Assembly (NCBI GenBank): GCA_027923505.1
Contig: BROI01000001.1
Location: forward strand, 1,178,001 to 1,242,000
Origin: Mayamaea pseudoterrestris
Lineage: Eukaryota
Reading direction: 5' to 3'
Length of the DNA stretch: 64,000 bases
Part shown: piece by piece, positions 1-64,000 of the stretch
Layout: the number at the start of each line of letters is the position of its first letter
Numbering within the stretch: the first letter of the stretch is position 1
Program-made: the position numbers and the translations under genes
Notes under the pieces: generated by a model
What the model was told of the DNA's origin: nothing
The model's input: only the letters and a program-made list of their open reading frames with translations
The model's database searches: none

Positions 1-401
1 TCCTCCCTCATGCAGACTGATCAATTTTATAAGGTATATGCCAGGAACCCATGCCGCCTACATAAAATTAGATGGCTGAAACAGGTCTCGGTTGCAATAT
101 TTGAGCCATTCTTGTTGCAAGCACCTACCGGTAATTATTTAAAGTATCATTCAAGGTGCAGCCCACCACTCAAGGCTGCAGTGAATCCGTTTCGAAGCAA
201 GTGTCAACCCATCTAAATAGTTACTGTTACAGTACCATTTGTTCATTGACTCATTTTAGGCAGGGAATAAACAACAATTATAAGCTGAATTGTATTGTAT
301 TAGTCTGTATATTTTATATGGCTGGTAGCACAGCGAGAGTTACTCGTATACATATACAAGTTCCTTTAGCTTCGTCAAATCTGTTTACAATACGTATCGC
401 A

Positions 402-2454
402 CTAATGATGAAACAATCGCACGCCCGTAAAGGCCATGGTCATGTCATATGTGTTGCAGGCTTCTGCAACTTGGCCATCCTGCACGGATCCACCTGGCTG
501 CGCTACATACGACACACCCAGCTTGCTCGCATGGTCAATGGAATCGCGAAAAGGAAAGAAGGCATCGCTACTAATGGCAACGCCGGAGCTTGTCTTCATA
601 AAGTCGTCCTTTTCCTCCGCTGTTAGTGGTTCCGGAACCGAAACAAACTGCTCTTTCCACAGTGCATACTCTTGAACGGTAAAATCGCCTTCAATGTACC
701 GCACCCGCGCATTCACCTTGTCCTGGTTCTTGACGCCATCCTTAAAAGGCAATCCAAGCACCTTGGGATGTTGTCGCAAATACCACGTGATCACTTTGCG
801 GCCTGCAAGTTTGACGCAATCGACCCGACTCTGCTGGCCTGCACCGACACCTACCATCATGCCATGCTTGCAAAAGCCAACCGAGTTACTTTGAGTGTAC
901 TTGATGCAAATAGACGCAACAATCAAGTCGCGAATGGCGTCTTGTGACAGTTCCTTTTTCGTCGTGGCAATGTTTGAGGTGAAATGATTGGCGCAAAGAA
1001 TCACGTCGTTCCGCTTTTGCGAAAAGACCGTCCCAAAGACTTCCCGGTACTCAATGCTGCCGGGTTGAAAGGTTGGATCGGCTCGAAGAATGATAAACTT
1101 GCCAGCCTTTTTTGTCTTCAAAATCTCCAAAGCCCGGTCGGAGAAGCCTGGAGCAATGATTCCGTCCGAAACTTGCTTCTTTAAAAAGAGCGCCGTCGCC
1201 TCATCAACCTCATCACTCAATGCGCAAAAGTCGCCAAACGAGCACATGGGGTCAGCGTTGCGGGCGCGTACGTAGGCCAAGGCGGCTGGCGTCAATGTTT
1301 CCGTCGCTGGAATGCCGTATGCGTCTCGCTCCACGTCCGACAATGGAACTGCTGATACGGCGGCACCGGCTGGGCTAACGTGCTTGAAGCTGGCGGCTGC
1401 CACCAAGGTCCCTCCTGTTCCTTCCTTGAGTTCTGACACGAGTTGCCACGCATTCAAAGCGTCCAGCAAATTAATGTAGCCCGGCGATCCACAAAGTACT
1501 TGGAACGGCAACTTTTGTCCGACGCGACTCAATATACCAGCTGGATTTTGGTGGGGATTGCACCCATACTTGAGTGGAAACTCTGGCTGATACACGTTTA
1601 CAACAGCGGGTGTCGAAAGTTTCGATTCGCCTGTGCTGGATTTCGAGAGCTGGTCTGAAAAGTAACTAGCAATCGCGCCGTCGTAGCTTGCACTCAAGGC
1701 GAATGCCTTGGCGGACAACAATTTTCGCAGCTGCAATGTCGTCGAATTGTCGTTACTCTTCATGCACTCCATGACCTGTGCATAGTCGGTGGGATTTGTG
1801 ACAATGGCTGTAAACTGATGATTCTTGGCCGTGGATCGCATCATGCTTGGACCACCAATGTCAATGTTTTCAATACACTGTTCAAACGAGTTGCCAGGTT
1901 GAGCAACTGTCTCTTGGAACGGATATAGGTTCAAGACCGTCATGTCAATGTACTGCATCTTCTGCGCCAGCATGTCAGCGTCGTGCTGTGGATTTCCTCG
2001 CACCGCCAGCAAGCCCCCGTGAATCATGGGATGCAAGGTTTTGACGCGGCCATCCAAGCATTCCGGAGCTCCAGTAAATTCAGAAACATCCGTAACTTGT
2101 AATCCAGCTTGTCGCAAAGCAGCCGCCGTTCCTCCAGTGGACAAAAGATGAACGTTGCAGCTAGCAAGAAAGGTGGCAAACTCGACAATGCCAGTCTTGT
2201 CCGAGACGGATAGGAGCGCCCGCTTGACGGGAACAAGGTCGGATGTTGATCCTAAATCAAATAAAGAGAAGAGAAGAGAGACAATTTTAAGGAATATTTA
2301 TGCCTAATATTTCTTGGCAAGGTTTTTCTAGATAATGTGCACGCCATCATCAGTCAAGCTATCATGCTTTATTGCATCGGCCATTCGCCGCCGCCTATTC
2401 TTTCCATTTTCATAGCTTCTTCGTACCTTGAACAGCTTGTAAAATGTGCGCCAT
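402..2454 (-). CDS. purH: Bifunctional AICAR transformylase / IMP cyclohydrolase (~625 aa; 2 exons: 2454-2427, 2251-402)
   Basis: Motifs RALLSVSDKTG, STGGTA, GRVKTLHP, IENIDIGGP, LKYGCNPHQ, SFKHVSPAG, KYTQSNSV, GAGQQSRVDC, SSDAFFPF, C-terminal RLFHH. A GT..AG intron at 2426-2252 joins MAHILQAVQ to GSTSDLVPVKRALLSVSDK in frame. Confidence 0.97.
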
Positions 2455-2819
2455 GCTGATGGAAGATTATTAGATGTAAGATAGTCGATTAAAAATAGTT
2501 GGATGCCAGCTAAAGGGGCGATGAATGATGAATGCGGCTTGGTTGGATTTCGTGGATGGCGCGACAGCGCGGCATGGGTTGACGGTCAGACTTTCCAGAA
2601 CCGTTGCGATGCAATAAATTGCGCGGGCCAAAAACCGAAACGCAAGGAGCGAGGGCCTCGTGAAACCATGAGAGACCAACAACACTGCTTGCTACAATAG
2701 CGTTTGCTTGCTTTACTACTCGTCATTGTAGATCAAGTGCAACGACTGGGAGAAAAGCATTACTAGCGTACGAAGAGGACTTAGCGATTCTTTCGGCTTT
2801 CAGTGGTTATAGCGTTCGA
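2455..2819. promoter_or_regulatory. Probable bidirectional promoter region between divergent purH and Myb genes
   Basis: Only ~365 bp separates two divergent start codons (2454 on -, 2820 on +). No specific motif identified. Confidence 0.5.
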
Positions 2820-5800
2820 ATGAGCCAAGCCAAGAATTTTGGTGCATCGACACCAGCAGCAGCGGCTGCTACTTATGCTCCTAGGACCGACATTCATCCT
2901 TCTGCAGCTGCTTCTGCAGAGCAGCAGCAGGGGAAAGTGACTGCAGAATCTCATGAGCTAGAAGCATCGCGTTACACCAAGACGCTCGATGAGCTCAAGG
3001 CGGAAGCAAGAGCAATTGCACTTTCATCTACAGTCACCAAGAAGAAACCTCCAGCATTTCGTCAGCTTGCTTACCAGCAGCAGCAGCGATATCAAAGACG
3101 ACGAATCAATGTAAAGCCATCGGCAGCGCAAGTTGCAGCGACCATTCATGCGCAGAATGCCAAGGCCAAGCAAGATGCTCGACTTGCACAGAATGGCAAG
3201 GGCCCTACAACCATGCAGGTTCTGCAACAGCGATTACCACTATCAACAACCCCGAAAATGGGACAGAAGCGAAGACTCTCTCCTTCTATGCATGAGTTCG
3301 GTGAGACTATGGGAATGCAGATAACGCAGCAATCAACGAACAGTGGGGCATTTGATGAGCGACAACAACCAGCAAACAGTATGTTAAAGTCGAAGAAGCG
3401 ATATTGCCAGCCATGGTCCGCCTTATTGAATGATACACAACCCGGCTTGAACGATAATGCAACCGTCAACAGTTTTCCAGCCATTCAGTTCGACGCTGAT
3501 TACGCTTTATTCGTCAAGAACCTTGTTGCGACGCAAGGAAAGAAATACAGCAGCGATGGCGATGAGTCAGTGCTGGCAGCCTTGGCATTGGCCGATGATG
3601 ACGACGACGATGAATTCCTCTTTGACGACGATGAAGGAGAGTTTGACGACGACGAAGACGACGATGAGAACGACGAGGAGCAAAGCAACAGTGCGGATGA
3701 CGCTCCTGGCAATGTCAATCGTTTCATAAATAGCGGCTCTCCAAAATTTAATCATTGCGACGCATCTGGCGACAACGACTCCAACGACGATGAACCCATC
3801 GACCCGGTTCTTGAGTGGGAAAGCTCCATCCAAGAGGAACTAGAGGGTTTGCATCAAGAGGACATGCAGGCTGCAGTTGCAACGTTGTTGGAAAATCCCA
3901 TGGACAAGACACGACGGAGGCACCAAAGCCAACATTTGTTGGCTAGTAATAGCGTCGAGCATACACGGACCGGTGGCCATTTGGAAGTGTTGCTAAAGAG
4001 TTCGACAAAAGCGCTTGTAGCTGCAGATGGAACAATACCGTCGCCTGTCAACGCTGGCGCGGCGGCCAATGTAAATAAAATCGTTGAACAGTCACTAATT
4101 TTCCCACCAGCAGCATCGTCAGTCGAACCGTCTATGCAGTACCTTACCTCGGTCCCAACGGAAATCTCGACGGACGAGCAGCTCCAGCGCTTCCAGTCGC
4201 TTTTAAAACGCCACTACCAAATTTTGGTGCAGCAAGCTGTCCTGACTGTTCGGACGGCTCATGATTTTGAACAAAGGCACAAGAAGAAAAGCAGCGACGA
4301 GGACTTGCAGCAGCGACCCGAGAATGCCTTGCTCACCGAGCAGGATGTTGTCTTTTCGAACGAGCATTCTAGTGAGTTCACGAATATTCTTGATAGTACG
4401 GTGCAAATGCTACAAGACTTAGATCAGAACCGCAAGGATGCGATTCGACGTGCCGTCTTACCGAGTGGGGGTGCACGCCGGCTCACGCGCGCCCAGTTTC
4501 TAGCCAAGACGCAACTTTTGCAGGAGCAAGCTCAAACCCTGACCGTGTTTGCGATTCCGGGCTTGCACAAGTTGAAAGACACATTCGCGTTGCTGGATAA
4601 TAGCGCTGTCGATACCGAGGCCGATGACGGATTATTTAAGTATTCGAAACATGCCGACGCCTGTGAACGTGTTTTAAAGGAAGCTGGAGCAGTTTGCGAG
4701 CCCATCTGCCTGCCGAACGTAAAAGACGTTTCAGAATATTTTACGAATGCACAGGAGTTTCTTGGTAAGGATTTTCAGCCTCCCTGCAATCCGGCGCAGG
4801 AAACGATGCTTCGACGCCATCGTAACTTGTTGACGGCTGCAGAAGATAGTTTGATACTGCGCGGGGTGAACTTGTTTGGCGAAAAACAATGGGAGATGGT
4901 TCGCGATCGATTTTTACCTGACAGAATAGGTACCGTTATCAGTCGCCGCTACAATAAGCTGTCAGTGATTGTCTTTCGTGCCTTCGGGGTTCAAATTGAT
5001 GAGGAAGGCGATTTGCCGCTGGTCGCGACCGTCTATAAATCGGTCGAACAGATGTCATCGAGTACTCGTCAACAGTTGCGGTTGCTAAAAAGCGTTGACG
5101 CACCAGCAATTTACAACGTTCATCGATGGGATTTTGAGGAGGATGTGGTGTTGCTTAAAGGGGTTGCGTTATTAGGAACTAGTTGGGCGGTCATCAAGGC
5201 TACCTATCTGCCCCACCGCGATCGCACACATATCCGAAAGCGTTATGAGGTGTTGGCCCGACGTTTCAAGTCAGTTGAAAAGGTGTTTCATCGCGACGTG
5301 CAGCTGTACGACCAATGGATGGCGAAGCGTCAAGTCGAGCTGCCGCCTCCCGACTTGGGAGCCGTCGGTCTGGCGGCGCAAATTCTCAGAAAGGCCAAGA
5401 CTGATGCCATGATCATGTCGCCATCAGGGTTTAGCAACGCTGAATCTGAAGTATCGGAAACTGATATGCCCATTAGAGGGAGTCGACTTTTTGGTCGCGA
5501 CAGCTTCACATCACCGCTGCGATTTGCTCGGAAGCCAGTGCAAGGTGTAGCTAGTCCGCTGCATACAGTGGCGAACCTAGCAGCGACAATAAATACAGAG
5601 GTCGACAGCTCGCGCTCCATATTTGAAAAGATCGCAATGGATCAGAACTCTTTTTCAGCTCTTGACAATATCGATACAATTGGCATGTCCAATCTGGCAT
5701 CCTTGGCCAGTCCCATGGCAGCCACATCATTGAAACCAGGGAGTCAATTTGCGAGCGATATGTTGCGGAGTCCAGCATACGATGCATCCCGCACCAGCTT

Positions 5801-6695
5801 CGGAGAAATACCAACAATGTCAATCTTACTAAGTCCAGGTGTTTATTCATCCCGAACTGCTGTTGAACAGCTCGTTAGCGACAGAAGTACCAGAGATGCG
5901 CTGGCCGAGAACGGCGATAGGTTAAACGACGAAGACGACCCGAATTTGAACAATGTGGAAGAAGAAGGGCTATCGAATGAATCGTTTGCTTCCGGACTTG
6001 GTTTGGACATGAACGAGTCAAATGGCATATCATTCCTTTGTCTAAATCAAAGCGACCCGAAACCTTTGTCGCCACCTAAGCAAGCATCTCAGCTAGCCCA
6101 CGATCAGCCAAGGCGACTCTTTGCTGGTATATTGGATCAAGGTAACAAGTCGCAGATCACGAACCAATCATTGAGACCATTGAAGAAACGTGCCACGAGT
6201 CAGAGCTTCTCGTTTTCAAGCCCACCGAAAGCACGTGTTTCAAGCCTGATGGAGCCGCCGCCAACCTTTGGTTCGCCATCGGCGCTGCGAACCTATCAAA
6301 GCATCCAACCCTGCGATATTGGCACAACATTAGGAAGTTTCGCTGCTCATTCCAATGTGAATCCTCAGCTTCCACCTCATATGTTTGGCTCTGTCATGCA
6401 CAGCCCAGGCTTGCGCACACCTGTGCGGCTACAGCATAGTAATCTCTACGCCGCGTCATCTGGGTCGACTCCCAGATCACTCTTCTCTCCGGATGACCAA
6501 GATGCAATGGATGCAATTTCTGCTCTTGGCCAGCTAAGTCAAACGCCTCCGCTGAAGGAAGGCTGGGCAGACTCGGCCACTACCGGTAGACCCTCCGGTC
6601 AAAATATGGTCATTAATTCATCAAAAAAGCGGAAATCGCTCTTTCAAAGGGTTGTCGGGGAAAGCGACGAAAAGTCGTCGGCAAGAAAGCGATGA
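2820..6695 (+). CDS. Myb/SANT-domain protein, GON-4-like (1291 aa)
   Basis: Two Myb-like repeats (LTAAEDSLILRGVNLFGEKQWEMVRDRFLPDR; WDFEEDVVLLKGVALLGTSWAVIKATYLPHRDRTHIRKRY), a long D/E tract and a helix QRFQSLLKRHYQILVQQ resembling the GON4L/YY1AP-type layout. Confidence 0.8.
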   Translation: MSQAKNFGASTPAAAAATYAPRTDIHPSAAASAEQQQGKVTAESHELEASRYTKTLDELKAEARAIALSSTVTKKKPPAFRQLAYQQQQRYQRRRINVKPSAAQVAATIHAQNAKAKQDARLAQNGKGPTTMQVLQQRLPLSTTPKMGQKRRLSPSMHEFGETMGMQITQQSTNSGAFDERQQPANSMLKSKKRYCQPWSALLNDTQPGLNDNATVNSFPAIQFDADYALFVKNLVATQGKKYSSDGDESVLAALALADDDDDDEFLFDDDEGEFDDDEDDDENDEEQSNSADDAPGNVNRFINSGSPKFNHCDASGDNDSNDDEPIDPVLEWESSIQEELEGLHQEDMQAAVATLLENPMDKTRRRHQSQHLLASNSVEHTRTGGHLEVLLKSSTKALVAADGTIPSPVNAGAAANVNKIVEQSLIFPPAASSVEPSMQYLTSVPTEISTDEQLQRFQSLLKRHYQILVQQAVLTVRTAHDFEQRHKKKSSDEDLQQRPENALLTEQDVVFSNEHSSEFTNILDSTVQMLQDLDQNRKDAIRRAVLPSGGARRLTRAQFLAKTQLLQEQAQTLTVFAIPGLHKLKDTFALLDNSAVDTEADDGLFKYSKHADACERVLKEAGAVCEPICLPNVKDVSEYFTNAQEFLGKDFQPPCNPAQETMLRRHRNLLTAAEDSLILRGVNLFGEKQWEMVRDRFLPDRIGTVISRRYNKLSVIVFRAFGVQIDEEGDLPLVATVYKSVEQMSSSTRQQLRLLKSVDAPAIYNVHRWDFEEDVVLLKGVALLGTSWAVIKATYLPHRDRTHIRKRYEVLARRFKSVEKVFHRDVQLYDQWMAKRQVELPPPDLGAVGLAAQILRKAKTDAMIMSPSGFSNAESEVSETDMPIRGSRLFGRDSFTSPLRFARKPVQGVASPLHTVANLAATINTEVDSSRSIFEKIAMDQNSFSALDNIDTIGMSNLASLASPMAATSLKPGSQFASDMLRSPAYDASRTSFGEIPTMSILLSPGVYSSRTAVEQLVSDRSTRDALAENGDRLNDEDDPNLNNVEEEGLSNESFASGLGLDMNESNGISFLCLNQSDPKPLSPPKQASQLAHDQPRRLFAGILDQGNKSQITNQSLRPLKKRATSQSFSFSSPPKARVSSLMEPPPTFGSPSALRTYQSIQPCDIGTTLGSFAAHSNVNPQLPPHMFGSVMHSPGLRTPVRLQHSNLYAASSGSTPRSLFSPDDQDAMDAISALGQLSQTPPLKEGWADSATTGRPSGQNMVINSSKKRKSLFQRVVGESDEKSSARKR

Positions 6696-7267
6696 TAATT
6701 GAGTTGCTCGCAGTCGCAATGTGATAACGAGCTCCTTGCATAACTTGTACTCTGCTTACAAATTGCTACAAATCGAGCGATAATTACATACAATAAACAT
6801 CTCGACGCATCATCTTCATCGCTCGACTGAATACTATAATAAATCGTTTAATTCAACCAACTTCATACTCCCGGTTTCGTCTACTCGATGAGCCGAGAAG
6901 CGCGAAGAAAGTGCAATTCGCTTGCAACGCTCACAATTCCAGCTATTATGTCACTTAAGCTGGCTACCTCTAGCTGCAGGTGTTGACAATCGTCAACCCT
7001 TCTTTACTAACAATGTTTAAAGTTGAACGATCTCTATTCGGCAACGGCGTCGGCAGTAGTTCCACTCGCATTGTATAAGGCTTCCGGACCACGTCAGCGC
7101 GATGCCGTGTATCAAGGGTTGCTACTCGACTTACTGTTAGATCGCTGTACAAACGTCCCAGGTATGTGGAGGCTCGGGTGCTATGTCTGAAAGCAAGGTG
7201 GCGGCTGAGCCGGTGAAGCTTCATCATCATCAGCAATCTGGTCTCGTCAAACCCGCATCTACATCCT

Positions 7268-7403
7268 GCTCGTACAATGCGTTTTTCGATGCTCCTATGA
7301 GTTGCACTGCTTAATCTTCGCTGTCTCGTCGGACCCGGCTCGTACAATGCGTCCTTCGATACCCCTATGATTTATACTGCTAAGTCTTCGTTGTCTCGTC
7401 GGA
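7268..7403. repeat. Diverged 70-bp tandem duplication (2 copies)
   Basis: gctcgtacaatgcgt...tgtctcgtcgga at 7268-7333 and again at 7338-7403 with scattered substitutions. Confidence 0.85.
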
Positions 7404-8126
7404 GCATGTACAGTATCCATTCTGCGTGTCTGCATGGTATCAAAAGTATATAACTCACAACTCACAATGAACTCGACAAGTCGTGGTGTTCATGGTCACA
7501 TATTGTAGTCTGATCGTCGAATGGCAAATGAAAGTTCTTGCCATGACACGAACGATGCCATGGATTAATATTATTAATTCAGCCCGACAACGGCGAAACT
7601 GATATAAGCTGTCAGTTTATCAGCACGCAATTCTTCACCCACCCATTTTCGCAAAACGACGGGGAGGGGATCAGAATATGTTCTGGCCCTGGCAACGCTG
7701 ATTGACATGTCGCAGATTGTATAGTGATTCATTGACTCCAGCTATTGGGAGCATTTTGCATCAACGACACTCTTGTGAAACTGTCGCGTATCGGAATCTA
7801 ACGTCGGCATGGGTTTTTCGCCTTCATGATTACATGCAAAACATCGAATCCCAACGCTCGCCGAAAGTTTGTGTCACATACACACTTTTGAGGTATCTTT
7901 GCAAATGAACACATCCGTTGCATCATAGTCGGCTGGCGCAGCTGTTTTAATCTAAGTATTTTGGCGACTGGACAACTGGCTCGCTCGACGAGCACGTGGC
8001 ACATTTTTCTTCCGATGCTTTTCGACGCGAACGCTTGCAACTATGCAAAGGCACCCACCGTCAACAGCAAGATAGGCAGATACCAGTTTTAGCAATTACG
8101 CCGGTATATCTTTCATACTGGGTCTC

Positions 8127-9365
8127 ATGAAGAAGGATAAAATACCGTTTCTCCTCGGAGGTGGCAGTGAGCACCTGCAGCCGCCATGGTTTCACCCCGA
8201 CAGCAAACTCCTTACGCCCGCCCAGCGGAAAAGTATTGCCAATCTACAAAAATACATTTACGGAGGTGATGTTCCTCAGAACAATAAAACGCTCGATGAA
8301 GACGAATCGCAAATTTCCTATCCCAAGGGATGCAACGCTGGAGCACACTTTCGCGAGGTTCTTTCGTCGTCGTACCGAACAAATTTTCAGTCGCAGCAGC
8401 TACATCAGGTGCCAGCACTTACTCCGTCCAAACGCAAACCAAAAGCATCTATAGTACAATGTTTCTCGGCATGCACGTCTACCAAGCTGGATGAGGTCAT
8501 GGATTTTTTTGGACGAGGTTACAAGGAGACATTTGATCCTCGATGCGGCGGCCAAGACGACTATTACGACGACGAAGTCACTCTACGCGGTACAATGGAG
8601 ACTTTTGAAGACGATGAAGATGTTCGCCTCCGCCGACTTGGATCGTGGAGCACACAGGGGACGTTTGGGACGTTGCCGACAGATGGAACGATGGAGTTTT
8701 CAGCGATAATGGACGATGATGGGCACTTGATCCACCCCAAAATTCTGCAAGCTGCCCAGGACAAAAAACGAAACCTGCCGATTGCCAGCAAGAAGATGCG
8801 TCTTGTCAAGTTTGACTACCCGCCTGTCTCGAGCATGCGACAATGTCCGCGAGCGGATCGAGACGACTTGGCCGAACTTTTCTTTACGGAGGAGGAGCTG
8901 GAAAATTATGAGGCGGATCGGGAGTGCACACGTCGGACAGATGATATCGAAATTGTCGCAATTTCGCAATCATTGAGCGACCTCAATGATGCGCAGAGAC
9001 ATGGAGCGGATGACGAGGTGCGAGTTTCAGAACCAAGTCCTTGCAACTCGCACATAACGGCGAGTGTTAGTCCACGATCCGGTGGGTTTGGGGCCTATGT
9101 TCCGACCCCTCGTAATATCTGCCAAAGAAGGAACTCAAGGGTGAATAGTGAGTCATATTCGACAGTAGTCAACACCGATATATGTCCCGATAAAAATAAT
9201 GGTGGTAACTGCACTCGACGAAACTCGTGGAGCAAAGTCGGTCGGCCTACGCCCGAGTCACCCTCTCTGGAGCCGCTTAAACAAGAATTAGCAGCACCAC
9301 ACGCATCGCCACGCCTTGTCAAGTCGGTGCAGATATTCTTGAGAGAGCGATCGACTGCAAAGTAA
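8127..9365 (+). CDS. Hypothetical protein (412 aa), mostly disordered
   Basis: Long ATG-started ORF. The motif VKFDYPPVSSMRQCPR...LFFTEEEL resembles a recurrent diatom RVxF-like/LFF motif. Confidence 0.75.
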   Translation: MKKDKIPFLLGGGSEHLQPPWFHPDSKLLTPAQRKSIANLQKYIYGGDVPQNNKTLDEDESQISYPKGCNAGAHFREVLSSSYRTNFQSQQLHQVPALTPSKRKPKASIVQCFSACTSTKLDEVMDFFGRGYKETFDPRCGGQDDYYDDEVTLRGTMETFEDDEDVRLRRLGSWSTQGTFGTLPTDGTMEFSAIMDDDGHLIHPKILQAAQDKKRNLPIASKKMRLVKFDYPPVSSMRQCPRADRDDLAELFFTEEELENYEADRECTRRTDDIEIVAISQSLSDLNDAQRHGADDEVRVSEPSPCNSHITASVSPRSGGFGAYVPTPRNICQRRNSRVNSESYSTVVNTDICPDKNNGGNCTRRNSWSKVGRPTPESPSLEPLKQELAAPHASPRLVKSVQIFLRERSTAK

Positions 9366-10642
9366 CGCTGTGATGGTATGCAATTGGATCCAAGACATCC
9401 GTCATGTTGAAATCACTGAGCTTGCACGCAACAAAACTGTACGAAGAACTTAGATTTGTACCGTAGCCGAAGCATAAACGATCTAGGAGAGCTTTGGAAG
9501 GCCATGCTGAGGCGACATTCAATGAATAGTTAGACTGGGCCACAGGTTGAGACAATAATGCAAACTATAACGCTATTAGCACTGGCAAATGCCGTCGGTG
9601 CTCGAATACTTCCGTAGCAGATCAAGAGTTGTGCTTTCTATACGCAAGCGCCAGTCCAAAATACGAAGGCAAATCACTCGAGCTGTAGTCCAAAGACTTG
9701 ATACATTAAATTGGATGTATAGTTTTTAAGTGAGCAAACAGCGGGCCCTTCTTTTAATAGTTACGCGAGCATAAACTCCGCGACTTGTTCCAACAGTATC
9801 ACACCATGAACGAGCCAGCATGGACGAATTCCTCGAAGGAAAAGAAGAGGCAGCAGAAGAAGCAATAACCACTTCATAAGGAGCAGATGCAGGATCGTGA
9901 CCATGACGCAACCAAGTGAACAACGATGATGTTGGCGACCAAGAGGAGACTGACGATGATTAGATGGACGAGCAAAGATATCGCCGATGTTGAAGGCGAT
10001 CTGGAGACAGATTTGTTTTTCGCCCGAGCGGGTGGATGCCGTGCAGGCCCGAAACGCTTGGAAATATGGATTGACCTTTACAAAGTAGCGGCCACCTCGC
10101 CTTCCCTCGTTGCGGCTGCATTAATTGTCGGTTTAGCTTCAGCTTTAGCTTAATTGCTTCCTTCGATGCCACACTACGCTGCCTAATCTTGATCTTGTCG
10201 GCGGCGGGATGATATGGTAACGTACACACGGAAATTGACACTACCGGTAGTCTTTTGTTGCAGCCGCCGAGCCGCTAAAAGTCTGTGATGCGGCATGCGG
10301 CGACAAGTGTGCAATTGTCGCCCAGATAGCGGACTTTGTGGCAACTTTGCGGTCCCTTGTTTGGCGATTCAAACTGCACGTTTGGTAATTGGCGTTGGCG
10401 GTGTTGCGGTTGTCATGTTTCTTTGCGACTCCCATCTACGTACAGTAATACCGGTAGTAGAGAAAGCACGACTCCCTTGATAGTGCCTTGGGCCTATTCG
10501 ATGTGTCAAGTGGGACCGAAAGATTAGCCGAGTCATTTTGGGTCATTTCGATCGATGCAACGAAAATCGCAATCGCAACCCGCTCGTCGCACATTCACAA
10601 GCATCAAGATCCAATATTAACCACGATCAAAGACAATTGACC

Positions 10643-11763
10643 ATGAGCATCGTCCAGCAAATCAAGGAGAACGATCCGGAGCTGAAAGAGATTCGTCTCG
10701 CCGAAGATCCTTTGGCATACGCGCCAACCGTCGCAGAGCTTTGTGACGCCTTAGCGTCCAACACTGAAATCAACCACGTCCGCATCGATCGTGACTTTTT
10801 GCCTTGCATGAACGATGAGGACATTCAGCCATTTTTCGAAGCTTTGAGCAAGATTCCTTCATTGCTGGATGCGCAGATTTGGCATGCATCAGTTCAAGTC
10901 TCCATTTTGGCGGCTTTTATCAAGGCAACCAAGCAGTTGGAACACTTGCAGTTTGGATGTTTGGAACTTGAAGGCGAGGAAAATGACTTTAGTCTCATCA
11001 ATGAGGCCATTCAGGGCCATCCGACGCTCAAATCGTTTACCATGAGTGATTTGTAAGTACATTACGTCGAATTGAGGCGACATGCGCGCTAACATCGGCA
11101 ACCAGCAACACACCACTGACACATCATTTTCATCGCAGCTCACTCAACAACGAAAGTATATCCATGGACGAGACCATTGCTGTCCTCGGGACGATTCCCA
11201 ACCTGCAGAGTGTCAAGCTCGAGGTTTCCAATCGTCGTCGTGCATCCGTCGTCGGACCGACGCGCGCCGCCCAAAAGGTGCAAGTCACGCTGAGTGGCGC
11301 CGGTCTCGCCAAGTTGTTGAGCGAATCCAAAAGCATTCAGAAGCTGCATTTGAATCGTTTGAACCTGGATTCTACTGATTTTGGAGTGCTTGCCGAAGCA
11401 ATCAAGACGGCTCCATGTCTCCGCGAATTTGCCTTGCCGCACTGTAACTTGGACGACGGCGGCTGCGTAAAGATTGCGGAAGCAATTGGTCAGAACAAGA
11501 CGCTGGAAAAGATCGACTTGTCGTGCAACAAGCTGACGGATGAAGGTTGCGTCACGTTGGCCAGTGCATTGGAAGGGAATAAAAGCGTCAAATTTCTTCG
11601 CCTTTGGGGTAATGTCAAGATTAGCAACAATGGATTTGACTCGATCCGAGAGATGCTCGAACAAAATTGCGTCTTGGAGCGTGTTCCGCTCATGACTGGA
11701 GGTACCTATGGAGTTGCCACTATTGACCCGCTCCAGGCTGGTCGAAGTGGCAAGGCAGCGTAA
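10643..11763 (+). CDS. Leucine-rich repeat (RNI-like) protein (~344 aa; exons 10643-11052, 11139-11763)
   Basis: LRRs such as LEKIDLSCNKLTDEGCVTLASAL. The intron GTAAGT(11053)...cactgac...CAG(11138) joins the two ORFs in frame (SDF-SLNNESISMDE). Confidence 0.9.
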
Positions 11764-12238
11764 AGACGAAGGATGGTAACTTGAATCGGCAAGGATTGCG
11801 ACGAACGTGATGGAACAGTAAGGTGAACTATATGGCATTACTGGTTACGAAAAGTTTCAAGCTGTAGCTGTAGCTGCATCGCAGACTATCAGTAGTAAGA
11901 TAGGTAAAGTGCAATCAACTATAATACCAAGACGCTCACATTTAAGTAACCTTGCCCATCCATTCTGCTCCAATCCCGACACAAATTCACTTATTCCACT
12001 GCCAATGGAAAAGCTTGGAAGCAAATCGCTTCTTGTATCGCGGATGAAGCTTTCCGTCATGGTGACATGCGGACGCTTCGTCAAACTCCACAATCGCAGC
12101 TGATCCATCATCATTCTCCTGTAAACTTCGTCGCCGCTTGCCAAGAGTCCCTAAATCTTGAAGATAACTGTAAATACGATAGAAACGAGATGGGTCTTAA
12201 TTTATACAATGACTTTCGGTCGTGCCGTCAAGTTCGTT

Positions 12239-12580
12239 TCAACTGTAGACTGACCTTTGATTTGGATTGTTCACTTCGCACCAAATTGCGAGGCAATTGG
12301 CTCCAAGGAGTAATCCAAGAAAGGCCGTCGCACTCCATACGCTTCCAGAGTCTTCAGGCAGTTCCTTGGGAGTCGACGCTGCTCCGGAGGCTAATGCTGT
12401 TTGTCGATGCTGCTGCTGCAACAAGACTGCTTCGAGGGCATGATAGTTGTACAGGCGTTGTTGCGACTGACAAGCGATTGATCCTCGCGCAAATAATTGC
12501 CGCTGCTGCGGCAAACGTTGTCGATTAGCCGTCATGATTAACAAACGGCTGTTGCTTGGTCGAAGAGCGGACATGAGCAT
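12239..12580 (-). CDS. Small putative single-TM protein with mitochondrial-presequence-like N-terminus (113 aa)
   Basis: R/S/L-rich acid-free N-terminus and a hydrophobic segment VWSATAFLGLLLGANCLAIW. Confidence 0.45.
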   Translation of the reverse strand: MLMSALRPSNSRLLIMTANRQRLPQQRQLFARGSIACQSQQRLYNYHALEAVLLQQQHRQTALASGAASTPKELPEDSGSVWSATAFLGLLLGANCLAIWCEVNNPNQRSVYS

Positions 12581-12839
12581 CGTCGAGCATGTGATTGTTG
12601 TTAACTTGTGATCGATTCGTTGGACCGCGTCTTTCGACGAATGGGCAGCAGCTGTCGATCGGGTTCGGATCCCAGTCCCACTTCAAAACGTCACTATGTC
12701 GTTCATGAAAACGTTACTACCGGTACGATTGCCGCGCCACAGCGGGAAATATTTGAGGCTCTACCTACCATAAAAATTAACATGCAAAAGCTTATACTTC
12801 TATATACACTCATGATAGCCACGCTACATATGCTTTATA

Positions 12840-15800
12840 CTAAATCTGCGGCAACATACTCGCCCGCTTAGCATCCTGCTTGCGTTTTTCCTTCTTGATA
12901 AGCGAGCCCTCAATTTCGCTCCGATCAAAGTCAATCTGGTACACACTTTGTTCGTGCATCAATTCACCGCTAACCAAACCTGACTCAGTCCATGATTCGT
13001 TCATGTACGACAGTTGCTCATAATCTTCGTCGCAGGATGCCTTCTGTGCCACCTTGTTGTCGTGCAGCGCACCCATGACTTCCCTCTTATCCATTTCCGG
13101 CACGGTGTAGCGCCTTCGAAATTGCCTCTTGATGACAAATTTCAAAACCACAACTAGGATTACGCCCAAATACTTGAGTTGCCGACTTGGAAACGTAAAG
13201 GATGTAACAGAGCGAGCAATATAGCCTGTCAGAATGAACGATGTAACAAAGACGAAAGCAAGCTTGGCAAATGTGGCAACGCCACCGCCGCTGGGATCAA
13301 CTTCTGTATAGTCTTGATACTCGTAATTTCCATTTGCCAAGAGCATGAAGCGGATCGGCGTAACTTGACAGTATGCTGCTCGAGCATAGTCCTTTACCAT
13401 TGCTTCATAATTGGCATCAGTGGTCCTGGACACCATAATAACTCGCTCTCCAAAGTCGCATTGACAGGAAACATCAACCATTCCCTTTACAGGCGCTGTG
13501 ACGGTATTGCGAGTCGTATTGCCGGTGTGTTCTTTTTCAGGTATCAACACAACTTTTTCCAAACGTTCCGACACACCAGAAGAAGAGCCATTGTTCGTCG
13601 AAAAGGATGCTGCGTGTGAAGTTGACAAGGATGCATCATTAATGTCTGCCAGTGCTGCGACCTTCTCTTCGCCGACCGCTGGCTCCGCCGAAAATTCAGA
13701 TTCCTCATAACTTTCATCGTCACCTACGCTCGACGATAGTTCCTGTCCATCGTCGGCCTCCTCAATCGCGTCGGCACTGTGGTCACGTCCGTCCTCGATC
13801 GCGCGCTTTCCCTGCGACGAACGAATCATTTCAAGAGCCAAAGCTTCTCCCGACTGTCGTCTTGAAGCGACCTGACGCTTCGGCAGAGGAGGCATAAAGG
13901 GTGTGCTGATGTCGTCAATCCCAAAGTTCTTTTCGTTCTTATCGGACGCACTAGACTTTGCCGCCATTATCATTTGCAAGGCAAGAGATTCGCCAGACCT
14001 CGTTCGTTCCGGGGCGTTTCGCAGAGGAGCAGCCTGGTCGTGCGTCTCGTCGAATGCATTCTTCCTTGCCTTGCTTCGTTTCCCGCGTAAAAACTTCTTC
14101 TTCTTTCGCTTCTCTTTATTAGTCTCCTTCGTTATTGATCTTGACGATTGTTCTTCCTGCAATCCCTCGAAGTTGCTTTCATCCACAGATGCATCTGAAG
14201 ATTCACCATCCTTCTTGTTTCGCTTCATTCTGCGAAATAGGCGCAACTTCTTTCGCTTCTTACGTTGTTTTGTAGTTTCCGAGTGCGACGAGATCGAGTC
14301 CTCTTCATGTGTTCCATCATCGCCCGCCACTTCATTTTCTGCATGAATGTCAACGGCTTCGGAGTCGGAACAGTCCAAATCTTTGTCTGCCTTTCGATTC
14401 TCCTTCTTCTTACGCCTGAAAAGCCGCCGTTTCAGTCTCCCTTTCTTTGTTTTCTTCTTGTCTAGTACCTCCGATTCAGAAGACGATGATGCACCATCGC
14501 TGTGCGCATCCTCGACAAGGTCTACTTGTGCACTATCGTCGTCGGAGACACTACGAACCTTTCTGCTTTTCTTTCGACTCCAAAGTCGTTTCTTCGTTCG
14601 AATTTTTTTCGTTGAGGCGACGGATGGGTTTGAGCTACTAGCTTCATCTTCGGAGGCAGCATCTGCCGCGTTGTCTCTGTCGTCGTGGCTCTCTGAGTCA
14701 GAACTCCGCTTTTGATAAGATAGACGTCGCATTGTCTTTGACTCCGTCGTGGTGACGGATTCGTCGGAGGAGTGAACAGACTCGTCTGATACTGACTGCT
14801 GGATATTTTCGACAGCTTCGCGATTCTTGTTGGACCTCTTTTTTCGGCCGAAAAGCCGATTTTGCTTTTGCTTCTCCTTCATGACAACAGATGATGACGA
14901 ACTTTCACTGCTCTCATCTTCGTCGCTTCGTGAATGCACATCCTCAAGTATGTTGTCTTCTATTACGTCACTATCATTCGAACTATACTCAGACAAAGCT
15001 TCAGCATGTTCATCATCCGAAGAACTATAATATGGATCGCTCGGTTCGTTGCTTCTCTCATTGTCGCTCCCAGTAAGGATAGGCTTTGGAGGAAGCAAAA
15101 GCTGAGCTCCTGCAGGTGGTCGTCCAATATTATCCATGCTGAAAAAACTCCCGCCGGCATTATCAAGGTTAAAAAACATGGTAGATGAAGAGCTATTGAC
15201 AGGTCGCTCTGGCGTAAACGATTCATCGCCAAGAACGTCCGCTGGATAAACTTCTTTGGAACCATGCGACTCGTCCACTTGGATTTGATCAACGTCATGA
15301 TCGCGACCGCCAGCAGATGCACCGACATGCAACACGCTTGCCGCACCTCGCGTCGTTGCCGAAATGGCTTTCGCAGCTCCTTTGGTTGTGTACCTTGCCG
15401 CTCCAACTCCCGCCTTTGTTGTAAATTTCGCAGCGCCTACTCCGGCTCCAACCGTTGCCTTGGCAGCTTCATATGCAACTCCGCCAGTCACCTTCGCAGC
15501 ACCGAGAGCAGCTCCGCCAGCACCTCTAGCGACGTCTAACATGGTTCCACCAAAGGCAAGGGATCCTGACCGTGCCCGCCTTCCTTGACCAGGGATTCTT
15601 CGGGTATGAGCTGGTTCGTCACCCACAAAATCGCCATCGCCGTACTCGTCTAGATATACACTTGATTCAGTTTGGAAAACAGATGCACCAGCGTGAAGTA
15701 CGCTCACAGCGCCTCTTGAAGTAGTTGAAATTGCTTTAGCAGCTCCAGCCGCTGTTAATTTAGCAGCCCCAACCCCGAGTTCTGCAGTTGCTGAAACAGC

Positions 15801-18800
15801 TTTTACAGAGCTTCGGGCAGTATATTTCGCCGCTCCAACTCCAACTTCAGCTGCAGCCTTGGCTGCTCCGCCTGCGCTAGAAGCCACTTTCATGGCCGCT
15901 CCACCAGCGCCTTTTGCGACATCCAGCATCGTCCCCCCAAAAGCAAGAGAGCCTGACCTGGCTCGTCGCCCTTGGCCAGGGGGTCGTCTACCTGATGCTT
16001 GACCAGGCGTACCACTAACATTATCAACGTCATCTGACTCATGATGACCTTCACCGTGGAAAACTGACGCGCCCGCATGAATGACATTGGCAGCGCCTCG
16101 CGAAGTCGCCGTCATAGCCTTCGCAGCCCCGCCGGCAGTAAACTTTGCAACCTCCATTCCTGCCCCAGCTGTGACTGAGATCGCCTTTACAGAGCTCCGA
16201 GCTGTATATTTGGCGGCGCCAACTCCTGCTTCTGCGGTCGCAGAGATAGCTTTTGCAGCTCCTTTAGTTGTATATTTGGCAGCGCCGACTCCAGCGCCCA
16301 CCGTTGCTTTGGCAGCACCAAATGCAGCTCCTCCGGCTCCTTTAGCAACATCAAGCATCGTTCCGCCGAAAGCTAATGAGCCCGATCTTGCTCGTCTGCC
16401 TTGTCCCGGCGGCTTTCGCAGCGCATTCGGAGCAGTGTAATCGGCAACAGCAAGAGACGCGGGTGCGTTTGACAGATCTTCTTGCAACTGTGCCTCAGCT
16501 CGTTCACATCTCTTCACAACAGTGGGAACGCCAATCATGTCCATGCTATACGGCACGCAAGTTTGCTGATACTCGAATGAATTTGGTTGGATCTGCTGCG
16601 GCGCCAAAGTTGTCTCGTCCAATTGGCTAGTATGCTGTGATTCCGAGTGGGATGCAGAGCAACTGCGTCCAGAGTACGAACTCATTGACCTAATACTGTT
16701 CGACAATGAGTCACTTGAATCACTATGGTTTTGATGCGTCACAGGCTGTGATAAGCTGGATCTGTTTTCACCGCTTGACCGAGTGCGATCAGAAGACGAA
16801 TCAACCGAACATGACTGTTCAGAATGTTCGTCATTTTCGTCCGACTCAGCGATTGGGTAGGTCAACACTGTAAAATCAGCCTTGCGCGATGAGCACGTGG
16901 AGAGTTCATTAACTTGCAAACCGTCTTCGCCAAGAGATGCATTACCCGACGCCATGCGTTCTACAGCTGGAGGAAGCGGCGTCGCGTCAAAAACCATGTC
17001 TTCGCGTGCGCTGTCATGGAGATTATGAGGCATGGTCCTCGATCGAGGTTGCTGCATCAAACCTTCCGAAATTCGAGCATTTCCACGCTCATCATAGTGT
17101 GGATACCGAGGAAAAGATGTACTACCGGTAGTTTTCATTGTTTCAGGTGCATCATCGATATTCAGTGAGGCGTCTGATGAGTCCATCACTTTTTCGATAA
17201 CGCCATTGACGATAGGCACGTTTTTGCCAAAAGCCAAAGCTCCTGGCACTGTTTCTTCTAATTGATAGTTCATCTTGGCAAATGCGTGCTTGTCTTGGGC
17301 GACCTCCTTGCGCTCCACTCCAATCTCTGCTATCTTAGACTAAAAACAGTAGATGAGAGTCTATGAGAGAAAGTACAGCTCGGCAACATGACCTAATACG
17401 AAAACTTACCTTGTCGCTTTCAGCCACCCCAGCTGGTAGTGCTTCTTTTGATTCTTGCGCGCGCATAATTTCTAGCACGTATTTATCACCCGTCTGCCGA
17501 TTGACAACTGGTTGAGGTGGTAAAATATCGTCCACATCGGGGCAAACCCAATCATCAGGACCAACGGAAGATTCCAACTGTGAGGCATTATGGCCAGCAT
17601 CTGTAGCTAAATCATGAGGCGTCAGCTCGTCATCGTCATTCACAAGCAATTTTGTATCAATTGATGCTAGCACACCACTCGACGTTCCATCATGCCGAGC
17701 ACACTTTTCATGCAACACTTCGTCCAAAGGCTCTAGAGCAGGTTCCATTGATGCATCTTCGCGAGCATCAGAAGCTTGTTCTGTGTCCTTTTTCCCTTGT
17801 GCTCGAAGAATCTCCATCGCGTATTTGTCACCAGTGGGTCGATTGACAATAGGCGCTGGCGGCAATACTTCCAGAATGTCAGGGCATGTCCATTCGTCGG
17901 GACCAACGGAGGACCCCGAAACAGACTCATTGTTATCGTCAAATGTACTTTCTACAGCATGTACCGAACGCTCGCAGCTCGCAACTGAGACAGAACGCTC
18001 ACTGCGCGACGATGTATCGCTGCCTTTACCCGAGATGGAGCCATATCCGTAGCTAATGCCCCCGCAACTGGAGCCTGAATGTGCGCTTCCGCCAGATATA
18101 ACTTGAAGTGCACCATCAACATCGTCTTCCACAACTGTTAATAAATTAACTGGAGCATCCGGTGACAAACGATGTTCAATAATCTCTACGAGTCCCTCAT
18201 TCTGGACTGTCGACAATGCTTGGGTTTTTTCGAAGGTGCCAACACTTTTCACACCTGGCTCCGCCGCATTACCAATTTCAACTGAAATCACTGAACTTTG
18301 AGCCCGAAGAATCTCCAGCACATATTTATCGCCGGTAGGCCTGTTCAGTGGCGCGGTTGGAACTATTGGTACTTCTGGGCAGACCCACTCGTCTGGACCG
18401 ATGGACGATTCCGAGACCGATTTATCGCCGTCCATGTTTTTGATTGCTTTAGCATGGCCAACATCTTCCAAAGCTAAAAAAGTCTCTGCTATCTCAAGCG
18501 CTGCGGGTTGCTCAATTAAAACCATATCGTCCCCCTGATTTTGCTCTTTAACATGCTCATCAATGTCCTGAATGGACACCATCCCAGCTTCACCAGGCTC
18601 CGATTCTTTCATCCCTTGAGCTCGAAGAATTTCAAGCACATACTTGTCGCCAGTAGGCCGATTGACAACAGGCTGTGTCGGCAAGACTTCAACTACTTCT
18701 GGACATACCCACTCGTCTGGGCCAACAGATGAACCACATAGTGATGAAGCGTCGCCCTCCTCGTCATGGGTAGCAACTGGCTGCCGGCCTTGAGCTGAAA

Positions 18801-20397
18801 GTAGACTTTCCCGTCGAGAGATGTCAGCACTTCGCCCACTCCGTGAAGAAGCATCACTATCTTTGCCTGAATATGAACCGTAACCGTAGCTCTCCGCGAC
18901 AGATTCAGCATCGTCTTCATCATCAGCACTATCTTGACCAGAAAGTGAGTTCTGATCTACGTCACTGCCAACATGGCTCAACGAGGCAGATTTTTCCGAC
19001 AGATCAAGATCTTGTTCATTTGGCGGCGCTACTATTGGCATATCAACTGCAGCGTCTCTCGTATCGTTGGCTGGACGCCTCTGCACAATCATGTCGAGTC
19101 CAAGAAAAGGAAGGAGGATTGTTTCCTCAGCCGCCTTGGCATTGATCTCGGCAACCTCTTCCGCTGTGGCGGTACTTTGCGTCGCGTTATCGTCAAATAC
19201 CGCCAGCATGGGTTCAATCACCCAATTATGGTTCTCAAAGTTGGCAAACGGAACATACAATGGCATGCTGGTAGCCCTCGGCCGTTTCGGTAGACCAGGC
19301 GTTCGTGGCATACGCGCCGTGGCATCGTCATTGTATTTTGGATACTGTGTACCAGTTTTGCGGGCTACCGTAGTCTTTGGTGCTTCTTCGTCGTCACTTG
19401 AATTAGCTTTTCCTTGCTTGAGTGGCATGCTCGCCGTTCGTCGTTTGTTCGTAGCAATGTTTTCGGTGACACGAGCGTTGCCTCTTTCGTCATAACGAGG
19501 GTACAAAACCTGTTGCCCAGGTTTATGGTCTTCCAAAAGCGGGTCATCATCCGACGAAGCATCGTCAGCTCGTGAAACCGTAACAGTGTCACTTGATGAA
19601 TCGTCCACATGTGCTTCCTTGATTTCTTCTTCATTGAAACGCACAGAACTGTTCGCTCGTTCAATTTCCTCTCGAAGTTGACAGATAAGAGCATCCTTTT
19701 CAGCCAGGGTACGGCCTTTGTCGTTCAACCTGGCAAGGAGCTGATCATACTTGCTTTCCGCTTCGTCTGCTTGGTGCGCCATTGACTTTCGGAGCGACTC
19801 GACCTCTCGTTCCTGTCCCTGCGCATACTCATGAAGGCTTGTAATCATGTCTGTCAGTTTGACGATGCGGTCGTCCTTGTCGATTAGTTCTGCGGATGGA
19901 CTTGACTTGGAGTCACTAGAATCACTAGCAGCATCAGGTTTCGTTTGCTGCAGCTGCAACTTGTCTCGTTCCTCCTGCAATTCATTTTGATAGTCTTTGG
20001 CAATGCGCACTTCCGCTTCCAGAGTCTTCAACTTGACGTGTAGCAAAGCATAGGCTCGTAAGACACGGTAGCAAGTCACTCGGTTGACTTTGATGGGCTT
20101 GGTGTCAAGAATGGTTTCGAAAACGTACTCGCACAAGTCGCGCACTTGCTGAGCGTCAGAGGACTTGTCGCTTGCGTCGACGGACGAAGATGGCACGATG
20201 AATTGAGTCGAGGACTCGACAACGGCATCGCTATTGCTTGCTTTCCCTTGCTGCTTGCTAGCGTAGTACTCCTTCCAGTCACGTCCCTGGGTACCCTTGA
20301 TCTTGCGGCGATCCTCCAATCGACTACTACCGGTCGTCGGCGTGCTTTTTGAAGATGCTGGTCTCACCTCGGCAGCTCTGCTCGATGAAGACTCCAT
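12840..20397 (-). CDS. Giant repeat-rich coiled-coil protein with two C-terminal TM helices (~2495 aa; exons 20397-17410, 17339-12840)
   Basis: A phase-0 70-bp intron (GTAAG at 17409 ... TTTTTAG at 17340) fuses ORFs 17335..20637 and 12840..17318 in frame. Several internal repeat families, K/D/E/S-rich tracts and two hydrophobic helices near the C-terminus. Start codon (MESSSSR) inferred. Confidence 0.8.
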
Positions 20398-21059
20398 CTT
20401 TGGCTGGCTGCTGCTGACAATGAAGCTACCACTAGATAAGAAACTCCATGGTGGGGATGGTGACTGCTTGATATCCTCTGAAAAAAGTTGGAGTGGATTT
20501 GTGTGGCGCTTGGTTTTGATGTTTTGATCATGCGCGTCGCGCACTTGCGGAAAAATCGAGTCACCAAATGACTCCAAAATGACCGTATTTCTAATTACGC
20601 CCTTCGCAGGCTCATTCGTTTGCGTTGGCAACAACATTATTTGCTACGAAGACTGCTATAGTAGTGCGGAAATGTACAGTGTTACCCTAGGCAGACGAAA
20701 TGCAAAATGCAATCAACACATATAACTATAGATAGCCTCATTGTCCTTGCATGGACTGTGAAAGTGCACAGATGATATTGACGCTGATCAGCCAGATACT
20801 ACCCATAGTTCATCAAACGCGGTACGACGAGTCGACGCTATCTTAGCAACCCATTTCAATGCAACAACCATTCTACCGGTATACAATAAGTACGTTATGC
20901 ATACAGCGATTCAAGTCAATGATATCAATCATTAGATAATGTTTCATTTCCCATTGATCTATAAAAAGGGATAACGCAACCAACCAGCCTAATGCCAACA
21001 TACGCGAGCGGCGGCAAACTTCTGGCCCTTGGACATCCGGATGCAGACGCCAACCAACA

Positions 21060-21747
21060 CTACCAAATGTAAAGATTATTGTGCGGTTGCTGCATCTGAT
21101 AATGATATGGAGACAATTGCGGAGGCAAAGGAAGTGGCTGAATCTGCTCATGACGGTCTGCTTCGTATTGCTGTTCCTGCTGCGAAGCAAGTGGAGCACT
21201 GTACTTGGTCCAGTGACGCTTGCACATGCCGTCGTGTGTTCCCTGAGCCTGCTTGTCGCAACCTGGCAGTAGAAAAAGATTCAAACATTAACGAGTGAGT
21301 AGGATTTAGCGAAAAACAATGACGCAACGGTCGACAATTACCGGTAATTCTCGATAACTCGCTGCATACAGGCCAATTCTTACCTTCAATGCGGCATCGC
21401 TTCACCTTGGCACCATGGCGTTGACAGTGACCTTGCGACTTGATCACACGAATGCATCCTGGGAAGCGACAAAGACGCTTTGCTTTCTTGGGTGGAGGTT
21501 CTTCATTGTGGGACGATTCCTCATGCGGCTGCTTCACCGGCAAGCAGACACGCTCCTGTCGAGCGTCGTCCAAACTAATCGATCGCGCCCCATGGTCCTG
21601 CGGCGCAATCCCTACTGGATACGAGTGCAGCTGCTGCTGCTGCTGCTCCTGTTGGCGAGGATGATAGTTGTGATGGGCGACAACATCAAAGTCTTCAAAG
21701 CCAAGAGGATAGCTCGAGCCTTCCATGCCGTCGCGCGTCATGTTCAT
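21060..21747 (-). CDS. Zinc-finger protein with CxxxxC...GxCxxHG repeats (WRKY19-like Zn-finger repeat family; ~188 aa; exons 21747-21384, 21262-21060)
   Basis: CRFPGCIRVIKSQGHCQRHG and, after splicing the 121-bp GT..AG intron, CRIEGCDKQAQGTHDGMCKRHW. Poly-Q tract and NLS-like PPPKKAKR. Start uncertain. Confidence 0.8.
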
Positions 21748-22156
21748 CTCGATAAGAGTGCACGCGCTGCAATAATTGTGCGGATGGCCGCGGCGTTGAG
21801 CGTTTCGCTGGTTCGCTCGGCGAGCGCCGAAGTCCTCTGTAGAAAGAGTACTTGCCCTACATAGACCGCGACTCGTGCATCGTCCTCTCCGACCACCCAC
21901 GCACGAGCTTGAAGTTTAGCTATTGCAGTACACACAGAATGATACATCTTGTGACGAGGTTTTTGATACGCCTCCAGCGAATCAATGCAATTCAAGTCAA
22001 AAACGTACTCCTATTTAACATTGCCTATTGTTCGTTCGATCATGAAAAGAAGTGTTCGCCGGATTCCAATTCAAATCCATCGTAGCGGTATCGGACGTCA
22101 TCCACTCGTTCCACTCGATCCACTCTTCCGTCTAAACGAAGCAGCACCAAGAAGGC

Positions 22157-22705
22157 ATGATGCAGCAGCAATTGGAACAGACACGAGCACAGAAGCGAGA
22201 GCGTTGCCGTCGGCGTGTGGTTTGTAAGTCTTTATCTGCTCAAACTTCCCTGATTGTCGCATTTTTCGCCTTGCAGTCGTTCCAGACGAATGCGACGAAA
22301 ATTACCTGGCATGCGAACGAGCACGACAATGATCCAGCCAAGACGGCACCGCGATCCCAAAAGTACTGGGACGAGCATAACATTCTACGACCCGACTACG
22401 CGAAGACAGATGCTGAGTTAATTGCCGAAAGAATAAAAGGAGGAAAAGATGATGGCGGCTCGCGGTCATGGTGGATCTTGCATCCACTGATTGGTTTCAT
22501 TGCCACAAGCTTCGCAGTTGGCATGGCTGCTGGACTCATTTTCTTGTACTTTGTTCGACGCAACACTGGAGGTGATCGTCTGGGTGGTAACTCGCCTGGG
22601 ACACGGTGGAGCTTGGACGAGCAAGCTCTAGACATTGATGATCTAGTTCGAGCAGCGAGGCTCGAACGATTCCAAGCCAAGGCAGCGGCTGACAAAGTAG
22701 ACTGA
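22157..22705 (+). CDS. Hypothetical membrane protein (182 aa)
   Basis: ATG ORF with an N-terminal hydrophobic segment, motif APRSQKYWDEHNILRPDYAKTD and a TM helix ILHPLIGFIATSFAVGMAAGLIFLYFV. Confidence 0.7.
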   Translation: MMQQQLEQTRAQKRERCRRRVVCKSLSAQTSLIVAFFALQSFQTNATKITWHANEHDNDPAKTAPRSQKYWDEHNILRPDYAKTDAELIAERIKGGKDDGGSRSWWILHPLIGFIATSFAVGMAAGLIFLYFVRRNTGGDRLGGNSPGTRWSLDEQALDIDDLVRAARLERFQAKAAADKVD

Positions 22706-23059
22706 AAGCTGTATACCATTTAAAATGCGTTCATATTCCCAATCACTCGTTCCGCCTCTTTTGGCCATGCTTTGCGATCGCAATACCGGTAGCTTCTCCC
22801 AACGCCCAACGTGCGTGTGACCGTGTGACCATGGCCAAGTACCGGTACTGTAGCGTAAAAGCGTCACGTCAGTCGCTTGAGTTTATTGATTTAACGTTAA
22901 CGGTACTTAATGAGCCTAAACACGCAATTATATATATGAACTTGCAAAGAATCTTATGAAGACAGTTAGAGTACCAGCGACTGTGCCGATTTCCTTTCAT
23001 CGGTACGCACGATGACGCCGACTCAATGTCGTTCCAGTGCTCCATCAACGCCAGTTCTA

Positions 23060-23192
23060 GCATGCGCTGGCTGACCTGCGAGAAAGCGTCTTGGTTTGTG
23101 TCGCCCGAGAAAAGAAGCCAATTTGTAAAGGTCGCTCCTGCATGCGCTGGCTGACCTGCGAGAAAGCGTCTTGGTATGTGCCGCCCGAGAAA
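23060..23192. repeat. ~53-bp direct repeat, 80-bp spacing
   Basis: gcatgcgctggctgacctgcgagaaagcgtcttggt.tgtg.cgcccgagaaa at 23060 and 23140. Confidence 0.85.
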
Positions 23193-24832
23193 GAATGACA
23201 AGAGTCTTCGGGATCGCTGCAACGGGTGATGCCCAGGATAGATTCGAAGACACAAGGCCAAGTCATCGTACACTGCGCATCCAGGCCCCATCTCCAAGTA
23301 CACGCAGAAGTTCTCACAGTCTTCAAGGCTGATGAGAGCCCGCATGTCGCAAAACGGCGATAAAGCGAATCTCAGCAACCAGTGCATTTCGTTGAACTCG
23401 TTTAGTTGCTCGTTATCAGCCGTATTGGGAACATTGCACACAAGGTCACATACTCTCCTAGACGACGCGTTTCACCAACTGCAGCTCGTAGATCATCCAA
23501 ACCATTGAAGGGACGTATCGAGGAACGTCAACATGAGGTAGCGCACGTTCGTTATGCCGCCAAAGTTGGCGAGGGAGGGGCGCAAAGGCTGGTCCATCTC
23601 GTCATCAGTCGCCAGCGCAAGCCCATGCACATTTAAAGCCTCCGCCTAATTTTCCCAACAAAGAAGCTGCCGTGGCAGAGGAGCATTTCGTAGCAAGAAA
23701 TATACCTCTCGTGTGGAATGTGATTCATCATAAGTAGCGGTTTCAGTCAGGCTCGCTAACACTGTAACGGCTCATGGCTTCACCAATCATAGAGCTGAAC
23801 GTCCCAATAGCATGCAACGATTCACGGGTTGCCTCTTTACTTCCTTGGAAAGTCAGTTTGAGTGTCTTGCTCGACTTGATCATGGCGCCCGCAGTGGGAG
23901 AACTGCTGTCGTCAAGAGCGACTAAATCAAAACTTTGGATGGAAAACACTGTTGACACAATAATGACAATGAGGCAGCCAATGCTATCATATGATATGTC
24001 GTCGGCACTTTTTGTCCAACTGTCGGTGCGTGTCTGCATATCTGATGTGCGCTAGCTCAAACGAAATAGGCGGATTTACGCTATGCGCCTCCATGTACTG
24101 TCCTGTAATTGCGTGTCCGCCGCAAGAGCAAGCATGGAAGCCGATGAAAGAGAGCATTCGCGAGAGTGTCCACACGATAGAGAGTGTTTCATTTGCGCGC
24201 AAGCTGGATTTCTGCGTTCGCTCCCCTAGGCCAAACTCGGCAACACTAACTCCGACGGAAATGTATGAGCAAATTGCAAGGACACTTGAATTTTTTTGGG
24301 AAAATTTGAGGTTGCGTGCAAAGCTTGGTTTGAAAGCGGTGGAAACGGAGGTCGCGCAAACTAGAAGGTAAATGACGATTAGCAACTTGTCATTATTAAT
24401 CTCCAGGTCCAACTTCAGGTTCATAAAAGCGCTCATGAGGAAGACGGCGTCAATCTTCCCTGCATCTCTTACCTGAGCCACGCACTGCAAGCTGCAAACC
24501 GGCCCCTTTCTTCTTGCTTCCGAGGCTCACGCGCTAAAAGTGCAGGCTCCTCTCGTCTCGCTTTCCTTTTGCAGTGCAGATGCAGAATCAGAAAGCTTTG
24601 TGATTGTCTGTATGGACGTCAAGCTGTCATGGGGAGCTGGAGAGTAGAGTGTGTAGATACAAGCTTGTACCACGGGCGCTCAATGTAGAAGCGTTCCTCG
24701 TGGTGACAGTTAGCCATGCATTTCAACTCGGTATGTCATGTTGAATACAATGCTTCAAGTACACGAAGATGCGTGAATTGCTATAAAATTGGCACAACAC
24801 GTCTTTGCTCCCAATGTTTCGTAGGCACAAAG

Positions 24833-27421
24833 CTAATAATTGCGTGCGTTTCGTTCCAAGTTATCAAAGCGCTCGAATTCGCCTCGGTCGCACACCTTGA
24901 GTTTTACGTAGCGCCTGCCCATGTATTCCATATGCAAGGTCAACGCCGTCAAAGCATCAGTCTCGTTCGCGAAAAAAAGATACGATACTCCAATAAAGTT
25001 GCCGTCGCCTTTAAAGACTTTGACGATACTCTCACAATCGACCTTCCTTTTCAAGAAGAAATCACTGATATCTTCCTTTGTTGCCTCATAAGGGATTCCT
25101 GACATACGTATATATCGACTAGTGGGCAACTGACCTGAAATTTGTTTATCGGCGCCCACTTGATTCACTAGACGTGCACGTTTGCCGTCTGTGTCTGACG
25201 GAAGGAACGCATCCGTTCTTAATCGCTTGTGCGATTCACCCAGAAGCTGGTGTGGGCCAGGAATCCCAGGAGATGGATAAAAATTGTTTTGAATCGCCCA
25301 GAACGTTACCAACGCTGCCCTTTCTAGAGCCGATCTAGCCTCACTCTCTGACTTGTACCAGTGTAAGCTTGCTCGGTCCTGAAAGCAGCTGCCCCCTTCA
25401 ACAAAAATGACATCCTGCCATGTACGTTTCGCAGCCAGTAAACAAGAATATTTCGCTGTATACCAATGTGTGCCTTCCGTGTCCCAAACTTTGTAAATGA
25501 AAGTCTGTTCCGCTATCTGCTGGCGAAAAACAGCAGTAAGTGCATTGGAGCCTCCAATCTGTTCCCAAAGCATCTCAAGTCTCGATCCCCATGGCCTATG
25601 CACGTGAATGAAACTGCACCCCGACGCGGAATGCCGAAATTGGCAACCTGATCCGGAAGCTTCTTGGTGATGGCAACGATCATTAAGCCTGGAAGGGTGC
25701 AAGATCCATGACGGTTGTACGGCTGGCAAGACTGGGAAAGACTTGGCGATTAACCCTGTTTGCTCCACGAACGACGACATTGCAGATTCCGCCGGCTGAG
25801 AATTAAAATCAACGCTGCTGTGTGTTTCACTATGCGACGAGAGGGATATCGCATCGTTTGATACATGCGCTTGCCGTGTTATACTGTTGCAATTCGACGT
25901 AGGTTGCGAGGAGCGTTGTGTATCAAAATGATGCGAAGAAGTCATCAGTTGTGTAGGTTCAAGGCTCGACTTTGATGGTACCGCCGCTTCGATTCTTAAC
26001 GACGCAGTGTCCCCGTGATTCTTTTCCGAAGAAAACGCGGCAGGGATGTTAGCGCATCCACTGTCCCGCTGACTTGGAACGCCTTTTTCAAGCGCTTCAA
26101 TGATTGACTCCAGCTCGGCCATTCGTTCCTCTGTACAGCCTCGAAGAATATTTCGCGACAACTCAAGTGGATTGACATCAGATCTGTATCCATAATCTGG
26201 AGGAGCGCCTCCTGCAATGAGTCGCTCGACCAAAGCCAAGTCGCCCAAACGCACTGCTCCATGAAGCAGCGACTCCCCGCCAACTTGAATATGAGTAGAT
26301 GCTGCAGCGGATTGTGAAGGCATGTCGTTTGCGAGATCCTTGTTTAAAAGTTGTAAAGCCGCTAAAGTCTCTTCCATGCACTGGCGAGCGTCCACGCGCT
26401 GATTCTCATCAAGTGTCGGTGGCACCACTTGTCGACGAACACTGCCAATGAGCTTGGCTCCAGCTACGAGGCAGCTACCTTGCATTGGCAAAATGTCTAA
26501 ATGTATTGATTCTTCCTCCAACGTTGATACTTGATCAAGGTTCCGAATACTAGTGCCGGCTTGGCCAATGACGACAACGCTGCCACTGGATAGTCTAGCC
26601 AAAATGTCAAATGCAACGGTACCTTCCTGCGCTGCCGAAAACTTAAACTTGTAATCATCTCCGTCTGTGCGCTGAATGTGACCGGATGGGAGCGATACGT
26701 TCGCTGATTGCGGCAGCTGCTTGGAATTAAGCAGCATCTGCATGCCCGATGAGAGTCCTACTGTCAGTTCGCACGGATGGTGGAGCTCCATCAGGTTGAC
26801 GACGATATCCGTGACCCCAACTATCTCGAATGCAATTGAAGCAGGCTGCCTTGTGCCTTGACACATACGCACTGCCTTGGCGGCTTTTTCGTAAATCTCA
26901 ATGACCTTGCTGATTGCTCCAGCGTGTCTAATTTGAGATAGCAACGCTAGGTCGTTCGTTTGTTGAAACTCTTGAAGCAACTGGAGGCGAACTGGCTCAA
27001 CCGATTGCGCTCGTACCGCCTTTACATCCTCCAAGCCAAGATTGGCAAGGATTCCGTCTTCTAAATGATCCATTACTTTGCTGACAGTCGGTAATGCTCC
27101 TCCAGAGAGTCCCATTGCTTCCAGAATGATGGCGATGAGTCCGGAAGGAGGACTGCTACTTGTAGACGTTTCCACTGCAGATGCTTTCTCCTTCGAGGCG
27201 AGTGGTAGCTCCTCCAATGCTTCAAAACTTGATGCTCCTACAGTCACGGCGGCAGCATTCCGATCAGTTTCGCTGCCGGATGATTGAATAGCAGTATTTG
27301 CTGTACTGCCGACGGACGTTCTTGTTCCTGGTGCCTCTGCATGTTCCAATCTGATTTGACCCGAGATTGCGACTTGCGGCATGACAATGTCGTCACTTGA
27401 TGACTTGGCTAAATTATCCAT
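24833..27421 (-). CDS. Ankyrin repeat + CCCH Zn finger + RRM protein (862 aa)
   Basis: Ankyrin GESLLHGAVRLGDLALVERLIAGGAPPD; CCCH-like CHHQEASGSGCQFRHSASGCSFIH; hnRNP F/H-like RRM YIRMSGIPYEATKEDISDFF...MEYMGRRYVKL. Confidence 0.85.
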   Translation of the reverse strand: MDNLAKSSSDDIVMPQVAISGQIRLEHAEAPGTRTSVGSTANTAIQSSGSETDRNAAAVTVGASSFEALEELPLASKEKASAVETSTSSSPPSGLIAIILEAMGLSGGALPTVSKVMDHLEDGILANLGLEDVKAVRAQSVEPVRLQLLQEFQQTNDLALLSQIRHAGAISKVIEIYEKAAKAVRMCQGTRQPASIAFEIVGVTDIVVNLMELHHPCELTVGLSSGMQMLLNSKQLPQSANVSLPSGHIQRTDGDDYKFKFSAAQEGTVAFDILARLSSGSVVVIGQAGTSIRNLDQVSTLEEESIHLDILPMQGSCLVAGAKLIGSVRRQVVPPTLDENQRVDARQCMEETLAALQLLNKDLANDMPSQSAAASTHIQVGGESLLHGAVRLGDLALVERLIAGGAPPDYGYRSDVNPLELSRNILRGCTEERMAELESIIEALEKGVPSQRDSGCANIPAAFSSEKNHGDTASLRIEAAVPSKSSLEPTQLMTSSHHFDTQRSSQPTSNCNSITRQAHVSNDAISLSSHSETHSSVDFNSQPAESAMSSFVEQTGLIAKSFPVLPAVQPSWILHPSRLNDRCHHQEASGSGCQFRHSASGCSFIHVHRPWGSRLEMLWEQIGGSNALTAVFRQQIAEQTFIYKVWDTEGTHWYTAKYSCLLAAKRTWQDVIFVEGGSCFQDRASLHWYKSESEARSALERAALVTFWAIQNNFYPSPGIPGPHQLLGESHKRLRTDAFLPSDTDGKRARLVNQVGADKQISGQLPTSRYIRMSGIPYEATKEDISDFFLKRKVDCESIVKVFKGDGNFIGVSYLFFANETDALTALTLHMEYMGRRYVKLKVCDRGEFERFDNLERNARNY

Positions 27422-27668
27422 AGCGTAGATTCATGTCAAGTAGCGAAAGTTTAACAAGTTCAGTTGTTGGAAAGGTGGACGAGAAAAACGCAGCGATTAT
27501 TGTGCGGATACGCTCGCCCTGGATGTCGCATCGGCTATGAAAAGCATTCACGAGCTCCAAGCTCGCTCCACCACGAAAACGAAACGGACGCTTGTCACAG
27601 TCACAGCTCGCAGTCAATCCGCTGCCACCATGACCGTCAATCATCAATAATTCAAGCACTCTTGCAGC

Positions 27669-29444
27669 ATGACAGACACGATAAACAATTTAACGTTTCG
27701 AGCGGTTCGCCCGACGGACATGGATCAATGCTACGCGCTCGAAAAGGCTTCCTATCCTACTGACGAAGCCGCTTCCAAGACGACGCTTCAATTCCGACAG
27801 CACCACGCCGCTCGTTACTTTCGATGCGCTGTTTTGCAGCATGCAGATGAAGGAGAGGGACCAACGGAAGGAGACGGAGAAGGAGTAGCTGAGGATTTGA
27901 TTGGAGGAGGTGAGACGACAGCAATTACAGCAACCATGGCAGCGCCGTCACCGAATAGCGGAAACAGCACCAACACTCATCACAGTCACGAGAACGAGGA
28001 CTCGGACGACGACAAGGTCATTGGTTTCATATGCAGTACACTCTGCAGGGAGTTTACTTTGGAGAGCATGCAGAATCACGTTCCCGCCGGTCCGCTGCTT
28101 GCGATTCACTCGGTTGTCGTCGATGAACGCTTTAGACGCAAAGGAATTGCTACGAAAATGCTACAGGATTACATCCAGTTCATTCAAGATTCGAATGCGG
28201 AACGAATTACACCAATCGAAAAGTTTGTTCTACTTGCTAAGCGAGAATGTCTTGCCTTTTACATTAACTGCGGATTCTCTGTGATTGGCAAGAGCTGCAT
28301 TGAGCATGGAACGGAGCAGTGGTATCACCTTGAACGAGTCCTTCCCCGTGCGCATTGTGAATCTGGCCTGAGCTGCTACATTGTCAATGCCTTTGCGGAG
28401 CCAAACAAACAGTCGACGACTCGAACGAATGGAAGTGGGAATCCAGCCGCCGTCGTTGTCCTACCAGCGGATCATAAAGTTGACTTGGAAAGCGAGGACC
28501 GGCAAGCCTGGATGCAAACCGTTGCAGCGCAGTTCAATCTATCGGAGACTGCCTTTGTTCAGCGGAAAAGCATTTCTGGGCAAAACAAGGACGGTTGTAT
28601 CGAGACAGACTCGATGAACTTGACAACATCCGAAGATGACGCGGCTCATTTTGACATTCGCTTCTACACGCCAACCACGCAGATTGCTCTTTGCGGACAT
28701 GCCACGCTGGCGTCCGCGGCGGTCCTTTTTAAGACGTTAATACTACCAGAATCTCAAGCTCCAATTTGCTTTCATGCTCTGGATCATGTCGTTTTGAACG
28801 TGGAAAAGTCGTTGCTACTGCCGGGCACCAACAATAATTCGCGTCATTCGAGTATCACGATGAAATTCCCCATAAAACCACCACTTGAAATTGAAGATGA
28901 AGATGCCCGACGCGAAATCATGAAAATGCTACAAGTCGCTTTGGAGGTGAATACGGACACTAATGACGATTGCATCTTGTTCATTGGCTTTACGGATCTG
29001 GGCGACTTGCTTGTAGAATTGACGTACGAAAGTTTCATTCAAATTGACGGAGGAAACGAACACAGTGAAGCATCGCCTTTGTCCATTGACTACAAGGCGT
29101 TTTCATCGTACGACGGCTACACTCGTGGGGTCATTGTGTGCTGCCAGGCACCGCCGACATCCGGGCATGAAGAGGAAGAAGTTTCTATTGCATCCGATGT
29201 AACGTTTGACTTTTACTCGCGTTTCTTTGCACCCAAAGCTGGTATTTCCGAGGATCCAGTTACGGGATCGGCGCATGCTAGTTTGGCACCCTACTTTGCC
29301 AAGAAGCTTGCCAAGGACAAGGTCACTGGTATGCAAATGTCGCGACGAGGCGGAATAGTTGACTGTCAGCTGCTCTGGGATGATGGCACGGTGGATTTGA
29401 CGGGATTGGCGGTCATTGTCATGCGCGGAGAAGTGTTTTTGTAG
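27669..29444 (+). CDS. Fusion protein: N-terminal GNAT (AANAT/PAA1-like) acetyltransferase + C-terminal PhzF/PBLD-family isomerase (591 aa)
   Basis: GNAT: ALEKASYPTDEAAS, LAIHSVVVDERFRRKGIATKML, FYINCGF. PhzF: VNAF, GNPAAVV, NLSETAF, IRFYTP..IALCGHATLA, SRFFAPKAGISEDPVTGSAH, QMSRRGG. Single uninterrupted ORF. Confidence 0.9.
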   Translation: MTDTINNLTFRAVRPTDMDQCYALEKASYPTDEAASKTTLQFRQHHAARYFRCAVLQHADEGEGPTEGDGEGVAEDLIGGGETTAITATMAAPSPNSGNSTNTHHSHENEDSDDDKVIGFICSTLCREFTLESMQNHVPAGPLLAIHSVVVDERFRRKGIATKMLQDYIQFIQDSNAERITPIEKFVLLAKRECLAFYINCGFSVIGKSCIEHGTEQWYHLERVLPRAHCESGLSCYIVNAFAEPNKQSTTRTNGSGNPAAVVVLPADHKVDLESEDRQAWMQTVAAQFNLSETAFVQRKSISGQNKDGCIETDSMNLTTSEDDAAHFDIRFYTPTTQIALCGHATLASAAVLFKTLILPESQAPICFHALDHVVLNVEKSLLLPGTNNNSRHSSITMKFPIKPPLEIEDEDARREIMKMLQVALEVNTDTNDDCILFIGFTDLGDLLVELTYESFIQIDGGNEHSEASPLSIDYKAFSSYDGYTRGVIVCCQAPPTSGHEEEEVSIASDVTFDFYSRFFAPKAGISEDPVTGSAHASLAPYFAKKLAKDKVTGMQMSRRGGIVDCQLLWDDGTVDLTGLAVIVMRGEVFL

Positions 29445-29612
29445 CAAGGCTGTTGTGTCAGTGAATGTTATTTCATGCCATAAGTTTGCTATCAGTCTTT
29501 ATTACAATCGTAACTAGTTAAATTGTTTGTCATTGCACGTGTAAGTAAATCACACGCGTAATCGGCGCGATGTCAATTAAGCATTGTCTTTCTACGTTAA
29601 CAAGTGTCAATG

Positions 29613-31022
29613 TCAAGAGTTGGCCTCGTTATCGCCGATATGCATTGCTGCCGACTTGTCTGGGAACCTGTACAAGCGTCCCAAACTCCCATCCGACTTG
29701 ACAGCTTGCGCGGTCCATGGCTCAGTGGCGTGCGCATTAATCTGAATTGTAGCCTTGTACCAGTCACTCGCCACCTTGCCAGGAACAATTTGATCATTCC
29801 ATACTTGATCTGACTCGCGCTGAATTTCGTCTAAAACGGACGATCCATATGGACCACCTGCGTTGGCATTGATAACCTCAAATACATCGCCGGCAGCAAC
29901 TGCTTGGGTTCCTAGTAGTATTTCTCGCATCATGCGCTGGTCAACGCTTGTTTTCGCCAAGCTCAAATCGTTGATTTGAAAGTGTAACGCAAGTTTCCTG
30001 TAACCTTTTGGGAACAAGTAATCGACGTAGTGAAACATGGCCACGTCTCGGCCAGACGATTCCAGGAGGCAGTTCATGCCAAGCACTTGCGCTTGATTCA
30101 GAAGCCAGGCACCAAGCACTTCTGATATGGTGCGATATCGCGAAAATATGGCAGCCTTGAGGTTTGAGTAATCGTCGATAATATCGGAGGACGGAGAGCC
30201 CGGAGGGTCGCCCTGCTGCAGGCGCACTCGCTTTGCCGTCAATTGATACAGCATGGCAAATTCCTCGTTACAAAGTGTAGAAATCATATGATCGAGTTGT
30301 CGAAAGAAAGAGTTTTGACCTGTTGGGAGTGAAACAGAGCCGGTCGAATCCAAATGGCTAACGTTCGTCGCTGCACCTATTGCTCCTGTTGGCACTACCA
30401 CAGCTTCCTGAAGCAACTGGGAGAACCACGGCATGTACATACTTGTCGACTTGCGAATTCCATTAACTCCCGTCACTAGAACGACCCATGGTTGCTCCAC
30501 TACTTGTTTCTTGCTAGCAGAAAGGTCAGCAGCATGTTTCGCGGCCTCGTTCCAGTTTCCCTCGCGCAATATACGCTCCAAAACTTGTCGGAAGGGAGCG
30601 TCCGCATTAAGCAGTCCCGATTCATCATTGTCGGCACCTGCAAGAATGCTTCCAAGCCGTTTAGCGTTTGCTTCTGTCGAAGGCCAGTCCGTGTGTGGCA
30701 GATGAGCGACTTCCAAAAGTAGACGAGCTAATTCCGCACGTGGAATCTCATGCTCTACTGGTCGAACATTGTCGAGCGAATCGATAATTTTGTCAATTTC
30801 TTCGCTTGTAAACGGCAGCCGCTGCTTGGCGCGTTCCGTCATGGATTCGGTATAATCATACAGAAAAGTAGACGCAGTGGTTGAGGCATCAAGTGATGAC
30901 TTGAGCTCGCGCGCAGTCTGCCTACGCTGCAATTTTGCGACATCGGAGTCGATTGAAGATTGAGAATTCGGTGCCGTCATGGACAAATAGCAGCAAGACA
31001 GAAAGGTGAACGATGATACCAT
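29613..31022 (-). CDS. Zeta-toxin-like P-loop nucleotide kinase-fold protein (469 aa)
   Basis: Variant Walker A VVLVTGVNGIRKST, Walker-B-like NCLLESSGRD, and lid-like ALHFQINDLSLAKTSVDQRM. Confidence 0.7.
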   Translation of the reverse strand: MVSSFTFLSCCYLSMTAPNSQSSIDSDVAKLQRRQTARELKSSLDASTTASTFLYDYTESMTERAKQRLPFTSEEIDKIIDSLDNVRPVEHEIPRAELARLLLEVAHLPHTDWPSTEANAKRLGSILAGADNDESGLLNADAPFRQVLERILREGNWNEAAKHAADLSASKKQVVEQPWVVLVTGVNGIRKSTSMYMPWFSQLLQEAVVVPTGAIGAATNVSHLDSTGSVSLPTGQNSFFRQLDHMISTLCNEEFAMLYQLTAKRVRLQQGDPPGSPSSDIIDDYSNLKAAIFSRYRTISEVLGAWLLNQAQVLGMNCLLESSGRDVAMFHYVDYLFPKGYRKLALHFQINDLSLAKTSVDQRMMREILLGTQAVAAGDVFEVINANAGGPYGSSVLDEIQRESDQVWNDQIVPGKVASDWYKATIQINAHATEPWTAQAVKSDGSLGRLYRFPDKSAAMHIGDNEANS

Positions 31023-31783
31023 ATCGACTTGCCTCGCTGGAAGAATGGTGATGAACTTGCGGAAGGAACGACCGAGTGGGGTCTGCTGAAGGAGAGAGTG
31101 CCGGGCCTCTTACCGGTACTCATGCGACAATGCCGTTTCCTGCATAATGAGTGGCACAATATCTACGGTACAAGTACTACTCTACAACTTGCCGATTACT
31201 GATAATTGATGCCAAGAAGATCCGAGCAGAACTGATACTGCTACGTGCAGGCAGTCATGACGCAGATTCCAACGTTAATCATTATGCACAGATATCATTG
31301 CCTTAACTGTAAAGTTGATTGGCTGACCAGCTAATAACTACTTTCACGTTTGTTTTGTGGTTTGTAGTCCGGCGCAGCAAAGTAGCCATGGCTATTGCCG
31401 TGCAGCTGTGTCATGTGCATTGGAGTAGGTGGCCACTGCCCACTGCTATTCTGTACCAGTAGGTAGGATCAAAAGTGATGCGCTCACACTTATGCTGCTG
31501 TGGATCTTCCCTGGCGCCAGCTATTATGAGCAAGAGTGGGCATCGGCTTCTACTCGCTCGCGCTACTATCTAGAAGTCTTGATTGTTTTGTTCATCGCTT
31601 GCGCGACCTGATGCATTGTTTTGTACTATGCGATCATAGTATTAATCGTACCGGTATTGATACTAGCGCAAAACCCAAGACGATGATGGTGTGCGGATTA
31701 CGCGCAGCATTCTACTCGTAAAGGCGTGAAATAAACCTGTTGATGCTAGTATCATATTATATATATACTGATAAAACAGAAAA

Positions 31784-34298
31784 TCAAGCACTTGCACTGC
31801 TTGAATCAGGCTCTTGCGTCGCCTGGGTCACGTTTCCTCGAGGAGGAGTTAGTTTCACTATGTCTCGAGGCAAAAACCGTCGGTGCTGCGAGGGTCGCAT
31901 AGTGAGAAACATGGCTGGTACGAACTCGCTTGGTTGCCGAAAAAGGGAGCACTGGCGAAGATGCTCCCTTTCGGAACCAAACTGCAACGAATAATGGGCG
32001 ACATCTTGCAGAAACTGGGTGGTTTTAAGCAACCGTTCACAAACCGTGGACAACCTGTTCTCGCAAACCGCGTGCAGTTCCGTCAAAATCCACAAATCCG
32101 GCGTGTAAAACAAGACAATGTGACGGTAGAGTGCCTTTACGATGCGGATCGCAAAGCCTGATGGAATAGTGCCGGCGTAGCGATCTTCGTCAATCTGAAT
32201 TGACGCCTCGATTTCGTCCCAAAATTGTTCAGGACAGATGGCGAGCTCATTGCCGTCCACATCTCGCCAGAGTGGCTTGAAATCGTTACCAATCAACAGC
32301 AACAAATCGCCTAAAGCGTAATTATCGTTGTCGACAGAGTCAAATCGGGTATTCACGCCCAGATTTTGGCCAGGATCATTGTATTCTGGAGTTGCAAATG
32401 GCATGCTTCTATTGGGAAGATCAAATTCCGCTGTGCCCATGTCAATAAACTTGACGTACAGGTCGCCCACAGCAAGTTTTTCCATCTTGCCCTTGTGGTT
32501 AAATCCAAAACGGGTTTCACCTTCCTTAACAAACGCTACGACTAAATTGCCATCCTTCAAGTCAGAGTGAATGAATCCACCAACAGCATTGGCAAGTTCC
32601 ACGGCGCTGCACAAACCCTTGACAAGGTTATTTGTCGCCTCCTTTTTGTTGGCAGGGTCCATATTACGAATCTTGATAATATAGTCATCAAAGAGAAGAC
32701 CACGTTCCATGAACCAAAAAAGCATAAGCACTTCCTCTTCTCTGTTTGTCGGTATTGGAAAGGTCACAAATTAGTTACGACAAAGAGTTGTGCGATAATA
32801 CGCATGCACCGAAACGTACCCCTCAACGGCGCTAAATCCTCCGTAATTAAAAACCTTTGCTGCAACCGCGCCATTCAATACGCTGGAGGCGTATACCGCC
32901 ATAAGCAACTCATGTTTGGTATCCTCCGTCGCCTCGCTGCGTCATCAACAGCAGGAAAGAGGCAAGTGAGGAATTTGAAAAGCTGGAGGCAGGTGCGACG
33001 AACGATGCGACGTACCACAATGCCAGGACCACATTGTTCGTTTCGTCAATGTAAATTTTTTTCCCATTGTTATCATGAAAGAGCTTGACATCCTCGCCTT
33101 GGATGAATGCGGTGACAGTGGTCTCGTTGGCCTGGTCGAAGTCAATTTCGGGTGGCTTCTTCAATCGCCGTAGCTCTGTACGCAATTCCTTTTGCACCTC
33201 GCCATCGGCAGCTGCAAGCACTCGCTTGTCACTCGTAGCTGTGCGAGTCATGCAGAAAAAGAACGACTCTTTCAACCTAGCTGGAATCACCTTCAGTGCC
33301 CGGCGACGCGCTTCCAACATGTTTTCCACAGTTCCTCGATGTGCAGTAAGACGTCTTCGGTATATCGCCAAGCAACCAGCGCACGTAACACTCCATGTCG
33401 TACACTTATCGCATTTTTCTGTCTTATCATTCGCACCTTCGCCTATGAGCTGACCTTCCACCAATCGTTTCAATGTAGGATCAGTCGCCGCAACCGCAAA
33501 ATCAAGTCCATGGCTGTTGAAATAGTGAATGTATGTTTTTGTTCCTACATTAGACTCGCATGGAAAAAACTTGTTCCACTCGCTTGATCCTAGCAGAATC
33601 CGCATAATGTGCAGAGGAGGCATAGACGAAGTCCCATATTGTAATGCCTTTCTCGCCTTTTCAGCCCTCGACTTTGGCTTCCGCTCCTTTCGACGGCCTG
33701 CTACTGGCAGCGCAGGCTTTTCATCGCCAAGCTCTTCCACATCCACCAGTCCTGGAAAGTACCGTCGAAGGTAAAAGAAAAGATAATACCGACCTGAGCG
33801 AGTGGTGTACGCATCGTCTTTCTGGAGTCTTTCAAGACATATTTTTGCAAACAGATCGTCTTCCCCTTTGCGCTGCTCCCCATGAGATGTCGTTCGAAAC
33901 AAAGCAGCAGCTTTATCGTAACAATCATCGTCATCCCAATCCTCCAAACTGCCATACCAATCGTCGTCTTCCTCGTCGGAATTGTTATACTCGTCTTCTT
34001 GGCTCTCGACGTCATCTTCCAGCTTCCCTTCGGTCCCTTCGTCTTGTTGGTTTTCATCGACGCTCAAGTTCTCCAACAGGCTCGCTTGCTCGTCACTCTC
34101 TTCTTCATCCTCATCGAGGCTCTTGGAAGCCTCGTCTACATGATCAGTAAAGTCATCGCCTGTGTCAGATTGTTCCTCCTCGACTTGAAGGTCCGACTCC
34201 TCCTCGCTCGTGTGCTGCTCTCCTTCACTTCCATCTTCCTCGACCTCGGCTAGAGCAAGATCTAGGTCGGCCTCATCTTCCTCCCAAGATTTATACAT
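31784..34298 (-). CDS. Atypical protein kinase with acidic N-terminal extension (~785 aa; exons 34298-33016, 32936-32820, 32741-31784)
   Basis: HSDLKDGN catalytic loop, VKFIDMG, FATPEY, DNYALG. Two GTACGT..CAG introns (79 and 78 bp) join ORFs 32910..34298 and 31784..32767 in frame through a 117-bp exon. Confidence 0.8.
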
Positions 34299-35835
34299 GT
34301 TCGATTTGCAAACTTGCGCTAGGGTATAAGCACGAGATTCGAATAGGATTGACGCCTTTTTGCAGGCTGGACATTAAAATGGCCGCTCTGCGTCGAGTCA
34401 CAAGAGAGATGGTCCGCCGCTGCGTCTCCACGCGCATCCGTTGAGAGCAGCGGTGCGACATTCTTGGGTTGAGAGTGTTACGGTAAGGTTCGAGTTTAGT
34501 CCTTCCGGTACTCATGTTCAATGCATGAGCATGCGCCCGATGTTGTTGCTGCCACCATGACGGTCGCACATTAATTTTCTCTGATGTTTTCCAGTTAACA
34601 TGATCCAACAGCTATTCTATCGGCATGTACTGTCTGTTGCCCAGCGTGGTCCCAATTTGTGATTAGTATCTCCACTGACCGAGTATTATTGCTGGTTGTT
34701 CCTGCCGTCGAGCAGCGAGCTTTTTGTTGCAACAACAAGGAACAACTTTAGCATCTGTCAAGTCTATCACGCAGGCAGCCTTTAATGGCGACGAGCCCAA
34801 GCCTAAAACCTCAACCATTATATGCTTTTTGCTTAATCCACCGTCGGGACGCCTTCGCGATCCAAGAAACCAACCCTTGATCAAGCAACACACTCACTGA
34901 CGAAGACCTCAACCTTGGGAAAGAGGTCTCCAAAGAAAACCCAAGGCCTCCGACAAAGGATGACGATGCCGTCACTCCTGCTTCTGCAGCAATAAACAAA
35001 ACGTATGCTCTTCCTCCAACTGTTTCCAAAGCTGATCGACTTGAGTGATACTTACTCTCTACCGATACCAGTTTACTGTGGAGTCTAATGACGGGCCAGC
35101 GAATATTTTCCTTGCACTGGCGGCAAGTCTGAACGCAGCTTCTCCGAGTTTTCCCAGTCCTTGGGCGTCGAGACCCGATACCGGAGAGCGATCTTCCAAA
35201 GGAGGATGCTGTTGTCAAAACCAAATCCAAGTCAAACGCTTGGAAAGACTGCTCTACTGGAGTCGCCACTTAGATGTCGCTAGATAACGTCTGTCACATA
35301 TTAGTTGCTCCGCAACGTAGCGATGGGATTCGCGTCCGACTCGCACAACATCGTGCTCACTCCCGTCCATGCGCGCACTGCAGAACGCCCAACAACTAGC
35401 CCCGAGTGGCCGCGGATGCATACACTAAACACGATAAGCTAATTGAGACTAAGATAAAAATGACATGTTTTTGGAAAGAATTAACAGTAAATGTCGAGTC
35501 ACAGCAATATGCATGTAGTGACATGAGATGGGTGGCGTACCCAATAGCAGTCGGATGTGAAATTTTGCAGCAAGTATTAAAAAACAAGCAAGAAGTGCGG
35601 AAGAGGATACTCCAAAGGAGCAGCAAATAGATACAAGAATAGCTTACATCCGCACCAGTCTTGGTCTTGTCGAATTTGGAAGGTAGTAGGAGTACGTAAT
35701 TGATGAATGAAAGTGTACCATTATGAATAGTCTTGGATTGGTTGTTGTTCCTTTAAAAAGTTTCTCGTTCTCGTGGTTTGTACGTGACGGCACAAGTGAT
35801 TGATGTAAAGCCTTCTTTTTTGATTTGAATTCGCC

Positions 35836-37203
35836 TTAATCGGTTCGCAGTGCTGGTGAGCTACGCGTCTCCAGTGGCTTGAAGCGTTTGGCTGGCGGTC
35901 CAAGGCAAAAATTGTCGGTATCGAGCAGTCCAAAGACGCCATCGACGATGCTGGCACATTGCTCTGGCGAAAGATTCGACGTCACAACTTGATCCTCGTC
36001 GTCGTCCGAAACGACGACCCAAGACGAGTCGTCGTAATATACAGAATAGTCATGTCGCGCGCCGGCGGTTGCGTTGGGCGGCAGCTTTGGCACGTCCATG
36101 TCAACGGCTGCTTGACTGAGCATATCCAATCCGCTGACAGGCGACTGGTGCGTCTCAGTCGCTGCCGTCTTGGAGGGAGGAGGCGGCATCATCAAGTAGC
36201 TTGAGCTACGCGACACCTTGCTAAGCTTGCTTGGAATGATGATGGAACTAGTCTTGGCAAAATCAGCAACAGCCGCCACGACGAGAGAGGCTTGGTCAAT
36301 CATTTGCAGCAACAGTTGCTGCGTATCGAGTTCAATCGTCATGGTCAACAAGTCTTCACATGCAGCTGGAGTTAGAGAGAAAGCAACAAGACAGACATGA
36401 GTGGACATGTAGGAATGCAGGCATGCCTAGTAATTAACTACCGTGGAAGTGCTCGCTCTGTAAAGTGCAGGTAGCTGAACCACCGCATCCAACGTACCTT
36501 GAACATGACCTGGAACATTGAGTTCGACTTTTAAAGTGCGGAGCTCTCCGCGAGCATGCCCAAACAAAACATTAAGACCAACTTGCAGAGATACTCCATA
36601 CTTGACTTGTTCCGTGAAATTGTGCGCCAACTCGACTCTGTGCAGATAAAAACGAAGTTTCGAATCGGCATGCACTCCTTCCATTTGCCGGCCAGTCTCG
36701 AGCAGCATGACCAAAGCTTGTTCCGTCTCCATCGCAGCTGCAGGTGAGGGCTGAACCGGAGATGTCGCTCGAGCCATAAAACTCGCATACGCTCGAACGC
36801 GGCAGTCGATCAAAACGTAAAATGATTGTAGAATATTCTGCAGCAGCACTTGAGGTACTATATCAAGCGATGATACTCGAGTGACTGCAGTTGAAACAGC
36901 AGATGACTCCAAGCTGCAGCATTCTTCCGTTGAAAAGAGCATGGCTCTCTGAAGCAATCTGGCCGCAAACTGTTCAGCTTCCTTGCGGTCTTGCTGCTTT
37001 GTTCCATGACAAGTCTCGTCATTGGCTGGATGCAGCAATGAGAGAGCTGGACAAATGACTGTCGAATAAACTACTCCGCTTTCCATCTCCTTCGCATTGG
37101 GCAATGTCAAACTGACACCTCTGCTCGCTGGAGTTTGCAGCAGTCTAAAAGCTTGCTTCAAGCGCATCATGATGCTCCTACTGCTAAATTCGGTATTCTC
37201 CAT
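35836..37203 (-). CDS. Hypothetical protein (~411 aa; exons 37203-36498, 36365-35836)
   Basis: A GTACGT..CAG 132-bp intron joins two long ORFs in frame (GHVQ-AACEDLL). Motifs LDIVPQVLLQNILQSFYVLIDCRVRAY and GLDMLSQAA. Confidence 0.7.
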
Positions 37204-38174
37204 CGCACTTCCCGTACTGGTAGTGAATGATGTTCCTGATGCTAGAACGACCACTGTTCAGCTTGCTAACCTTTTGCTTGCCTCTTGCAAACACCGCCAG
37301 CAAACAGAACCTCAAAGACTCCGCGAGAAAATGGAGAGGCGTGATCTCCTTTGCCTCCGCATATGAAGGCTAGTGACACCCTTGGCATTTGGTGCAATGA
37401 CTTGATTGCATCTGCCCCTGACGTTCATGGCGCTCCTGGTGCACGTCAAGAGTCATCTTCGTTTATCATTGGATCATGCAAGGTTCAAAGGAAGGGCAAT
37501 ACGACCCGCCATTGCACACAATTTCTGCTCATGACTAAGAAAGATCGATATCATTGGTTGCAATAGTTTAGCCGCGAAACACCTGCCGTGTGAACCGACG
37601 CGCGTGACAGATGCCTTGCAGATGGTTCGGACGCTTCCAAGTTCGGCACGCCCAGGTTCAACAACGGAAGCAAACTACCACGGTGATTGTGACGGATTGC
37701 AGACGATGAATGATCATTAGGGAGTAAACATTCCTCTGCACTTTCTGGACCAGAGGAAGTGTCTTGAACCTGTACTGTACTTGTACCGCGAAATGGTTAC
37801 AAGCACCCGATAGACGCGCTTACTTCAACGAGCGCATGGTATGCGAGCAACATGGGCGGTATTGCTGTCAGCCGTCGATGCGACGTTCCCTTTATCCGCC
37901 GTCGTCCTCCGCTTTGACCAAATGCGGCGACGAGTTGCTATAAACAGTTTCCTCCTAACAAACTCATAGCTCAACATATTTGCATTGCATGTCATATTGC
38001 TTCAAGGTTGAGCTGTCAACCAGCCCCGAATCATCTTGGATGGGAATTATCCCGTCGCTTGGCGATGAGTGTCAACAATGAAGTGATACGCAGAATTTTA
38101 GTACGTACTCGATAAAATGGAATCTCCAAATCTCTCAGTAATCTATTGAATAACTTTATAACTCTTGGTAATTA

Positions 38175-41100
38175 TCACCGTCGGCTACTTCTAAATCGAC
38201 TCTGCTCGTCATCCAGTTGCCGTTCCAATTTATGTACTCGGCGCTTGAGCGTCGCAACTTCGACCGCTGTGTTCGCTTCAACAAGAGGTATACTTTCCTC
38301 CAAAAGAGGCCGGTCGCCTAATAATCGCTCCAGTTCATCAATGCGTTGCTGCAACAAGATCATTTCGTCATCGTCAGTCAAAATATATTGCTCTTTAGTT
38401 GCCTCTGCCAGCTTCCGCTTTAACTGCTCAAGCTCCGCATTCTTGCGGTCCACGGTCTTTTTTGCGCTTAAAGCAATGTAGGCAGCAATCTCAACAGCTC
38501 GCGACAAAAAGTCGCCATGACTATTAGCAAGTGATCGCTCGTCTTCAATCAATTCCTTTCGTTTCGGTCGTTCAAGACGACCTAACGGTGTACAGAATGG
38601 TTGCTGCTCGCTGTCGACCAGATATTCCTTGTCAGCTGTATGAGTGAACCGAGTTTTTTGATCACTGTGACGTTCATTCTCCAACTCTAAGTAGCGCTGG
38701 CGTTGATCCTTCTCGAGACGTCGTTTTCGTTCTTCTGCTCGATTTTTGTCAAGTATGCGACGGTGCGAGTCAAGAGCATGGACAGACTCTTTAAGATCAA
38801 TATTCTCGTCCAATACAGAACGGTACGCAACTTGCGTTCTTGTAAGCTCGCTCTGTACTTCCGCCATTTTCACCATCGTCGCGTCGAGCTTGCTGCGCAC
38901 CTTTTGAAGTTCAGACCGCAGCTGCTCCGTGGTCGCTTGTAATGTTTTGTTATCTGACAGCGAAGCTTCAAGCATGGCAACTGCGTCGGTGCGCTGTTGA
39001 GCAACTCTTTGTACTTTAGTGCGAGTTTCGATCTGGAATTGCGCGATCGCTTCCTTCATGGAGAGTATTTGTGCCTCACCTTGCTCCTTCTCACCTAGTA
39101 ATGTCTTGAGAGACGATGACAGTTCCTTAACATCTCCAATTCGAAGCATTAAATTGTCTCGCGTCTGCTCTAGTTCGGACGACAAAGCATCTTTGTTCGC
39201 AATCTCAATTTGAAGGTCGTCTTCGACTGCAGCGCACCGGTCTTCCATGTCGTCAAGCTTTTGGCGAAGACTCAAAATCTCTTGATTGAGGACACCAGCG
39301 GCCGCCTGCTGCGACTGGCGAACAGAAGACAATTCCTCTTGAAGACAATCGCATTGTAGGCGTAGGCGACTAATCTCCGTTCCGGCAGCCGTCACTCGCT
39401 CCTGCATCGTCTCCTTCGTTGTGTCCAAAGCTTCCTTCAAAATATCGTTTTCGCGATCAAGTGCCGCCTTGCTTTCGTGCAGCTGTGCTAAATCCTGGCG
39501 AACTAAATCAAACTGTTTAAGATCCTCCTTTAAGCTACTAATTTCCTCTTCCATTTCTGCCTTTGCAGAAGCATACTGCACTCCATGCTGAACGAGGTTA
39601 TGCAAGTCTGCCCGAACAGCAGCTAGCACTGCAACAAGCTCTTCATTTTGTTTAGACCGTACGTCAAGTTCATTTTGAAGATCATTTTTAGTTTTCTCGA
39701 GTTCGATGGAGCTAGCAGCTTGGGCTTCAAGGTCATCCTCTAATAGCGACGCCCTCCGCTCCAGGTCTGCGAGTACACCCTCCGCTTCTTCGGCAATCTT
39801 GATCGCTTCCAAACGGTCAGCCTCTGATTTGGACAGTGACAATCGAAGTTCGCAAACCTCTTCCTCGACCCTGTGACGCTGTTCGACATCCCTTCTGAGT
39901 ATTTGCTGCTTTTCCAAAGCGGCCATTTCTGCTCGGGTGTGGACGTCCTTTATTTCGCGCAGTTCCTTGTCCTTTTCACGATTCGTTTTCTCCGCAGAGA
40001 CTTGTAGCTCGCGAATGATGTCATCTTTATCGTCAATTATTCTGCGAAGTCGATAAATTGTTTGGTTGGCGTCAATAGCGGCCTTTGCTGCATTCTTTTC
40101 CAATACTTCTATCTCAAGCAACGAACTTGATACCGTCTCTTTTGTGAACTGCTGGGAATCTGTTTGATTCTGCGTTAACCTGACTTTCAGTTGCCCTATT
40201 TCTTCCTCCAGGCGCGAATGGACAAGTCTATGTTCCGACAGTCGCTGTTCATATTCGCGGGTTATCTGTCTTGCGTGATCTCGAGCAAGCTCTCTTTCGG
40301 CAACAATGATTTTGTTATCGACTTTCGCTTGTTTTAGCGAATCATTCAATTCATCAATGTTTGCATTTGATTCATCAAGCTTCGTTTGCTTGAGTTCAAA
40401 ATCTTCCATAGCATCTAGCTGCGTCTTCGAAGCAACGTTGCGAAAGGCTTCCAACTCCGTGGCATCCTCTAAATCTTCTCTTGTGAATTGTGCATTGAAT
40501 AAGGCTAAAATCGTGTCTCGTGCTTCCAGCTCAGCTTGATGTTGGCTCGCGAATTCCGTATCATCGACGTTTCCGAGACCATTCATAACGTGCTTGGTAT
40601 CAAGTTCCATTTTCAAGCAAGTGAGTTTTTGCTTCGAGTCCGTCTGGTAGTCATGGCGCGCCTGCTGTAGCTGCTCAATCGCTTGTTGCGCATCCGTAGT
40701 GGTTCTGCATGCAACCTCGTGATCAGACGTTAAAAGCGCAATATTATCGGCCTGATGCGTTGGGATTTTAATCTCTGGCTCTTCCTTCGTCGCTCGCTCG
40801 CATAGAGTTTCATCGTCTCGACCCTGTAGCTCCCCTCGGTTCATAGCATCATCCATCTGCTCAATGGGAATATCATTTTCCATTCGCTCCATTTTTTTGA
40901 CATGAACAGCTTCCTGAGCCGCAAAAAGCCTTTGGCATTCCGTTGCATTAGTATGTGCCGCTTGTAGAAAAGCAACGAAATGCTCGGATCCACAATCTAG
41001 CTCGGTTCTCGCTGGTGGGGTCTCACTTGTTACCAAAACCATTTCTGCTGTTTGTCTGAGACGGAGATCAGGTGACTTCAAAAGCCGATACTCAACCTGC

Positions 41101-44100
41101 GCGACTGAGTTTTGACTGTAATTGATAGCAAAGTGTAGCTCCGACGCCATTTCTGTTGGCAAACCCAATTCAGTCTCGTCACGGCCATTGTTTTGTCTGA
41201 GTGTCGACTGTCGACTAATAATTTTACCGTTGTATTGTTCGGTTTTATTGTGGCCTCCACGTATTGGTCTTTGATTATCATCTATCGTACGCTCTTTTGC
41301 TACGACGAAATCTCCATTTGCTTGCGGTTGCGATCCCACTAGCCAAGTTGCTGTATCTCCATTGATACCTCCAAGCTGGTCAACCTTCGTGTCATATATA
41401 TCCTGCGCATGGGCGTCCAAGTCTTGCTGTACCCGACGCATCTTTTCGAGAACGTCATCCCGCTCCCAGACCAACTTAACCATAGAAGTTGAATCAATTT
41501 CGCAAGAAACACCTTCTTGTCGCTTTACGGCTTTTCTAGGTTGCCAATCATGCCCGTCAGTGCCTTCTGAATTATCCATTTCAATAGGTACATGCACCTG
41601 CGAGCCTATGTTGTCTTGCCAAGTGGCCGCCTGGTCCATGCTGGTTCGAATCCAATTCTTCTCTGCTTCAAGCTGCTCCACCTCATGCCAGTCGTGCTCC
41701 ATCACTTGCTGGACGTCATCCTCGGCGGGCGGCAGCCAACCGAAAGAGTCCGACATCAATTGGTCAAGTGCTTGCCGACGATCGTGATCGGCAGTACTAT
41801 TTATAGAACGCCATTGCTCTTCCCTACTTATTGCTGAATCATTTTGTAGTCGGGCATGTGCCAACTTCTCCAATTCGACGACTCGTTGCTGGCTAATCTC
41901 GTCAACGACAACCAAAGGCTTATTTTGACGATTGTTGTGTCGGACTTGCGACTCATGCTCCAAGTCATCCATTTCCTTCGTATATGAGCGCTCTGTTGCA
42001 GGCTCCAAATGTTGTTTGTTTGACTGTCGACCGCCGCGCCCAAATAATTCATAGGACAAGTCCTTCATGGCGGTTTCGTCCGGATCAACCGTGCCCATAT
42101 CTCCCCAGTCCAAAAGAAACGAGTCAGTCAAGTCGTTGCTAGCCTCGGCAATTTGCTCTCCTCGCGACACAGGGTGGACTGATTTCATAATCAACGGAGA
42201 CTGATCATCACCCATAGCGCTCACTTCCATTATAGAATCGAGTGCATTATCAAGCTGGGAAAAGGTGTAGCCCGTATCTGCCGTCAATGGGCTTGGCTCG
42301 TCCTGTATAAAACCTTCTCGTCCTTCTTCCATGGCATCCAGTGAGAACGTCGAGTCGATTGCATGCTCTATATGATTAAATTTGGTTGATGCCACGGGTG
42401 AGCCAAAATATTGATCAGTTGACAAAATTTTGCAATTGCGGACAAGTGGAGTGGGTAATGCGTGCGACGATAGCGGACTGAAACCATGCTCATCATTACC
42501 ACTCCTGTCATCGTCTCCCATATCGAACTCATACGAGGTTGGCACATGCGTGTTGGCCGTCCCCGAAAACTCGTCGTCCATCTTCTTCTTGCCTGGTTTT
42601 AAAAGCTTGGCGAGGCGCTGTCTTGGGTCGGCGATCATGTTTTGCAGCAAGGTGGACTGTTCGGCGTAATGAGTCAAATGGTCCAGTCCAGTCGAGGAGA
42701 CATCAGACTCGTCATCCGTACCGTCTAGATGGGAAAGTTCGAGCGAACTGTTAAAATCCGCTCCAATGTCCGCCCTATCGCTCTGATTCGCAGATGCTGT
42801 AGTCTTTATCGCCAAGACACCAATATGCTTCCCTCGCTTGCTTCCGTCAACGTCCAAGAGCAACGGGCTTTGGAGCATGCCAGTCGGAAACAAAAGTCGA
42901 CTCGTATAGCGGCAGGTCGCCAATGTCTCCTCATAGTACCGGGCCCATGGACTGATATTTGCCAAAACTACCACGCGGCCGTCAGCATGTTCCATCGATC
43001 GTTGCAGCACTTGCGTCAGCATCGAGTCACGAAAGTTCGCCACCATCGTAGAATCATTACCAGCCTCCTTCAGTAGTGTGCCACGAAGGACGCTGCCAAG
43101 CACAGTAACAGATTGACGGACAAATGCAGTGTGTCGAGTCATAATTGTCCTATCTGCGCCGTTGCGGTTGGTCGATACCGGCTGAGCCAGCTGCAAAAAG
43201 TTCACCACAGTGCACTTGTTATTGTTGAAAATCTTTCGTCGTTGTTGGTCTGTATATGAAGACTCGCCATCACCTTCCAAGGCAGCAGTTGGAACATTAG
43301 TGCTACTCCAAATTTTGAGCGTTGCCATGACATGCCCACACGGCGTCGATCGACGCTTGTGATGAGCCGCCGCAAGTGCGCGTCGCACGCACCGACCTAC
43401 TTGCTTGACGTCTGACACCATTACATCATTCAATCCAAGCAGTACAAGCGACGATGAACCTTGCTGTGGTAGTTGAGACGAGTGATGACTAGAAGCTCCG
43501 TGTCGCAGATGGACCTTATTCTTTGTGTCGAATGGTTTTGCCGAAAGCAAATCGAAAAGGTCGTGCTCGTTAATTTCCATTATAGTCATGCTGACCAACA
43601 GTTGTCTATTTTGCGTCAATGATATCAACTTGTCCGCAACCAATCCCAATAATCCATAGTTTTGCACAACTCTCGCTTCATCTTTACCCTTACAAGTCGG
43701 CATGGCCAAGACTTGGGCCACCGTGGCCGAGGCAACCGCTCCAAAGAGTAGGTTGCCAGCAACACTAGTGCCAGTGGAAATAACTGTACGATGCGAAATG
43801 CTTCCTGGTCGAGTGACATCATTTGCTATGGCAGTCGCCAGCGGTTCCAGCGGCGATGCAAGGGAAGAAACGTCGTGGTCATTCTCTCCCGTTCCATGAC
43901 TTGCAGCTACCGCAGTCGTGGTCGGCCAGAGCACATGATGCGTCGTGAATCGTCTCGCCCAATCCTCTGATTGAATATGAGCTACAGTTTGCACTAATTG
44001 CGCAGTCTCCATGGTTACATAATTGGGAATGTGCTTGCCGAAGGCCGTTGGATTGACCAAGATCAAGTCTTGCGGCGAATCAACGGAAGCATGTTTAAAG

Positions 44101-44924
44101 GCGATTGGCAAATTATTGGAATGAAGCAACGAGAATGAGCTTGAGTTCGATGATTTCGTTGAAGTATATTGTTGCTTTGAGTGATGATGCTGATTGCTGT
44201 TTTTGTTTCGAACCATTGGAAAGACGCAAATGCGATTGCCTGCATAGTCGTCGTCATCATCATCATAAAGTTTCGCCTTGTTTGGTATATTGCTGCGTGT
44301 AGTTCCAGTAGTCTCCTTCTTTTCTTCGTCGTCATCGCCATGTGATGTTACATCATCTTCGTCTTCATGTCGAGCCTCAAAGAGCGATTCGCCGGGTGCC
44401 AAGGCAATCCGCAGTACGACGCTCACCTTGCGGCAGTTGGAAAGACTCAAGGACGCTGCATCGCTTGTATTATTATCGCTGCTGCTGTTAAACGGCAATG
44501 ACGCTGCTGATGTCGTCGTCTTCACATCTCGTCTTGCTGGCGATCGAAACGGACTTTGCAATTGCAGTGGAGTCGTTGATGGATCATCTCCCGATGCTGT
44601 TAATGCTGCTGCTCCTGATGGCGACCATGACTCGTCGTGAAAGAAGGGCTGCATGATACGCTCCGGCGTCTGCGGCTGCAAAAACTGATTGTAGCTTGCT
44701 CGTTGAATCGACTCTCCCGCTGCTGCAGTGCTCTCTGCATTGGCCGCCTCCCTGTAACCGTAGCGACGGTCTTCCTCGATGTTATTGCTGTCGCTGTCGT
44801 GCATCAAGTTTTTCTTGCTCGTTTCCATTGATGAGATTGGTATCATTGAATCGACACCCAAAGCTCTTGGGCTGGATGGATTGTCACTCTCGTTCGTGAC
44901 AATATCAGAGCAACAGGTAAACAT
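38175..44924 (-). CDS. Kinesin-like protein with degenerate N-terminal motor domain and long coiled-coil tail (~2250 aa)
   Basis: Kinesin-fold motifs KVSVVLRI, SMTIMEINEHDLFDLL, LLGLNDVMV, FRDSMLTQVLQRSM, VVLANISP..YEETLATCRYTSR. Extensive heptad coiled coil in the C-terminal half. Exact start ATG uncertain (44924/44846/44828). Confidence 0.8.
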   Translation of the reverse strand: MFTCCSDIVTNESDNPSSPRALGVDSMIPISSMETSKKNLMHDSDSNNIEEDRRYGYREAANAESTAAAGESIQRASYNQFLQPQTPERIMQPFFHDESWSPSGAAALTASGDDPSTTPLQLQSPFRSPARRDVKTTTSAASLPFNSSSDNNTSDAASLSLSNCRKVSVVLRIALAPGESLFEARHEDEDDVTSHGDDDEEKKETTGTTRSNIPNKAKLYDDDDDDYAGNRICVFPMVRNKNSNQHHHSKQQYTSTKSSNSSSFSLLHSNNLPIAFKHASVDSPQDLILVNPTAFGKHIPNYVTMETAQLVQTVAHIQSEDWARRFTTHHVLWPTTTAVAASHGTGENDHDVSSLASPLEPLATAIANDVTRPGSISHRTVISTGTSVAGNLLFGAVASATVAQVLAMPTCKGKDEARVVQNYGLLGLVADKLISLTQNRQLLVSMTIMEINEHDLFDLLSAKPFDTKNKVHLRHGASSHHSSQLPQQGSSSLVLLGLNDVMVSDVKQVGRCVRRALAAAHHKRRSTPCGHVMATLKIWSSTNVPTAALEGDGESSYTDQQRRKIFNNNKCTVVNFLQLAQPVSTNRNGADRTIMTRHTAFVRQSVTVLGSVLRGTLLKEAGNDSTMVANFRDSMLTQVLQRSMEHADGRVVVLANISPWARYYEETLATCRYTSRLLFPTGMLQSPLLLDVDGSKRGKHIGVLAIKTTASANQSDRADIGADFNSSLELSHLDGTDDESDVSSTGLDHLTHYAEQSTLLQNMIADPRQRLAKLLKPGKKKMDDEFSGTANTHVPTSYEFDMGDDDRSGNDEHGFSPLSSHALPTPLVRNCKILSTDQYFGSPVASTKFNHIEHAIDSTFSLDAMEEGREGFIQDEPSPLTADTGYTFSQLDNALDSIMEVSAMGDDQSPLIMKSVHPVSRGEQIAEASNDLTDSFLLDWGDMGTVDPDETAMKDLSYELFGRGGRQSNKQHLEPATERSYTKEMDDLEHESQVRHNNRQNKPLVVVDEISQQRVVELEKLAHARLQNDSAISREEQWRSINSTADHDRRQALDQLMSDSFGWLPPAEDDVQQVMEHDWHEVEQLEAEKNWIRTSMDQAATWQDNIGSQVHVPIEMDNSEGTDGHDWQPRKAVKRQEGVSCEIDSTSMVKLVWERDDVLEKMRRVQQDLDAHAQDIYDTKVDQLGGINGDTATWLVGSQPQANGDFVVAKERTIDDNQRPIRGGHNKTEQYNGKIISRQSTLRQNNGRDETELGLPTEMASELHFAINYSQNSVAQVEYRLLKSPDLRLRQTAEMVLVTSETPPARTELDCGSEHFVAFLQAAHTNATECQRLFAAQEAVHVKKMERMENDIPIEQMDDAMNRGELQGRDDETLCERATKEEPEIKIPTHQADNIALLTSDHEVACRTTTDAQQAIEQLQQARHDYQTDSKQKLTCLKMELDTKHVMNGLGNVDDTEFASQHQAELEARDTILALFNAQFTREDLEDATELEAFRNVASKTQLDAMEDFELKQTKLDESNANIDELNDSLKQAKVDNKIIVAERELARDHARQITREYEQRLSEHRLVHSRLEEEIGQLKVRLTQNQTDSQQFTKETVSSSLLEIEVLEKNAAKAAIDANQTIYRLRRIIDDKDDIIRELQVSAEKTNREKDKELREIKDVHTRAEMAALEKQQILRRDVEQRHRVEEEVCELRLSLSKSEADRLEAIKIAEEAEGVLADLERRASLLEDDLEAQAASSIELEKTKNDLQNELDVRSKQNEELVAVLAAVRADLHNLVQHGVQYASAKAEMEEEISSLKEDLKQFDLVRQDLAQLHESKAALDRENDILKEALDTTKETMQERVTAAGTEISRLRLQCDCLQEELSSVRQSQQAAAGVLNQEILSLRQKLDDMEDRCAAVEDDLQIEIANKDALSSELEQTRDNLMLRIGDVKELSSSLKTLLGEKEQGEAQILSMKEAIAQFQIETRTKVQRVAQQRTDAVAMLEASLSDNKTLQATTEQLRSELQKVRSKLDATMVKMAEVQSELTRTQVAYRSVLDENIDLKESVHALDSHRRILDKNRAEERKRRLEKDQRQRYLELENERHSDQKTRFTHTADKEYLVDSEQQPFCTPLGRLERPKRKELIEDERSLANSHGDFLSRAVEIAAYIALSAKKTVDRKNAELEQLKRKLAEATKEQYILTDDDEMILLQQRIDELERLLGDRPLLEESIPLVEANTAVEVATLKRRVHKLERQLDDEQSRFRSSRR

Positions 44925-45347
44925 CTGTCGAATATAGAATGAAAAATGCTCACTGTCGATGCGAAGGCCGACTGGTCGCAAGCTCTCGTCATGGTGGCGC
45001 AGCGTGAACTTTGCAAATGTCGTAACGGTTCCGAAGCACGCGTCTCATTGGAGTTGTACGTCGTAGTACAAGCTTGTACCGGTATATAGGGCTCGGTTTT
45101 GTGTATGAATGACGTCATTGCCAATGTGGGTAGCTATCCAACTATTGCCTGCGGGAGCTACCGGTAGCGGGATCTGTTCACAAGAGACTCTTGGTGCAGC
45201 AGTCGGACGCTATTGGGAAGCTATCCAACAAAATCTGTTGCATAGTGTTGCACACTTACTCACGTTGCAATGGTGTTACACACACACGGATACGTACTTT
45301 TAACTCACTGAGCCTGTTCCAGGTACCAAAAAAGTATTTAAGTCAAA

Positions 45348-45635
45348 TACAAGATAATTTTACTGGCTGGTGTCTCATTGTACTGCAATGTGATTTGTGA
45401 TAACTTGTCACCAGGCTCAGCCTCCAGCTGCCATGCCTTTCAAATGCCCACACCTTGAGCCATGTGAATGACCATTTCAAACTAGAATAGTGCAAACATC
45501 CTTATTTCAGGTGCGCTACAAGATAAGTAAACTGGCTGTTATCTCTGAGGACTGCATTGTGATTGGTGATAACTTTTCACCAGTCTCAGTCAGCAGCTGC
45601 CAAGCCTTATAAATGCCCATACCCAAAGCCATGTG
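45348..45635 (+). repeat. Eroded monomers (~1.7 copies) of the 169-bp satellite C family
   Basis: tacaagat at 45348 and 45517 and aactt.tcacc at 45402 and 45571 (both exactly 169 bp apart). agaatagtgcaaacatccttatttcaggtgcgctacaagat matches the array at 62-64 kb. Confidence 0.85.
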
Positions 45636-46008
45636 TGTTGTGAATAGCAAGTCTTCACGGTGCTCGGACCGACTTAAGGATGAGGATGAGTTAGCTGACG
45701 ATGAGTGGACTGAGGTAACCCGCAAGAAGCCAAAATGGTCCAAAGAAAGCAACAAGGTGCGATTCAACTTGAATTGCAAGAAGAGCTTGCGTCAGTCTAC
45801 AAGCTTACGTGGTTAAGTGCAAACGTCAGCCCGAATGGCTACTTTATGCTCTATATTGAGCGCAACTTGAGGCAAGTTGCAGAAGAGGATACCTCTTGAA
45901 GATGCGAGAGGAGCGATTGTAGTTTGCAGCAGAATAAGATCATAATATCGAGTATCGTTAGCAATTGCAGAGTCTTTATTTGGTATTGTACAACCGTACT
46001 TTCTAACA
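45636..46008 (+). mobile_element. Putative 5' LTR (~373 bp) of a Ty1/copia element
   Basis: Begins TGTTG exactly where the satellite similarity stops and ends ...TTCTAACA 40 bp before the gag ATG. No second copy in the window to confirm it. Confidence 0.55.
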
Positions 46009-46047
46009 CGTTTTAAAACGATCGACTTAGAAAGGATTCAAGACAAG

Positions 46048-47893
46048 ATGCCAAGCACCATGGAAGCCAAGAACCTACGCAAAGTCCCGTGGAACGGGTT
46101 GAAGGAGACGTGGAAGGACTGGAAGCCGCAGATCCTCGCGTTGATTGAAGGGTTGGGAGCGCTCGGTGCGGTGAACAAGGACTTGTCTAAGTTGGCGAAG
46201 CACAAGTTGTTGAGTCCTGATGAGTACCTCATGATGGAAGTTGAGGAGGAGGAGAAGGATTCAAACGGGAGAAGCACTGGGACGAAAACCACTCGCGAAG
46301 CGACTACCCAAGAGTTGCGTCTCCATGAGAAGAACGCCAAGGCTCAAGCTGCTATCGTCAATAGCATTGAGAATCATGCCCTGATGCGTCAAGTTAGCAC
46401 GCAGACTACCGCGTTTGCCATGTGGGAGCTCCTGAAGGAAGAGTTCGAGGCTGGCAACATGATATCGGATCTCCCGCAGCTCCAGAAAGAGTACTCTGAC
46501 TGTGTCCCGGGGAATTACACAACGGCGCATGATTGGTTGGCGGATCTTGAGCTTGCCAACACTTGCTTGGGAGACGTTGACCCCAAGTACATGAACGACG
46601 AAAATCAGAAGAAGTCGACCATCTTCCAGTGTCTCCAGCGCTCGACAGCTTGGGCGCCTTTCTGCTCGGCTCATCGCGGCAACGTTATGAAGGAAACATT
46701 TACCTTGAAGGACTTTAAGGAGTTGATTGTCGAGGAGTGGAAAGTGAGCGGAAACCCAGGCGGCAAGGGAGGCAAGAAAGGCGACGACTTGGCGTTAGCT
46801 ACTTGGCCTGGCAAGCCACCATTGAAACGTTGCTTTAAGTGTAACAAGTTTGGTCATGTCAAGCGCGATTGTCCTGACAAGAAGAAGGATGACAAGGGTG
46901 AGAAGGGCGGCAACGCGAAGAACAATGGTGGTGGTGGCGGCGGCAAAGGAAACGGCGACAAGAAGAAGACAATTACCTGTTTCGTTTGCGGTGAGAAGGG
47001 TCATTACGCTAGCAAGTGCCCGAAGAAGAAGAGCAACAGCAGTCAAGGCAGTCACTCTAATGCGGAAGACTCGGAGGACGAGGATCCTTGGTTGATGGCC
47101 GTCATGGAGGAGCAGTCGATGGAGGTGCCAGTGACGTCAGAGGAATCGTGTGAGCTGCCGACGGAGGTGCATCTGACGTCAGCCCCGTATGGAGAGCCAA
47201 TGGGCGCGCTCGAATGGATTTGCAACCAGCGCTCGACCATGGAGATTGAGGAAGATGATGATGACTGGTCTTTCTTCAATGATAGCGAAGATGGCGATTC
47301 GGTCCCGTGCGACACGAATTGGGACGACAAAAGCAATGAAAGCGGATCATCAATTCCGAGCTTGAATCCTCGCAATCTGAGTGGATATGACAGCGATGAT
47401 TCGAGTGAGATGCCTGTCTTGTTACGCCCGAACGAGAGCATCGATAACAACAATTCACTTACCAATGGATCGCAGGTCGACAAAGAGGAGAAGCACTTGG
47501 TTTTTGCAGTCTCGGATCGCGACGAAGCTTACGACAACAAGTACATGCTGGACTCGGGCAGCGGAACGCACGGAGTCCATTGCGCTGATGCGATGGTGAA
47601 CTTGAGGACTTGCAACCATACCTTGATCATTGCCGATGGAACTCGCTGCGTGGCAACTCAGATGGGAGACTTGCCGCTCGTGACGAAGGATGGTACTCGT
47701 TTTGTGTTGACGGAGGTACCAATCATGGCGCAGTTTCCTCGCAATATTATCAGTTTGAGCAAGCTTTTGGATAAAGGATGCTTCGTCAAGTCGGTTAGCA
47801 AGGAGCGTATTCGAGTCGCTTGGACAACACCGAAGGGAAGGGAGCGTGGAATCAACTTTGAGCGTGACCCCGGCGGTAAACTCTTTTACTTGG
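46048..47893 (+). mobile_element. Ty1/copia gag-protease, truncated by satellite A
   Basis: Copia gag (TTAFAMWELLKEEF), two CCHC knuckles (CFKCNKFGHVKRDC, CFVCGEKGHYASKC), protease YMLDSGSGTH...IADG...GDL...RNIISLSKL. The ORF reads into the satellite at 47894. Confidence 0.92.
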
Positions 47894-50800
47894 TGCCCCA
47901 TGCCCTGGCCACCCAACAACCCAATGAGTCAGGCAAAACATGTCCAGGGTGTGCCATTGACATGAGGATGGGCTGAAATGGTGCAAAACGGACTGCCTGG
48001 AGGCCTACACCATCTGCAAAATGGGTGTGGCCAACACCGCAAATTATGGAATCATACCACTACAATGCCCCGTCCCCTGATCACCCAACAACCCAATGAG
48101 TCATGCAAAACATGTCCAGGGTGTGCCATTGACAAGGGGATGGTCTGACATGGTACAAAACGGACTGCCTGGAGGCCTACAGCATGGAATGGTCTACATG
48201 ATGGGTGTGGCCAACACCCGAAATTATGGAATCATACCACTACAATGCCCCATGCCCTGGCCACCCAACAACCCAATGAGTCAGGCAAAACATGTCCAGG
48301 GTGTGCCATTGACATGAGGATGGGCTGAAATGGTGCAAAACGGACTGCCTGGAGGCCTACACCATCTGCAAAATGGGTGTGGCCAACACCGCAAATTATG
48401 GAACCATACCACTACAATGCCCCGTCCCCTGATCACCCAACAACCCAATGAGTCATGCAAAACATGTCCAGGGTGTGCCATTGACATGAGGATGGTCTGA
48501 CATGGTACAAAACGGACTGCCTGGAGGCCTACAGCATGGAATGGTCTACAAGATGGGTGTGGCCAACACCGCAAATTATGGAATCATACCACTACAATGC
48601 CCCATGCCCTGGCCACCCAACAACCCAATGAGTCAGGCAAAACATGTCCAGGGTGTGCCATTGACATGAGGATGGGCTGAAATGGTGCAAAACGGACTGC
48701 CTGGAGGCCTACACCATCTGCAAAATGGGTGTGGCCAACACCGCAAATTATGGAATCATACCACTACAATGCCCCGTCCTCTGATCACCCAACAACCCAA
48801 TGAGTCATGCAAAACATGTCCAGGGTGTGCCATTGACATGAGGATGGTCTGACATGGTACAAAACGGACTGCCTGGAGGCCTACAGCATGGAATGGTCTA
48901 CAAGATGGGTGTGGCCAACACCCCAAATTATGGAATCATACCACTACAATGCCCCATGCCCTGGCCACCCAACAACCCAATGAGTCAGGCAAAACATGTC
49001 CAGGGTGTGCCATTGACATGAGGATGGTCTGACATGGTACAAAACGGACTGCCTGGAGGCCTACAGCATGGAATGGTCTACAAGATGGGTGTGGCCAACA
49101 CCGCAAATTATGGAATCATACCACTACAATGCCCCGTCCCCTGATCACCCAACAACCCAATGAGTCATGCAAAACATGTCCAGGGTGTGCCATTGACATG
49201 AGGATGGTCTGACATGGTACAAAACGGACTGCCTGGAGGCCTACAGCATGGAATGGTCTACAAGATGGGTGTGGCCAACACCCCAAATTATGGAATCATA
49301 CCACTACAATGCCCCATGCACTGGCCACCCAACAACCCAATGAGTCAGGCAAAACATGTCCAGGGTGTGCCATTGACATGAGGATGGGCTGAAATGGTGC
49401 AAAACGGACTGCCTGGAGGCCTACACCATCTGCAAAATGGGTGTGGCCAACACCGCAAATTATGGAATCATACCACTACAATGCCCCATCCCCTGATCAC
49501 CCAACAACCCAATGAGTCATGCAAAACATGTCCAGGGTGTGCCATTGACATGAGGATGGTCTGACATGGTACAAAACGGACTGCCTGGAGGCCTACAGCA
49601 TGGAATGGTCTACAAGATGGGTGTGGCCAACACCCCAAATTATGGAATCATACCACTACAATGCCCCATGCCCTGGCCACCCAACAACCCAATGAGTCAT
49701 GCAAAACATGTCCAGGGTGTGCCATTGACATGAGGATGGTCTGACATGGTACAAAACGGACTGCCTGGAGGCCTACACCATCTGCAAAATGGGTGTGGCC
49801 AACACCGCAAATTATGGAATCATACCACTACAATGCCCCATCCCCTGATCACCCAACAACCCAATGAGTCATGCAAAACATGTCCAGGGTGTGCCATTGA
49901 CATGAGGATGGGCTGACATGGTACAAAACGGACTGCCTGGAGGCCTACACCATCTGCAAAATGGGTGTGGCCAACACCCCAAATTATGGAATCATACCAC
50001 TACAATGCCCCGTGCCCTGGTCACCCAACAACCCAATGAGTCATGCAAAACATGTCCAGGGTGTGCCATTGACATGAGGATGGGCTGAAATGGTACAAAA
50101 CGGACTGCCTGGAGGCCTACACCATCTGCAAAATGGGTGTGGCCAACACCGCAAATTATGGAATCATACCACTACAATGCCCCATCCCTGATCACCCAAC
50201 AACCCAATGAGTCATGCAAAACATGTCCAGGGTGTGCCATTGACATGAGGATGGTCTGACATGGTACAAAACGGACTGCCTGGAGGCCTACAGCATGGAA
50301 TGGTCTACAAGATGGGTGTGGCCAACACCCCAAATTATGGAATCATACCACTACAATGCCCCATGCCCTGGCCACCCAACAACCCAATGAGTCAGGCAAA
50401 ACATGTCCAGGGTGTGCCATTGACAGACATGAGGATGGGCTGAAATGGTGCAAAACGGACTGCCTGGAGGCCTACACCATCTGCAAAATGGGTGTGGCCA
50501 ACACCGCAAATTATGGAATCATACCACTACAATGCCCCGTCCCCTGATCACCCAACAACCCAATGAGTCATGCAAAACATGTCCAGGGTGTGCCATTGAC
50601 ATGAGGATGGTCTGACATGGTACAAAACGGACTGCCTGGAGGCCTACAGCATGGAATGGTCTACAAGATGGGTGTGGCCAACACCCCAAATTATGGAATC
50701 ATACCACTACAATGCCCCATGCCCTGGCCACCCAACAACCCAATGAGTCAGGCAAAACATGTCCAGGGTGTGCCATTGACATGAGGATGGGCTGAAATGG

Positions 50801-53275
50801 TGCAAAACGGACTGCCTGGAGGCCTACACCATCTGCAAAATGGGTGTGGCCAACACCGAAATTATGGTATCATACCACTACAATGCCCCGTCCCCTGATC
50901 ACCCAACAACCCAATGAGTCATGCAAAACATGTCCAGGGTGTGCCATTGACATGAGGATGGTCTGACATGGTACAAAACGGACTGCCTGGAGGCCTACAG
51001 CATGGAATGGTCTACAAGATGGGTGTGGCCAACACCCCAAATTATGGAATCATACCACTACAATGCCCCATGCCCTGGCCACCCAACAACCCAATGAGTC
51101 AGGCAAAACATGTCCAGGGTGTGCCATTGACATGAGGATGGGCTGAAATGGTGCAAAACGGACTGCCTGGAGGCCTACACCATCTGCAAAATGGGTGTGG
51201 CCAACACCGCAAATTATGGAATCATACCACTACAATGCCCCATCCACTGATCACCCAACAACCCAATGAGTCATGCAAAACATGTCCAGGGTGTGCCATT
51301 GACATGAGGATGGTCTGACATGGTACAAAACGGACTGCCTGGAGGCCTACAGCATGGAATGGTCTACAAGATGGGTGTGGCCAACACCCCAAATTATGGA
51401 ATCATACCACTACAATGCCCCCATGCCCTGGCCACCCAACAACCCAATGAGTCAGGCAAAACATGTCCAGGGTGTGCCATTGACATGAGGATGGGCTGAA
51501 ATGGTGCAAAACGGACTGCCTGGAGGCCTACACCATCTGCAAAATGGGTGTGGCCAACACCCCAAATTATGGAATCATACCACTACAATGCCCCGTCCCT
51601 TGATCACCCAACAACCCAATGAGTCATGCAAAACATGTCCAGGGTGTGCCATTGACATGAGGATGGTCTGACATGGTACAAAACGGACTGCCTGGAGGCC
51701 TACAGCATGGAATGGTCTACAAGATGGGTGTGGCCAACACCCCAAATTATGGAATCATACCACTACAATGCCCCATGCCCTGGCCACCCAACAACCCAAT
51801 GAGTCAGGCAAAACATGTCCAGGGTGTGCCATTGACATGAGGATGGGCTGAAATGGTGCAAAACGGACTGCCTGGAGGCCTACACCATCTGCAAAATGGG
51901 TGTGGCCAACACCGCAAATTATGGAATCATACCACTACAATGCCCCGTCCCCTGATCACCCAACAACCCAATGAGTCATGCAAAACATGTCCAGGGTGTG
52001 CCATTGACATGAGGATGGTCTGACATGGTACAAAACGGACTGCCTGGAGGCCTACAGCATGGAATGGTCTACAAGATGGGTGTGGCCGACACCCCAAATT
52101 ATGGAATCATACCACTACAATGCCCCATGCCCTGGCCACCCAACAACCCAATGAGTCAGGCAAAACATGTCCAGGGTGTGCCATTGACAGACATGAGGAT
52201 GGGCTGAAATGGTGCAAAACGGACTGCCTGGAGGCCTACACCATCTGCAAAATGGGTGTGGCCAACACCGCAAATTATGGAATCATACCACTACAATGCC
52301 CCGTCCCCTGATCACCCAACAACCCAATGAGTCATGCAAAACATGTCCAGGGTGTGCCATTGACATGAGGATGGTCTGACATGGTACAAAACGGACTGCC
52401 TGGAGGCCTACAGCATGGAATGGTCTACAAGATGGGTGTGGCCAACACCCCAAATTATGGAATCATACCACTACAATGCCCCCATGCCCTGGCCACCCAA
52501 CAACCCAATGAGTCAGGCAAAACATGTCCAGGGTGTGCCATTGACATGAGGATGGGCTGAAATGGTGCAAAAACGGACTGCCTGGAGGCCTACACCATCT
52601 GCAAAATGGGTGTGGCCAACACCGCAAATTATGGAATCATACCACTACAATGCCCCGTCCCCTGATCACCCAACAACCCAATGAGTCATGCAAAACATGT
52701 CCAGGGTGTGCCATTGACATGAGGATGGTCTGACATGGTACAAAACGGACTGCCTGGAGGCCTACAGCATGGAATGGTCTACAAGATGGGTGTGGCCAAC
52801 ACCCCAAATTATGGAATCATACCACTACAATGCCCCATGCCCTGGCCCAACAACCCAATGAGTAGGAAACATGTCCAGGGTGTGCCATGACATGAGGATG
52901 GGCTGAAATGGTGCAAAACGGACTGCCTGGAGGCCTACACAAAATGGGTGTGCCAACACCGCAAATTATGGAATCATACCACTACAATGCCCCGTCCCCT
53001 GATCACCCAACAACCCAATGAGTCATGCAAAACATGTCCAGGGTGTGCCATTGACATGAGGATGGATGGTCTGACATGGTACAAAACGGACTGCCTGGAG
53101 GCCTACAGCATGGAATGGTCTACAAGATGGGTGTGGCCAACACCCCAAATTATGGAATCATACCACTACAATGCCCCATGCCCTGGCCACCCAACAACCC
53201 AATGAGTCAGGCAAAACATGTCCAGGGTGTGCCATTGACACGAGGATGGGCTGAAATGGTGCAAAACGGACTGCC
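47894..53275 (+). repeat. Satellite A: tandem array of ~30 monomers alternating 172 and 180 bp (352-bp higher-order dimer)
   Basis: Monomer starts at 47894, 48066, 48246, 48418, 48598. The 172-type has tacaccatctgcaaaatggg and the 180-type has tacagcatggaatggtctacaagatggg. Confidence 0.97.
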
Positions 53276-55623
53276 CAGATCTCGCGACGGGGCTACCATG
53301 GGAACGACGAAAGTAGTCCACGACAACTCTCGAAAGAAACGACGACGAAACAGATTCCGATGGCGAACCCGCACGTACCAGCGAAGTTCTTCAGAAGGGC
53401 TGAGCAAGAATCAGGAATAAATGCCCTCTGTTCTCTCCAAGCGAACTCATCGGACGACGTTCGTAAGGAACACGAAACGGTCAGAAAATGCGCGACTGTA
53501 TGCGAATATATCGGGTACGCGATAACGGAGCTACTCCGAAACGACGAAAGGTTTCTTGATCAGATGGGAAAGAGCCAGCGAAGACTTAATAAGTTACAAC
53601 GAACTGTCGGATTTAATCGAACGACAGATGGGACGAAGATATACGAAACGATCCGGCGACTCAGTGGGTATTCACGAAGGTAATCGGACAAGAGCTTAAT
53701 TTGAAACCGAACGATCCGACATACAAAGGAAGTTCGTAACGTTCTCGTCGAGTGGACTGACGGAACAACGACGTAGGGAGCCTCTCGATCATGAAGAGGG
53801 ACGATCCGATAACGATCGCAGAGTATGGACTCAAGCACGGCTTACTCGACAAACCGGGTGAGAAGCAGCTGGAACATTACACTCGAAGCGAAAGAAGTTT
53901 CGACAGATGGTGACAGCAGCGAAACGAAAATCGAAAAGCAAACGGGCGTACGCTACAAATTTGGCGTAAGATTGCCGCGCAACTATAAGGATCGCGTAGC
54001 TCCCGACGATCAACGGCAACCACGCTGTGGACGGATGCGATTCGAACGGAACTAAATCAGATAAATGATTACGACACGTTCGCAGATCAGGGAATCGGTA
54101 AGGTTTGCCGGCGCCGTGGAAACGAATAAACGTGCACATGATATTCGGTGTCAAGCACGATTTGCGACGGAAAGCACGACTCGTCGCAGGAGGACATATG
54201 ACAGAGCCGCCGGGATTCAGTTTACTCCGGCGTTGTGTCATTGCGAAGTCTACGAATGGTAGCGATGTTAGCGGAACTCAACGGTCTGGAACTGTGGGCA
54301 GCTGACGTCGGCAACGCATACTTGGAAGCGAAACGAAGAGAAGGTTTATATCGTGGCAGGTCCGGAGTTCGGGAGCTCGAGGGTCACACGCTCACGATCG
54401 TGAAGGCACTATACGGCTCCACGCCGCGCACGCTCGCACGAACACTCTGCAGACGCCTCCGCGACATTGGTTTCACGCCGTGTATCGCAGAACCGGACGT
54501 GTGGATGCGCGATGAAGGCACGCACTACGAATACGTTTGTGTGTATGTCGACGATTTAGCGATAGCAATGAAGAATCCGCGAAGAACTAACGGATCTTTT
54601 AATTGAGAACTGCAACTACAAGTTGAAGGCGTCGGTCCATTGGCATATCATTTGGGCGCAGACGTTTGGCGGGACGACGACGGCGTACTCTGCTTTGGAG
54701 CGAAGAAATACGTCACAAGACTATTAGCGAACTACAAAGAAATGTTCGGCGAGGAACCAGCGACCGCAGACAAGTCCACTACGCGCGGCGATCATCCGAA
54801 CTCGACGAAACGAAAAGAACTTGACGACGACGGAATTGCGAAGTATCAATCGATCATTGGTGCGTTGCAATGGGCAGTAAGTTTATGCCGATTCGACATT
54901 CACTGTGCTGTCATGACTATGGGGAGATTCCGAGTTGCGCCACGAGCGGGGCACTGGAACGGTTGAAGCATATTTGCGGATACTTACGGCGATTTCCCGG
55001 ATGGAGCGATTCGATTCAACGTTTCGATTCCAACGGACGAAGCGTACGCGACAGTTGACAAGATGGATTGGGATTACAGTGTGTACGGCAAGATCTGCGA
55101 AGAGCTTCAGTGGAACATGCCAACGCCGCGCGGCAAAAGGCGGTCGCGAATGTCAACGTTCGAAGATGCGAACCTGTACCCACGATTACACGACGGGACG
55201 GGCAGCGATGGGCATGCTACACATGTTGAATGGAACAGTCGTCGATTGGTTTCCAAACGCCAGGCGACGGTCGAGACGGCGACGTACGGCTCGGAGTTTG
55301 TAGCAGCGAGAGTGAGCACGGAGCAGATCATGGATCTCCGCTTCACGCTACGCATGTTGGGAGTTCCGCTCGACGGACCTTCATGGATGTTTGGAGACAA
55401 CAAGTCGGTAACGCAAAGCAGCAACTTACCGCACTCTAGTCTGACGAAGCGACACAATGCACTGGCATTTCACCGTGTACGCGAAGCGATTGCGGCGGGA
55501 ATTATTAATTTCAACCACATCATGGGAACGACAAACCCGGCGGATGTACTTACCAAGTTTCTTCCACGGGCTACGGCAAGCAAGCACTTAAAGAACCTGC
55601 TCTTCAAGGAATCTAACTATTAG
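53276..55623 (+). mobile_element. Frameshifted 3' half (chromo-like region, RT, RNase H) of a diatom CoDi-type Ty1/copia element
   Basis: Across frames: VKHDLRRKARLVAGGH, AADVGNAYLEA, IVKALYG, EPDVWMR, VYVDDL, YQSIIGALQW, QATVETATYGSEFVA, MFGDNKSV, KRHNALAFHRVRE, NPADVLTK. Confidence 0.92.
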
Positions 55624-55630
55624 GTATGAC

Positions 55631-55887
55631 TTGAGGGGAGTTGCAGGATGCGAACGAAAACAGCGAAAATCGGGCAAGTCACACCGAATGTCCGATAGGG
55701 TGACACAGCGGCACTCGCGGCTCACCACAGCCTCACGATCGCGTGATGCGTGGCAGCGACGGCTTCGAAACGATTCAACGAGTATATTGCTGAAACTAGT
55801 GCGATATAGAGTAGAAACAAGCAGACTTACTAAGCTTGAAGAGTTAAGAAAGCGATTTATTCGTCTCTCGTATTGTAGCAACTGCAA
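55631..55887 (+). mobile_element. Polypurine tract and putative LTR of the CoDi-type element
   Basis: ttGAGGGGAG just after the RNase H stop, followed by TTGCAG...CTGCAA inverted termini (55641-55887). An alternative end is ...CAACA at 55955. Confidence 0.5.
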
Positions 55888-55955
55888 GCTTGGATTGGCC
55901 CTCCAAGGACAGCTACAAGCGAAAGGTGCAACGATTTGATTTACAAGTTACAACA

Positions 55956-57494
55956 AGGGTGGGTTTTGTTGTGTAGATTGAACAATTGGGCGCCGCTATG
56001 TGGCATACATGGGACGTGCTTGGCCTTGGCATATGCTGCATGAATATTTTGTTTCATACCCGGCTGGTGCACTTCGTTGTAGTATTGGGTAGCTTGTAAA
56101 TCTGCAATGACATTCAGTCTGGCTTCAAAAGTGAGTCTGGCGCCTGGTTTGTCCTGGTGCCCTTTAACGTGTTGGACGCGATGATTTGGTATTTCTTTTA
56201 TTGTGTGAAGTAATTGTAGACATACGTCAGAATCGGTCTTCAGATTCAGCCCAGTGGAAGGTATCTTTGACTGAAGTCGTTGCAAGCGCTTGATGAGTCC
56301 CAAGTTATCACATATCCATGTGCACTGGAACACTCGTTCATGTCGAGGTATATTGAAGTATGTAACTGCATGGGTGAGAAATTGGGTAGCTGAAATGCCC
56401 CCATAGCCCTCTGCTCGGAATGAGTGCATCATTTCGGAGTCGCCTTGTGCGGGGCCTTTGCTTTGGGCTATAATTTCCTCTGTATCCTGGACTGCCAAGA
56501 TCCATCCAAATGACCCGAGTCCATCTTTCACACCGCCATCGCTGCACTGTATAAGTTTAGTGGTTTGACGAAGTTTCGTAGCAAAGTCTTGGTCCGTCCA
56601 AAAGACAGTTGTATATTGTTGTAGTTCCTTGTCCCAAGATGGGAAGTCCTGCAGATACTGGCTAAATGTAGAATACGTTGCTGTTAGCAGTAGAGGTGTG
56701 TAATGTCCAGGGACTGGTGTTGCAAAATGATGCCCGCGAAGGTGAGCAGTAGTTGGTACACTATTGTGCGGAATATTATGGCAGCTGCCGGTAGCATGCT
56801 CACTGAACCACTGGCCAGGAAAGCTTGTTTGACTTGAGCGCCTGGTATGGCTCACCACCGGTATTTGCGGATGAACTGCCCATTCTGAACCGCTCCATCG
56901 ATAGAGGCATGCGTTGTCTGGATCGACAACAAAGTCCCACTGTTGAGCCAGTTTGTTCACCGGGAGAAGCCAATTTCCTAATGGGTGGCGTAATTCGCGA
57001 TTCTTGCCGGTGTAGTGTGGCTTGGCAAATGTTGTTGTTATCGCTTTGCGGTAGAGCGCCCATCCCTTTCTGCCTGGCTTTTGCTGCTGTGACCAATTTA
57101 GTTTATTGACTCGTGGCGTTGCTGTGTCATATAGATAAGAGTCATCCAATTTTTCACCATCCGTGGTGGAAATTTCCGACAGAAATGTTACTTGAAGGTA
57201 AAGTCGACATGCGTTGATTCGCTCAAGCTGTGTAGGATTAGTCGTGTATCTTGTAACTTCATCCATGATGAATAAATCCCCATCTCTTGGCAGTGGCTGC
57301 TCATTTTCCGTTGGTATTTGTAGGGAGAGAAGAATGGTTTGCGGATATTCGAATGGATATGGCCATATTCCCAAGGGGCGACAAGCTTCTTCAGCCAGTC
57401 TTGCTCGCCATTCATCAGGATGAGTTGCCACCAGAAGGATCGATTGAGCACAAGCTCATTAAAGGCACGGGAGTCTGGATGGACGCGCCATTGT
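55956..57494 (-). mobile_element. Fragment of non-LTR (LINE-like) retrotransposon ORF with RNase H domain, truncated at both ends
   Basis: RNase H motifs CSDGGVKDGLGSFGW, SFRAEGYG, ICDNLGLI, HVKGHQD, LNVIADLQA. The upstream INACRLYLQVTFLSEISTTDG segment resembles post-RT regions of diatom LINEs. Confidence 0.8.
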
Positions 57495-60400
57495 ATACAT
57501 GTCTTGGTTACCTTCCAATGGAGCTCCAGGATTTGGGTGCGGCTCCAGGGGCATGGGTTTGTTGCCGCAACACAGGAAAATTGTAACCACACAGGCACCA
57601 CTGACATTTCATCACTTTGAGCACTCTGGCTGGACTCAGGGCATACAGACGCCTTTAATGATGCCCCATACATGTCTTGGTTACCTTCCAATGGAGCTCC
57701 AGGATTTGGGTGCGGCTCCAGGGGCATGGGTTTGTTGCCGCAACACAGGAAAATTGTAACCACACAGGCACCACTGACATTTCATCACTTTGAGCACTCT
57801 GGCTGGACTCAGGGCATACAGACGCCTTTAATGATGCCCCATGCATGTCTTGGTTACCTTCCAATGGAGCTCCAGGATTTGGGTGCGGCTCCAGGGGCAT
57901 GGGTTTGTTGCCGCAACACAGGAAAATTGTAACCACACAGGCACCACTGACATTTCATCACTTTGAGCACTCTGGCTGGACTCAGGGCATACAGACGCCT
58001 TTAATGATGCCCCATACATGTCTTGGTTACCTTCCAATGGAGCTCCAGGATTTGGGTGCGGCTCCAGGGGCATGGGTTTGTTGCCGCAACACAGGAAAAT
58101 TGTAACCACACAGGCACCACTGACATTTCATCACTTTGAGCACTCTGGCTGGACTCAGGGCATACAGACGCCTTTAATGATGCCCCATACATGCCTTGGT
58201 TACCTTTCAAAAGAGCTCCAGGATATGGGTGCGGCTCCAGGGGCATGGGTTTGTTGCCGCAACACAGGAAAATTGTAACCACACAGGCACCACTGACATT
58301 TCATCACTTTGAGCACTCTGGCTGGACTCAGGGCATACAGACGCCTTTAATGATGCCCCATACATGTCTTGGTTACCTTCCAATGGAGCTCCAGGATTTG
58401 GGTGCGGCTCCAGGGGCATGGGTTTGTTGCCGCAACACAGGAAAATTGTAACCACACAGGCACCACTGACATTTCATCACTTTGAAAATCTGGCTGGACT
58501 CAGGACATTCAGACACCTTTAATGATGCCCCATACATGTCTTGGTTACCTTCCAATGGAGCTCCAGGATTTGGGTGCGGCTCCAGGGGCATGGGTTTGTT
58601 GCTGCAACACAGGAAAATTGTAACCACACAGGCACCACTGACATTTCATCACTTTGAGCACTCTGGCTGGACTCAGGGCAGTCAGACGCCTTTAATGATG
58701 CCCCATACATGTCTTGGTTACCTTCCAATGGAGCTCCAGGATTTGGGTGCGGCTCCAGGGGCATGGGTTTGTTGCCGCAACACAGGAAAATTGTAACCAC
58801 ACAGGCACCACTGACATTTCATCACTTTGAGCACTCTGGCTGGGCTCAGGGCATACAGACGCCTTTAATGATGCCCCATACATGTCTTGGTTACCTTCCA
58901 ATGGAGCTCCAGGATATGGGTGCGGCTCCAGGGGCATGGGTTTGTTGCCGCAACACAGGAAAATTGTAACCACACAGGCACCACTGACATTTCATCACTT
59001 TGAGCACTCTGGCTGGACTCAGGGCATACAGACGCCTTTAATGATGCCCCATACATGTCTTGGTTACCTTCCAATGGAGCTCCAGGATTTGGGTGCGGCT
59101 CCAGGGGCATGGGTTTGTTGCCGCAACACAGGAAAATTGTAACCACACAGGCACCACTGACATTTCATCACTTTGAGCACTCTGGCTGGGCTCAGGGCAT
59201 TCAGACGCCTTTAATGATGCCCCATACATGTCTTGGTTACCTTCCAATGGAGCTCCAGGATTTGGGTGCGGCTCCAGGGGCATGGGTTTGTTGCCGCAAC
59301 ACAGGAAAATTGTAACCACACAGGCACCACTGACATTTCATCACTTTGAGCACTCTGGCTGGACTCAGGGCATACAGACGCCTTTAATGATGCCCCATAC
59401 ATGTCTTGGTTACCTTCCAATGGAGCTCCAGGATTTGGGTGCGGCTCCAGGGGCATGGGTTTGTTGCCGCAACACAGGAAAATTGTAACCACACAGGCAC
59501 CACTGACATTTCATCACTTTGAGCACTCTGGCTGGACTCAGGGCATACAGACGCCTTTAATGATGCCCCATACATGTCTTGGTTACCTTCCAATGGAGCT
59601 CCAGGATTTGGGTGCGGCTCCAGGGGCATGGGTTTGTTGCCGCAACACAGGAAAATTGTAACCACACAGGCACCACTGACATTTCATCACTTTGAGCACT
59701 CTGGCTGGACTCAGGGCATACAGACGCCTTTAATGATGCCCCATACATGTCTTGGTTACCTTCCAATGGAGCTCCAGGATTTGGGTGCGGCTCCAGGGGC
59801 ATGGGTTTGTTGCCGCAACACAGGAAAATTGTAACCACACAGGCACCACTGACATTTCATCACTTTGAGCACTCTGGCTGGACTCAGGGCATACAGACGC
59901 CTTTAATGATGCCCCATACATGTCTTGGTTACCTTCCAATGGAGCTCCAGGATTTGGGTGCGGCTCCAGGGGCATGGGTTTGTTGCCGCAACACAGGAAA
60001 ATTGTAACCACACAGGCACCACTGACATTTCATCACTTTGAGCACTCTGGCTGGACTCAGGGCATACAGACGCCTTTAATGATGCCCCATACATGTCTTG
60101 GTTACCTTCCAATGGAGCTCCAGGATTTGGGTGCGGCTCCAGGGGCATGGGTTTGTTGCCGCAACACAGGAAAATTGTAACCACACAGGCACCACTGACA
60201 TTTCATCACTTTGAGCACTCTGGCTGGACTCAGGGCATACAGACGCCTTTAATGATGCCCCATACATGTCTTGGTTACCTTCCAATGGAGCTCCAGGATT
60301 TGGGTGCGGCTCCAGGGGCATGGGTTTGTTGCCGCAACACAGGAAAATTGTAACCACACAGGCACCACTGACATTTCATCACTTTGAGCACTCTGGCTGG

Positions 60401-62065
60401 ACTCAGGGCATACAGACGCCTTTAATGATGCCCCATACATGTCTTGGTTACCTTCCAATGGAGCTCCAGGATTTGGGTCCGGCTCCATTGTGGGGCATGG
60501 GTTTGTTGCCCAAGCACATCATAATTGTAACCACACAGGCACCACTGACATTTCATCACTTTGAGCACTCTGGCTGGACTCAGGGCATTCAGACGCCTTT
60601 AATGATGCCCCATACATGTCTTGGTTACCTTCCAATGGAGCTCCAGGATTTGGGTGCGGCTCCAGGGGCATGGGTGTGACATACGCACCGGCACAGCAAG
60701 CACCTTAGCCGCCCAGGGCCAAACACCGGATGCGCCAACATCCACTTTGGCACTCGGGCGCTACAAGATGGGCTCTTGGCTGGTCTCAGGGGCATGGGTA
60801 GTTGGTGCCACAACAAGGAAAATTGTAACCAGACAAGCACCACTGACATTTCATCACTTTGAGCACTCTGGCTGGACTCAGGGCATACAGACGCCTTTAA
60901 TGATGCCCCATACATGTCTTGGTTACCTTCCAATGGAGCTCCAGGATTTGGGTGCGGCTCCAGGGGCATGGGTTTGTTGCCGCAACACAGGAAAATTGTA
61001 ACCACACAGGCACCACTGACATTTCATCACTTTGAGCACTCTGGCTGGACTCAGGGCATACAGACGCCTTTAATGATGCCCCATACATGTCTTGGTTACC
61101 TTCCAATGGAGCTCCAGGATTTGGGTGCGGCTCCGGGGCGTGGGTTTGTTGCCGCAACACAGGAAAATTGTAACCACACATGCACCACTGACATTTCATC
61201 ACTTTGAGCACTCTGGCTGGACTCAGGGCATACAGACGCCTTTAATGATGCCCCCACATACCTTCCAATGGACAGCAGCCCAAATGTAACCACACAGGCA
61301 CCACTGACACACGAGCACTCTCGGACTCACATAGAGCGCCTACAATGCTTGGGCGCTCCAGGATGGCGGTGTCCAGGGGAGGCAAGTTTGGTGACACAAA
61401 ATTGTAACCACACAGGCACCACTGACATTTCATCACTTTGAGCACTCTGGCTGGACTCAGGGCATACAGACGCCTTTAATGATGCCCCATACATGTCTTG
61501 GTTACCTTCCAATGGAGCTCCAGGATTTGGGTGCGGCTCCAGATGTGGCGCAACACAGGAAAATTGTAACCACACAGGCACCACTGACATTTCATCACTT
61601 TGAGCACTCTGGCCGGACTCAGAGCATACAGACGCCTTTAATGATGCCCCATACATGTCTTGGTACTTTGCCTCAGGTGGAGGCATGGGTTTGTTGCCGC
61701 ACAGAAACTTGTCACCACATTTCATCACTTGAGCACTCTGGCGCCGCAGATGCCGTGACTTAAACGCCCCTACAGCCCTTCAAGCTCCGGATGAGGGGCA
61801 TGGGTTTGTTGCCGCAACACAGGAAAATTGTAACCACACAGGCACCACTGACATTTCATCACTTTGAGCACTCTGGCTGGACTCAGGGCATACCGACGCC
61901 TTTAATGATGCCCCATACATGTCTGATTTACCTTCCAATGGAGCTCCAAGATTTGGGTGCGGCTCCAGGGGCATGGGTTTGTTGCCGCAACACAGGAAAA
62001 TTGTAACCACACAGGCACCACTGACATATCATCACTTTGAGCACTCTGGCCGTAAATTGTAACCA
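57495..62065 (+). repeat. Satellite B: tandem 173-bp array (~26 monomer lengths; homogeneous to ~60.5 kb, mosaic afterwards)
   Basis: Identical short ORFs recur every 173 bp. Monomer atacatgtcttggttaccttccaatggagctccagg...tttaatgatgcccc. Confidence 0.97.
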
Positions 62066-64000
62066 TGCCCAAAATGCACCGTAATAGTGCCAACATCATT
62101 AATCAGGCTGCACTACAAGATGGTAGTCTTGGCTGTAGTCTCAGGGGATGGCAATGTATTTGGTGACAACTTGTCACCAGTCTCAGCCCGCAGATGCCGT
62201 GACATTCAAACACCCCTACAGCAAGCCCTGTAGGTGCCCAAAATGCACCGTAATGGTGCCAACATGATTAATCAGGCTGCGCTACAAGATGGTAGTCTTG
62301 GCTGTTGTCTCAGGGGATGGCAATGTATTTGGTGACAACTTGTCACCAGTCTCAGCCCGCAGATGCCGTGACATTCAAACGCCCCTACAGCAAGCCCTGT
62401 AGGTGCCCAAAATGCACCAGAATGGTGCCAACATCATTATTCAGGCTGCGCTACAAGATGGTAGTCTTGGCTGGTGTCTCAGGGGATGGCAATGTATTTG
62501 GTGACAACTTGTCACCAGTCTCAGCCCGCAGATGCTGTGACATTCAAATACCCCTAAAGCAAGCCCTGTAGGTGCCCAAAATGCACCAGAATGGTGCCAA
62601 CATCATTATTTAAGCTGCGCTACAAGATAGTAGTCTTGGCTGGTGTCTCAGGGGATGGCAATGTATTTGGTGACAACTTGTCACCAGTCTCAGCCCGCAG
62701 ATGCCGTGACATTCAAATACCCCTACAGCAAGCCCTGTAGGTGCCCAAAATGCACCAGAATGGTGCCAACATCATTATTAAGGCTGCGCTACAAGATGGT
62801 AGTCTTGGCTGGTGTCTCAGGGGATGGCAATGTATTTGGTGACAACTTGTCACCAGTCTCAGCCCGCAGATGCCGTGACATTCAAATACCCCTAAAGCAA
62901 GCCCTGTAGGTGCCCAAAATGCACCAGAATGGTGCCAACATCTTTATTCAGGCTGCGCTACAAGATGATAGGCTTGGCTGGTGTCTCAGGGGATGGCAAT
63001 GTATTTGGTGACAACTTGTCAACAGTCTCAGCCCGCAGATGCCGTGACATACAAACACCCCTACAGCAAGCCCTGTAGGTGCCCAAAATACACCAGAATG
63101 GTGCCAACATCCTTATTCAGGCTGCGCTACAAGATGGTAGTCTTGGCTGGTGTCTCAGGGGACGGCAATGTGTTTGGTGACAACTTGTCACCAGTCTCAG
63201 CCCGCAGATGCCGTGACATTCAAACACCCCTACAGCAAGCCCTGTAGGTGCCCAAAATACACCAGAATGGTGCCAACATCCTTATTCAGGCTGCGCTACA
63301 AGATGGTAGTCTTGGCTGGTGTCTCAGGGGACGGCAATGTGTTTGGTGACAACTTGTCACCAGTCTCAGCCCGCAGATGCCGTGACATTCAAACACCCCT
63401 ACAGCAAGCCCTGTAGGTGCCCAAAATACACCAGAATGGTGCCAGCAACACTGTTCTGGCTGCGCTACAAGATGGTAGTCTTGGCTGGTGTCTCAGGGGA
63501 TGGCAATGTATTTGGTGACAACTTGTCACCAGTCTTAGCCCACCGATGCCGTGACATTCAAACGCCTCTACAGCAAGCCCTGTAGGTGCCAAAAATACAC
63601 CAGAATGGTGACAACATCCTTATTCAGGCTGCGCTACAAGATGGTAGTCTTGGCTGGTGTCTCAGGGGATGGCAATGTATTTGGTGACAACTTGTCACCA
63701 GTCTCAGCCCGCAGATGCCATGAAATTCAAACGCCCCTACCGCAAGCCCTGTAGGTGCCCAAAATACACCAGAATGGTGTCAACATCATTAATCCGGCTG
63801 CGCTACAAGATGGTAGGCTTGGCTGGTGTCTCAGGGGATGGCAATGTATTTGGTGACAACTTGTCACCAGTCTCATCCCGTAGATGCCATGACATTCAAG
63901 CACCCCTACAGCAAGCCCTGTAGGTGCCCAAAATACACCAGAATGGTGCCAACATCCTTATTCAGGCGGCGCAATAATATGGTAGGCTTGGCTGGTGTCT
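62066..64000 (+). repeat. Satellite C: tandem 169-bp array (~11 copies, continues beyond window)
   Basis: Monomer ...gcgctacaagatggtagtcttggctggtgtctcaggggatggcaatgtatttggtgacaacttgtcacca... recurs every 169 bp (e.g. ORF starts 62981, 63150, 63319). Confidence 0.97.

Follow-up and report, generated by a model that had tools for sequence, protein, structure and literature searches.

The repeat block that ends this stretch of Mayamaea pseudoterrestris DNA (64 kb, analyzed as a whole and called the window in the following) raises the question whether a diatom may carry a satellite-based centromere or pericentromere, as the initial annotation had proposed for three nucleosome-length satellites interleaved with retroelements. 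The origin from a diatom genome was confirmed by the PurH ORF of the window, as a protein of Mayamaea pseudoterrestris matches it with 100% identity. Among 120 listed, the remaining named PurH matches are mostly from diatoms. We observed 16 stop-to-stop ORFs of at least 200 aa within positions 1-45044. The last of them (38175-45044, minus strand) spans 2289 codons stop to stop, contains no Pfam family that we could find and marks the boundary of the euchromatin. This agrees with the earlier statement that gene-dense DNA ends at about 45 kb. Three tandem families follow, termed sat1 (47894-53275), sat2 (57495-62050) and sat3 (from 62066 to at least 64000).

The block opens with a sat3-like remnant of about 1.9 monomers (45322-45635, plus strand; blastn, about 75% identity to sat3). 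This remnant explains the previously annotated block start at 45348, since the sat3 monomer matches 45348-45444 and 45486-45634 at about 75% identity; refining the limits of the remnant gave 45322-45637. Further along the plus strand we found the 5' part of a Ty1/Copia element (45636-47893), sat1 with 30 full monomers and one partial monomer, an unassigned 944-bp stretch (53276-54219) and a Copia fragment with reverse transcriptase and RNase H (54220-55623). An internal fragment of a LINE ORF2 on the minus strand (55944-57455) precedes sat2, which comprises 18 monomers of 173 bp (57495-60611, plus strand). A mixed zone of rearranged or broken sat2 monomers and short sat3-like pieces (60612-62065, plus strand; the pieces at 60676-60810 and 61744-61776) leads to sat3, with 11.4 monomers of 169 bp (62066-64000, plus strand). 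As annotated, the arrays run off the window, sat3 reaching its last position. The 944-bp stretch has no Pfam match at E ≤ 5 and no repeat elsewhere in the 64-kb window, and none of the Copia polyproteins compared by tblastn aligns to it. The described layout of nucleosome-length satellites and retroelement fragments at a sharp edge of the euchromatin was thereby recovered, and a dimeric organization of sat1 is added to it here.

Tandem Repeats Finder returned the annotated monomers of 172/180, 173 and 169 bp, arranged head to tail in three arrays of 11-31 copies each, well above a unit length of about 100 bp. The sat1 array was detected at a period of 180 (30.6 copies, 89% matches) and also at a period of 352 (15.3 copies, 97% matches, score 10144). 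By comparing its 30 full monomers we distinguished 14 of type A (172 bp), 15 of type B (180 bp) and one odd unit of 157 bp. Monomers are 97.5% alike within type A and 98.3% within type B, and the two types are 88.7% alike. A and B mostly alternate, the exceptions being one BBB and one AAA run, and together they form a 352-bp dimeric higher-order repeat. For sat2 the period is 173 (57495-60675, 18.4 copies, 98% matches; a further 2.7 copies at 60787-61254). Compared with the first copy, the 18 sat2 monomers (blastn) are 93-100% identical, 17 of them at 96.5% or more, and for 11 of these 18 full-length copies the identity to it is 100%, which polishing could produce. Together, the dimer of sat1 and the identical copies of sat2 amount to a higher-order organization with a homogenized core. 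The sat3 array (period 169, 11.4 copies, 95% matches) shows a mean pairwise identity of 93.8%, with a decrease from 95.3% between neighbours to 93.8% at distance 4. The sat3-like remnant on the left ends at the monomer phase at which the sat3 array on the right starts, so that the 16.4-kb mosaic between them may be nested in one older array.

The three families are unrelated to each other, as no mutual similarity above shuffled sequences was found (9 to 98 of 300 shuffles attain the observed score). We also observed no nucleotide match between the satellites and the retroelement pieces of the window and no polyprotein match inside the arrays among the Copia and LINE relatives tried, so that within these comparisons the satellites do not derive from transposons. 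They are non-coding according to this lack of polyprotein matches and to a protein search that used the frame of sat2: among proteins 56-181 residues long, its 103-codon ORF found no relative. None of the three monomers shows an excess of dyad symmetry or self-complementarity (z = +1.55, 0.00 and -1.23).

Next, we analyzed the base composition. The GC content, estimated by eye as about 50%, was measured as 0.513 (sat1), 0.517 (sat2) and 0.507 (sat3), compared to 0.49 for positions 1-45000. The satellites are strongly depleted in CpG dinucleotides: the observed/expected ratio is 1.09 in the gene region (1-45044), 0.07 in the sat3-like remnant (over 45348-45635), 0.17 in sat1, 0.25 in sat2, 0.39 in the mixed zone and 0.32 in sat3. 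The ratio is 1.03 in the Copia 5' part, 1.57 in the Copia reverse transcriptase/RNase H piece and 0.73 in the LINE piece. CpG is thus depleted 3- to 15-fold in all satellite families, and the excess of TG+CA matches this depletion (observed/expected 1.63-1.84 in the five satellite segments versus 0.94-1.32 in the gene and retroelement segments).

Retroelement fragments are present between the arrays, as had been noted. The Copia 5' part, the first bases of which are TGTTG, has an open reading frame for gag, zinc knuckle and protease and is cut at 47893. Gag, zinc knuckle and protease barrel lie at 45946-47892 (Pfam Retrotran_gag_2, zf-CCHC and Pol_BBD), and aa 2-657 of P0121 and aa 1-395 of P0201 map to this part in tblastn. 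Other copies of this Copia in the public sequencing runs X2 and X4 continue past 47893 in frame with non-satellite sequence, and copies in X4 show a different sequence before 45635/45636. In run X4, sat1 and 44971-45358 are hardly covered, an observation from which we draw nothing. In the second Copia piece we found RVT_2 at 54202-54606 (Pfam, profile positions 52-178 of 244) and an alignment of aa 940-1352 of P0201 to 54220-55557 (tblastn). Two in-frame stops (54604-54606 and 54964-54966) divide this piece into three consecutive ORFs of one frame. It has no 3' LTR, self-comparison of the window giving no LTR pair, and no nucleotide similarity to 45636-47893. The pre-integrase and integrase domains of Copia, about 540 aa as judged from P0121 and P0201, are absent. 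Hence the two Copia pieces are fragments of family members and do not represent an intact Ty1/Copia element.

The LINE fragment is open over 504 codons and truncated at both ends. It aligns to aa 1177-1635 of the 1952-aa P0271 with 51.6% identity and covers only the part after the reverse transcriptase; the RVT_1 match of P0271 itself (25.8 bits) lies under the Pfam cut-off of 29.6. Among 32 longer relatives at E ≤ 1e-5, 10 carry endonuclease domains (PF03372 or PF14529) and one carries PF00078. An RNase H-like region in the fragment is a lead given by an Atlas resemblance only (score 0.91). The LINE ORF yielded chance-level matches to PDB sequences (E 0.35 and 0.86), and a Pfam search at E ≤ 5 with this ORF and the ORFs of 53255-55620 gave nothing meaningful. 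We found no sign that the retroelements are targeted to a centromere: each of the three is truncated, and the Copia gag region exceeds the unique flank in word depth by a factor of only about 2-4.

To place these arrays in the genome, contigs of public runs were compared with a 5.8-kb test stretch (44001-49800) that contains the boundary, the sat3-like remnant, the Copia 5' part and the start of sat1. In the runs X1, X2 and X3, which come from two studies, 33 400 of 555 133, 4270 of 182 933 and 19 836 of 560 787 contig records match this stretch; 32 093, 3964 and 15 643 of them fit two places in it. Thousands of these records match sat1 in X1-X3. Contigs that are at least 90% alike to the sat3-like sequence reach summed word depths of 76 582 (X1), 6752 (X2) and 2864 (X3), values which are not copy numbers, compared to about 88-120, 19-35 and 8-15 for the unique flank. 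A high copy number beyond one locus is therefore observed for sat1 and the sat3-like variant, which argues against arrays confined to this locus. Independent contigs (X1 record 2, X2 record 10 and X3 record 18) span the gene-to-satellite boundary at 45348, so that this junction is not chimeric. As the boundary is bridged and sat1 and the sat3-like variant occur in thousands of records, the block is neither a contaminant nor a single-locus oddity. Scans of metagenomes with a 22-mer of sat1 and a degenerate 24-mer of sat3 gave 0 matches each. In the repeat table published with the genome, the entry for 'Satellites' is 0 and that for 'Unclassified' is 7.36% (PMC9724779). The three nucleosome-length satellites are abundant, as read for sat1 and the sat3-like variant, and previously undescribed. 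They are missing from the published repeat table, and part of the genome of this species is probably under-represented, both in the assembly and in the repeat annotation.

Taken together, this is a real heterochromatin block of satellites and retroelements. Its arrays are genuine sequence of the organism, occur in abundance outside the locus and start abruptly after the last gene. We propose that the block represents the edge of constitutive heterochromatin in Mayamaea pseudoterrestris, composed of unrelated high-copy satellites of 169-180 bp and truncated retroelements. Unequal exchange would have enlarged and homogenized the arrays, a process with which three features agree: sat1 is a dimeric repeat, sat2 has a near-identical core and identity within sat3 declines with distance. 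The arrays would have been cytosine-methylated and silent for a long time, as suggested by the CpG depletion and matching TG+CA excess, which all families show and the younger retroelement pieces do not. Retroelements would have inserted into the block and would later have been cut down by recombination. We consider these three steps, taken as a whole, to be quite probable.

In plants and animals, several unrelated high-copy satellites of nucleosome length that occur together are most often (peri)centromeric. Our leading reading, held tentatively, is that the block has such a putative role here: on a chromosome of about 3 Mb it would act as pericentromere or centromere in the way known from plants and animals, its repeats of nucleosome length being phased and either bearing CENH3 chromatin or lying next to it. 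Of the centromere interpretation that we started from, the diatom host, the layout and the abundance hold; the short arrays (1.9-5.4 kb), the missing retroelement targeting and the lack of a dyad excess speak against it. The lengths in the window are 5.4 kb (sat1), 4.6 kb (sat2) and at least 1.9 kb (sat3), although assembly may collapse such arrays. A more specific version, in which Mayamaea pseudoterrestris has satellite-based regional centromeres with CENH3 on one 169-180-bp family and one block per chromosome, appears doubtful to us. In the openly accessible literature searched, we came across neither a description of a satellite-based diatom centromere nor any mention of these satellites.

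Alternatively, the block may be an interstitial heterochromatin island, a graveyard of repeats and transposons, while the true centromeres are short low-GC unique sites elsewhere on the chromosome. The usual (peri)centromeric place of such packed satellites in plants and animals argues against this, and there is no low-GC candidate in the 64 kb covered here. Taking as the Phaeodactylum-type signature either a cluster of 100-bp windows with at most 32% GC inside 3 kb or low GC sustained over 500 bp or more, we found 1 of 640 non-overlapping windows at or below 32%, hence at most 1 per 3 kb, and the lowest 500-bp window has 41% GC. The only experimentally mapped diatom centromeres, those of the pennate Phaeodactylum tricornutum, are low in GC and without repeats, and similar low-GC peaks were seen in the centric Thalassiosira pseudonana, as stated in the accessible part of that report (10.1101/096016); this lowers the prior for a (peri)centromere at our locus. 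Low-GC regions of 36-42% have also been proposed for Fistulifera solaris (10.1101/2021.11.10.468027). Moreover, every retroelement piece here is broken, the arrays are short within the window and the CpG depletion points to silencing rather than to kinetochore function. Overall, we judge an island to be possible, if unlikely.

A subtelomeric satellite block, the arrays of which continue past the window to the chromosome end, seems improbable. Eukaryotes commonly have subtelomeric satellites with units of about this length, and sat3 does continue off the window at 64000. However, none of TTAGGG, CCCTAA, TTTAGGG and CCCTAAA occurs twice or more in tandem anywhere in the 64 kb. The PurH gene bears locus tag number 433 in a set of 11,019 genes, and its contig measures 2,994,718 bp. 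If the tags run along the largest contig first, several hundred genes would be located on each side and the block would lie about 1.2 Mb inside the contig, a position taken from the locus-tag numbering only.

We give a low probability to an assembly artefact, in which the sequences are real but their order, their sizes or the link to the genes result from misassembly or polishing of a repeat-rich Nanopore assembly. The published assembly is based on Nanopore data at 52x, the read N50 being 8.6 kb (PMC9724779), so that array lengths, copy identities and internal junctions may be imperfect. In line with this, polishing could explain the 11 identical sat2 copies, and no contig among those listed bridges the Copia/sat1 junction (47893/47894), where other Copia copies continue differently. 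On the other hand, the gene-to-sat3-like boundary is bridged in the runs of both studies, X3 record 19 passes from the sat3-like remnant 29 bases into Copia (just below the criterion of 31) and the satellites have the host's GC content. Finally, an origin of sat1 from Copia itself, by tandem amplification of an internal segment at the integrase position, was rejected as highly improbable: the array does lie between the gag-protease and the reverse transcriptase/RNase H pieces, in the same orientation and the correct order, and the gag-protease frame stays open 27 codons into it, but other copies of the element pass 47893 with different in-frame sequence, neither 10 chosen Copia polyproteins nor about 16 representatives of at least 900 aa give a tblastn match in 47926-53275, nucleotide similarity to the retroelement pieces is missing and the CpG ratio of 0.17 contrasts with the 1.03 and 1.57 of the Copia pieces.

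Diatom episomes and artificial chromosomes are designed on the basis of the short, low-GC and repeat-free centromeres of Phaeodactylum. If satellite centromeres were true for Mayamaea pseudoterrestris, the centromere type would have switched within the raphid pennates, the short low-GC unique sites known from Phaeodactylum giving way to higher-order satellite arrays of the plant or animal kind with methylated flanks. As a compact, culturable freshwater diatom with abundant satellites of nucleosome length and higher-order structure, this species offers a direct test of whether the Phaeodactylum picture holds for diatoms generally. Even if the block is not a kinetochore site, classical satellite heterochromatin exists in diatoms, and the CpG depletion predicts a heavy and long-standing cytosine methylation on these repeats.

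Human alpha satellite and Arabidopsis CEN180 with its ATHILA insertions are satellite-based regional centromeres or pericentromeres. The block resembles these systems in its monomers of about nucleosome length (169-180 bp), the higher-order dimer, the near-identical core with a diverged copy at the edge, the retrotransposon insertions, the sharp border to gene-rich DNA and the compositional signature of long-term cytosine methylation. It differs from them in comprising kilobases instead of hundreds of kilobases, in a GC content of about 51% instead of an AT-rich composition, in three unrelated families side by side and in its host, a diatom with a 30-Mb genome; it is also known from sequence alone. 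Among stramenopiles, the centromeres of Phytophthora sojae are transposon-based, 211-356 kb long and enriched in the Copia-like transposon CoLT, with no satellite component described in the accessible text (PMC7082073). Copia-type elements in a heterochromatic, poorly transcribed regional structure are shared with our block, as far as that text goes (PMC7082073), whereas here the satellites dominate and Copia is a low-copy, truncated bystander. PpSat1 of Phytophthora parasitica, flanked by transposon islands, is described in the available part of its report as a centromere candidate on sequence grounds (PMC7290008). Going by the same part, PpSat1 and PpSat2 are stramenopile satellite families, PpSat1 being likewise limited by assembly, and any centromeric role of theirs is putative as well; they belong to another organism group and have no sequence relation to ours (PMC7290008). 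A further system for comparison is Phaeodactylum tricornutum, a pennate diatom of the same algal class with a similarly compact genome (26.1 Mb, compared to 30.6 Mb in Mayamaea pseudoterrestris; PMC9724779); unlike its centromeres, as far as these are described in the accessible text, the block reported here is tandemly repeated and contains no low-GC stretch.

The repeat block is real and belongs to the organism itself: a series of abundant satellites, each of nucleosome length, begins abruptly after the last gene, together with broken retroelements. The host assignment follows from the gene-dense side, where the ORF at 402-2297 on the minus strand (AICARFT/IMPCHase) matches the Mayamaea pseudoterrestris protein MPSEU_000043300 at 100% identity across 98% of its length. 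Its next best match is 77% identical and the remaining named matches among the 120 listed are mostly from diatoms, so that the description of the genome as diatom-like in the initial annotation is borne out. The last long ORF before the block (38175-45044, minus strand, 2289 codons, intronless) is without a Pfam family and rich in apparent coiled-coil sequence. We also noted a GNAT acetyltransferase and a PhzF-like domain joined in a single ORF at 27651-29444 on the plus strand, and a 70-bp unit repeated 1.9 times with 84% identity between long ORFs of the gene-dense part (7268-7403). According to the available text of the genome paper (PMC9724779), the assembly comprises 30.6 Mb in 41 contigs with an N50 of 1,068 kb, built from Nanopore reads (N50 8.6 kb, 52x), with 11,019 genes and 19% repeats, chiefly Ty1/Copia (10.79%). 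Its repeat table gives 'Satellites 0' and 'Unclassified' 7.36%, and the words 'centromere', 'telomere' and 'satellite' are absent from its main text; as far as these parts of the paper go, the satellites are therefore undescribed there.

Using Tandem Repeats Finder we recovered all three tandem arrays that had been proposed from the sequence (172/180, 173 and 169 bp). The first family, sat1, occupies 47894-53275 with a period of 180 (30.6 copies, 89% matches) and is better fitted by a period of 352 (15.3 copies, 97% matches). The second, sat2, lies at 57495-60675 (period 173, 18.4 copies, 98% matches), with further copies reaching about 62050, and the third, sat3, extends from 62066 to 64000 and continues past the window end (period 169, 11.4 copies, 95%). 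Splitting each array at a conserved word that marks the monomer start gave spacings of 172/180 bp for sat1, 173 bp for sat2 and 169 bp for sat3. The 30 full sat1 monomers comprise 14 of type A (172 bp), 15 of type B (180 bp) and one odd unit of 157 bp; A copies are 97.5% and B copies 98.3% identical among themselves, and the two types are 88.7% alike. Because these internally uniform types mostly alternate (the exceptions are one BBB and one AAA run), sat1 is organized as a dimeric higher-order repeat. For sat2, 11 of 18 full-length copies repeat the first one without a difference (100% identity) and 17 of 18 reach at least 96.5% identity to it, while sat3 has a mean pairwise identity of 93.8%, with neighbours at 95.3%, falling to 93.8% at distance 4. 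Between them lies a mixed zone of broken sat2 units and short sat3-like pieces (60612-62065), and at the left border about 1.9 diverged monomers, roughly 75% identical to sat3, form a sat3-like remnant (45322-45635) that accounts for the start at 45348 originally assigned to the block. Kinship among the three families was not detected, 9 to 98 of 300 shuffles equalling the observed alignment scores. The GC content is 0.51 in each array, close to the roughly 50% first estimated, compared to 0.49 in positions 1-45000.

The pieces between the arrays are indeed retrotransposon fragments, as had been claimed: two from Copia and one from a LINE. The Copia 5' part (45636-47893) begins with TGTTG and carries an open frame with the Pfam domains Retrotran_gag_2, zf-CCHC and Pol_BBD; it has 612 relatives at E ≤ 1e-3 in a search of 1.84 billion representatives. 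In tblastn with 10 of the 150 listed relatives, it is matched by amino acids 2-657 of the best relative (P0121, 1301 aa) and by amino acids 1-395 of P0201, a complete polyprotein of 1374 aa. Two in-frame stops interrupt the second Copia piece, an RT/RNase H fragment at 54220-55623, which corresponds to amino acids 940-1352 of P0201 and RVT_2 profile positions 52-178. Measured against both polyproteins, the pieces lack the pre-integrase, the integrase and the first RT part, and sat1 stands precisely in this gap of about 540 residues. Nucleotide comparison within the window revealed neither an LTR pair around the Copia pieces nor similarity between them, and the 944 bp from sat1 to the RT fragment (53276-54219) matched none of the window repeats, Pfam families and Copia polyproteins tried. 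The third piece, a 504-codon ORF at 55944-57455 on the minus strand, has 32 longer relatives (883-2520 aa, E ≤ 1e-5), 10 of them with APE-type endonuclease domains and one with RVT_1, and aligns with amino acids 1177-1635 of the 1952-aa relative P0271; judging by these alignments it is an internal part of a LINE ORF2 that lacks both ends.

The position of sat1 within an interrupted Copia reading raised the possibility that sat1 was amplified from the element, which we reject. Other Copia copies agree with the window as far as 47893 and then differ: one contig of run X2 (record 16) matches it over 721 of its 1004 bases, a contig of run X4 (record 32) behaves likewise, both have loose ends at 47893, and by our reading of these contigs the sequence beyond remains in frame. 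Moreover, the Copia and LINE polyproteins tried gave no tblastn match inside the satellite arrays, the monomers do not resemble the window's retroelement pieces at the nucleotide level, and the composition contrasts sharply (CpG observed/expected 0.17 vs 1.03 and 1.57). Since the other Copia copies diverge at this point and sat1 lacks similarity to Copia, 47893/47894 is a breakpoint between a truncated Copia element and the sat1 array.

The same contrast holds more generally. The CpG observed/expected ratio is 0.07 in the sat3-like remnant, 0.17 in sat1, 0.25 in sat2, 0.32 in sat3 and 0.39 in the mixed zone; it is 1.09 in the genes (positions 1-45044), 1.03 in the Copia 5' piece, 0.73 in the LINE piece and 1.57, the highest of the window, in the Copia RT/RNase H piece taken over the wider 53276-55940. 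TG+CA is at 1.63-1.84 of expectation in the satellites vs 0.94-1.32 in non-satellite segments (genes 1.18), and the consensus monomers hold 1-3 CpG vs 7-13 GpC. As CpG loss is common to unrelated families, the process would be tied to the place and not to a common ancestor, and long-standing cytosine methylation with deamination probably caused it. The retroelement pieces would then be younger arrivals than the satellites, which fits reading frames that are still open over 649 and 504 codons. The sat3 phase at the end of the left remnant (169/1-2) meets that of the right array, which begins at phase 1, an agreement that chance would produce to within a few nucleotides in about 3% of cases. From this post hoc observation, the retroelement pieces, sat1 and sat2, a mosaic of 16.4 kb, may all sit within a single older array of the sat3 family, with the caveat that identity between its left and right parts is only about 75%.

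To evaluate abundance beyond this locus we used public sequencing runs, all of them contigs and not reads. The unique flank 36001-46000 is present in five runs from two studies (word shares 0.51-0.76), and the stretch 44001-49800, covering part of sat1 and the sat3-like remnant, was compared in four (X1-X4). It is matched by 33,400 of 555,133 records in X1, 4,270 of 182,933 in X2 and 19,836 of 560,787 in X3, of which 32,093, 3,964 and 15,643 fit two places within it. Summed word depths, a qualitative measure and not copy numbers, lie between 3.2 thousand and 3.8 million for the X1 sat1 bins vs about 88-120 on the unique flank, and reach 76,582 (X1), 6,752 (X2) and 2,864 (X3) in the sat3-like bin; over the Copia gag region the depth is only some 2-4 times that of the flank. 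Tens of thousands of distinct contigs cannot come from about 31 monomers of two near-uniform types; sat1 and the sat3-like variant hence account for a large and variant-rich part of the genome, and the confinement to one locus that the initial annotation had named as speaking against a centromere does not apply to them. A 68-bp sat1 module (47895-47962, in the same phase at 49311-49378) is shared by many X1-X3 contigs whose flanks differ on both sides, with 187, 51 and 50 contigs diverging before 47895 and 104, 35 and 23 behind 47962, which indicates another abundant repeat family that is linked to sat1 by this one module and absent from the window.

We consider it likely that the block is heterochromatin in which unequal exchange would expand and homogenize the satellite arrays, methylation would keep them silent, and retroelements would insert and later be truncated by recombination. 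Nucleosome-length satellites mixed with retroelements are the classical (peri)centromeric architecture. This favours a (peri)centromere, for which the block is a tentative candidate at somewhat less than even odds; the reading is weakened because the arrays in the window are short and because low-GC sites are apparently conserved in two distant diatoms, according to the available text of 10.1101/096016. Folding two-monomer stretches as DNA gave no excess of dyad symmetry over shuffles (z = +1.55, 0.00 and -1.23). The block might also be an interstitial heterochromatin island, which seems possible and rather less probable than the (peri)centromere. A subtelomeric satellite block is distinctly unlikely: telomere repeats, whose direct adjacency had likewise been named as counting against a centromere, were not found in the whole 64 kb, and MPSEU_000043300 bears tag number 433 of 11,019 on a 2,994,718-bp contig, which would put the window about 1.2 Mb into this contig if tag numbering begins with the largest contig and follows it along. 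An assembly artefact in the order or linkage of the parts is very improbable; the gene-satellite boundary at 45348 is bridged by contigs of X1 (record 2, 44254-45414), X2 (record 10, 44254-45519) and X3 (record 18, 45191-45519), a further X3 contig (record 19, 45499-45664) reaches 29 bases into Copia, just below the 31-base criterion for bridging, and 47893/47894 is the least secure join because none of the listed X1-X4 contigs bridges it. Differences between window and contigs in 44001-47900 are dominated by transitions (in X1, A>G 15, T>C 12 and G>A 8 of 53 places) and are compatible with the 2.97% heterozygosity given for the strain in the available text of PMC9724779, or with strain differences.

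Metagenome contigs contained no exact match to a word from sat1 or to a degenerate motif from sat3, as expected for fast-evolving, lineage-restricted satellites. Heterochromatin built of satellites and retroelements is already familiar as a structure; within the literature searched, the lineage is new for it. No report of a satellite-based centromere in any diatom was found in the full-text literature searched, and a reading in which this raphid pennate diatom has satellite centromeres, with the monomer arrays among them, is doubtful. In a strain that can be cultured and has a genome sequence, it becomes possible to test directly if short low-GC centromeres are universal among diatoms. The stramenopiles already show widely differing types of centromere: in the available texts, those of Phaeodactylum are short low-GC sites (10.1101/096016) and those of Phytophthora sojae are regions of 211-356 kb enriched in a Copia-like element (PMC7082073). 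By the low-GC metric described in the available text of 10.1101/096016, the Phaeodactylum signature is missing from the whole 64 kb, where the lowest 500-bp window has 41% GC and 1 of 640 100-bp windows lies at or below 32%; the window instead carries satellites of about 51% GC.
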